Below are positions 1-30,466 of a stretch of 30,466 nt of DNA, one piece after another (within the stretch, counting starts at the first letter, position 1; the number at the start of each line of letters is the position of its first letter). The stretch comes from Candidatus Eiseniibacteriota bacterium (lineage in GTDB: Bacteria; ARS69): assembly GCA_052390515.1 (NCBI GenBank), contig JBQTGV010000159.1:1-30466 (forward strand). The letters are read 5' to 3'. The notes beneath the pieces were generated by a model, which searched no databases, was not told where the DNA came from, and worked only from the letters and a program-made list of their open reading frames with translations. The position numbers and the translations under genes are program-made.

Positions 1-2741
1 ACCAGCGCGCGGGCGCCCGCGGCGCGGAACGCGCGGCGCAGGCCCAGCACTCCCTCGTTGAGATCCAGCTCGCCGAGCCCGGTGTCGCACGCGGACAGGG
101 CGACCCACTCGAGCGCGTCGAGATCGAGCCCCGCGATCTCCTCGGCCGTCAGGATCCCGTCGTCGGCGGGGTCGCGCGCACTGGAGCGGTCGTTCGCGCC
201 GGCCAGCGCCAATCCGCCGCGCAGCAGCGGATGGGCTGTATCCGCGCCGTCCTCGCTCCCGGACACGGCGCAGCTCTCCGGCAGGAAGAACCCGTGCGCG
301 GCGACGTGGAGAGCTCGCCGTCCGGGCGCCCCCTCCCGCAGCGCCCGCTCGCTGGCGGCGGCGCCGGTGAGCACCTTCGCCCGATCCTCCGAGGCCACGC
401 CGCGCTCCGCCGACTCCCACGCGCGCGCGATCTCCGTCACCTCCGCGGCGGACCCGGGCAGCGGCGCGAACCGACCGCCCGCGAGCACCGCGCAGGGATC
501 CTCCTCCACCCGCAGCCCCGCCGCGCGTGCGATCGCCGGGTCCGCGTCGAACGCCGGCCCGCCCAGCGCGAGGAGTCCCCGCCCGCCGCCGTGCTCGCGG
601 GCGGCGGCCGCGACGAGGTCGCGCTCGACCGCCAGCGCGCAGAACACAGGGCCGGTCTCGGCCAGCGTCCGCCCCCGTCCGTCCGGCAGAGCGGCGAAGG
701 GCACGACGAGCAGCGGGCTCTCCGGAGCGACGAAGACGCGCGAGGCGCCGGCGCAGAGCGCGGCCACCGGATCCCAGATCGTCTCGCGCACGCGGCGGCC
801 CAGGGACTCGCAAGCTTCCTCGTCCGCGCCGCGGCGCAGCGCATCCGGCGGCCGGCGCATCGCCGAGAGCCAGGCGTGGACCTTCGCCTCCACGTCTCGC
901 GCGAGCCCCAGCGGCACCGCCCGCGGGCCGGGTCCGTCGGCAGCCAGCACGAACGCGACGACCGAGGTGGTGGACTCCGACGCGACGCCGAGGAAGAGAT
1001 CCTCATACCAGGCCCAGGTCACCAGGGCCGACCCCTGCGGCAGCGCGGCGGCGATCTCGGCGAGGCCCGCACCAGATCCGCGCAGCTCGCGGCGAAAGGC
1101 CAGGCTGTGCTCGGCGAGAGCCTGCTCGGCCTCGCGCTTCGCGGCGATCGCGGCCGCCAGCGTGTCCGCTCCCCCAAGCGCGAGGTGCGCCAGCCGGTCC
1201 CGTGCCGCGGCAACGCGCGCGTGCAGCCGAAGGGCCGCGGTGTCGCCGCCGGCCGCCGCCCAGTGGCGGCGCTGCGCCATCTCGTCCAGCACCACCGACC
1301 GCGAGCGCGCGAGCGCGTCCCAGGTCCGCGCGACGACCGCGGTGTCGCGCGGGGCGGCCGCCGCCGCGGTGAGCGCCACCTGCAAGCCGGACGAGCGCGA
1401 GGCCGTGTAGATCAGGGCCTGCGCCTCGTCGAGACCTTGCGCCGTGATCCGCAGGTGCTGCAGCGTGACGCGCTCGGCCTCGAGCGCCAGGTCCAGCGCC
1501 TCGCCGGCTCGCCCGAGCCGGAGCAGCGCCTCGGCCAGCGCGATGGTCGCGTCCTGCGCGAAGGGGTGATCCGCGCCGAGGTGCTCGCGGTTCGCCGCGG
1601 CAGCCTGGCGCAGCACGCGCTCTGCTTCGTCGGGCGCATTCGCGTCGAGGAGAAGGCGACCCAGGCGCAGCCGGGTGCGCGCCGCTTCCGCGCTTCCCGG
1701 ACCGAGGAGCGAGTCCCGGATGGCGATGGAGCGCTCGAACAACGGTCGCGCGGCGTCGGTGCAGCCGAGCGTCGCCTGCGCGAGCGCCAGGTTGTTGAGC
1801 ACCTGCGCCACGGAGCGGTGCCACGGCCCGTAGGCTCGCTCGTAGATGTCCAGCGCGCGCTCGTGCAGCGGAACGGCGGCCGCGGCGTCCCCGGAGCGCT
1901 CCAGCGCGTTGCCGAGATTCATGAGGCTCACCGCGACGTGGACGTGCTCGGGGCCGAGGAGCTTCTCGCGGATCCCCAGCGCACGGCGGTTGAGCCGCGC
2001 CGACTCGGCGAAGTCGCCGAGGTCGTAGTAGACGTTGGCGAGATTGAGCAGCGTCCAGGCCACGTCGGGGTGTTCGGTCCCCAGCACCCGCTCGCGGATC
2101 TCCAGCGCTCGCCGATGCGTGCGCAGGGCGTCCAGGGACCTGCCCGCGTTGCGGTAGGCGATGCCGAGCGCGTGCAGCGCCTGCGCTGCCGGCGTGCTCT
2201 CCGCGCCGGAAAGACGCTCCCGCAGCGCATGCACCTCGATCCAGCGCTCGACGGCCCGCTGTGGATCGCCGCCGCTCATCTCGACGTTGGCGAGGATGGA
2301 GAGCGCGCGGGCACGCTCGCCGTCGTGCTCCGCTCCGCCGGTTGCCTCCAGGATCCGCAGCGCACGCTCGGCGGCCGCCCGCGCCTCGTCGAGGCGGCCG
2401 GTGGGCCAGAGAGTCATGCCCAGCAGGTCGAGCGCGGCGGCGACGCGGGGATCGGACTCGCCGTGCGCGCGCTCGCGCAGGTACACGGCGCGCATCGCCT
2501 GCTCCACCTGCCGCTCTCCCGCGCGCGACTGCTGGACGTCGGCGCGCAGCACACGCTCGATCGCTTCGACGAACCTCACGCTGTCGGGGCCGGGATCCAC
2601 CTCGGCGGCCTGCAGCAGTGCCGCGGCCAAGCTGTCCGCCTCACGATAGCTGCCCGCGGCGAGAAGCGCGTCAACCGAGTCGGCGGGCGCGGGCGTCGGC
2701 GCCGCGGTGAGCATCAGGAGTGCGCCGGCGGCGGCGATCAC
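1..2741 (-). CDS. TPR repeat / CHAT domain (caspase-like) protease, 3' end outside the window
   Basis: Manually translated minus frame, absent from the ORF track because no stop is in the window. GTG at 2741 overlaps the sigma-factor stop (GTGA). N-terminus MIAAAGALLMLTAAPTPAPA is signal-peptide-like. Kinesin-light-chain-type TPRs (e.g. LGTEHPDVAWTLLNLANVYYDLGDFAESARLNRRALGIREK). CHAT motifs LHVAAHGFF (His codon 294-296) and DGILTAEEIAGLDL...LSACDTGLG...EGVLGLRRAF (Cys codon 87-89). Confidence 0.92.
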   Translation of the reverse strand, partial: MIAAAGALLMLTAAPTPAPADSVDALLAAGSYREADSLAAALLQAAEVDPGPDSVRFVEAIERVLRADVQQSRAGERQVEQAMRAVYLRERAHGESDPRVAAALDLLGMTLWPTGRLDEARAAAERALRILEATGGAEHDGERARALSILANVEMSGGDPQRAVERWIEVHALRERLSGAESTPAAQALHALGIAYRNAGRSLDALRTHRRALEIRERVLGTEHPDVAWTLLNLANVYYDLGDFAESARLNRRALGIREKLLGPEHVHVAVSLMNLGNALERSGDAAAAVPLHERALDIYERAYGPWHRSVAQVLNNLALAQATLGCTDAARPLFERSIAIRDSLLGPGSAEAARTRLRLGRLLLDANAPDEAERVLRQAAAANREHLGADHPFAQDATIALAEALLRLGRAGEALDLALEAERVTLQHLRITAQGLDEAQALIYTASRSSGLQVALTAAAAAPRDTAVVARTWDALARSRSVVLDEMAQRRHWAAAGGDTAALRLHARVAAARDRLAHLALGGADTLAAAIAAKREAEQALAEHSLAFRRELRGSGAGLAEIAAALPQGSALVTWAWYEDLFLGVASESTTSVVAFVLAADGPGPRAVPLGLARDVEAKVHAWLSAMRRPPDALRRGADEEACESLGRRVRETIWDPVAALCAGASRVFVAPESPLLVVPFAALPDGRGRTLAETGPVFCALAVERDLVAAAAREHGGGRGLLALGGPAFDADPAIARAAGLRVEEDPCAVLAGGRFAPLPGSAAEVTEIARAWESAERGVASEDRAKVLTGAAASERALREGAPGRRALHVAAHGFFLPESCAVSGSEDGADTAHPLLRGGLALAGANDRSSARDPADDGILTAEEIAGLDLDALEWVALSACDTGLGELDLNEGVLGLRRAFRAAGARAL

Positions 2742-3310
2742 CTCGCGTCCGCTCCGCGCTCCACGCGCATGCGCTCGCGGAGCCGGCGAATGCACTCGAA
2801 CATGCGCGCGCGCATCGTGCCCTCGCTGCGTTGCTCGCGGACGGCGATCCGCGCGTACGGCCAGCCCTCGAAGTAGTGCAGGCGAATGACCTCGCGGCAC
2901 CTTTCGTCCAGTGCGTCGAGCGCCCGGTGCAGGCGGGCGCGTTCGCCCTCGGCCTCGACGGCGTCGGCCGGGCCGGGCCCCGTGTCGGGAAGCGTTTCGT
3001 CGACCGGGTCGGCGCGGCGCACGCGCAGCCGGCGCACTCGGTCGATGGCCCGTGCCAGCGTGACGGTGCGTACGAAGGCGCGCAGCCCGTGGCGAAGGTG
3101 AAAGCCCGGGCGGGCCGCCGCCTGCCAGACCTGGACGACGACCTCCTGGACGATGTCGTCGACGTCCTCGGGTGCGAGATTCAGGCGGCGGTAGAGGAGG
3201 ATCTCGCGGGTCCAGCGGTCTATCTGCCGGCAGGCGCCGGCCTCGCCGGCCAGGAAGCGCCGGAGGAGCAGATCGTCCCCTGCGGCGGGCAGGGTGGAGG
3301 AAGCGTCCAC
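2738..3310 (-). CDS. ECF-type RNA polymerase sigma-70 factor (~190 aa)
   Basis: Region 2 (EDVDDIVQEVVVQVW...LARAIDRVRR) and region 4 (LDALDERCREVIRLHYFEGWPYARIA...GTMRARMFECIRRLR). The track ORF starts at 3388; GTG at 3310 preceded by GAGG is the more likely start. Confidence 0.9.
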   Translation of the reverse strand: MDASSTLPAAGDDLLLRRFLAGEAGACRQIDRWTREILLYRRLNLAPEDVDDIVQEVVVQVWQAAARPGFHLRHGLRAFVRTVTLARAIDRVRRLRVRRADPVDETLPDTGPGPADAVEAEGERARLHRALDALDERCREVIRLHYFEGWPYARIAVREQRSEGTMRARMFECIRRLRERMRVERGADAR

Positions 3311-3320
3311 GCGGGCCTCG

Positions 3321-3350
3321 TTGGCAGCCGTCGAGTGGGAGGAGTATAAA
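3321..3350 (+). promoter_or_regulatory. Putative sigma70-type promoter for the anti-sigma gene
   Basis: TTGGCA (3321-3326), 18 nt, TATAAA (3345-3350) in a 92-bp divergent intergenic region. TATACT on the minus strand overlaps it (3343-3348). Confidence 0.5.
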
Positions 3351-3402
3351 CGCGCGGGCGACTCGTGCGACAAGACGGCGGGAGGCATTCGGGAGGGAAG
3401 CC

Positions 3403-4299
3403 ATGGACCACCAGGAGGCGTCGCCGCTCGTCTCGGACTGGGTCCGCGGCGAGCTCGGCGGGAGCCGGGCCGCGCTCGTCGAGCGGCACGTGGCCGGATG
3501 CCGCGAGTGTCGCGACGCGGCGGAGGCGGTGCGGGCTCTCGTGGCGGAAGCCGGGCGGATGCGGGGCGCCGCGGTGGCGCATCCTCCCGCGGACACGCTG
3601 GCCCGCTACGTCACGGCGCCGCGGGAAGAGCCGTTCGCGTCGCTCGCCGGCGTGGCCATCCATCTGCAGGGCTGCGCGCCGTGCCGTGAGGACGTGGCCC
3701 TGATGCGCGAGGCCTCCGTGCCGGGCTGGTGGCGGCCGATCCGCGCCTGGTTCGCCTCGGCACCGCCCCTGCCGCGCGCGCTGCAGCCGGCCTTCGCCGC
3801 CGCCGTCGTGCTGCTGATCGTGCCCGCGTGGTTCGGCATCGTGGACGCGCCGCGGCAGCGCGCCGAGTCGGAGGGCCGCGTGCGCGCCGCGGAGGAGGCT
3901 CGCGCGAAGGCGGAGTCGGAAGCCGCGTTTCTGGCGCAGCGCGCCGCCGAGGCGCCACGCGGCGGAGGCGTGGCGGCCCTGGTGTTGCGCGGCGCGACGC
4001 GATCGGCGGAGGAGGCGCCCACGCTCTGGCTGCGCGCGGATCAGGCGCTGCAGCCGCTCCTGCTCGACGTGACGCCACCGGACGCGCCGATCACCGTGCG
4101 CCTCGTCGGCGCGGACGGGGTGATCGCCTGGTCGGCCTCCGGAGCACGGGACGAGTTCTGGGACGAGGCGAACCGGCTCGTCGGCGTGCTCGTGCCGGCC
4201 GCGTTGCTGCAGCCCGGCGAGCACCGAGTGGAGCTGTCGGCGGGTCCGGACGAGCCTGCGTTCTTCTCGGCCGCGTTCCGCGTTCTTCCCGTGCAGTGA
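3403..4299 (+). CDS. Membrane-anchored anti-sigma factor with two tandem zf-HC2 (ZAS) motifs (298 aa)
   Basis: ATG at 3403 after GGGAGGG. HVAGCREC and HLQGCAPC (HxxxCxxC) motifs, one hydrophobic helix (AFAAAVVLLIVPAWFGIV), a coiled coil, and a C-terminal beta-rich domain. Divergent from the ECF sigma gene. Confidence 0.85.
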   Translation: MDHQEASPLVSDWVRGELGGSRAALVERHVAGCRECRDAAEAVRALVAEAGRMRGAAVAHPPADTLARYVTAPREEPFASLAGVAIHLQGCAPCREDVALMREASVPGWWRPIRAWFASAPPLPRALQPAFAAAVVLLIVPAWFGIVDAPRQRAESEGRVRAAEEARAKAESEAAFLAQRAAEAPRGGGVAALVLRGATRSAEEAPTLWLRADQALQPLLLDVTPPDAPITVRLVGADGVIAWSASGARDEFWDEANRLVGVLVPAALLQPGEHRVELSAGPDEPAFFSAAFRVLPVQ

Positions 4300-4309
4300 C
4301 TCGCCGGAA

Positions 4310-5470
4310 CTACGATGCCGGCTCGGGGACGCCGGCGACGATGCTCCAGGCGCGCGGGTTCGCCTTCAGCCGTTCCAGCAGGCGCTGCGCCAGGAGCTCG
4401 TGGCCCAGGTCCGAGGGGTGGTAGTTGAAGCGCCCGAGCCGGTAGGGCTCCAGGTCGGCCACTCCCTCGAACGTATCCAGCAGGTTCACGCAGGGGATGT
4501 CGAGCTGGGCGAAGAGCTCCGGGACGCCCTCGAACCGTTCCGCGATCTCCACCGGCTCTCCCACCGTCGGCACCAACACGGCGACGACCTCCGCGCCTTC
4601 CTCGCGCGCGCGCCGCCGCATGGTCTCCATCGCCCAGCGCACCGTCTCGTTGCGGTGCGGCGCGAGCTTCGCGTCCAGAGTCGCCGGATCGTCGTCCGGC
4701 CGCAGATCGGCGCGGACGGCGAGCTCCTCCAGGAACGGGTAGTGCAGGTCGATTCCGTCGTGCACGAGCTGCCCGACGTGATCGCCCCACTTGCGGAACA
4801 CGGTGAGATCCGAGCACACGATGAGGTACGCCTGCGGCGAGAAGCGCGGCGCGATCTCGTCGACCACCCAGAGCATCTGCGTCACGCGGTAACCGCCGAC
4901 GGCGAAGTTCAGTAACTCGTAGCGCTCGACATCCGCGGCGGGCCGGTCGGCACCGAGCATCTCCTCCAGGCGCGCCTCGAAGCTCTTGCCCGCGGTAGCC
5001 CCGAGCCCCTGCACCACGGAGTCCCCGATCACGCCGATGCGGCGCGTGCCGGGGGGCCGCTCCACCGTGTACTCCCGGTCGGCCATCCCGAACGAGTTCG
5101 TGCGGAGTCGCACGCCGAGCTCCGGCACGTCGAGGTTGGACGCGAGCTTGTAGTAGACGAACCCGGGAACGCGCTCGTTCGTGGAGTTCATCTGCAGGCC
5201 GCGCCACCGCGACCAGTTCGTCGCCCACTTGCCGGTGACGAGGCGGTTGGTCGAGATCGTGCGGCTGCTGTGGTCGAAGAGGTCCTCGTAGTACCCGGCG
5301 GTCATCTGATCGGCGGCATCGGCGGCGACGGTGTCTTTGCGGACGCGGCGCAGCATGCGCTCCCACAGCGGCCGGTCGGCGCGGTCGTCATCCCCGGGAA
5401 AGAGCAGGACCGGCGCCAGCAGAGCGAGGAGCGTGATGAAGCAGGCCAGCGCGGGTCGGGAGCGCAGCAT
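4310..5470 (-). CDS. SGNH/GDSL-fold protein with N-terminal membrane anchor (AlgJ/DltD-like role; 386 aa)
   Basis: N-terminal hydrophobic helix, block I RIGVIGDSVVQG, block II LNFAVGGY, block V FNYHPSDLGH. Last gene of the MBOAT/A-domain operon. Confidence 0.85.
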   Translation of the reverse strand: MLRSRPALACFITLLALLAPVLLFPGDDDRADRPLWERMLRRVRKDTVAADAADQMTAGYYEDLFDHSSRTISTNRLVTGKWATNWSRWRGLQMNSTNERVPGFVYYKLASNLDVPELGVRLRTNSFGMADREYTVERPPGTRRIGVIGDSVVQGLGATAGKSFEARLEEMLGADRPAADVERYELLNFAVGGYRVTQMLWVVDEIAPRFSPQAYLIVCSDLTVFRKWGDHVGQLVHDGIDLHYPFLEELAVRADLRPDDDPATLDAKLAPHRNETVRWAMETMRRRAREEGAEVVAVLVPTVGEPVEIAERFEGVPELFAQLDIPCVNLLDTFEGVADLEPYRLGRFNYHPSDLGHELLAQRLLERLKANPRAWSIVAGVPEPAS

Positions 5471-5493
5471 CTAACGTTCCCTCGAGACGGACA

Positions 5494-7047
5494 CTAGGCG
5501 CCGGTCAGGTCGCGCAGCAGCCGCTGGTAGTCGGTCTTTCCCGTGGAGGTGAGCGGCAGATCGTCGCGCCAGGCGAAGGAGTCCGGAACCATGTACGCCG
5601 GCAGGTTGTCGTGGCAGAAGCGCTTCATCTCGATCACCGAGAGTCGATCGCCCTCGGCCACGCAGCAGGCGACGATTTTGACGCCCTGGCTCTCGTCGCG
5701 GACCGAGACCGCCGCCGCCTTGGTGATGCGCGGATGCTTGTAGAGTGCGCTCTCCACCTCGCCGAGCTCGATGCGATAGCCCAGACGCTTGACCATGCGG
5801 TCGCGGCGGCCGACGTAGACGAGATCGCCGTTCGAGTCCGGACGCACGACGTCGCGGGTGTCGTACCAGCGCACGCCGTTCACTTCGTCGAAGGCCTCGG
5901 CGTTCTCCTTGGGCCGGTTCCAGTAGCCCTGGAAGACGCAGTCACCGGAGAACCACAGCACGCCCTCTTCGCCGGGGGGTGCCGTCTTGCCGTCGCCGTC
6001 GCGGATCCAGGAGATGGTGTGGCTGCCGCAGGGCTTGCCGATGGGCGGCGGCTCGGTCACGTCCGCCGGGATCGGCGGCACGACCTCGTGGTACGTGCAC
6101 ACGTTCGTCTCCGTGGGGCCGTAGAGGTTGTACCAACGCGAGCGGGTCCAGATCTCCGTGCAGCGGCGCAGGTGCTTCACCGGGAAGACCTCGCCGGCGA
6201 AGAGCGCGAGCCTGGGTCCCTCCCAGCCGGCCTTGTCCATCCCGCCGAACTGCAGCATGAGCGAGAGCGTCGAGGGCGTCGAGTACCACACGGTGAGGTC
6301 GCGCTCGGCGGCGAAGGCGACGAGCTCCTTGGGGCTCTTGCCGAGGTCGTCGGGGATGAGGTGGACGGAGGCTCCGTGCTTCCAGGCCACGTGCAGGTCG
6401 AGGATGGAGAGGTCGAAGTGGAAGGGCGCGTGGCTGGAAAAGCGGTCGTCGGCGGTCGGCGCGAACACCTGCGAGCACCAGTCCACGAACGAGAGCGCGT
6501 TCTTGTGGCTGATCTTCACGCCCTTGGGGATGCCGGTCGATCCCGACGTGTACAGCACGTAGGAGAGATCGTCGGGATTCCGCGGCACGGTCCCCGGTGC
6601 GAGCGGCGCGGAGTCCAGTGCCGCAGCGAACGGCCGCGATCCGGAGGGCGCGGCGTCGCCTTCGCCCATGAGCAGCACCTCGGGTCTTCGCACCGGCCAC
6701 TCGTCGAGCATCCCCGCGCACTTCCGGTGCAGCAGCAGTACGCGCACCTCGCAGTCCGACATGATCGCCCGGCCGCGGGCGTCCGGCGCGGTCCAGTCCG
6801 AGGGCACGTAGGCGGCACCGCACTTGAGGGCCGCGACGATCGTGGTGACGGCCTCGAAGCTCTTGGGGACGGTGAGGCCGACGCGTTCGCCGGGAACCAC
6901 GCCGGCGGAGCGCAGGAATCCGGCGAGCCGATCGGCGCGGCGGTTCAGCTCCGCGTACGAGAGCGAGGAGCCGTCCGGCATGACCACCGCCGGACGCTCC
7001 GGGTGCTTCGCCGCGGCGGCCTCGAACGTGTCCGCGAGATGGGTCAC
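5494..7047 (-). CDS. Stand-alone amino acid adenylation enzyme, predicted L-proline--carrier protein ligase (PltF/RedM/CloN4-like; 517 aa)
   Basis: Core motifs LSYAEL, YTSGSTGIPKG, FDLS, NLYGPTE, GRRDRMVKRLGYRIELGEVE, PLTSTGKTD. Specificity residues read by eye against GrsA give DLLYLALVCK. GTG start overlaps the carrier protein stop. Confidence 0.9.
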   Translation of the reverse strand: MTHLADTFEAAAAKHPERPAVVMPDGSSLSYAELNRRADRLAGFLRSAGVVPGERVGLTVPKSFEAVTTIVAALKCGAAYVPSDWTAPDARGRAIMSDCEVRVLLLHRKCAGMLDEWPVRRPEVLLMGEGDAAPSGSRPFAAALDSAPLAPGTVPRNPDDLSYVLYTSGSTGIPKGVKISHKNALSFVDWCSQVFAPTADDRFSSHAPFHFDLSILDLHVAWKHGASVHLIPDDLGKSPKELVAFAAERDLTVWYSTPSTLSLMLQFGGMDKAGWEGPRLALFAGEVFPVKHLRRCTEIWTRSRWYNLYGPTETNVCTYHEVVPPIPADVTEPPPIGKPCGSHTISWIRDGDGKTAPPGEEGVLWFSGDCVFQGYWNRPKENAEAFDEVNGVRWYDTRDVVRPDSNGDLVYVGRRDRMVKRLGYRIELGEVESALYKHPRITKAAAVSVRDESQGVKIVACCVAEGDRLSVIEMKRFCHDNLPAYMVPDSFAWRDDLPLTSTGKTDYQRLLRDLTGA

Positions 7048-7307
7048 TTCCCGCCCTTCTTGCGCGCGACGAGTGCCGCGATGTCGGCGATGCGGTCGAA
7101 GTCCTGGATGCCGGTCTCGTGCGCGGCGATCTCCACGCCGAACTCGCCCTCGACGTAGGACACCAGCTTGATCGTGGAAAGCGAATCGAGGATCCCGCTG
7201 GTGCGGAGCGGGGTGTCTTCGCCCAAGTTCTCCGGCGATTCGCCGGGCAGGAACTCCGAGAGGATGTAGGTCTTCAGCCGGGTCTTGATGGTCTGCAAGT
7301 CGCTCAT
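7044..7307 (-). CDS. Acyl/peptidyl carrier protein (87 aa)
   Basis: Small acidic protein with phosphopantetheinylation motif GILDSL...LVSYVEGEFGVEI, translationally coupled to the A-domain gene. Confidence 0.92.
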   Translation of the reverse strand: MSDLQTIKTRLKTYILSEFLPGESPENLGEDTPLRTSGILDSLSTIKLVSYVEGEFGVEIAAHETGIQDFDRIADIAALVARKKGGK

Positions 7308-7333
7308 GAAGCGCGTCCCCCTTTCTCCGGGTG

Positions 7334-7339
7334 ATTATA
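7334..7339 (-). promoter_or_regulatory. Possible internal -10 element upstream of the carrier protein gene
   Basis: Perfect TATAAT on the minus strand in the 55-bp MBOAT/carrier protein gap of a very GC-rich sequence. No convincing -35. Confidence 0.4.
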
Positions 7340-7362
7340 ACGGCAGCCTGCGGGTCCGTCTT

Positions 7363-8622
7363 TCAGCCGATCTTCCCGTAGGTCAGGAGCTCCAGCCAGG
7401 CGGCCAGCGTCGGGCTGGACCACAGGGACCACAGCACCACGATCAGCGAGAACGTGCCGGCGGTCTTCGCGAAACGGAGCGGCCAGGCGGGCGGCGGCCG
7501 CCTGCGGTCGGCGCGGAGCTCGCGGTGCACGTTCACCACCACGAGCGCGCCCAGCGTGCCCCAGAAGAGCGTGTCGGGCAGGGTCAGCAGCCATTCGCCG
7601 GAGAGCCACCAGTACTGCCACGCGTGCGTGAGCCAGGTCACGAAGAAGACAAGCACCGTGCCGATGAGCTGCGCCCGGACGTCGCCGCTCCTGCGCAGCC
7701 GGAAGTACGTCGGCAGGTAGACCATCTTCACCATGAAGTCCTTCCAGTAGATGTTGATGCGCCGCCAGAAGTCGGTGAGGCTCGAGGCCAGCAGCCACTT
7801 GCGATGCGTCTCGGGAAGGTCGTAGCCGAACAGGTGCAGCATGCCGACGATGATGTGGAAGGTGCCGGACACCTTGAGATACAACAGGTAGGTGAGCACC
7901 ATGGTCTGCACCAGCGCCGCGAGCGTCGTCACCTCCACCGGCGATCCGCGGCCGCGCAGCTGCACCACGATGCGGTAGAGCACGAGCTGCAGCGTGCCGC
8001 GCACCAGCCAGACGATTCCCTGCTGCGCCACGTCGTGGATGTTGCGGCGCAGGAAGGATTGCCTCATCGTCTGGAAGTCCACGACCGGGAAGAACAGGAA
8101 GTAGAAGTTCGGCAGCATGAAGAAGTACGTGGCGAAGTGCGTGAAGCCGAAGGGTGTCTTGGCGTGCTTCAGCTCGTACAGGTAGACGGCGAGGCGGAAC
8201 ATGAACAGTGCGCCGACGGTCGGCCAGAACGCGGCCGGCACGCCCGTATCCGGCAGGCCGCGCGCGGCGACGACCGCGACGCCGAGCAACAGGATGACGG
8301 AGAGGCGCACGCCGAACGGGAACGGCAGCCGGGTGACGCCGTACACCAGAACGCCGAAGCCGAGCACGAGCGCGGCGACCGGCGGCTCCAGCACGAGGAA
8401 CGCGCCGGCGGTGGAGAGCAGGATGAGGAAGCCTTCCTTGAGGCGCACCGGGAGCCAGTAGTGCACGGCGAACCCGCCGAAGCAGAGCACCGCGACGACG
8501 AAGAAGACGGGGCCTTCCACGTGATAGGCGTGGAAGGCGGCGAGCAGGAGCGCGAGCTGTCCGAGAAGGAGTGCGAACCGCGCCGGCCGCGGCCGGGCGT
8601 TCGCCGCGAGCGCCTCGCTCAA
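7363..8622 (-). CDS. MBOAT family membrane-bound acyltransferase (AlgI/DltB-like; ~419 aa)
   Basis: C-terminal half of track ORF 7363..9771. TTG at 8622 overlaps the dehydrogenase stop (TTGA). Many TM helices, LFGYDLPE...SSLTDFWRRINIYWKDFM..MVYLP, and catalytic His in TWLTHAW. Confidence 0.88.
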   Translation of the reverse strand: MSEALAANARPRPARFALLLGQLALLLAAFHAYHVEGPVFFVVAVLCFGGFAVHYWLPVRLKEGFLILLSTAGAFLVLEPPVAALVLGFGVLVYGVTRLPFPFGVRLSVILLLGVAVVAARGLPDTGVPAAFWPTVGALFMFRLAVYLYELKHAKTPFGFTHFATYFFMLPNFYFLFFPVVDFQTMRQSFLRRNIHDVAQQGIVWLVRGTLQLVLYRIVVQLRGRGSPVEVTTLAALVQTMVLTYLLYLKVSGTFHIIVGMLHLFGYDLPETHRKWLLASSLTDFWRRINIYWKDFMVKMVYLPTYFRLRRSGDVRAQLIGTVLVFFVTWLTHAWQYWWLSGEWLLTLPDTLFWGTLGALVVVNVHRELRADRRRPPPAWPLRFAKTAGTFSLIVVLWSLWSSPTLAAWLELLTYGKIG

Positions 8623-9761
8623 AGGCCGAGACCTCGGGCGATGATGTTGCGCTGGATGTCGTTCGTGCCGGAGTAGAAGAGTGCACCGAGACCGTCGCGG
8701 AGGTCCCGCTCCACCTCCTGCTCGGTCATGTACGAGTAGGAGCCGAGCGTGCGCATCGCGTCGAGGCAGGAGGCCACGAAGCACTCGGAGACGTGCAGCT
8801 TCGCCACGGCCGCCTCGATGCGCGCGTTCTTCCCCGCGTCCTTGAGCTGCCCGATGCGGTAGACGAGCGGCCGGCAGACGTCGAGGCGGATCCTCATGTC
8901 CACGATGCGGTTCGCTACCGTCTGGTACTTGCCGATGGCGTGGCCGAACTGCTTGCGCTCGCGGGCGTAGCGGATGCTCTCCTCCAGCAGGCGGCGCATC
9001 GTGCCGAGCTGCCCGGCGAGGATGCAGCCGCGCTCCCACTCCATGGAGCAGTCGAAGACCGCGCCTCCTCGCCCTTCCTTGCCGAGCCGCCGGTCGTCGG
9101 ATACGAAGCACTCGTCGAACACCACTTCGGCCATGGGCGACGTCCGCAGCCCCATCTTGTCGAGCGGACGCGGGATGGAGACGCCCTTCATCTTCGGGTC
9201 GATGATGAACGCGGTGACGCCCGTCGCGCCGAGCGAGGGGTCGATCGTCGCGTAGGCGACGAGCACGTCGGCCACGGGCGCGTTGGTGATGAACATCTTG
9301 GAGCCGCTGAGCACGTAGCCGCCGTCGACCTTCCGCGCACGTGTGGCCATGGCGAAGACGTCGGAGCCGGAGTCCGGTTCGGTGGCGGCGTTGCCGCCGA
9401 TCCAGTCGCCGTTGATGAGCTTCGGCAGGTACGCGCGCTTCTGCGCATCCGTGCCGTACTCGAGGATGGGGATGACCGCGGTCCAGAGATGCGCGTTGGC
9501 CGAGAAGATGAGGCCGGCGTCCCGGCAGCCGTAGCCGAGGCCTTCCATCACGGCGATGAGGTCGGTGAGGCCGACGTCGAGCCCGCCGTACTCCTCGGGA
9601 ACGGGCATGCCCAGGACGCCGAACTCGGCGAGCGCCCGCCAGCCCTCGCGGTCGAAGCGCTCGTGGCGGTCCCGCTCGATCATGTCGCGGCCCAGCTTGC
9701 CCCGGGCGAGCTGGACGGCGGCGTCCTGCAGCTTGGATTGTTCTGCGGTCAGTTCGATCAT
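8619..9761 (-). CDS. Acyl-CoA dehydrogenase family flavoenzyme, predicted L-prolyl-carrier-protein dehydrogenase (PltE/RedW/PigA/AnaB-like; 380 aa)
   Basis: ATEPDSGSD, GSKMFITNAP, KMGLRTSP, RKQFG motifs. Candidate catalytic Glu243 in MEWER, and FYSGT instead of YEGT. Start MIELTAEQ at 9761 after AGGTGG. Confidence 0.88.
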   Translation of the reverse strand: MIELTAEQSKLQDAAVQLARGKLGRDMIERDRHERFDREGWRALAEFGVLGMPVPEEYGGLDVGLTDLIAVMEGLGYGCRDAGLIFSANAHLWTAVIPILEYGTDAQKRAYLPKLINGDWIGGNAATEPDSGSDVFAMATRARKVDGGYVLSGSKMFITNAPVADVLVAYATIDPSLGATGVTAFIIDPKMKGVSIPRPLDKMGLRTSPMAEVVFDECFVSDDRRLGKEGRGGAVFDCSMEWERGCILAGQLGTMRRLLEESIRYARERKQFGHAIGKYQTVANRIVDMRIRLDVCRPLVYRIGQLKDAGKNARIEAAVAKLHVSECFVASCLDAMRTLGSYSYMTEQEVERDLRDGLGALFYSGTNDIQRNIIARGLGL

Positions 9762-9821
9762 GGCGGCCCACCTATGTACCATTCCTGCAGGGTCTTCGGC
9801 AACCGCGCACGGCACCTGAAC

Positions 9822-9850
9822 TTGAGCGATTCCGACGCGGCGGGTAAGGT
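9822..9850 (+). promoter_or_regulatory. Possible promoter for the second SGNH gene, possibly leaderless
   Basis: TTGAGC (9822-9827), 17 nt, TAAGGT (9845-9850), 6 nt, ATG. TAAGGT could instead be a Shine-Dalgarno site. Confidence 0.35.
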
Positions 9851-9856
9851 CGGCCG

Positions 9857-10885
9857 ATGAAGCTCTCCGACGCGGCGACCTTTGCGACGAGCCTCCTCGT
9901 TGCCCTGACGGCGGCCGAAGTCGGGCTGCGCGTGGCCGACAAGTTCGAGCCCCCGAAGAATCCTCCCGAGTGCGGCTACTGGGACCCGCGCATCTGCGAG
10001 ATGTACGCGCCGGTCGAGGGCTACGGCTACGCGCTGCGGCCTTCGACGACGGTGACGTACGACTATCCGATGACGAACCCGCGGCGGATCACGGTGGTCT
10101 CGAACCGGCACGGGTTCCGCCAGAGTCGGGAGCTGGACGCGGTGGGCGGCGCGGGCGACTCCGACGGGGTGGGCGACACAGGCGACGCGGACGACCGGCG
10201 GCGCCTCCTGGTGCTCGGGGACTCGTTCGTATTCGGCGAGGGAGTGGAGGAGAGCGAACGCTTCACGGATGTCATGGAGACGATGTCGCCGGGGTGGCGC
10301 GTCGACAACCTCGGGATGACCGGCTGGGGACCGGATCTCATGCTGCGCGCGCTGGAAGAGGTGGGCGTCGCTCTTCGCCCCGAGGCCGTCCTCTTGTGTC
10401 TCTACACGCACGACTTCCGCCGCGTGCATCCGCTGTACGCCGGCGTCGGGTTTCGCATCCCGCGCTTCGAGCTGCGCGGCGAGGGGCTCGTGACGGTGCC
10501 GTATCCGCCGCCGCGGCTGTCGCAGAAGCTGCGCGTGCTCTGGGCGATGTCGCCGTCGCGGCTTTCGTACGAGAGCCCCATGTGGGACGTGCATGCCGCC
10601 ATCCTGGACCGCTTCCGCGGACTGGCCGCGCGGCACGACTTCGCGCTGCGCGTCGCGTTCCTGCCGGGACGCTCCGACGGCGATGCCGACCGCGAGCGGC
10701 GCGAGTGGCTCGCCCGCTACTGCGCGGGCCACGGCATCGCGTTCGTCGACCTGACCGAGCCGATCCTCTCTCGCCCGCGCGACGAGGTATTCATCGCCGG
10801 CGGGAACCCGCACTGGAGTCCCACGGGGCACCGCTTCGTGGCGGAGCGGCTTCGCGGCTGGGTGACGGGAGAGATCGCGCCGTAA
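9857..10885 (+). CDS. SGNH/GDSL-fold protein with N-terminal membrane anchor (342 aa)
   Basis: SLLVALTAAEVGLR anchor, NRHGFR, LLVLGDSFVFGEGV, VDNLGMTGWG, GNPHWSPTGH. Divergent from the dehydrogenase-MBOAT operon. Confidence 0.88.
   Translation: MKLSDAATFATSLLVALTAAEVGLRVADKFEPPKNPPECGYWDPRICEMYAPVEGYGYALRPSTTVTYDYPMTNPRRITVVSNRHGFRQSRELDAVGGAGDSDGVGDTGDADDRRRLLVLGDSFVFGEGVEESERFTDVMETMSPGWRVDNLGMTGWGPDLMLRALEEVGVALRPEAVLLCLYTHDFRRVHPLYAGVGFRIPRFELRGEGLVTVPYPPPRLSQKLRVLWAMSPSRLSYESPMWDVHAAILDRFRGLAARHDFALRVAFLPGRSDGDADRERREWLARYCAGHGIAFVDLTEPILSRPRDEVFIAGGNPHWSPTGHRFVAERLRGWVTGEIAP
10136..10189 (+). repeat. Imperfect in-frame 27-nt tandem duplication encoding a D/G-rich linker
   Basis: GACGCGGTGGGCGGCGCGGGCGACTCC / GACGGGGTGGGCGACACAGGCGACGCG (21/27 identical), encoding DAVGGAGDS DGVGDTGDA. 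Confidence 0.5.
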
Positions 10886-10897
10886 GCGCCGCGCCGG

Positions 10898-11167
10898 TCA
10901 AGGCTCGGCCGATTCCGCGGCCGGCCCGTCCGCATCGAACATGCGGTACTCGCGGACGGAGCCCGAGTCGTAGCGCAGCTCGTCGCCGAGCGAGTACGTG
11001 CCGAAGGCCGCGTCCTGGTAGTAGGACACGAGTCCGGCGGCGGGGTCGTCGAGGAGGAAGGGGAGCCGTGCGGCGAGGAACAGCGCGAGCGCGGCGACGG
11101 ACCGTTCGCCAGCGGTGCCACGCGGGTGCGGCTGCCGGCTCTGCCTCGGGCGGAGAGGCCATGGCAC
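10898..11167 (-). CDS. Hypothetical small membrane protein or gene fragment (up to 89 aa)
   Basis: Protein-like composition with one hydrophobic stretch (SVAALALFLAARLPFLL) followed by LVSYYQDAAFGTYSLGDE. Start uncertain. Confidence 0.35.
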   Translation of the reverse strand: MPWPLRPRQSRQPHPRGTAGERSVAALALFLAARLPFLLDDPAAGLVSYYQDAAFGTYSLGDELRYDSGSVREYRMFDADGPAAESAEP

Positions 11168-11212
11168 CGTCGAACCTGCCTCGCCGGACCCGCGCCCGTC
11201 ATCCCCGCCGCG

Positions 11213-11281
11213 GCCGAGGCTCAGCCCGGCGTGGACCTTCTCGACCGCGACAAGCTCTTCGATCTCATGAACGGCCGCTGA
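11213..11281 (+). pseudogene. C-terminal remnant of a VapB-type antitoxin
   Basis: Frame ending in TGA at 11279-11281, 2 nt before the vapC ATG, reads AEAQPGVDLLDRDKLFDLMNGR*. This resembles the PGVDL.DRD.L.DLM tail of VapB antitoxins. No recognisable N-terminal DNA-binding part upstream. Confidence 0.6.
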
Positions 11282-11283
11282 AG

Positions 11284-11718
11284 ATGCTAGCGGTCGACAC
11301 GAACGTGCTGGTCTTCGCCGAGATCACCACGTCGCCACATCACGCGCAGGCTCGCGCCGTTCTGACCGAGCTCGCGCAGGGCACCGTTCCGGGCCATTCC
11401 GTGGCCCTGCATCTACGAGTTCCTGCGGGTGGTCACGCATCCACGCGTGTTCCATCCGCCGGTGCCGTTGCGCCGCGCGCTGGAGGACGTGCGCGCCGCC
11501 TCCTGGACTCGCCGACGCTCGTCCTGCTGCAAGAGACCCCCAACCACGACGAGACGATGATGCGGGTCCTTCGAGAGTCCGAAGTGTCCGGCAACCTGAT
11601 TCACGATGCCCTCATCGCGGCGCTTTGCATCGAGCACGGAGTCCAGGAGCTCGTGACCGGGGACCGCGACTTCGGCCGGTTCAAGCCGCTGAAGACGCGG
11701 AACCCCTTCGAGGGGTGA
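11284..11718 (+). pseudogene. vapC: VapC/PIN-domain toxin with two compensating frameshifts
   Basis: MLAVDTNVLV N-terminus and GNLIHDALIAALCIEHGVQELVTGDRDF C-terminus share one frame. The conserved middle AIPWPCIYEFLRVVTHPRVFHPP...ALEDVR lies in another frame between ~11393 and ~11499. Confidence 0.8.
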
Positions 11719-11795
11719 GCCGAGGGTCTTCCTGTCAGGTGCTTCCTCTCTCGCCGCGTCTCACCGGATCGGAGCGAGCGGGACAGTTTGACCAC

Positions 11796-12218
11796 TCAGG
11801 GAACGACCGCGAATCCCTCCCGCCGCGCTGCCTCGCCGAGCCGCTTGTCGAGGCAGACGAACTCCCAGCCGAGCGGTTCGTCGTAGGCGGCGGTGAGCGC
11901 CGCACCGAGCTGGAACGCGTCCGCCGCCCGCAACGCGTGAGCGCCGAGAAGGCGCTTCGCCCTCAGCTTCACGGGTTCGATCACCGAGACCGTGTGCACT
12001 CCCTGCCAGAACGACTCGATGCGCTCGACGGCCTTCTGGACGTCGGCGGCATCGAGCACGCCGTCGCGTGCCAGCCGTGCGACGGCGGAGCGCATCTCGA
12101 CGTCGCTCAGGATCCAGGCGAGAACCGCTGAATCCCGCGAGTGCAATCGCCGAAGGGAAGCGGTGTGCTCGTGAGCCACGTGCAGTGCGACGAGCGCCGA
12201 CGAGTCCCAGAACCTCAC
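11796..12218 (-). CDS. vapC: Type II TA toxin, VapC/PIN domain (140 aa)
   Basis: MRFWDSSALV, VEMRSAV, LRAADAFQL, FVCLDKRLGEAARREGF acidic PIN motifs. GTG at 12218 overlaps the antitoxin stop (GTGA). Confidence 0.9.
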   Translation of the reverse strand: MRFWDSSALVALHVAHEHTASLRRLHSRDSAVLAWILSDVEMRSAVARLARDGVLDAADVQKAVERIESFWQGVHTVSVIEPVKLRAKRLLGAHALRAADAFQLGAALTAAYDEPLGWEFVCLDKRLGEAARREGFAVVP

Positions 12219-12499
12219 CGGTCCCGCTCTTCGATGAGCGCCTGGACTATGTCGCCGCGGCAAGGAATGGGAGGCTTTCGAAGCGCCGCCACGCCGCCGG
12301 TCCGGACCGGCCTGGTGATGATCCCGTCGCGAACCAGCCGCTCGACCGGGGAATCCGCGTCGGCGTCCTTGCCTCCGACGGATTGCAGGCGCGCCACCGG
12401 AATGGAGCGCTCCAGAACCAGGATGGTCTCGCCCCGCTTCACCAGACGCAGGTACTGGCTGAGGCGGTTCTTGAGCTCGGTGACGCTCACGCGGCGCAT
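12215..12499 (-). CDS. Type II TA antitoxin, Phd/YefM family (94 aa)
   Basis: VSVTELKNRLSQYLRLVKRGETILVLERSIPVARL is typical Phd/YefM. Directly upstream of vapC. Confidence 0.92.
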   Translation of the reverse strand: MRRVSVTELKNRLSQYLRLVKRGETILVLERSIPVARLQSVGGKDADADSPVERLVRDGIITRPVRTGGVAALRKPPIPCRGDIVQALIEERDR

Positions 12500-12505
12500 G
12501 AGGCT

Positions 12506-12534
12506 AGAATAGCCCGATCACGAGGGCCGGTCAA
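12506..12534 (-). promoter_or_regulatory. Sigma70-type promoter of the phd-vapC operon, likely leaderless
   Basis: TTGACC (12534-12529), 17 nt, TATTCT (12511-12506), 6 nt, ATG at 12499. No Shine-Dalgarno sequence. Confidence 0.7.
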
Positions 12535-12580
12535 GCCCGCGGCAGAACGTCCGAGGATCAGGCCGCGCGCTCGGAGCGTG

Positions 12581-13807
12581 CTACCGGACCACGACGATCC
12601 GGCGCGTCTCCGAGCGGCTCTCACCCTCGACCCGGAGGAAGTAGACCCCCGCCGCGAGGCGCCTGGCGTCGATGACCACGGTCCGGCGCTCCCCGTCGCC
12701 GAGGCCGGCGCTCAAGAGGCTCCGCACGCGCCGTCCGCCCACGTCGATCAGGTCGGCCTGCACGTGCTGCCGCCCGTCGACGGAGAGCTCGAACCGCCCG
12801 GTCGCCGCGATCGGCTGGGGCCACGGCCCGGACAGCGAGAACCCGGCCGCTGCTTCCAGGGCCGGCACGCCCGTCGGGTCGTAGCAGCCGCCGCCCGAAG
12901 TCTCGGAAACCGCGAGGTACCCTCCGGCTCCGGCCACGGTGTACTTCGAGTTGAGGACCATGTCCGCGGCGAAGAGGTCGGCGGTCGTCCCGCTGTCGAG
13001 CAAGCACCACGTCGAGCCGGCGTCGGTGCTGCGTAGCACGGTGCCGCCCTCGCCGACCGCGAGCATCCAATTCGCGTTCTGGGCGCTCGAATCCAGGTCG
13101 TGCAGGTCGGCGGTGGTGCCCGTGGCGATGGGCAACCACGTCTCGCCGGCGTCGGTGCTCCGGAGAAGGATGCCGCCTTCACCCGCGGCGAACAGCCAGC
13201 CGGCCGCGCCCTCCAGGTAGGCGTACAGGTTCGCCGTGGTGCCGCTGGGCTTCGCCACCCAGTTCGCTCCGCCGTCCACCGTCTTCAAGATGGTGCCGCC
13301 GTCGCCCACCGCGTACGCGAGGCTGGTGGAGAAACCGTTGCCGTCCCGGATCGCGGAGGTCGTGCCGCTGGACTGGAGGCTCCAGTTGTCGCCCCCGTCC
13401 GTCGACCGGTAGATGGAGCCGCCGGTGCCGCCGGCGAACGACGCCCCGCTGCTGCGGCTGAAGACCACGAAGTCCTCCGCGCTCGCGATGTCGCGACTCT
13501 CCCAGGACGCGGCGACGAGCCGGCGGACGGCGCCGCCCGCCCCGCTGATCCACGCCTGCCCGGCCGACGGCTGGTGCACGGCCAGGAGATCGTCGGTGGA
13601 TCCCACGCTGACGGGGGTCCAGACGAGCTGCGTCGGGTCGGACTGGGCGACGAAGCCGGCGTCGCCGACCACGTAGCGCTGCGAGTGGCTCGACTTCTCG
13701 ATCGCCCTCAAGCTCGCGGACGTTCCGAGCGGGATGACCGTCCAATCCTGGGCATGGGCAGATGGCGCGATCATCCCGACGATCGCGAGAATGGACCGGG
13801 CGCGCAT
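12581..13807 (-). CDS. Secreted Ycf48/BNR-repeat beta-propeller protein with C-terminal T9SS/FlgD-like sorting domain (408 aa)
   Basis: Signal peptide ending AHA-Q, repeated GxGGxI(L/Y)RSTDxGxxW units, C-terminal PWPQP...DVGGRRVRSL...LAAGVYFLRV. RBS AAGGAG. Confidence 0.88.
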   Translation of the reverse strand: MRARSILAIVGMIAPSAHAQDWTVIPLGTSASLRAIEKSSHSQRYVVGDAGFVAQSDPTQLVWTPVSVGSTDDLLAVHQPSAGQAWISGAGGAVRRLVAASWESRDIASAEDFVVFSRSSGASFAGGTGGSIYRSTDGGDNWSLQSSGTTSAIRDGNGFSTSLAYAVGDGGTILKTVDGGANWVAKPSGTTANLYAYLEGAAGWLFAAGEGGILLRSTDAGETWLPIATGTTADLHDLDSSAQNANWMLAVGEGGTVLRSTDAGSTWCLLDSGTTADLFAADMVLNSKYTVAGAGGYLAVSETSGGGCYDPTGVPALEAAAGFSLSGPWPQPIAATGRFELSVDGRQHVQADLIDVGGRRVRSLLSAGLGDGERRTVVIDARRLAAGVYFLRVEGESRSETRRIVVVR

Positions 13808-13957
13808 GGCTCTCTCCTTGACCGGGTCGGCTCGACCTCTCGCTCGTCAAATCGAGAACCGGGGCCGGCAGCCGCCACGCGCCACGGGCCGCGCGCCGTC
13901 CTGGGGGGAGATTGCGCCTTCGCGGGGATGCCGGATCAGCCAGGCCGGTCCATCCCG

Positions 13958-15022
13958 CTAGGCCGGCTCGAACCCGAGCCCCGGCCGCCCCGTCGGCCGG
14001 AGCACGCCGCCGTCCAGCAGCACCGCACCGGCCGCGGGATCACCGATCAGGTCCAGGTGCCCGTCCAGGTCCGCGTAGACCACATTGGACCGCGCCAGCG
14101 CGTAGTGCAGCCCGGCGGCGATGCCCAGCGCCGACTCGTCCATGCAGCCGACCATCACCTCGACGCCGGCCGCCCGCGCCACCGAATTGATGTGCAGCGC
14201 CTCGCCGATGCCGCCCACCTTCATGATCTTCACGTTGACGATGTCGGCGAGACCGCCGGCCGCAATCCGGAAGGCGTCCCGCACGTTCATCAGGCTCTCG
14301 TCGGCCATGACCGGAATGGACACGCCCGCGGTCACCTGGCCCAGCAGCGCGAGGTCACCCTTCGGCGTGGGCTGCTCGATCAGCTCGAGCCGCGCGGCGC
14401 GCGTCCGATCCACGAAGTCCAGCGCCTGCGCCACCGTGTATCCCTGGTTCGCGTCGAAGCGCAGCTCGACGCCGTCGCCCACGCGCTCTCGGACGCGGCG
14501 CACGCGCTCGACATCGCCCTCCGGGTCGAGCCCGCCCTTGATCTTGAGCCGGCGGACGCCGCGCGTCGTCCATCGAGCCGCAGCCTCGACCGTCGCCTCC
14601 GCCGGCAGGATGCCGATCGTGACGCTCGTCTCGATCGAGTCGCGGTAGCCGCCGAGGATCTTCCACAGCGGCAACCCCGCTGCCTGCCCCAGCAGATCGT
14701 GCAGCGCGATGTCGATTCCGGCGAGCGCGGCGGGCTGCCCGGCGAGCAGCGGCCTGAGCCGCTCCAGCAACCGCACGCGCGCCAGTGCGTCCTCGCCCCG
14801 GAGCACCGGCTCGATGACGTCGCGCACGGCGGCCAGCACTCCCGCCGGCGTCTCCCCGGTGACCGCCGCGTCCGGCGCGGCGCAGCCCCACGCCGTCGGG
14901 CCGCCGTCCGTGGTCAGCTTCAGGAACACGTTCGTCGTCGACGAGACGGTCTCGTACGCGATCGTGTACGGCTCCTCGAGACGCATCTCGACCGCCCACG
15001 CTTCGACGCCGGTGATTCGCAA
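13958..15022 (-). CDS. Enolase-superfamily dipeptide epimerase / N-acyl amino acid racemase (AEE/DgcA-like; 354 aa)
   Basis: KxK (LKIKG), metal ligands in RFDANQG, IEQP and ADES, second Lys in NVKIMK, and C-terminal DLDG. TTG start. Confidence 0.92.
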
Positions 15023-15037
15023 CGTCGCCTCGCCGCC

Positions 15038-17380
15038 TCAGTAGCGCCGTTCGTGGATCTGGTCGAGGGAGAGCTTCTTGAGGTGCTCGACCATCTCCAC
15101 GAGGTTCTTGATCATCGCTTCCCAGATGCGTTCGCCCTTCTCGGCCGTCGCCTTCGTCGGATCCCCCAGCACGCCGTGCGGCGAGATCTTCTGCGTGCGC
15201 GCGTACCACTCGACGCTCCTGTTCCCGCTGAAGTCGAGGTAATCGCTGGAGAACTGCGGCACGAACTTCTTCGCCCGGCGCATGTCCACGAGGTGCGGGC
15301 GAACGGCGAGCGTCGTGCTCGTCTCGATCTCGCCGGCGTGCACGTCGTTGGGCGTATCGGCGATCTTGGCCACGTCCGCGTCCGAGGTCTCGCCGGTGTC
15401 CACGCAGGCGAAGATGTGCGCGTCGCGGTTGATCATCTGGGCGGCGAGCTGCAGCGTGGGCGCGTTCCCGCCGTGGCCGTTGATGATGACCAGCTTGACG
15501 ATTCCGTTGCGGGCCGCGCTCATGCCGATCTCGTAGACGAAGCGCACCAGCGCCTCGTTGCTCACGCTGAGCGTGCCCGGAAAGTCGTCGTGGTGGTACG
15601 ACACGCCGTACGGCACCAGCGGCAGCACGAGCGGCTTGGGATCGCTGCAGCGCTCGGCCACGCGCATGGCCAGGTACTGCGCGTCGTGCGAGTCCGTGTC
15701 CAGCGGGCTGTGGGCTCCGTGCTGCTCGATCGCTCCGACGGGCAGCAGCGCGAGATCCACTTCCTTGAAGCGCCGCTCGGCCTCGGGCCAGGAGAGCTCG
15801 CCGAGGATCCAGGGGCGCTTGCCGGGAGTCGGCGCGGCGCGATCGTCGGCCGCGGCGCCGGCGCGCTCCAGCGAGTACGGCAGCTCGAAGCGCGAGTCCG
15901 CCTGATCCACGTCGAGCCACATTCGCCCCTGACGCTCGACGCAGCCCTGGGAGTGCGCTGCGAAGATGCGCAGCAGCGGCCGGCGCAGATCCGTGGGAAT
16001 GGCGTCGAAGGGTGACCGCTCGCCGTCGAGGCGCACCTTCTCGATCTCCGGATGACGCCGGGTCTTCGGCCGCGCCGGCACGAGCCCGCGGTCGGCCAGC
16101 AGCGCATACACGTGTTCGGCCCCCGCCGCCTCCTGCTTCACCGGCTGCGTCTCCAGGGCCTTCAGGCAGCGTTCGATCTGCTCCGTCGTGTAGCCCAGCG
16201 TGCCCGGATCGGCTTGGATGGCGGTGAGCATGCCGACGATGCGGCGGCACTTCTCGCAAGCGCCGCACGGGTAAACGCGATCGCCCTCGACGTGGGTCAT
16301 GTGACAGGACATCTGCAGCCGCAGCACTTCCGGATAGCGCTCCGCGAGGATCTTCTCGATCAGGAACTCGGAGAGCGGCCTCAGGATCGAGAACTGCGAG
16401 ATCCCCCAGCGCTTGCGGCCGAAGTAGCGCGTCAGCGCGTTGTCGAACCAACGGCTCTGGTCGTACAGGCCCTCGTAATGGGTGATGCCGTGCGTCGTCG
16501 AACGCACCGAGGTGTCGTACTCGTCGCCGATGACGAGCCGGCCGATCTTGCGCTTCCTGAGCAGCGGCAGCGCTCCGAACAGGAACACGGCGACGGTCCA
16601 CAGCCGGATGGGATAGATGTCCGCGCGGATGCGGTCGAAGTCCGGACGCACGAAGGGCAGCCGTCGCAGCATCCAGGTGAAGAGCCGGTCGGAGTTCGTC
16701 CACACCCGCGCGGTCTGCGGCACGGTCGCGGCGAGCTCACGATACGCGTTGAGCGCGGTGTACCAGTGACGCCCGGACTCGTTCAGGAAGATGGGGTGCG
16801 TCTCGCGGCCGATCTCGCGCAGCAGGGCGAAGGAGAGCAGGCTGTCCTTCCCGCCGGAGGAGAGGACGGCGTGACGGGTTCGCTCCACCGGCCACTCCGC
16901 GCCGGCAGCCGCCGCGGCGCCCGGTCCGCCGGCCGCGCCGCCCACCGGCTTCGCCTCCTCGAAGCGCAGCGCCGCGCGCTGATACGTCTCCAGGCGTACG
17001 GCCTCGAGCTTGGACGCTTCGCCGATGAGGAACGGGTTCGGCGCGAGCAGCTTGTTCACCCAGATCTCGCGCGAGGTGTTCTCCGCCATCGAGGCGAGGA
17101 AGCGCCGGTCGGCCTCGTCGAACGGACCGTGGAACACGATCTCGTCGCCGAAGAGTCCGTAGTTCAGCGCCACCTGCGCGGCGATCATCGCCGCGAGGTT
17201 CGCGTCCGCCGGATCCTTCGGATCAAGCACCGGCTCTTCCCAGCGGTAGATGAGCTCGGATTGCTCCCGCGTCGCGCCGCGCACGACCGTGTACGGCGCG
17301 GTGATGCGCTGGGTCTCCACCTTGACCGGCCCGACCTCCAGCCGGTCGTACGCCTTGAGGAAGTCGGGGAAGGAGCTCAT
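15038..17380 (-). CDS. Fusion: N-terminal PP-loop ATPase (MurL/QueC-like, Cys cluster) + C-terminal creatininase-family amidohydrolase (780 aa)
   Basis: ATG at 17380 overlaps the upstream stop (ATGA). N-terminal part has LSSGGKDSLL, QFSILRPLSE, SCH and CGACEKC. C-terminal part (~15811-15038) has LPVGAIEQHGAH...D, NGHGGN and HAGEIETS. Confidence 0.85.
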   Translation of the reverse strand: MSSFPDFLKAYDRLEVGPVKVETQRITAPYTVVRGATREQSELIYRWEEPVLDPKDPADANLAAMIAAQVALNYGLFGDEIVFHGPFDEADRRFLASMAENTSREIWVNKLLAPNPFLIGEASKLEAVRLETYQRAALRFEEAKPVGGAAGGPGAAAAAGAEWPVERTRHAVLSSGGKDSLLSFALLREIGRETHPIFLNESGRHWYTALNAYRELAATVPQTARVWTNSDRLFTWMLRRLPFVRPDFDRIRADIYPIRLWTVAVFLFGALPLLRKRKIGRLVIGDEYDTSVRSTTHGITHYEGLYDQSRWFDNALTRYFGRKRWGISQFSILRPLSEFLIEKILAERYPEVLRLQMSCHMTHVEGDRVYPCGACEKCRRIVGMLTAIQADPGTLGYTTEQIERCLKALETQPVKQEAAGAEHVYALLADRGLVPARPKTRRHPEIEKVRLDGERSPFDAIPTDLRRPLLRIFAAHSQGCVERQGRMWLDVDQADSRFELPYSLERAGAAADDRAAPTPGKRPWILGELSWPEAERRFKEVDLALLPVGAIEQHGAHSPLDTDSHDAQYLAMRVAERCSDPKPLVLPLVPYGVSYHHDDFPGTLSVSNEALVRFVYEIGMSAARNGIVKLVIINGHGGNAPTLQLAAQMINRDAHIFACVDTGETSDADVAKIADTPNDVHAGEIETSTTLAVRPHLVDMRRAKKFVPQFSSDYLDFSGNRSVEWYARTQKISPHGVLGDPTKATAEKGERIWEAMIKNLVEMVEHLKKLSLDQIHERRY

Positions 17381-18480
17381 CGCCGGGGTGATGCGCCGAT
17401 GCGCCGCACGGCCTCGATGCGCGGGCGAAGGACGTCGACGAGCCCGGCGCCTCCGCCCTGCAGCGCGTCGAACGCGGGCAGCCCGGTCTCCTCGGTGATG
17501 CGGCGGCACGCGGCGGGCACGTCCGCCGCCGCGATCTCCTCGTGGTTGACGGTCACGGCGACGACCGGCTTGCCCGAGAGCAGCTCGATGGCCCGGATCT
17601 GCTCGGGCAGCCGGTGCAGCGGGTAGCCGGGGAAGCCGTCGTACTCGCGGCGGGCGGGTGCGTGCTGCACGACGACGGCATGCGGGCGGCCCGCGGCCAG
17701 CAGCTCGAAGCCGCCGGGGTACGCCGGGTTCATCAGCGAGCCCTGTCCCTCGATCACGATCACGTCGGGATCCCGCTCCTTCCACGCCCGCCACACGACA
17801 TGCTCCACCTCGCCGGAGACGAAGTCGTTCACGATCGAGTCCAGAACGATGGAGTACTCCGCGCCCTGCAGCCACGCGGTCTGTCCGGTACCGGCGAGCA
17901 GCGCGCGGAACCCGGCCGCCTCCAGTGCGTCGACCAGCACCCAGGCCGTCGTGCGCTTGCCGATGGCCGAGTCGGTGCCGAGCACCGCCACCCGGAACGA
18001 CGTCACCTCCTCGATCTTGCCGCTGAAGAAGTGCAGCTCCGAGCGGGGTGGTGGCTTGCGGATGTCGTGGATGCGCGCGCCGCTCTTCGTTGCCGCACGG
18101 ACCAGATCCTCGTCTTCGGAGAGGAAGTCGTGCAGGCCGCAATCCACGTGCAGCCCGAGCGAGAGCGCGGCGCGGACGTCCGCGCGCGCCTCTCGGGAGA
18201 GCCGGCCGCCGTCCGGCGCGAGGCCCACCACGAAGTGCGTGGCCGGCGTCCTTCGCGCGCGTCCCAGCTCGACCGCCTCGCGGAGGCTCCCGACGATCGG
18301 GATCCCGTTCGCCTTCCCGTCGAGCGTCTCACCGGCGTCGGCGCCGGCGTGCCGCGAGTCCACGATGCACAGCACCCCGTACCGCCGCGACCGCCGCACC
18401 AGCCCGTGCGCGGTCTTGCCGTTCGTCGTCCCGAACGCGCCCTCGCAGTAGACGACGGCCGTACCTTCCACGCCTCTCAC
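17377..18480 (-). CDS. DUF1611 family protein (DgcN-like N-acetyltransferase/P-loop; ~365 aa)
   Basis: GKTAHGLVR, GLHDFL, VLGTDSAIGKRTT, GTGQT, DFVSGEVE, IEGQGSL..PAY motifs. Start is GTG at 18480 (overlapping the upstream stop) or 18471. Confidence 0.88.
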   Translation of the reverse strand: MRGVEGTAVVYCEGAFGTTNGKTAHGLVRRSRRYGVLCIVDSRHAGADAGETLDGKANGIPIVGSLREAVELGRARRTPATHFVVGLAPDGGRLSREARADVRAALSLGLHVDCGLHDFLSEDEDLVRAATKSGARIHDIRKPPPRSELHFFSGKIEEVTSFRVAVLGTDSAIGKRTTAWVLVDALEAAGFRALLAGTGQTAWLQGAEYSIVLDSIVNDFVSGEVEHVVWRAWKERDPDVIVIEGQGSLMNPAYPGGFELLAAGRPHAVVVQHAPARREYDGFPGYPLHRLPEQIRAIELLSGKPVVAVTVNHEEIAAADVPAACRRITEETGLPAFDALQGGGAGLVDVLRPRIEAVRRIGASPRR

Positions 18481-19619
18481 TTCCTTCCGGTGAGGACGGC
18501 CACGTAGCGGTCGTTCGGGAAGGGACTCTTGCCGTGCATCTCGATCAGGGCGATGAGCCCCGCGGCCGCCGCCGGCAGGACCGAGAGGCCCTCCTTCTCC
18601 AGAACCAGCCGCGCGATCGCCTTCAAGTCCTTGTCCGTGGCGTAGGCCGCGGCCCCGTTCGTCGCGCGCAGCGCGTCCAGAGCATCCTCGCCCTCGGCCG
18701 AGTGCCAGTTGATGAGCGGCTCGTTCGTCGCCGTCTCGCGGATGGCGCGTGGATCCAGGTCCTCGTACGTGGCGGCGCCCTTGAGGAACGAGTGCACGAT
18801 GGGGTTCTTGCGGTAGGAGGACCCGGCGACCATCCGCGGCATCCGCGACGTCCGCCCGCGCCGGTAGAGGCTCAGGAAGCCGCGGTAGATTCCGGTGAGC
18901 GTCGTGCCGTTGGAGACCGGCACCGCAACGATGGCCGGCGCGTCGCGGAGCTGGTCGTAGATCTCGTAGGCGATCTCCCCGTAGGCCTTGAGCTGCAGCG
19001 CGGTGTTCGCGCCGCCGGGGTTCGCATCGTAGATGTCGTCGCGCTCGGCGCGCGCGCGGGACGCGGCGACCGCCCCCTCGTAGTCCTCGCCCTCGCGGAG
19101 GATCCTCGTGCCCAGCCGCTCCATCTCCTCGATTCGCCGCGAGCTGTAGCCCTTCGGAACGTACATGAAGCACTCCAGGCCGGCGCACATCGCCGCGAGC
19201 GCCATGGCCACCCCGTAGTTCCCGCAGGTCGCTGCGGTCACGGAGACGAACCCCCGCCGGATGGCGTCGGAGGCCTGGGCGAAGGCGATGCGGTCCTTCT
19301 GCGTGCCGGTGGCGTTGCTGCCCTCGAACTTGAGGAAGAGCTGCCGGATGCCCACTTCCCGCTCGACGTTCCGGGAGCGGGCCAGCGTCGTGTCGCCGAT
19401 CTCCGAGTCGAAAATGTTCTCCAGCGCCTCCAGGCGCTCGTCGATGCCGCGAGAGGGATCCGAGGCGATGGTCCGCTCGGCGCCGAGCTCGCCGGGGAGG
19501 ACCTTGGTCGAGTCCACCAGGAGGACGGGCGGGATCGTGTACCGGGCTTCCTCGCGCGCCTCGCCGTTGGTCGGCGGGAGGTGCTCGACCCGGGGCCCGG
19601 CGACGGGAGGGTCAGGCAC
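18477..19619 (-). CDS. Fold-type II PLP-dependent enzyme, threonine-synthase-like (380 aa)
   Basis: LFLKFEGSNATGTQKDR (PLP Lys), ATCGNYG, AYEIYDQL, VPVSNGTTL, VLTG. GTG at 19619 with AAGGAGG 6 nt upstream. Confidence 0.88.
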   Translation of the reverse strand: MPDPPVAGPRVEHLPPTNGEAREEARYTIPPVLLVDSTKVLPGELGAERTIASDPSRGIDERLEALENIFDSEIGDTTLARSRNVEREVGIRQLFLKFEGSNATGTQKDRIAFAQASDAIRRGFVSVTAATCGNYGVAMALAAMCAGLECFMYVPKGYSSRRIEEMERLGTRILREGEDYEGAVAASRARAERDDIYDANPGGANTALQLKAYGEIAYEIYDQLRDAPAIVAVPVSNGTTLTGIYRGFLSLYRRGRTSRMPRMVAGSSYRKNPIVHSFLKGAATYEDLDPRAIRETATNEPLINWHSAEGEDALDALRATNGAAAYATDKDLKAIARLVLEKEGLSVLPAAAAGLIALIEMHGKSPFPNDRYVAVLTGRK

Positions 19620-19848
19620 GGTAGTCCTCCTTGCGCAGTCCGTAGCGTCGCATCTTCTCGAACAGGGCACGCTCGCTGATCCCGGCGCGGCGCGCGGTCA
19701 GGCCGACCCGGCCGGCCGTGGCTCGGAGCGCCCGGTCCAGGTACTCGCGCTCGAACCGGGCGAGCAGCTCCTCGCGGGCGGCGGGCAGGGGGACGGCGAG
19801 CGGGTCCCCCACGGCGGCGGTCTTCGACGTGAGGGTTCGGCTCGGCAT
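19612..19848 (-). CDS. Stand-alone Fis/NtrC-type helix-turn-helix protein (78 aa)
   Basis: C-terminal end of track ORF 19612..21591. ATG at 19848 with GGAGG 8 nt upstream. FEREYLDRALRATAGRVGLTARRAGISERALFEKMRRYGL is the HTH_8 pattern. Confidence 0.78.
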   Translation of the reverse strand: MPSRTLTSKTAAVGDPLAVPLPAAREELLARFEREYLDRALRATAGRVGLTARRAGISERALFEKMRRYGLRKEDYRA

Positions 19849-19881
19849 CCGGGAGTCCTCCGACCGGTCGGGACACCGATA

Positions 19882-19912
19882 CCGAAAAAGCCGGCAGCGG
19901 TCTTCCGAAAAA
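19882..19912. promoter_or_regulatory. Direct repeat CCGAAAAA x2 in the divergent control region (possible operator)
   Basis: CCGAAAAA at 19882-19889 and 19905-19912 (23-bp period). A 12-bp palindrome CCGACCGGTCGG lies at 19860-19871. Confidence 0.3.
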
Positions 19913-20003
19913 ACTCGCGAAGAGGTCGGCGCTGGTCGTAATTTCCCGCCGGCGTCACTCGAACCGGAGGCGCCGCCGGACCCGAGAGGAGAACGCAGGT
20001 TCG

Positions 20004-20255
20004 ATGAGCAGGACCCGACGAAAGCCCCCCGGCCGTGATCGGGAGTCCGGGAAACGTCGCGGGAACACACCGGCACGGCGTCCGCCGAAGGATGAGCGAG
20101 CTCGAGAGGAGCTGGAATGGGACGAAGACGAGGCAGTCGACGACGAGCAGGAGGACATAGAGAGCCCCGACGAGAGCCTGGAGGAGGATGCTCTCGACGA
20201 GGGAATCTCGGAGGACTCCTGGGACGATGAGGAGCCGACTGAACGGGCGGGGTGA
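20004..20255 (+). CDS. Small intrinsically disordered protein with basic N-terminus and acidic C-terminus (83 aa)
   Basis: 14 R/K in the first 34 residues, then 27 D/E in 46 residues. AGGAG upstream. It fills the gap before the SET gene and does not look like a shadow frame. Confidence 0.6.
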   Translation: MSRTRRKPPGRDRESGKRRGNTPARRPPKDERAREELEWDEDEAVDDEQEDIESPDESLEEDALDEGISEDSWDDEEPTERAG

Positions 20256-20844
20256 AGGCGCCGCCTCGGCCCCGAGCACGAACGGAGGACCGCGGCGGGC
20301 GCGCCGCGAGCACGAATCCCGAGATGCGGTGATGCTGGGCGAGACGAACGTGGGCCGCGGCGTGTTCCTCGCCCGCGACGTCCGCGTGGGAGAACGGATC
20401 CTCGAGTTCCGCGGAACCCCGATGGACTTCGAGGACACGCTGCACATGGGCGATTTGGAGTGCTACGCGTTCCAGATCGGAAAGGACGAGTACCTCGACC
20501 TCGAGCCGCCGGGCCGCTTCGTCAACCACTCCTGCGAGCCGAACGCCGGCATCAAGGACGGCGTGTTCCTCGTCGCGCTGCGGGACATGAAGGCCGGCGA
20601 GGAGGTGCGCTTCGACTACTCCACCTGCATGAGCGAGGGCCACTGGACGATGGACTGCTGCTGCGGCGCGCAGTCCTGCCGGGGGCTCATCCGTGACTTC
20701 AGGTGGCTCCCGCGAGACCGCAAGACGGAGCTGGTCCAGATGGACGCCGTTCCCGCGTTCATCGTGGCCGAGGAGGTCGAGTCCGGCCGGCTCGCTGAGG
20801 TCGAGCCCGAGCGGGCTCCGGTGCGCCGCTACCGGAGGAGCTGA
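20227..20844 (+). CDS. SET domain protein-lysine methyltransferase with post-SET zinc cluster
   Basis: GRGVF, RFVNHSCEPN, GEEVRFDY, CCCGAQSCRG. Start uncertain (ATG 20227, GTG 20329 or ATG 20332). The 3' end overlaps the convergent molybdoenzyme gene by 16 nt. Confidence 0.88.
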   Translation: MRSRLNGRGEGAASAPSTNGGPRRARREHESRDAVMLGETNVGRGVFLARDVRVGERILEFRGTPMDFEDTLHMGDLECYAFQIGKDEYLDLEPPGRFVNHSCEPNAGIKDGVFLVALRDMKAGEEVRFDYSTCMSEGHWTMDCCCGAQSCRGLIRDFRWLPRDRKTELVQMDAVPAFIVAEEVESGRLAEVEPERAPVRRYRRS

Positions 20845-23663
20845 CCGCCGCGCTCCGGAAGGCGCCAGGCGTTCTTCGCCGGGCGCACCGGGCGGATCAG
20901 CCATCCGGGACGGCGTGTCCCGTCGGGCGAGCAGGCCAGCGCGGAGCGGGCCTTCGCCAGCCACTTTCGGTACACCTCGTGTGACTTGGCGACGTCGACG
21001 GCGACGTCGCCGTGGCGATCGTCCGGCTCCCCTCGCCGCACCCGCACCGCCTGGTGCCAGCAGTGCATGCCGGAGACCGGGTCCGGGTGCACGGGGAACG
21101 TCAGGTTCTGGTGCACGCCCGCGTCCGTCCACCAGATGCGCCGCGTGTCGGGATCCGCGGAGTCGTACGGGACGATTCCCTGGCTCCGGCGAAGGCGGAA
21201 GCGGCTGCCCGTCCGCTCGAGGGCGACGGTGGCCATGAGCTGGCGCTGGCCGTGCCCGTGCAGCTTCCATCGTCCCATGTGATGGCTGCAGGCCACCACG
21301 CCGGGGCGAATCCCCTCGGTCACCCACGCGCGAACGACGTACCAGCCGATTTCCGTTTCGACGCGCGCCAGGTCGCCGGTCTCGACCCCGACGCGGGCCG
21401 CATCGGACGGATGGATCCACAGCGGATTGGTGTGCGCGATCTCGTCCAGCCACTTGGAGTTCGCGCTGCGCGTGTGGATCTGCACCGGGACGCGGAACGT
21501 GGAGATCAGGATCATCTCGTCCTCGCGGAGCGCGCGCGGTCCGACGTGGCTCTCGAGGTGGCGGGGGACCGCGACCTCGCGCCAGCCCCACGCCGCGAGC
21601 GTCGACGACCAGAACTCGAGCCGGCCGCTCGGAGTGGGGAAGCCGCGCAGCACGCGGCCGTCGACGCGCACGCCGGCCGGTCGCCTCCCCTCCGCGTCGT
21701 CAGGCGGCGCTCCGGTCGGCGCCAGATTCACCGCGGCCGGCTTCGCCGCGCGCGTGTACACGCGGCCGAAGGCGTTCTCGACGACGTCCTCGAGCTCGGC
21801 CGCGGGCACTTCCTCCTCGTGCAGCGGCCCGACGTTCTTCGCCACCTCGAAGGCGCCGTACCGCCGCATGTACTCGAGCGGCGTGCGCCCCTCGCCCGCG
21901 GCCCGCTCGGGCAGCCCGGGAACGGCGTGCGCGAAGAGGTGACCGTAGTACTCGTCGACGGACAGACGCGTACCGGGCCGTTCAACGGACTCCACGAACT
22001 CGCGGATGCCGAGAGAGCCGTCCGGGTCGATCCGCCAGGACAGCTCCAGCCAGAACTCGTTCTCCTCCCAGACCTCACCTGGATTCACCTGGCGCGTGTC
22101 GGTGATCGTTTCGCCCAGACGCCTCCGTGCCTCGCGCAGCACCGGCTGGCGGAAGCCGATCCACTGTCCGTCGTACGTCTCGTAGGAGTGCACGTCATGG
22201 CGCTCGCTGGCGTGGCCCATCGGCAGGATCAGGTCGGCGAAGTACGCGGTCTCGTTCCAGGTCGGCGTCATCGCGACGTGCAGACCGACCTTCGCCTCGT
22301 CGGTGAGCATCTCGATCCAGGAGAAGCCGTCCGGGTTCGTCCACACCGGGTTGTAGACGCGCGTGAAGTACACGTCGAGACGGCCGCGTCCCTCCTTGAG
22401 GAAGTGCGGCAGCAGGAAGGACAGCTCGTTCTGCGCGAGCGGATACTCGACCGGCCAGGAGAGCTCGTTCCAGTGCTCGGGGTGGCGGTGCGGCAGCCGG
22501 ATCGGCTTCGCCACGAACTTGTTCCACGCGTTCGGATAGGTGCCGCCCGGCGTGGCCACGGCACCCAGCAGTGCGTTCAGCAGGAACAGCGTGCGCGCCA
22601 CCTGCCAGCCGCCCTCGTTGCCCGCAGCGGCGCTGCGCCAGGTGTGCGTCGACAGCCGCGTGCCCGCACCGGCCACCGCGTCGGCCACCTCCCGCAGGGT
22701 GATCACGTCGATGCCGGACTCGGCCGCGGCGCGCTCGAACGTGTACTCGGCGTACTGCTCCCCGAGCACGCGTTCGAACGTGGCGAAGTCGTCGGGCCGG
22801 CCCGGATGCTCCGCGGCCAGGTACTCGCGCCAGTTCCACCAGCGGCGAACGAACTCGCGGTCGTGGCGGCGCTCTCGGATGATGTGCGCGGCGATGGCCA
22901 GGTGTATGAGCGGCTCGGATCCGGGCCGGCACGGCAGCCACCAGTCGGCGTGCGTCGCCGTGTTGGAGAGGCGCGTGTCCAGCACGATGATCTTCGCGCC
23001 GCGCTGCTTCGCCTCGATGATGCGCTGCGCGTGCGGGTTGAAGTAATGCCCGGTCTCCAGGTGCGAGCTCACCAGGAAGATGACGTCGGCGCGGGCGTGG
23101 TCGGGGCTCGGCCGGTCGATGCCCATCCAGAACTGGTAACCGGCGCGCGCGTTCGACGAGCAGATGTTGGTGTGCGAGTTGTGGCCGTCGACGCCCCACG
23201 CCGCCAGCATCCGCTCGACGAAGCCGTCTTCGCCGGGGCGGCCCACGTGGTACATGATCTCGCGGTGGCGCTTCTCGCGGAGTGCGGTGCCGATGCGCGC
23301 GGCCAGCAGGTCCAGCACTTCGTCCCAGCCGATCCGTTCCCACTGCCCGGCCCCGCGCGCGCCCACCCGCCGCAGCGGGTGCAGGATGCGGTCGGGATCG
23401 GTGATCTGGTTGAGCGTGGCCGGACCCTTCGCGCAATTGCGTCCGCGGGATCCCGGATGCTCGGGATTGCCCTCGAAGCGGCGGATCTTCATCGTGTCCC
23501 GGTCCACGTAGGCGAGCAGCCCGCAGGCCGACTCGCAGTTGAAGCAGGTAGTGGGCACGAGCAGGCATCGCCGCTCGACGCGCCGCGGCCAGGCCTTCGC
23601 GTCGAGCTCGGACCAGTCGTCCCAGCTCTCCTTCGGCGGATACGCGGCGAGCTCCCGATCCAT
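20829..23663 (-). CDS. Molybdo-bis(PGD) oxidoreductase catalytic subunit, Psr/Phs/Sre/Soe-like, no Tat signal (944 aa)
   Basis: ATG at 23663 after AGGAG. CFNCESAC...NCAKG 4Fe-4S motif, DRILHPLRR, HTNICSS (candidate Cys ligand), ETAYFADLILP, WIHPSDA...GVETGD C-terminal domain. Confidence 0.92.
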   Translation of the reverse strand: MDRELAAYPPKESWDDWSELDAKAWPRRVERRCLLVPTTCFNCESACGLLAYVDRDTMKIRRFEGNPEHPGSRGRNCAKGPATLNQITDPDRILHPLRRVGARGAGQWERIGWDEVLDLLAARIGTALREKRHREIMYHVGRPGEDGFVERMLAAWGVDGHNSHTNICSSNARAGYQFWMGIDRPSPDHARADVIFLVSSHLETGHYFNPHAQRIIEAKQRGAKIIVLDTRLSNTATHADWWLPCRPGSEPLIHLAIAAHIIRERRHDREFVRRWWNWREYLAAEHPGRPDDFATFERVLGEQYAEYTFERAAAESGIDVITLREVADAVAGAGTRLSTHTWRSAAAGNEGGWQVARTLFLLNALLGAVATPGGTYPNAWNKFVAKPIRLPHRHPEHWNELSWPVEYPLAQNELSFLLPHFLKEGRGRLDVYFTRVYNPVWTNPDGFSWIEMLTDEAKVGLHVAMTPTWNETAYFADLILPMGHASERHDVHSYETYDGQWIGFRQPVLREARRRLGETITDTRQVNPGEVWEENEFWLELSWRIDPDGSLGIREFVESVERPGTRLSVDEYYGHLFAHAVPGLPERAAGEGRTPLEYMRRYGAFEVAKNVGPLHEEEVPAAELEDVVENAFGRVYTRAAKPAAVNLAPTGAPPDDAEGRRPAGVRVDGRVLRGFPTPSGRLEFWSSTLAAWGWREVAVPRHLESHVGPRALREDEMILISTFRVPVQIHTRSANSKWLDEIAHTNPLWIHPSDAARVGVETGDLARVETEIGWYVVRAWVTEGIRPGVVACSHHMGRWKLHGHGQRQLMATVALERTGSRFRLRRSQGIVPYDSADPDTRRIWWTDAGVHQNLTFPVHPDPVSGMHCWHQAVRVRRGEPDDRHGDVAVDVAKSHEVYRKWLAKARSALACSPDGTRRPGWLIRPVRPAKNAWRLPERGGQLLR

Positions 23664-23674
23664 CGCGGCTTCTC

Positions 23675-25171
23675 CTAGGCGAGCGGCACGGACTGGCCGG
23701 CCTGGACGTAGGCGTGCTCGTGGGCGAAGAGCCCGACGAGGGCGAGCGGCGCGACCCACGTGCCGAGCCAGGGGGCCGCGACCCCGGCGGCGACCAGCAC
23801 GATTCCCGCGGCGAACCAGGTGCGCCAGCGGCCGTGCGTCATCTCCCGCGTGGCGAGGTGCGCGTGGGCGGTGGCGTGCGGCAGCGTCGTCTCACCGGCG
23901 ACCAGGGCGAGGTGCGTGGCGCAGGCGGCGGCGAGCACGAGGGCGATCACCGGCGCGACGGCCGGCTCCACCCGCTCGGCCACGGGAAGCAGCGCCGCGG
24001 CGCCGGCCAGCACGGCCTGCACCAACAGGTGCGGCGGGAGCAGCGGGCTCTGCCACAGGTCGCGGGCCTTGGCCTGGGCGAAGAGCCACGCGGTGTAGAC
24101 GGCGGTGAGCGCGGCCAGCGGCACGCCCGGCCAGCGAAGGGCGTCGTGCAGAGCGGGCCGGTCGAGCAGGGCGGCGGCGAAGTGCAGGCCGAGCACCGCG
24201 GCGTACGCGCCGATCAGATACGCGCCGCGCACGAGCCAGCTTCGCCACTGCGAGCGCGTGAAGATCAGCAGGAAGCGGCGCGGATGCTCCAGGTCGGCGA
24301 TGAGGATCACGCCGGTGAGCGCCAGGAACGCCGCGGCGACGAGCGGCGCCGCCCCGAGCCGGAGCGCGCCGTCCGAGGCGAAGGCCGCCACCAGGTACGC
24401 GCCGGCGGCGACCGACTTGGTCAACGTGTAGAGGCTCACGCGCCAGTCCCACGGCGCGCGGTGCGGCACGTCGTAAGAGAGGACGGCGGCGGCCGAGCTG
24501 GCGGACGGCGCAGCACGGCCGTTCCCGTTGCCCTGCTCGCTCCACAGGAAGAGCCCTCCCGAAGGTCGGCGTGCCACGAGCGGATCGAGCGTGGCGTGGT
24601 GCGCGCCACGGTAGAAGAGCTTCGGCGCGGTCTCCTTCTCCGGCCGGCGGACGGTCGTCGCCTGGCGGTTGACGAAGCGGGACAGCCGCGATCCGGGATC
24701 GTTCAGGTCGCCGACGAGGATGGATTGCGTCGGGCAGACGATGACGCACGCCGGCTCGAGCCCCCGGTCGATGCGGTGCGCGCAGAAGTTGCACTTCTCC
24801 GCGGAGTGATCCTCGGGGTTGATGAAGATGGCGTCGTAGGGGCACGCGGCGATACAGGCCTTGCACCCGATGCACACCGACTTGTCGACGTCGACGATGC
24901 CGTCGGCGCGGCGGACCATCGCCGCGGTCGGACAGGCGTGGACGCAGGGAGGGTCGGCGCACTGGTTGCAGCGGGTGACCTGGAACGCCCGTCGAACCTG
25001 CGGGAACGTGCCGACGTCGACGTACTTGACGTAGGTGCGGGTGACGGAGAGGGGGACGTCGTTCTCCGACTTGCAGGCGGTGGTGCAGGCGTGGCATCCG
25101 ATGCAGGTCTCGTGGTCGATGACCTTCGCCCACTGCACGGGCTTCGGGGCGAGACCGTGCTGGACCGTCAC
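23675..25171 (-). CDS. Fused 4Fe-4S electron-transfer subunit (NrfC/PsrB-like) + NrfD/PsrC-type membrane anchor (~498 aa)
   Basis: CIGCHACTTAC, CNQCADPPCVHACP, CIGCKACIAACP, KCNFC...PACVIVCP, followed by PWDWRVSLY...LIADLEHPRRF...SWLVRGA multi-TM region. Likely GTG start at 25171. Confidence 0.9.
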   Translation of the reverse strand: MTVQHGLAPKPVQWAKVIDHETCIGCHACTTACKSENDVPLSVTRTYVKYVDVGTFPQVRRAFQVTRCNQCADPPCVHACPTAAMVRRADGIVDVDKSVCIGCKACIAACPYDAIFINPEDHSAEKCNFCAHRIDRGLEPACVIVCPTQSILVGDLNDPGSRLSRFVNRQATTVRRPEKETAPKLFYRGAHHATLDPLVARRPSGGLFLWSEQGNGNGRAAPSASSAAAVLSYDVPHRAPWDWRVSLYTLTKSVAAGAYLVAAFASDGALRLGAAPLVAAAFLALTGVILIADLEHPRRFLLIFTRSQWRSWLVRGAYLIGAYAAVLGLHFAAALLDRPALHDALRWPGVPLAALTAVYTAWLFAQAKARDLWQSPLLPPHLLVQAVLAGAAALLPVAERVEPAVAPVIALVLAAACATHLALVAGETTLPHATAHAHLATREMTHGRWRTWFAAGIVLVAAGVAAPWLGTWVAPLALVGLFAHEHAYVQAGQSVPLA

Positions 25172-25199
25172 CGCGATTCTTTCGCCGGAGGGTGGTCGT

Positions 25200-25209
25200 G
25201 AGTATACTC
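25200..25209. promoter_or_regulatory. Palindrome GAGTATACTC in the divergent intergenic region (bidirectional -10 or operator)
   Basis: Perfect 10-bp palindrome containing TATACT on both strands, within the 80-bp gap between two divergent operons. Confidence 0.4.
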
Positions 25210-25251
25210 GGCATTTATAGCGCACCCTCCTCAACCTCCGGAAGCGAACAA

Positions 25252-26466
25252 GTGGACGCGAAGCACCGCCAGTGGACCGCCGCCGACCTGAACGAGCGGA
25301 TCGAGCGCGGCGAGGACTTCTTCGTGCTGGACGTGCGCAACCGCGACGAGTTCGCCCTCGTCCGGATCGAGGGCCGGCGGGAACTGTCGTCCCGGAACGT
25401 GCCCTACTTCGAGATGCTGGAGGCGGGGGGTGCCGCCGACCTCGTGGAGTCGGTGATGCTCTACGTGCAGACCGAGCTTGCTGGGGAGCTCCCTCGGGAC
25501 CGGCCGGTCCTGGCCGTGTGCGCGAAGGGCGACACCTCGGAGCACGTCGCGGCGGCGCTCGCGCGGCTGCGCTACGACGTGGCCAACCTCGCGGGAGGGA
25601 TGGAGGCGTGGTGCGGGTACTACGAGGTTCGCCCCGCCGTCGAGGATGGCGCGGTCACGATCTGGCAGGTCGTCCGTCCCGCGCGCGGCTGCCTGAGCTA
25701 CGTGCTGGCCTCCGGCGGGCGCGGGCTCGTTGTCGATCCCGCGCGACACGTGCAGCAGTACGTCGATCTGGCCGACGACGCGGGGTTCGAGATCGACGCG
25801 GTCGTCGACACGCACGGACACGCGGACCACATCTCCGGGGGGCCGGCGCTCGCGGAGGAGCTCGGCGTGCCGTACTGGCTGCATCCCTACGACGGCATCC
25901 ACCCGCTGGACGTGCTTCCGGCGCGGGTGTCGTACCGCTGCCTCGCCGGCGGGGCGGAGTTCGCGCTCGGCGACGAGACCGTCCGCGTCCTGTGGATCCC
26001 GGGGCACACGCTGGGCAACACGGCGCTGCACGTCGGCCGCCGCTGGCTGCTCTCCGGGGATTCCATCTTCGTGCGCTCCATCGCCCGGCCGGACCTCGGT
26101 GGGAAGGCCGAGGCGTGGGCGCCGCTGCACTTCGATTCGCTGGCGGCGTTGCTGGAGCTGCCCGCCGAGACCGTGGTCCTCCCCGGCCACTTCTCGGCGC
26201 GGGCCGAGGCCGACGAGCGCGGGGTCTTCGCCGCCGCCCTGGGAACCCTGCGTGAGGCGAACGAGGGGCTCCACGTGGTGGGGCAGGGCCGGGAGCGTTT
26301 CATCGAGTACATTCTCGGGAGCCTGCCGACCTTCCCGCCGGAGTACGTCGACATCAAGCGGGTGAACGCGGGACTCATCCACCCGGACGAGGACCGGGCG
26401 AGGGAGCTGGAGACGGGCAAGAATCTCTGCGCCCTGGCCCGGGTGTCCGAGGCGCTGAAGCGGTAG
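25252..26466 (+). CDS. Rhodanese + metallo-beta-lactamase-fold persulfide dioxygenase-like fusion (~404 aa)
   Basis: Rhodanese LDVRNRDEF...VCAKGDTS...NLAGGMEAW, then GCLSY, DTHGHADHISG, PGHT, SGDSIF...RPDL, LPGH and a C-terminal NLC. Likely GTG start at 25252. Confidence 0.9.
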   Translation: MDAKHRQWTAADLNERIERGEDFFVLDVRNRDEFALVRIEGRRELSSRNVPYFEMLEAGGAADLVESVMLYVQTELAGELPRDRPVLAVCAKGDTSEHVAAALARLRYDVANLAGGMEAWCGYYEVRPAVEDGAVTIWQVVRPARGCLSYVLASGGRGLVVDPARHVQQYVDLADDAGFEIDAVVDTHGHADHISGGPALAEELGVPYWLHPYDGIHPLDVLPARVSYRCLAGGAEFALGDETVRVLWIPGHTLGNTALHVGRRWLLSGDSIFVRSIARPDLGGKAEAWAPLHFDSLAALLELPAETVVLPGHFSARAEADERGVFAAALGTLREANEGLHVVGQGRERFIEYILGSLPTFPPEYVDIKRVNAGLIHPDEDRARELETGKNLCALARVSEALKR

Positions 26467-26486
26467 AATCACCCGAGGAGGGTGCC

Positions 26487-26744
26487 ATGGCCGAACATGC
26501 CGTCGACCGCGAGCTCGATGCCCGCGGCCTCAACTGTCCGATGCCGCTGGTCAAGGCGCGCCAGGAGGTGGGCGCGCTGCGCGCGGGACAGGTGCTCAAG
26601 GTGGTGGCGACGGACCGAGGCTCGTTGAAGGACTTCCAGGGCTGGGCTCGCGTGGCGAAGAACATCGCGTTGCTCGAGCAGCAGACGCTCAAGGAGGGCA
26701 CCGTCGACCTGTACGTCCACTTCCTCAAGAAGACGGCGGACTAG
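26487..26744 (+). CDS. TusA-family sulfur carrier protein (85 aa)
   Basis: LDARGLNCPMP motif, VVATDRGS...DF..W. RBS GAGGAGG. Confidence 0.93.
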   Translation: MAEHAVDRELDARGLNCPMPLVKARQEVGALRAGQVLKVVATDRGSLKDFQGWARVAKNIALLEQQTLKEGTVDLYVHFLKKTAD

Positions 26745-26753
26745 GAGGGAACC

Positions 26754-27317
26754 ATGTCTCTCGCCGAACAGCCGCTGCGCACCGACGCCCTTCTCGAGCG
26801 GATCGCCGCGCTGGAGAGGCGCGTGCGGGAGCTCGAGGCCTCGCAGCCCGACGACAAGGTCTCCATGGTGATCTTCTCCGGGGACCTGGACCGCGTTCTC
26901 GCCGGGTTCGTGATCGCCACGGGCGCGGCGGCGATGGGCCAGCAGGTCGACATGTACTTCACGTTCTGGGGGCTCACCGCCATCAAGAAGCGCACCGACC
27001 TCTCCGGCAAGACGTTCCTGCAGCGGATGATGGCGGTGATGACGCCGGGGAGCTCGGAGAGCCTGCCTGCCTCACGCATGAACTTCTTCGGTGCCGGCGC
27101 GAAGATGCTGCGCATGATGATGAAGCAGCGCAACGTCGAGTCCCTGGAGCAGCTCATGGATCTCGCGCGGGACCTCGGCGTGAACATCATCGCCTGCGAC
27201 ATGTCCCAGGGCGTCATGGGCATCCAGGACCGCGAGCTGCTCGACGATCTGGAGCACGGCGGCGTGGGTACGTTCCTGGGCAGCGCGCTTCGGTCCCGCG
27301 CGACGCTGTTCATCTAG
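26754..27317 (+). CDS. DsrE2/DrsE-like sulfurtransferase (187 aa)
   Basis: MVIFSGDLD, IATGAAAMG, MYFTFWGL, IACDMS..VMGI, GGVGTFL, TLFI*. RBS AGGAGG. Confidence 0.9.
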   Translation: MSLAEQPLRTDALLERIAALERRVRELEASQPDDKVSMVIFSGDLDRVLAGFVIATGAAAMGQQVDMYFTFWGLTAIKKRTDLSGKTFLQRMMAVMTPGSSESLPASRMNFFGAGAKMLRMMMKQRNVESLEQLMDLARDLGVNIIACDMSQGVMGIQDRELLDDLEHGGVGTFLGSALRSRATLFI

Positions 27318-27329
27318 ACCTCGAGAGAC

Positions 27330-27764
27330 ATGTTGGACGCAGCGGCATTGAGCCTGGCCCTGGTCGCGCTGACGGCGTTCGGGCACTACGAGATGCTTCG
27401 CCGTCTCAACGACTTCCTGCCCCGCGTCGCGTTCGTGCCTCGCCGCGCGAAGGTGCTGGCGGCGATGCTCGGAGCCATGGTCAGTCACGGGTGCCACATC
27501 GCCCTCTTCGCCGCGGCCTACTATGTTCTTCGTGACCGCCTGGGCCTCGGGAGCCTCGGCGGTCAGTTTCGTGACGTCTTCTCCAGCTATTACTTCTCCG
27601 CGGAGACCTATACGTCGCTGGGGCTCGGGGACGTCTACCCGGTCGGGCAGATCCGCATGGTCGTCGGCGTCGAGGCTCTCACCGGCTTGCTGATGATCAG
27701 CTGGACCGCGTCCTTCACGTATCTGGAGATGAGTCGCTACTGGGATCGACCCTCCGGCGTTTGA
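27330..27764 (+). CDS. Small potassium-channel pore domain protein (Ion_trans_2; 144 aa)
   Basis: Hydrophobic helices around YYFSAETYTSLGLGDVYP...EALTGLLMISWTASF. Confidence 0.85.
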   Translation: MLDAAALSLALVALTAFGHYEMLRRLNDFLPRVAFVPRRAKVLAAMLGAMVSHGCHIALFAAAYYVLRDRLGLGSLGGQFRDVFSSYYFSAETYTSLGLGDVYPVGQIRMVVGVEALTGLLMISWTASFTYLEMSRYWDRPSGV

Positions 27765-27790
27765 CCCGCGGCCCCTCCACTCGCGATAAT
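27761..27790 (+). promoter_or_regulatory. Putative sigma70-type promoter, possibly leaderless
   Basis: TTGACC (27761-27766), 18 nt, GATAAT (27785-27790), 6 nt, ATG at 27797. No clear Shine-Dalgarno sequence. Confidence 0.5.
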
Positions 27791-27796
27791 GAAGCC

Positions 27797-30373
27797 ATGA
27801 GCGTCACGAGCAGGCGCAGCGTGGCGGGCGCCATCGGAGCTGTCGCGGCGATCGTCGCCGGGATCCTCGCCACCCTGCCCGCGCCGAGCGTACCGGTACC
27901 GCCTCGCGCAGCCGGACCGAAGACGCCGAACGAGTGGTTCCTCTTGCAGCGCGCGTGGCCGCACGAGGACGTGCGGCAGTCATCGCGGCTCGCCGCGTGG
28001 GAGGAGGCGCAGGTGCTCCGCGCCGAGGCCGCGCTGCTTCGCGCCGCTCCCTGGACCTTCGCCGGGCCGACGAACGTGGGCGGCCGCATCGCCGACGTCG
28101 AGTGCCATCCCACGGATCCGAACGTGTGCTGGATCGGCGCGGCCGAGGGTGGCGTCATGAAGACGACCGACTCCGGCGCGACCTGGATCCCGACGATGGA
28201 CTTCGAGTCCAGCCTCTCGATCGGCGACATCGCGGTCGATCCGACCGATCCGCAGATCCTCTACGTCGGCACGGGCGAACCGAACGGCGGCGGCGGCAGC
28301 GTCACCTACGGCGGCACTGGCGTCTTCAAGAGCACCGACGGCGGCGCCACCTGGGCGAACGTCGGGCTGTCCGAGAGCCGCTACATCGGTCGCGTGGTCG
28401 TCGATCCGTCCGATCCTAGCCGCGTGTTCGTGGCGGCGCTCGGCTCGCTCTTCTCGACGAGTCCGGACCGCGGCGTGTACCGCTCGACGGACGCCGGGTC
28501 CACCTGGAGCCGGGTGCTCTCGGTGAACGACTCGACCGGAGCGGTGGACGTGATCGTGCACCCGGTCGATCCTGACGTGGTCTACGCCGCCACGTGGGAG
28601 CGCACCCGCGCACCGGACGGCTACGTCTACGGCGGCGACGGCAGCGGCATCTGGCGCTCCACCGACGGCGGAGATAGCTGGGCGGAGCTCGTCACCGGGC
28701 TTCCGTCCGGACCGACCGTGGGACGCATCGGCATCGCGCTCGCGGCGAGCAACCCGAGCATCCTCTACGCGATTTACGCCGAGGCCAGTCCCGGCGCGTT
28801 CGTCGGCCTGTACAAGACGACGAACGGCGGCGACACGTGGACGCGGACCGTCGACGGGGCGCTCGGCGGCGTGTACGCGACCTACGGCTGGTGGTTCGGC
28901 AACGTGCGCGTGGATCCGGTCAACGCGAACCGCGTCTTCGCCGTGGGGTACGACTTCTTCCGCTCGACGGATGGTGGAAACAGCTGGGTGGACGTGGGCT
29001 CGTCCATGCACGTCGACCACCACGGCCTGGACTTCGCCGCGGACGGCGTGCTCTGGGAAGGCAACGACGGCGGCATGTACCGCTCCACGAACGGCGGCAC
29101 GTCCTGGACGAAGCTCCCGGCGCTGCCGGCGACGCAGTTCTACGCCGTCGAAGTGGACGAGCAGAATCCTTCGCGGCGCTACGGCGGAACCCAGGACAAC
29201 GGGACGAACCGGACGCTGACGGGCGCGCTGAACGACTGGACGCAGATCCTCGGCGGCGACGGCTTCACCTGTCTCGTCGACCTCACGAACAACCTGTACG
29301 TGTACGCGGAGTGGCAGTACGGGAACCTGTACCGGTCGACGAACGGCGGATCCAGCTTCGTCTCCGCGCAGAGCGGGCTCACCGGACGCCGCAACTGGTG
29401 CATGCCGGTGGTCTTCGATCCGGTGAATCCGGCGACGCTCTACACCGGCACCGACCGGGTCTTCCGCAGCACGAACCGAGCCGTGAGCTGGACGTCCGTC
29501 TCGCCGGACCTGACGAACGGCCCCGGCAGCGGCAACGCCACGTTCGGGACCATCACCGCGCTGGCGGTCGCGCCGGGGAACGTGAACGTGATCTGGGCCG
29601 GCACCGACGACGCGAACCTGTGGGTCACCCAGAACGGCGGGACGAACTGGACCGAGGTGGGATCGGCGCTCCCGCAGCGCTGGGTCACTCGGGTGACGGT
29701 GGATCCGTCCGCCGCGAACGTCTCCTACGCCACGATCTCCGGCTTTCGCTGGGACGAGCCGCTCCCGCACGTGTTCCGCAGCACCGACTTCGGCGCAAGC
29801 TGGGCCGACATCAGCTCCGACCTGCCCGAGGCCCCCGTGAACGACGTCGTCGTGGATCCGGCGAATCCGTCGAGGCTCTGGGTGGCGACGGACTTCGGCG
29901 TGTTCGAGAGCGCGAACCTGGGAACGAGCTGGTCCGCGCTCGGCTCCGGTCTGCCGAACGTCGTCGTCAACGACCTCCGCCTGCACCACCCGACTCGCAC
30001 GCTCGTCGCCGGAACCTACGGGCGTTCGCTGTGGACGTTCGACGTGTCCGCGCCGACGGCGGCACCGGAAGGCGAATCGCTCGCGGACGCGGGTGTCGTT
30101 CGCCTGGACGGAGTCGCGCCCAATCCGCTCGCGGCAGGTGACGCACGGGTCCGGTTCGCCCTGTCCCGGGACGCGCCGGTCTCCCTGCGGATCTTCGACG
30201 TGAGCGGGCGCGTCGTGGTCACGCTGGTGGACGGCGCGCGGCCCGCCGGCGAGCACATCGAGACCTGGGACGGGCGGGACGCGGGGGGCACGCGCGTCGC
30301 CGCCGGGGTCTATTTCGTCCGCCTGGAGGCGGCCGGGATCGTCCGGACGCGCAAGGTCGCGGTCCTCGACTAG
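27797..30373 (+). CDS. Secreted BNR/Asp-box (sortilin/GH74-like) beta-propeller protein with C-terminal FlgD-Ig domain (858 aa)
   Basis: N-terminal hydrophobic signal, WTFAGPTNVGGRI, many (S/T)T(D/N)GGxxW Asp-boxes, HVDHH, GTQDNG, GTYGRSLW, then PNP...IFDVSGRVVVTL...WDGRDAGG.RVAAGVYFVRL. Confidence 0.92.
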   Translation: MSVTSRRSVAGAIGAVAAIVAGILATLPAPSVPVPPRAAGPKTPNEWFLLQRAWPHEDVRQSSRLAAWEEAQVLRAEAALLRAAPWTFAGPTNVGGRIADVECHPTDPNVCWIGAAEGGVMKTTDSGATWIPTMDFESSLSIGDIAVDPTDPQILYVGTGEPNGGGGSVTYGGTGVFKSTDGGATWANVGLSESRYIGRVVVDPSDPSRVFVAALGSLFSTSPDRGVYRSTDAGSTWSRVLSVNDSTGAVDVIVHPVDPDVVYAATWERTRAPDGYVYGGDGSGIWRSTDGGDSWAELVTGLPSGPTVGRIGIALAASNPSILYAIYAEASPGAFVGLYKTTNGGDTWTRTVDGALGGVYATYGWWFGNVRVDPVNANRVFAVGYDFFRSTDGGNSWVDVGSSMHVDHHGLDFAADGVLWEGNDGGMYRSTNGGTSWTKLPALPATQFYAVEVDEQNPSRRYGGTQDNGTNRTLTGALNDWTQILGGDGFTCLVDLTNNLYVYAEWQYGNLYRSTNGGSSFVSAQSGLTGRRNWCMPVVFDPVNPATLYTGTDRVFRSTNRAVSWTSVSPDLTNGPGSGNATFGTITALAVAPGNVNVIWAGTDDANLWVTQNGGTNWTEVGSALPQRWVTRVTVDPSAANVSYATISGFRWDEPLPHVFRSTDFGASWADISSDLPEAPVNDVVVDPANPSRLWVATDFGVFESANLGTSWSALGSGLPNVVVNDLRLHHPTRTLVAGTYGRSLWTFDVSAPTAAPEGESLADAGVVRLDGVAPNPLAAGDARVRFALSRDAPVSLRIFDVSGRVVVTLVDGARPAGEHIETWDGRDAGGTRVAAGVYFVRLEAAGIVRTRKVAVLD

Positions 30374-30466
30374 TGTTCCGTCTCGAAAGAAATGATCAGA
30401 TGGCCGAGCGTCGTAGCCGCCGTGTCCGGAGCCACGGACGGCGGAGGCCGGCGGCCACGAAGCGAG

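Follow-up and report, generated by a model that had tools for sequence, protein, structure and literature searches.

A predicted operon joining proline-derived pyrrole-acid genes to an MBOAT-SGNH acyltransferase pair

The described systems closest to the locus presented here are the Dlt proteins of Firmicutes (DltA/C/B/X/D), by which teichoic acids are D-alanylated, the acyl-CoA-fed pairs of an MBOAT and an SGNH protein (PatA/PatB, AlgI/AlgJ/AlgX, WssH/WssI), and the trios forming pyrrolyl-carriers from proline (PltF/L/E, RedM/O/W, PigI/G/A, AnaC/D/B), which to our knowledge are otherwise known from small-molecule pathways only. The acyl shuttle motif of DltX and PatA is FxYxxF. In Vibrio cholerae, glycine is added to lipid A by AlmEFG, where in a Gram-negative cell a DltA-like enzyme and a carrier supply an envelope lipid acyltransferase, AlmG, of the LpxL family, and where MBOAT, SGNH and dehydrogenase are all missing. 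Precedent for MBOAT-SGNH relays and for the mechanism of DltC, DltB, DltX and DltD is available (PMC12148441), and the other MBOAT-SGNH pathways discussed in that work are described as devoid of a Dlt-type carrier.

In the present study a stretch of 30,466 nt (the window) was analyzed, in which a five-gene operon is predicted to join a trio making a pyrrole acid from proline to an envelope-type pair of membrane acyltransferases. The operon predicts a cell-surface modification so far undescribed. According to the original prediction no characterised pathway is known to have such an architecture, and no paper reporting such a system was found in the literature.

Operon layout and gene calls

The six genes lie at the positions and in the order that had been proposed:

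8619..9815, minus strand: dehydrogenase homologue, 398 aa; acyl-CoA-dehydrogenase-family flavoenzyme, predicted prolyl-S-carrier dehydrogenase
7363..8622, minus strand: MBOAT-fold membrane protein, 419 aa; divergent predicted acyltransferase, TTG start
7044..7307, minus strand: stand-alone carrier protein, 87 aa; phosphopantetheine site Ser42
5494..7047, minus strand: stand-alone adenylation enzyme (A-domain), 517 aa; predicted L-proline-specific, GTG start
4310..5470, minus strand: SGNH1, 386 aa; N-terminally anchored, predicted last acyl transfer step
9857..10885, plus strand: SGNH2, 342 aa; SGNH-like, divergently transcribed, system membership doubtful

Boundaries were moved for the MBOAT gene, where the longest ORF, 7304-8686(-), was rejected as an Arg/Ala-rich wrong frame; the true gene, 7363-8622(-), lies in the frame of an 802-aa ORF. 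The tight coupling claimed for the operon is evident from the stop codon of the dehydrogenase gene, which overlaps the MBOAT start (TTGA), and that of the carrier gene, which overlaps the A-domain start (GTGA), while 55 nt with a GGAG-rich site ahead of the carrier separate MBOAT and carrier genes and 23 nt separate A-domain and SGNH1. Neither a PKS, an NRPS condensation domain, a halogenase nor a FabH-like gene was found in the window, as had been stated, and an LpxL-like gene is absent from it as well.

SGNH2 had been counted as a part of the system, but it is not conserved with the cassette and its membership is doubtful. Its Lipase_GDSL_2 match (32.1 bits) falls just below the Pfam cut-off of 32.9, and it shares 29% identity with SGNH1 across 85 residues around the GDS block. 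With tblastn it gave only weak matches (43-78 bits) in 4/80 loci (the set defined below), and 30 relatives yielded just two partial matches of 34-36% identity.

Activation and oxidation of proline on the carrier

The A-domain (AMP-binding, 268.6 bits, plus AMP-binding_C in Pfam) scores 342.8 bits against the NCBIfam amino-acid adenylation domain TIGR01733, above its cut-off, and its best single-domain match in the PDB is PltF (6o6e, 327 bits), other single domains reaching 230 bits at most. The enzyme is predicted to be L-proline-specific, as originally proposed, because its specificity code, DLLYLALVCK, equals the consensus L(L/F)YLALVC of the stand-alone L-Pro activators treated in PMC3874040. 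The carrier contains a PP-binding domain (Pfam, 28.1 bits), in which Ser42, within 'GILDS', is invariant across 44 cassette orthologues; its top NCBIfam matches are ACP_for_OlsHI (100.9 bits, cut-off 130) and DltC (E 5.6e-5). Activated L-proline would be loaded onto the phosphopantetheine of this serine.

The dehydrogenase comprises three acyl-CoA dehydrogenase domains (Acyl-CoA_dh_N/M/1 in Pfam) and matches the NCBIfam models PigA (429.6 bits) and RedW (393.6 bits) below the equivalog cut-offs of both (500 and 650, respectively), with the next family at 251 bits. It ranks first of the six ACAD matches to the RedW model in the genome (394 vs 276 bits). That it acts on a prolyl-carrier rather than on acyl-CoA had been proposed and is sustained by its nearest solved relatives, AnaB (4irn, 408.8 bits) and, after it, the PigA-type 5zw0 (321.6 bits). 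The flavoenzyme would convert prolyl-S-carrier to pyrrole-2-carbonyl-S-carrier, most likely with withdrawal of four electrons.

AnaB is a two-electron enzyme, and if oxidation stopped likewise after two electrons, the same relay would export a pyrroline-carbonyl (dehydroprolyl) group. The higher score with AnaB than with PigA and the lack of a halogenase in the operon speak for this variant, which we nevertheless consider unlikely in view of related loci. A PltA-type halogenase is inserted in five complete sister cassettes and is also present at a sixth, incomplete locus without A-domain and dehydrogenase; members of the family lie inside or beside the cassette at L018, L023, L041, L044 and L066, and L030 contains a fragment. 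The one tested, from L023, matches ChlB4 (577 bits), PltA (572 bits) and Mpy16 (564 bits). Since PltA and Mpy16 use pyrrolyl-carrier as substrate, the halogenases of the sister cassettes, which would act on the pyrrole while it is still carrier-bound, point to pyrrolyl-S-carrier rather than pyrroline. Moreover, the L023 dehydrogenase, encoded next to this halogenase, leans towards AnaB to the same extent (417 bits vs 304 for PigA), so that nearness to AnaB appears as a trait of the whole cassette family and is uninformative on the chemistry. Judged from the sister cassettes, pyrrole is thus most likely the oxidation state in this halogenase-free operon too; of the two exported groups initially envisaged, the pyrrole is retained and the pyrroline is not favoured.

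The MBOAT-SGNH pair and its linkage to the trio

The MBOAT protein has no match in Pfam, only a weak one to the DltB model TIGR04091 (E 1e-4, 21.6 bits, cut-off 375), and no solved relative was found by sequence in a profile search. As the protein stays below the family thresholds of Pfam and NCBIfam, the assignment is based on the fold: for the AF2 model (pLDDT 94.9), Foldseek placed DltB structures on top (8jem_A, E 1.2e-8, TM 0.66; 6bug_C), followed by HHAT, PORCN and LPCAT3. Invariant in 120 homologues are H333, H256, 'WRR' (286-288) and 'YWKD' (292-295), and N290 is kept in at least 90% of them. The C-terminus reads LLTYGKIG, the consensus residue there being Trp, not Tyr.

SGNH1 matches Lipase_GDSL_2 (37.7 bits) and not the DltD family in Pfam. 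Its AF2 model (pLDDT 88.4) has a helix spanning residues 4-23 and an SGNH fold. CgnD (8a2n, Z 22.0, 240 residues aligned at an rmsd of 3.0) and, besides it, generic esterases are the nearest solved counterparts of this fold; the 50 structural matches listed include neither DltD nor PatB nor AlgX. We infer that the protein faces the extracytoplasmic side of the membrane. Y61, R144, G149 and S151 are invariant across 89 relatives, and H351 is present in 88 of them. A juxtamembrane motif, GYYExL, contributes Y61 (89/89) and Y60 (88/89), and a GYYE-type motif recurs within the linker of 16/16 fused MBOAT::SGNH proteins and in 4/4 paralogues of this genome.

It seems probable to us that these proteins form a Dlt-like, carrier-dependent MBOAT-SGNH relay exporting pyrrole-2-carbonyl to some extracytoplasmic acceptor. 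On the cytoplasmic side the MBOAT would accept the acyl group from the carrier and, via the invariant His333, move it through the membrane to the membrane-anchored SGNH1, possibly over Tyr60/Tyr61 to Ser151; the GYYExL tyrosines may thereby take the part that the FxYxxF shuttle plays in DltX and PatA. A glycan, lipid or protein would then be esterified by SGNH1. The Dlt-like hybrid of the original prediction is supported by these sequence-derived features, every computational check proposed with it having spoken in favour.

With the MBOAT profile alone, those 80 genome loci were collected that resemble this protein most closely. All five parts (MBOAT, dehydrogenase, Pro-type A-domain, carrier, SGNH1) occur together at 44 of them, a linkage that exceeds chance, and these cassettes mostly span 5.3-6.0 kb, which leaves no space for further genes. 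The complete loci represent at least seven phyla (seven are named, and one locus carries no phylum label), and their hosts belong mostly to phyla commonly taken as Gram-negative. SGNH1 adjoins the MBOAT gene in 78/80 loci, and at 19 of these 78 both share one frame, 13 times together with the full trio; P0215 was recognised as such a fusion by hhalign (E 3.9e-77). The linkage of MBOAT and SGNH, on which the earlier interpretation depended, is thereby conserved.

The acylated partner might also be a small molecule or membrane lipid, yielding a pyrrole ester or lipid and no decorated envelope polymer. This is rather improbable, though it agrees with the trio being otherwise known from small-molecule pathways only, with the nearest solved fold of SGNH1, CgnD, which belongs to a natural-product pathway, with the polysaccharide genes found beside only a minority of loci, and with an LpxL-family lipid acyltransferase (PF03279) in planctomycete variants. 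No flanking family naming an acceptor is widely shared, the largest accounting for 5/144 flanking ORFs. However, the bacterial MBOAT-SGNH pairs characterised so far all act on envelope polymers (PMC12148441), and the cassette also resides in genomes without any other secondary-metabolite assembly line. Two of the five cassette-bearing genomes searched, one of them a complete chromosome, lack a condensation domain and contain ketosynthase frames of at most 713 aa and no large PKS frame, so that no assembly line elsewhere is needed, in line with the original prediction.

Very unlikely is a pair fed by acyl-CoA like PatA/PatB, with the trio as a separate function sharing the operon. The source genome encodes four further MBOAT::SGNH fusions without carrier or A-domain nearby, which means that this MBOAT family need not always have a linked carrier, and at 6/80 loci SGNH alone stands beside MBOAT. 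Yet at the 44 complete loci the trio directly abuts the pair without spare space, in the present operon codons overlap at the junctions, and in variants where a fatty-acyl-type ligase replaces the A-domain the carrier still adjoins the pair, as fits a carrier-fed acyltransferase. That the trio supplies pyrrolyl-S-carrier to one NRPS-PKS cluster of this genome, on the separate contig C138, with MBOAT and SGNH as bystanders, is hardly credible: although this cluster, whose modules (C-A-T, KS-AT-KR-ACP-sulfotransferase, C-A-T) are accompanied by two FabH-like genes, a PPTase and a flavin halogenase, lacks its own proline trio, the halogenase belongs to the CtcP/PltM type, scoring 439 and 340 bits, and reaches only 81 bits with PltA, and the five-gene linkage is kept in genomes without a condensation domain.

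Comparison with known systems

With Dlt the cassette shares a stand-alone adenylation enzyme loading a small carrier, and an operon that combines an MBOAT-fold protein, structurally nearest to DltB, with a membrane-anchored SGNH protein. Unlike in Dlt, the predicted cargo is proline-derived and oxidised on the carrier by an additional flavoenzyme, the A-domain code is of the Pro and not the D-Ala type, the MBOAT protein does not reach the cut-off of the DltB model, SGNH1 lacks the DltD match, and the hosts are mostly of presumed Gram-negative phyla. A DltX-like microprotein was searched for and not found; the invariant GYYExL of the SGNH partner stands in its place.

As in PatA/PatB, AlgI/AlgJ/AlgX and WssH/WssI, the MBOAT adjoins or is fused to SGNH, the MBOAT His and SGNH Ser are invariant and the SGNH His nearly so (88/89), and a tyrosine-bearing tether lies between both catalytic domains. 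However, an acyl-carrier protein and not acyl-CoA is the predicted donor, and the MBOAT has no C-terminal FxYxxF, the conserved tyrosines being located on the SGNH side. AlmEFG resembles the cassette in its DltA-like enzyme and carrier, and planctomycete variants have the LpxL-family acyltransferase in common with it, whereas MBOAT, SGNH and dehydrogenase are peculiar to the cassette, and the window is free of the LpxL-like gene.

The pyrrolyl-carrier trios PltF/L/E (with PltA), RedM/O/W, PigI/G/A and AnaC/D/B agree with the cassette in the stand-alone Pro A-domain and its code, the stand-alone carrier, the ACAD-family prolyl-carrier dehydrogenase and, in some sister cassettes, the PltA-type halogenase. 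The cassette differs in a dehydrogenase below the PigA and RedW equivalog cut-offs and in that its product is passed on neither to a ketosynthase nor to a condensation domain nor to a FabH-like acyltransferase; its only linked acyl-transfer enzymes are MBOAT and SGNH.

The operon and its conservation

Because the G+C content of the window is about 70%, lists of its open reading frames are full of false frames, and the single minus-strand operon was called from codon-position G+C together with family scans. The operon and the divergent gene beside it comprise:

8619-9815, minus strand: enzyme of the acyl-CoA dehydrogenase family, 398 aa (Pfam and NCBIfam scans)
7363-8622, minus strand: MBOAT-fold membrane protein, 419 aa (reading frame and start analysis)
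7044-7307, minus strand: carrier protein, 87 aa (PP-binding)
5494-7047, minus strand: adenylation enzyme (A-domain), 517 aa (AMP-binding; TIGR01733, 342.8 bits)
4310-5470, minus strand: SGNH1, the membrane-anchored SGNH protein of the operon, 386 aa (Lipase_GDSL_2, 37.7 bits)
9857-10885, plus strand, divergent: SGNH2, a second SGNH-like gene

The tight operon of the original prediction was confirmed with a corrected MBOAT frame: the dehydrogenase and MBOAT genes overlap in TTGA and the carrier and A-domain genes in GTGA, while 55 nt, including a purine-rich ribosome-binding-like site, separate MBOAT from carrier and 23 nt separate A-domain from SGNH1. The longest open reading frame over the MBOAT region (7304-8686, minus strand) was discarded as a wrong frame, being rich in Arg and Ala and without a family match; the true gene shares the frame of an 802-aa open reading frame and has a TTG start overlapping the dehydrogenase stop. 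Automatic annotation could skip or miscall this gene.

As first noted, the scan of the window revealed neither PKS nor condensation domain, halogenase or FabH-like gene. Other genes of the window encode an enolase-superfamily enzyme, a creatininase, a DUF1611 protein, a PLP enzyme, a SET protein, a PIN protein, a molybdopterin oxidoreductase and sulfur-related functions. A CHAT-TPR and a zf-HC2 anti-sigma-like gene flank the operon, and two BNR/sortilin-repeat proteins are present in addition (3-3596, minus; 3172-4299, plus; 12581-13807, minus; 27761-30373, plus). Both BNR proteins end in Por_Secre_tail or FlgD_ig domains, i.e., T9SS-type sorting signals, and an M28 peptidase on contig C1 of the same genome carries such a tail too.

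Conservation was analyzed in loci retrieved with the profile of the MBOAT protein alone, with one genome per species, of which the best 80 were taken with 10-kb flanks; at least 508 of the 596 matched stretches encode a relative. All five parts (dehydrogenase with at least 42% identity, Pro-type A-domain with at least 40%, carrier, SGNH1 and MBOAT) are linked in 44 of these best 80 loci. Ten planctomycete loci possess a Pro-type A-domain and SGNH with no match to dehydrogenase or carrier, eight loci of Acidobacteriaceae and kin combine carrier and SGNH with a distant adenylating enzyme, and the remaining 18 show other partial combinations, several of them on truncated contigs. The 44 complete loci belong to Acidobacteriota (19), Planctomycetota (12), Pseudomonadota (7) and Gemmatimonadota (2), with one each from Myxococcota, Rhodothermota, a MAG labelled Actinomycetota and an unlabelled MAG. 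The linkage of MBOAT and SGNH is conserved still more widely, as the two are adjacent in 78 of the 80 loci and joined in one open frame in 19 of these 78, 13 of which possess the full trio of Pro A-domain, carrier and dehydrogenase.

Not part of this conserved system is SGNH2, which the original prediction had included: it shares 29% identity with SGNH1 over 85 residues and found weak matches in 4 of the 80 loci, and among 30 relatives only two were matched, each in part. The divergent gene and the operon may have a regulatory region in common.

In a MBOAT tree, computed by a quick method with SH-aLRT only and midpoint rooting, presence of the trio required 17 changes over 46 rows versus 28 in shuffles; its association is therefore clustered, though not confined to one clade. 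The system is patchy in its distribution: of 11 genomes from the same family as that of the window, 3 were matched by the MBOAT protein. Four paralogues from the genome of the window group with Gemmatimonadota rows in this tree and the window copy with Vicinamibacterales; given this split placement, the cassette may have been laterally acquired. Its GC content of 0.683, compared with 0.702 for the genome, gave no sign of recent transfer in base composition. A full cassette 53-64% identical to that of the window was encountered in a MAG labelled Bifidobacteriaceae (L036), where the MBOAT has a Vicinamibacterales copy as its sister in the tree; this contig is probably mis-binned or its label wrong.

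Predicted activation and oxidation of proline

The specificity code of the A-domain, read from motif positions and a MAFFT alignment at positions assigned by GrsA numbering and motif spacing, is DLLYLALVCK. The enzyme is free-standing, consisting of AMP-binding and AMP-binding_C within its 517 aa, without condensation or thiolation domain. Its best single-domain solved relative is PltF (6o6e, 327 bits), other single A-domains reaching at most 230 bits and gramicidin synthase entries outranking PltF by summing two domains. Between Asp235 and Lys517 the code displays L(L/F)YLALVC, the eight inner residues given as consensus for stand-alone L-Pro A-domains of the PltF/RedM/CloN4/AnaC type in the main text of PMC3874040. 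Code and nearest relative thus argue for the proline-activating enzyme that had been predicted; the string DLLYLALV itself had no match in paper full texts. A D-alanine-specific DltA is not indicated, the two DltA models giving 275 and 259.5 bits, below their cut-offs of 476 and 560, and the code being of Pro type.

In the carrier, Ser42 of the GILDS motif is invariant across 44 orthologues. In NCBIfam this protein best matches the ornithine-lipid ACP from the OlsH/OlsI pathway of planctomycetes, with 100.9 bits at a cut-off of 130, versus 23 bits for DltC. A link to ornithine lipids was rejected; that pathway, which depends on a GH3-like enzyme together with an alpha/beta hydrolase, is unrelated. 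A second pair of carrier and adenylating enzyme lies elsewhere in the genome of the window (G000 C62:6696-8573, locus L102), next to an asparagine-synthase-like gene and with no MBOAT alongside. There, the adenylating enzyme scores 518 bits against the model of the exosortase-A-associated acyl-CoA ligase (cut-off 592), and the carrier matches the same ornithine-lipid ACP model as the window carrier with 53.5 bits.

Against NCBIfam, the dehydrogenase obtained 429.6 bits for PigA (cut-off 500) and 393.6 for RedW (cut-off 650), with the next family at 251; falling below both cut-offs, it is placed by these scores in a sister group of the two equivalogs and is a member of neither. Among solved chains, AnaB (4irn, 408.8 bits) and a PigA-type prolyl-carrier dehydrogenase (5zw0, 321.6 bits) are nearer to it than acyl-CoA dehydrogenases, of which those so named reached at most 243 bits and 6cxt, titled butyryl-CoA dehydrogenase, 290. 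No other copy of its kind exists in the genome, where the RedW model gives it 394 bits and the next match 276. Together with the linkage to Pro A-domain and carrier in the 44 complete loci, these affinities point to a dehydrogenase acting on prolyl-carrier, as originally proposed.

Whether the exported group would be pyrrole-2-carbonyl or, as the rival reading holds, pyrroline-carbonyl was weighed with the help of halogenase genes, which occur within or beside the cassette in L018, L023 (7927-9303), L041 (two), L044 (two) and L066, with a fragment in L030. The halogenase of L023, the one tested, scored 577 bits against ChlB4, 572 against PltA and 564 against Mpy16, and PltA and Mpy16 halogenate pyrrolyl-S-carrier proteins. 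This predicts a halogenated pyrrole cargo in these halogenase-bearing Acidobacteriota and one Pirellulales genome. In L041 halogenases, carrier, MBOAT and SGNH are present, and neither A-domain nor dehydrogenase was found within 10 kb. For pyrroline-carbonyl one might invoke the nearness of the window enzyme to AnaB; however, the L023 dehydrogenase, encoded beside a PltA-type halogenase, likewise scores higher with AnaB (417 bits) than with PigA (304 bits), and nearness to AnaB is therefore no argument for two-electron chemistry. For the halogenase-less operon of the window we infer the pyrrole state by orthology.

The predicted MBOAT-SGNH relay and a candidate shuttle tyrosine

By sequence the MBOAT protein could not be assigned to its superfamily: no Pfam match was obtained at E up to 1, the DltB model TIGR04091 gave 21.6 bits (cut-off 375), and searches of the PDB with the single query or a 24-sequence profile returned no solved relatives. 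Scoring of the 8,000 candidates with most words in common brought up more than 1,138 relatives, some of which carry the JGI labels AlgI or DltB. The assignment comes from fold and a conserved His. An AlphaFold model based on 120 sequences (pLDDT 94.9, pTM 0.91) retrieved DltB first in Foldseek (8jem_A, E 1.2e-8, TM 0.66; also 6bug_C), followed by HHAT, PORCN, LPCAT3, DGAT1 and ACAT, with probability 1.00 to all six. H333, in a TWxxH context, is invariant in the 120 sequences, and at least 90% of them conserve N290, which lies 43 residues before it in the stretch WRRINIYWKD; this spacing we take to resemble that of the Asn/His pair of MBOATs. By motif order H333 would be the equivalent of the catalytic His. 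A complex prediction of MBOAT (alignment A2) and carrier (A4), run without controls, gave a median score of 0.27 against a mark of 0.32 and carries no weight on either side of the question of binding.

The model of SGNH1 (pLDDT 88.4) shows the SGNH fold with an N-terminal helix at residues 4-23. Its best solved match is CgnD (Z 22.0, rmsd 3.0, 240 residues), generic esterases follow with Z of at most 16, and DltD, PatB, AlgX and AlgJ are not among the 50 structure matches listed. PF13472 is the sole Pfam match, with none to the DltD family. Among 89 relatives, S151 is invariant and H351 is shared by 88; with these putative catalytic residues and its position next to, or fused with, the MBOAT protein, SGNH1 has the appearance of the SGNH half of a bacterial MBOAT-SGNH pair. 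In the fusion P0215 (854 aa), residues 18-438 match the MBOAT family (hhalign E 3.9e-77) and residues 536-852 the SGNH1 family; about 19 of the 150 SGNH1 relatives listed are of fusion-like length, the N-terminal half having been examined for P0215 only. Another protein, P0163 (797 aa), joins an AMP-binding part (residues 12-343) to an SGNH1-like part (549-786), possibly through a mis-joined gene call.

In Dlt, as set out in PMC12148441, DltB moves D-Ala from DltC to the Tyr of an FxYxxF motif in DltX and from there it passes to the Ser of DltD, MBOATs of PatA type carry FxYxxF at their own C-terminus, and MBOAT-SGNH pathways other than Dlt operate without a carrier protein. Neither location of the tyrosine was recovered here. 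The MBOAT protein of the window ends in LLTYGKIG, where the consensus (majority) residue is Trp, not Tyr, and no Tyr is invariant. A simple pattern scan of window positions 4000-11500 detected no small DltX-like frame that combines a hydrophobic helix with [FYW]xYxx[FLIMVW] at the C-terminus. Moreover, the five genes total about 5.4 kb and span 5.3-6.0 kb in most of the 44 complete loci, so that no further gene fits between them and these compact loci leave no room for a DltX-like gene.

A conserved tyrosine pair is found in SGNH1 instead, where, of the juxtamembrane motif (G/N)YYExL, Y61 is present in all 89 relatives and Y60 in 88 of them, a conservation like that of S151. A GYYE-type motif also occupies the linker of all 16 fused proteins examined and of all four paralogues in the genome of the window. 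It is proposed that GYYExL provides the acyl-shuttle tyrosine of this family, which would have been relocated from MBOAT or DltX to the SGNH partner; through this motif, the generality of the acyl-tyrosine shuttle could be tested directly.

Variants, acceptor and relation to known systems

Two variants of the cassette were distinguished. The first, planctomycete variant is represented by the cultivated Singulisphaera acidiphila DSM 18658 (L062, 9845-16476), a strain rendered mutable in PMC12493201, and nine similar planctomycete loci; L062 comprises MBOAT, two SGNH genes, an A-domain with Pro code (DLFYLALVCK) and an acyltransferase of the LpxL family (PF03279), and neither a dehydrogenase nor a carrier gene was detected in the locus. 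The second retains MBOAT, SGNH and carrier, and its adenylating enzyme (AHAPFALSAK) lacks Asp235 and is fatty-acyl-ligase-like. Loci of this Acidobacteriaceae type are:

L006, 2979-20164
L010, L016, L017, L019, L024, L028 and L070

Neighbours in L006 encode NusG-like, DUF218, PMT_2, GT2, LPG_synthase_TM, amine-oxidase and sugar-nucleotide epimerase proteins. The platform of MBOAT, SGNH and carrier seems to take different cargos.

Four further MBOAT::SGNH fusions with 43-48% identity, in frames of 837-991 aa with a GYYExL linker, are encoded in the genome of the window (G000), their MBOAT parts at:

C1:12180-13409
C73:18681-19907
C64:18116-19366
C212:7585-8838

No carrier, A-domain or dehydrogenase was found near them; a PMT_2 glycosyltransferase neighbours the copy on C1, and an arylsulfotransferase and a sulfatase that on C73. 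They might be fed by acyl-CoA or by the single carrier in trans.

It had been recognized from the outset that a PKS or NRPS encoded elsewhere might consume the carrier-bound product. The genome of the window (4.27 Mb, 223 contigs, 95% complete) does possess one NRPS-PKS cluster, on contig C138 (L087, L088), with two FabH-like genes, a flavin halogenase, C-A-T, KS-AT-KR-ACP-sulfotransferase, a second C-A-T, an Sfp-type PPTase and a P5C reductase; the halogenase in this cluster belongs to the tetracycline/CtcP-PltM type (439 and 340 bits, PltA 81 bits). However, two of five other cassette-bearing genomes searched, one a complete 4.8-Mb chromosome and one the closest relative, yielded no condensation domain, and the open frames with their ketosynthase matches measure about 400-460 aa, except for a single frame of 713 aa. 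A missing match proves no absence in an incomplete genome, the complete chromosome being the clean case, and the cassette therefore does not require an assembly line.

With regard to the acceptor, all-against-all clustering of flanking open reading frames and a Pfam tally of 144 of them around those complete cassettes with flanking sequence produced no neighbour shared widely enough to name it. Most frequent in the tally were GT4 glycosyltransferases (5), FG-GAP (4) and sulfotransferases (3), besides one or two each of GT2, pyruvyl transferase and polysaccharide deacetylase, which hints at a glycan acceptor in some lineages.

Taken together, a Dlt-like export of an oxidised prolyl group, as first suggested, is supported as far as computation allows, and we consider it reasonably probable that an MBOAT-SGNH relay resembling Dlt handles a natural-product cargo here. 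More tentative, and in our estimate just short of an even prospect, is the wider proposal that members of at least seven phyla attach pyrrole-2-carbonyl to a surface polymer or lipid, in halogenated form in some lineages, through a second type of carrier-fed MBOAT-SGNH relay with its shuttle tyrosine on the SGNH partner, and that the platform, since it accepts other adenylating enzymes, is a general export route for carrier-bound acyl groups. To our knowledge, the pyrrole building block has otherwise been described in antibiotics and pigments alone (pyoluteorin, prodiginines, anatoxin). If the proposal holds, such a building block would enter cell-envelope biology, as an aromatic and sometimes halogenated surface decoration in Acidobacteriota, Planctomycetota and Gemmatimonadota of soil and aquatic habitats. 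The cassette of about 5.5 kb is compact enough for expression in a laboratory host.

Among known systems, the planctomycete variant is reminiscent of lipid A aminoacylation of the AlmEFG type. In the open full-text literature, no bacterial MBOAT system was found described that receives its acyl group from a prolyl or pyrrolyl carrier, and among the MBOAT-SGNH pathways discussed in PMC12148441 Dlt alone is described as fed by a carrier protein. The present relay would then be the second of this kind after Dlt, present in hundreds of loci and hosted mostly by phyla generally regarded as Gram-negative.

Follow-up and report, generated by a model that had tools for sequence, protein, structure and literature searches.

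A conserved PLP enzyme, DUF1611 and MurL-like gene set of bacteria and Thermoplasmatota and its possible role in the metabolism of modified amino acids or dipeptides

Introduction

Which metabolite would require a PLP enzyme, a DUF1611 protein, a PP-loop domain fused to a creatininase-like domain and a dipeptide-type epimerase, all encoded almost without spaces between the genes? This question is raised by a locus on contig JBQTGV010000159.1 of host genome G000, the whole 30,466-nt stretch being called the window here. An earlier note, made from the sequence alone, had regarded the locus as a five-gene operon for the acylation and stereochemistry of amino acids. No operon description was found in the literature searched, which included few subscription papers and no supplements, so that a prior description is possible.

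Structure of the Operon

The minus strand carries all five ORFs, within positions 13958..19848 (Table 1), and their junctions are tight: an 8-bp overlap of the HTH and PLP ORFs, GTGA and ATGA overlaps at the PLP/DUF1611 and DUF1611/fusion junctions, respectively, and a 15-bp gap between the fusion and the epimerase. The Pfam matches are HTH_8, PALP, DUF1611_N/C, Creatininase and MR_MLE_N/C, and GC3 is 0.91-0.94 across all five ORFs. A scan of positions 13500-20300 for sigma-70 promoters and terminators found none, and sigma-54 consensus matches were at chance level (18 vs 23 expected).

Table 1. Genes and domains of the operon in the window.
Feature	Positions	Strand	Description
HTH ORF	19612..19848	-	78 aa, Fis-type
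PLP enzyme, core gene 1	18477..19619	-	fold-type II, PRK06381 family
DUF1611 protein, core gene 2	17377..18480	-	start GTG 18480 or 18471
PP-loop::creatininase fusion	15038..17380	-	780 aa
PP-loop domain, core gene 3	15815..17380	-	N-terminal ~500 aa of fusion, MurL-related
Creatininase domain, accessory	15038..15814	-	C-terminal part of fusion
Dipeptide epimerase, accessory	13958..15022	-	enolase superfamily

The ORFs, the span and the close junctions of the proposed five-gene operon were borne out, but not the HTH as its fifth gene. Judging from sequence comparison, the HTH ORF (HTH_8, 3e-8) is what remains, at the C-terminal end, of a sigma-54 (AAA+-HTH) activator that has lost its upstream domains. 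It is 63% identical to residues 438-512 of a 519-aa activator encoded upstream of the PLP gene in locus L001, and an entire sigma-54 activator is also found upstream in locus L092 of the same-family genome G002. In 4/4 matching loci and 6/6 metagenome relatives the HTH aligns with the C-terminal end of a longer activator of this type, and a metagenome scan with the HTH returned activator tails only. GC3 is 0.91 within the ORF and 0.61 in frame upstream of it, and GGAGG precedes its ATG, so the remnant may still be translated. Its role as the operon regulator was rejected, since it is a remnant that was matched in 4/80 loci. The operon consists of four genes with five domains in the order PLP > DUF1611 > PP-loop::creatininase > epimerase.

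Taxonomic Distribution, Core and Accessory Genes

The partners of the PP-loop domain were counted in 80 GTDB loci chosen by this domain alone. DUF1611 is present in 79 of them, the PLP gene in 75, creatininase in 73 and the epimerase in 71, the order never differs, and the full four-gene set is found in 65; eight of the 15 incomplete loci are truncated by a contig end and seven truly lack a part. This co-occurrence is far beyond chance, and many sediment bacteria carry the four-enzyme gene set. The check suggested in the earlier note, namely whether the genes co-occur elsewhere, has thus come out in its favour, and its description of an uncharacterised amino-acid acylation and stereochemistry cassette with an adenylating domain stands: the genes co-occur and are uncharacterised.

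The MurL-like gene was also found in 57 of 301 sampled genomes of Thermoplasmatota. All 57 carriers have DUF1611, and of 40 archaeal loci examined by full-length alignment, 35 have an adjacent PLP gene. Three of five genomes checked (G144, G147, G591), all incomplete MAGs, gave no PLP orthologue with the PLP query used, a point against the preferred pathway given below. A creatininase orthologue occurs in one of the 57 carriers, 19 yielded no creatininase homologue of any kind, and an epimerase orthologue (E<1e-85) occurs in 15. When nearby, the archaeal epimerase is encoded on the opposite strand, in most cases next to an M14-like peptidase (nine of the 40 loci have the epimerase, seven have M14, and three further loci have both); this suggests that hydrolase and epimerase behave as a module. 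The core therefore comprises three genes, PLP, DUF1611 and MurL-like, while creatininase and epimerase are accessory, and an obligatory role for creatininase, proposed earlier as the deacylase, is not supported.

Muropeptide recycling had been suggested as one purpose of the operon. A role in peptidoglycan metabolism, either a MurL-type supply of D-Glu or recycling through an Ala-Glu epimerase, could be argued from the homology to MurL and YkfB, from the resemblance of the archaeal epimerase and M14 pair to YcjG and MpaA, and from a C69 dipeptidase upstream in three related loci. However, the core is present in 57/301 genomes of an archaeal phylum that has no peptidoglycan, and the host genome has its own MurI scoring over the cut-off. 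In our opinion, such a role is highly improbable.

PP-Loop Domain

Over its first ~500 aa the fusion has no Pfam match, including none to PF06508, and a PDB sequence search with this domain gave no matches. The SGGKDS loop and cysteines (C359-x12-C372xxC375xxC378) of the domain are accompanied by an additional N-terminal domain; the loop, as SGGK[D/E]S, and the four cysteines are invariant in 127/127 homologues. Comparison with a two-sequence MurL profile (hhalign 96.9%, E 1.7e-10, 196 columns) and the ESM Atlas, in which 27 of 30 matches fall within the MurL set (score 0.96), indicate homology to MurL, the closest named family. The domain does not reach the cut-off of the MurL model NF041275 (21 bits, cut-off 700), and this model gave no match at E<=0.001 in the domain's own genome.

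A PP-loop with a Zn-cysteine region, similar size, the extra N-terminal domain and the motifs GGK[D/E]S, SxLRPLSE and CGxCxKC are common to MurL and the domain. Unlike MurL, the sister family to which the domain belongs (3018 proteins among 8000 candidates scored) has its own invariant motifs NESGxHW, WxxxDR, DxYP, GxExD and DQ, occurs in archaea and is frequently fused to an amidohydrolase. The MurD2 partner is absent from the operon and no MurD-like cluster was found in the 80 loci, whereas true MurL loci (L128, L129) adjoin a MurD-like gene, which also speaks against the peptidoglycan role. MurL acts on an N-acyl peptide, whose C-terminal residue it adenylates and inverts in one direction only (PMC8788868, PMC5808125), and it was called the first ATP-using epimerase, its mechanism being described as unresolved (PMC8788868). 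The presence of the MurL-like family in archaea suggests that the chemistry is probably not limited to cell walls.

The AF2 model (pLDDT 90) predicts a fold of the QueC/Cap9/QatC type, with Z 12.6 for QueC and 12.4 for Cap9 (rmsd 2.6-3.0 A, 174-188 residues aligned), and QatC was matched at E 1.1e-6 over about 400 columns. The domain shares with the QueC family (PF06508, including Cap9 and QatC) the fold, an SGGxDS-type loop and a four-Cys zinc site. A QueC-like R259 is found in 80/80 bacterial and only 25/47 archaeal copies, which counts against the preferred pathway given below.

These best structural matches (QatC; Cap9/QueC, Z about 12.5) raise the alternative that the domain attaches the small-molecule product of PLP and DUF1611 as a tag to a protein, an RNA, a lipid or a cofactor, and that the tag is removed or recycled by the hydrolase and epimerase. 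QatC/Cap9/QueC-type enzymes join a carboxylate to the N-terminus of a protein (PMC13329287); MftE, a peptidase, comes nearest to the hydrolase, and the archaeal neighbours are translation-related. Nevertheless, among ORFs of at least 70 aa near the operon neither a precursor peptide nor a partner protein was found to be conserved, and there are no 7-deazaguanine, defence or queD/queE genes among 171 flanking ORFs scanned. The canonical QueC motifs YxQxHxxE, VPxRN and YPDC (PMC13329287) are replaced by NESGRHW, YPIRL and GDEYD, the length is about 500 aa instead of about 222 aa, and the operon context differs from clusters 1-6 and 9 of that paper, where clusters 7, 8 and 10 were not analysed. 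Conjugation of this kind is, in our estimation, distinctly improbable.

PLP Enzyme

The PLP enzyme exceeds the cut-off of NF004996, the PRK06381 family (397 bits, cut-off 266), as nothing did in 14 control genomes. Its identity as threonine synthase was rejected: TIGR00260 (thrC) gave 86 bits against a cut-off of 167, and genuine thrC is located outside the operon, on contig C89 of the host genome. The "threonine synthase" label of PRK06381 would need correcting. The Schiff-base K108 and C132, the latter in an invariant T-C132-G-N, are present in 109/109 homologues. From the SGN motif and from CBS/TS alignments, we take C132 to be aligned with the re-face base of serine racemase. The role of this base was reported for serine racemase (PMC6424897). 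CBS, however, carries Ser at the equivalent position and is no racemase. On the unlikely reading of an old cross-domain pathway, discussed below, the enzyme, with its invariant Cys, could be a cysteine-using fold-II racemase. Long and co-workers reportedly found a PLP-dependent aspartate racemase activity in Thermoplasma acidophilum in 2001, and the PLP enzyme could be a candidate for it.

The possibility that the conserved C-terminus of the PLP enzyme (TGR[K/R]) is itself a substrate of the MurL-like domain, giving an Arg-Lys dipeptide, was considered and discarded: the length of the ends differs by 0-3 residues among bacteria and by more among archaea, and the TGR[K/R] codons in the window double as the purine-rich ribosome site for DUF1611.

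DUF1611 Protein, Epimerase and Hydrolase

The DUF1611 protein (PF17396/PF07755) combines a Rossmann-like part with a P-loop, GTDSAIGKRT, and its solved relatives by sequence are PDB 2g0t, 2obn and 7xrj. It is a putative N-acyltransferase or ligase and a distant relative of DgcN; its GTD..GK-T loop and an EGxG motif are similar to those of BioD-type ligases. In the DgcN-DgcA route of D-glutamate (EC 2.3.1.312, EC 5.1.1.25), DUF1611 and an enolase-family isomerase are likewise encoded in one operon, and the locus had been read as an extension of this pair. Both proteins fall far short of the respective models (DgcN, NF041892, 156 bits, cut-off 480; DgcA, NF042940, 161 bits, cut-off 400); the epimerase is nearer to dipeptide epimerases and has an acidic pocket, and DUF1611 goes with the PLP and MurL-like genes rather than with the epimerase. 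Surveys counting DUF1611 genes as dgcN may include members of this different pathway.

The best solved relatives of the epimerase are YkfB (1jpm, E 1e-72) and the enzymes of E. faecalis (3jva, 2e-67) and M. capsulatus (3rit, 6e-66), which share with it both catalytic Lys, the metal ligands and DxD. The corresponding residues are K160/K162 (KxK) and K265, metal-binding D190/E216/D241 and D318-x-D320; the DxD, a motif of dipeptide epimerases, is kept in 62/64 bacterial and 9/9 archaeal copies. E24 and D295-E296 form an acidic side-chain pocket, position 295 being N or S in archaeal copies. Position 24 is Glu in 58/64 bacterial copies instead of the Arg (R24) of the Glu pocket of YkfB, which is a further argument against the peptidoglycan role. 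The motif GCMDES is common to the window epimerase and 3rit, whose presumed preference for basic residues is the basis for the basic-substrate reading here. Unlike dipeptide epimerase systems, the bacterial loci have no NlpC/P60 or MpaA neighbour.

The C-terminal domain of the fusion (PF02633, 3e-71) is, by its sequence features, a binuclear-metal amidohydrolase of the creatininase/MftE family, with ligands E552, H554, D563, H636 and E686 invariant in 117 sequences. It stays below the cut-offs for MftE (TIGR03964, 164 bits vs 172) and creatininase (TIGR04448, 106 vs 235). NGHGGN, as in MftE-like members, stands in place of the creatininase NGHYEN, and E122 following the metal His of creatininase is absent (alignment to 1q3k).

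Proposed Pathway

We tentatively prefer, at somewhat less than even probability, a pathway in which an N-acylated amino-acid or dipeptide stress metabolite, epimerised or amidated at its C-terminus, is made by the core and recycled by the hydrolase and epimerase; the earlier note had named the making of a modified amino acid or dipeptide among its options. The PLP enzyme would supply an unusual or D-configured amino acid, and DUF1611, like its relative DgcN acting on D-Glu, would acylate the amine of this product. The MurL/QueC-like domain would adenylate the alpha-carboxylate with ATP, and the adenylated residue would then be either irreversibly inverted, as in MurL chemistry, or trapped with an amine or ammonia, as in QueC chemistry. 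In breakdown, a metal amidohydrolase, creatininase-like in bacteria and apparently M14-like in some archaea, would free the N-terminus, and the dipeptide epimerase would turn the C-terminal, probably basic, D-residue back to L for ordinary peptidases. The product would be intracellular and chemically blocked, most likely serving as a compatible solute or ion-stress metabolite. The NAGGN osmolyte operon (TIGR03103/03104 with an M42 peptidase) follows the same logic, with enzymes for N-acetylation and for capping of the carboxylate with ATP encoded next to a hydrolase; the protein family is different at each step, and this is an analogy only. Fusion of a breakdown hydrolase to a synthetic domain is a point against the preferred pathway, as it fits a protect-invert-deprotect sequence at least as well.

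Such a sequence is the essence of clearance or salvage of D-amino acids, in which DUF1611 would acetylate, the MurL-like domain would take the place of DgcA, epimerising D to L in one direction at the expense of ATP, and the fused amidohydrolase would deacetylate, while the PLP enzyme would degrade or racemise the product and the epimerase would handle dipeptides with a D-residue. Run L-to-D, the three steps would yield a free D-amino acid. The PP-loop::hydrolase fusion completes acylation, inversion and deacylation, a DUF1611::PP-loop fusion exists as well (protein P0128), and C132 occupies the putative position of the racemase base, with the CBS reservation given above. The DgcN route is described as an irreversible, costly racemisation (PMC12363236). 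D-aminoacyl-tRNA deacylase lies within 12/40 archaeal loci and one more (L180), but mostly in one clade. Clearance is also at odds with the lack of a conserved uptake system, with the scarcity of creatininase in archaeal carriers and with the known L-to-D direction of MurL. We consider it fairly unlikely.

A separate and unlikely proposition is that the triad PLP > DUF1611 > MurL-like represents an old pathway, common to both domains, that leads to a compatible solute containing a D-residue or capped by an amide. If true, it would provide the first MurL-type ATP-driven epimerase outside peptidoglycan, and a triad widespread in Thermoplasmatota would have passed by horizontal transfer between sediment bacteria, together with a breakdown module of its own. 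The fixed partner enzymes of the MurL-like family narrow the choice of substrate. Should the product be an osmolyte or a D-amino-acid sink, this would bear on D-amino-acid turnover in sediments.

Neighbouring Genes

No conserved transporter or regulator was found in the operon flanks, which argues for an endogenous substrate. The archaeal loci lie amid housekeeping genes (RimI-like GNAT, Tsr3, D-aminoacyl-tRNA deacylase), not ion transporters, and this is a further point against the preferred pathway. The recurrent neighbours across phyla are ion and osmotic genes: CorA is near 7/50 loci from four phyla (0.17 expected) and a Na/Ca exchanger near 5/50 (0.22 expected), figures for families picked after being noticed and for related loci that are not independent. 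This co-location may be just a co-transfer of niche genes. Further neighbours, recorded without control, are CCC (four loci), MscS-type channels (seven loci), MgtE, TreT, RimK with AstE, and KamA with HDAC.

Gene Organisation and Distribution

The operon is real, widespread and uncharacterised, its four genes being centred on a MurL-like family that has no name; the literature searched (main texts without supplements) contained no description of it. In the window, a complete contig of 30,466 bp from a 4.27 Mb host genome (95% complete), the five ORFs named in the earlier note lie on the minus strand. Neighbouring ORFs overlap by 8, 4 and 4 bases at three junctions and are 15 bases apart at the fourth; the five show GC3 of 0.91–0.94 and match HTH_8, PALP, DUF1611_N/C, Creatininase and MR_MLE in Pfam. 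No Pfam family was matched by the N-terminal ~500 residues, which form the PP-loop domain of the 780-aa creatininase fusion.

With the PP-loop domain alone as a query, 3018 of 8000 scored candidates were matched, and 116 of the 120 matches listed were full-length creatininase fusions, which were aligned. A GTDB scan confirmed 159 stretches. The best 80 of these loci come, by record titles, from Gemmatimonadota, Acidobacteriota, Calditrichota, Bacteroidota, Deltaproteobacteria, Woeseiaceae, Spirochaetota, Krumholzibacteriia and others, and contain, in fixed order, DUF1611 (79/80), the PLP enzyme (75/80), creatininase (73/80) and epimerase (71/80). All four genes occur in 65 of the best 80 loci, a contig end cuts 8 and a part is genuinely missing in 7. 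The co-occurrence raised in the earlier note was found for these four genes. The counts overstate conservation across the whole family because the 80 loci are the closest ones. The gene is present in 8 of 11 genomes of the host's family; random same-domain genomes gave a full match in 0/49 and a weak partial match in 1/49.

The HTH ORF, previously taken for the fifth gene of the operon, does not hold that place: it was matched in 4 of the best 80 loci and is 63% identical to residues 438–512 of a 519-aa sigma-54 activator at locus L001, which lies immediately upstream of the PLP gene with a SET gene beyond, as in the window. L092, a locus in a genome of the host's family, likewise has a whole activator upstream of its operon, and all six metagenome relatives of the HTH ORF are activator tails. 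We read the HTH ORF as what a deletion has left behind, still with a usable start, rather than as a fifth enzyme-operon gene. The upstream SET gene was also seen in L001, L004 and L006.

Coordinates of the operon and of features observed beside it or in related loci
Locus	Position (strand)	Feature
Window	19848-13958 (-)	five ORFs of the operon region
Window	20004-20255 (+)	83-aa very acidic ORF, divergent
Window	20188-20844 (+)	SET-domain gene
Window	20829-26472 (-)	molybdopterin oxidoreductase, 4Fe-4S::NrfD fusion, 413-aa ORF (no Pfam match); polysulfide-reductase-like cluster
Window	11167-12263	two PIN-domain ORFs, opposite strands, just past downstream BNR-repeat gene; probable toxin–antitoxin modules
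Window	12581-13807 (-)	BNR/sortilin-repeat protein, C-terminal FlgD-Ig or sorting-type domain
Window	27761-30373 (+)	as preceding
L171	6218-7654	second PP-loop family
L172	5314-6750	second PP-loop family
L173	2916-4151	second PP-loop family
L174	5690-7126	second PP-loop family
L131	4683-6263	extended archaeal DUF1611 protein
L132	4485-6059	extended archaeal DUF1611 protein
L018	2280-5462	KamA-like/GNAT/HDAC genes
L034	1-951	KamA-like/GNAT/HDAC genes
L042	2922-5474	KamA-like/GNAT/HDAC genes
L006	3520-5806	RimK+AstE
L026	1683-5091	FGase::glutathione-synthetase-like+QEGLA
L008	3813-5692	DUF5752+TreT

Relatives of the PP-Loop Domain

The only NCBIfam match of the PP-loop domain was weak (MurL, 21 bits, E 8e-5, below the cut-off of 700). 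Comparison with a profile of two MurL genes, each adjoining a MurD-like gene, gave 96.9% (E 1.7e-10, 196 columns), the motifs GGKDS, SxLRPLSE and CGxCxKC lying inside the aligned columns, and 27 of 30 ESM Atlas matches belong to a MurL set. The AF2 model (pLDDT 90) resembles QueC (Z 12.6, 3.0 A, 188 residues), Cap9 (Z 12.4) and QatC (Foldseek E 1.1e-6), other PP-loop enzymes reaching Z 9.4 or less, below QueC and Cap9. Invariant in 127 copies are S175, G177, K178, S180, E201, H205, W206, D231, R232, D254, Y256, E287, D289, D307, Q308 and four cysteines.

According to PMC8788868 and PMC5808125, MurL consumes ATP with release of AMP, and its inversion of a C-terminal L-Glu runs in one direction only; a peptidoglycan role of the present operon is, in our opinion, highly improbable. 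QueC, Cap9 and QatC, as PMC13329287 describes, adenylate a carboxylate and then trap it with an amine, and conjugation to a macromolecule or cofactor seems a rather improbable function here. Carboxylate adenylation by the PP-loop domain is a well-supported prediction because of the chemistry of these four relatives and the homology and fold match.

A second PP-loop family from the archaeal sample, stand-alone and ~478 aa long (motifs LSCGKDS and FSCNC...WCHSCNKC), is 23–26% identical to the window's domain and is found without PLP or DUF1611 partners. Protein P0128 is an 855-aa DUF1611::PP-loop fusion, which links both enzymes directly.

Partner Enzymes

The DUF1611 protein fails the DgcN model (156 bits, cut-off 480) and the epimerase fails that of DgcA (161 bits, cut-off 400); the operon is not a DgcN–DgcA member, and its earlier interpretation as an extension of this pair is abandoned. 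The epimerase is nearest to YkfB, an E. faecalis enzyme and 3rit, the last reportedly preferring basic dipeptides. Its D318-x-D320 motif, said to bind the free amine in dipeptide epimerases, is kept in 62/64 bacterial and 9/9 archaeal copies. The position of YkfB Arg24 is Glu in 58 of 64 bacterial copies, GCMDE is common to the window's enzyme and 3rit (GSMIE in YkfB), and position 295 is N or S in the archaeal copies.

The PLP enzyme exceeds the PRK06381 cut-off and fails the ThrC model, true thrC and murI being located elsewhere in the host genome; the N-S...R site, presumably the phosphate site of threonine synthase, is replaced. C132 of TCGN, kept in 109/109 copies, aligns with the CBS Ser and, matched by motif, presumably occupies the position of serine racemase Ser84. 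This serine is the re-face base according to PMC6424897, and placement of C132 at that position is suggestive only. The amidohydrolase retains five of five metal ligands, its nearest family being MftE.

Archaeal Core and Proposed Function

In a sample of 301 archaeal genomes belonging to G061's phylum, which record title and tree label give as Thermoplasmatota, the PP-loop query matched 58; 57 were kept, G143 being removed because its sole match was a distant partial paralogue. DUF1611 is present in all 57 carriers and in 36 further genomes without the PP-loop gene. The 40 loci examined (35 with a full-length PLP row) show the order PLP, DUF1611, PP-loop and no creatininase. Genome-wide, a creatininase orthologue was found in 1/57 carriers (G061, in a bacterial-type cassette); a further 37 gave distant homologues only, and in the remaining 19 no homologue was found. 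An epimerase orthologue occurs in 15/57; when nearby, it is on the opposite strand, usually adjoining an M14-like peptidase.

In a quick unrooted tree (65 of 128 rows), a deep archaeal-sample clade stands apart from a shallow, phylum-mixing bacterial one. Locus L037 of G061, labelled Thermoplasmata, carries the full bacterial-type operon and is nested among bacteria, reflecting either transfer or binning contamination. Archaeal DUF1611 proteins of L131 and L132 have an extra ~180 aa at the N-terminus, without a Pfam match; no PLP gene adjoins them, and genome G291 carries its PLP orthologue on a different contig.

We tentatively propose, as the likeliest reading but at somewhat less than even chances, that the core synthesises an amino-acid or dipeptide metabolite in blocked form, which the hydrolase and epimerase recycle, each step being inferred from homology and context. 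The PLP enzyme would supply an amino-acid unit, DUF1611 would acylate it, and the MurL-like domain would adenylate the carboxyl end and then invert or cap it. Clearance of D-amino acids by acylation, inversion and deacylation is a less likely use of the same enzymes. The blocked metabolite of the proposed pathway is probably an osmotic or ion-stress solute.

Genomic Neighbourhood

In the flanks (4413 clustered ORFs; Pfam scan of 171 of 238 picked ORFs and 14 cluster representatives) no conserved transporter or regulator was found; a sigma-54 activator occurs at 8 loci. Genome-wide copy counts covered 50 of the 80 loci, mostly longer ones. Two families picked after being seen near the operon were compared with expectation: CorA was nearby at 7/50 loci where 0.17 would be expected (P 7e-10), and a Na/Ca exchanger at 5/50 where the expectation is 0.22 (P 4e-6). 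Expectations with all 80 loci are 0.20 and 0.27, respectively, and one CorA count per phylum (4) gives P about 3e-5, calculated by hand. Neither is in the present window. Archaeal loci have housekeeping neighbours instead, with D-aminoacyl-tRNA deacylase in 12/40, mostly in one clade.

Directly upstream of Calditrichota operons, on the same strand, are genes of a KamA-like aminomutase, a GNAT and an HDAC-domain protein, an arrangement reminiscent of acetyl-beta-lysine metabolism. Other pairs directly upstream (L006, L026, L008) were each seen at a single locus. Small membrane genes near the operon are alike in archaeal L133, L137 and L141 and bacterial L019, L054, L071 and L074; the bacterial one scanned is DUF5698/DUF2179, and the archaeal ones were likened by eye.
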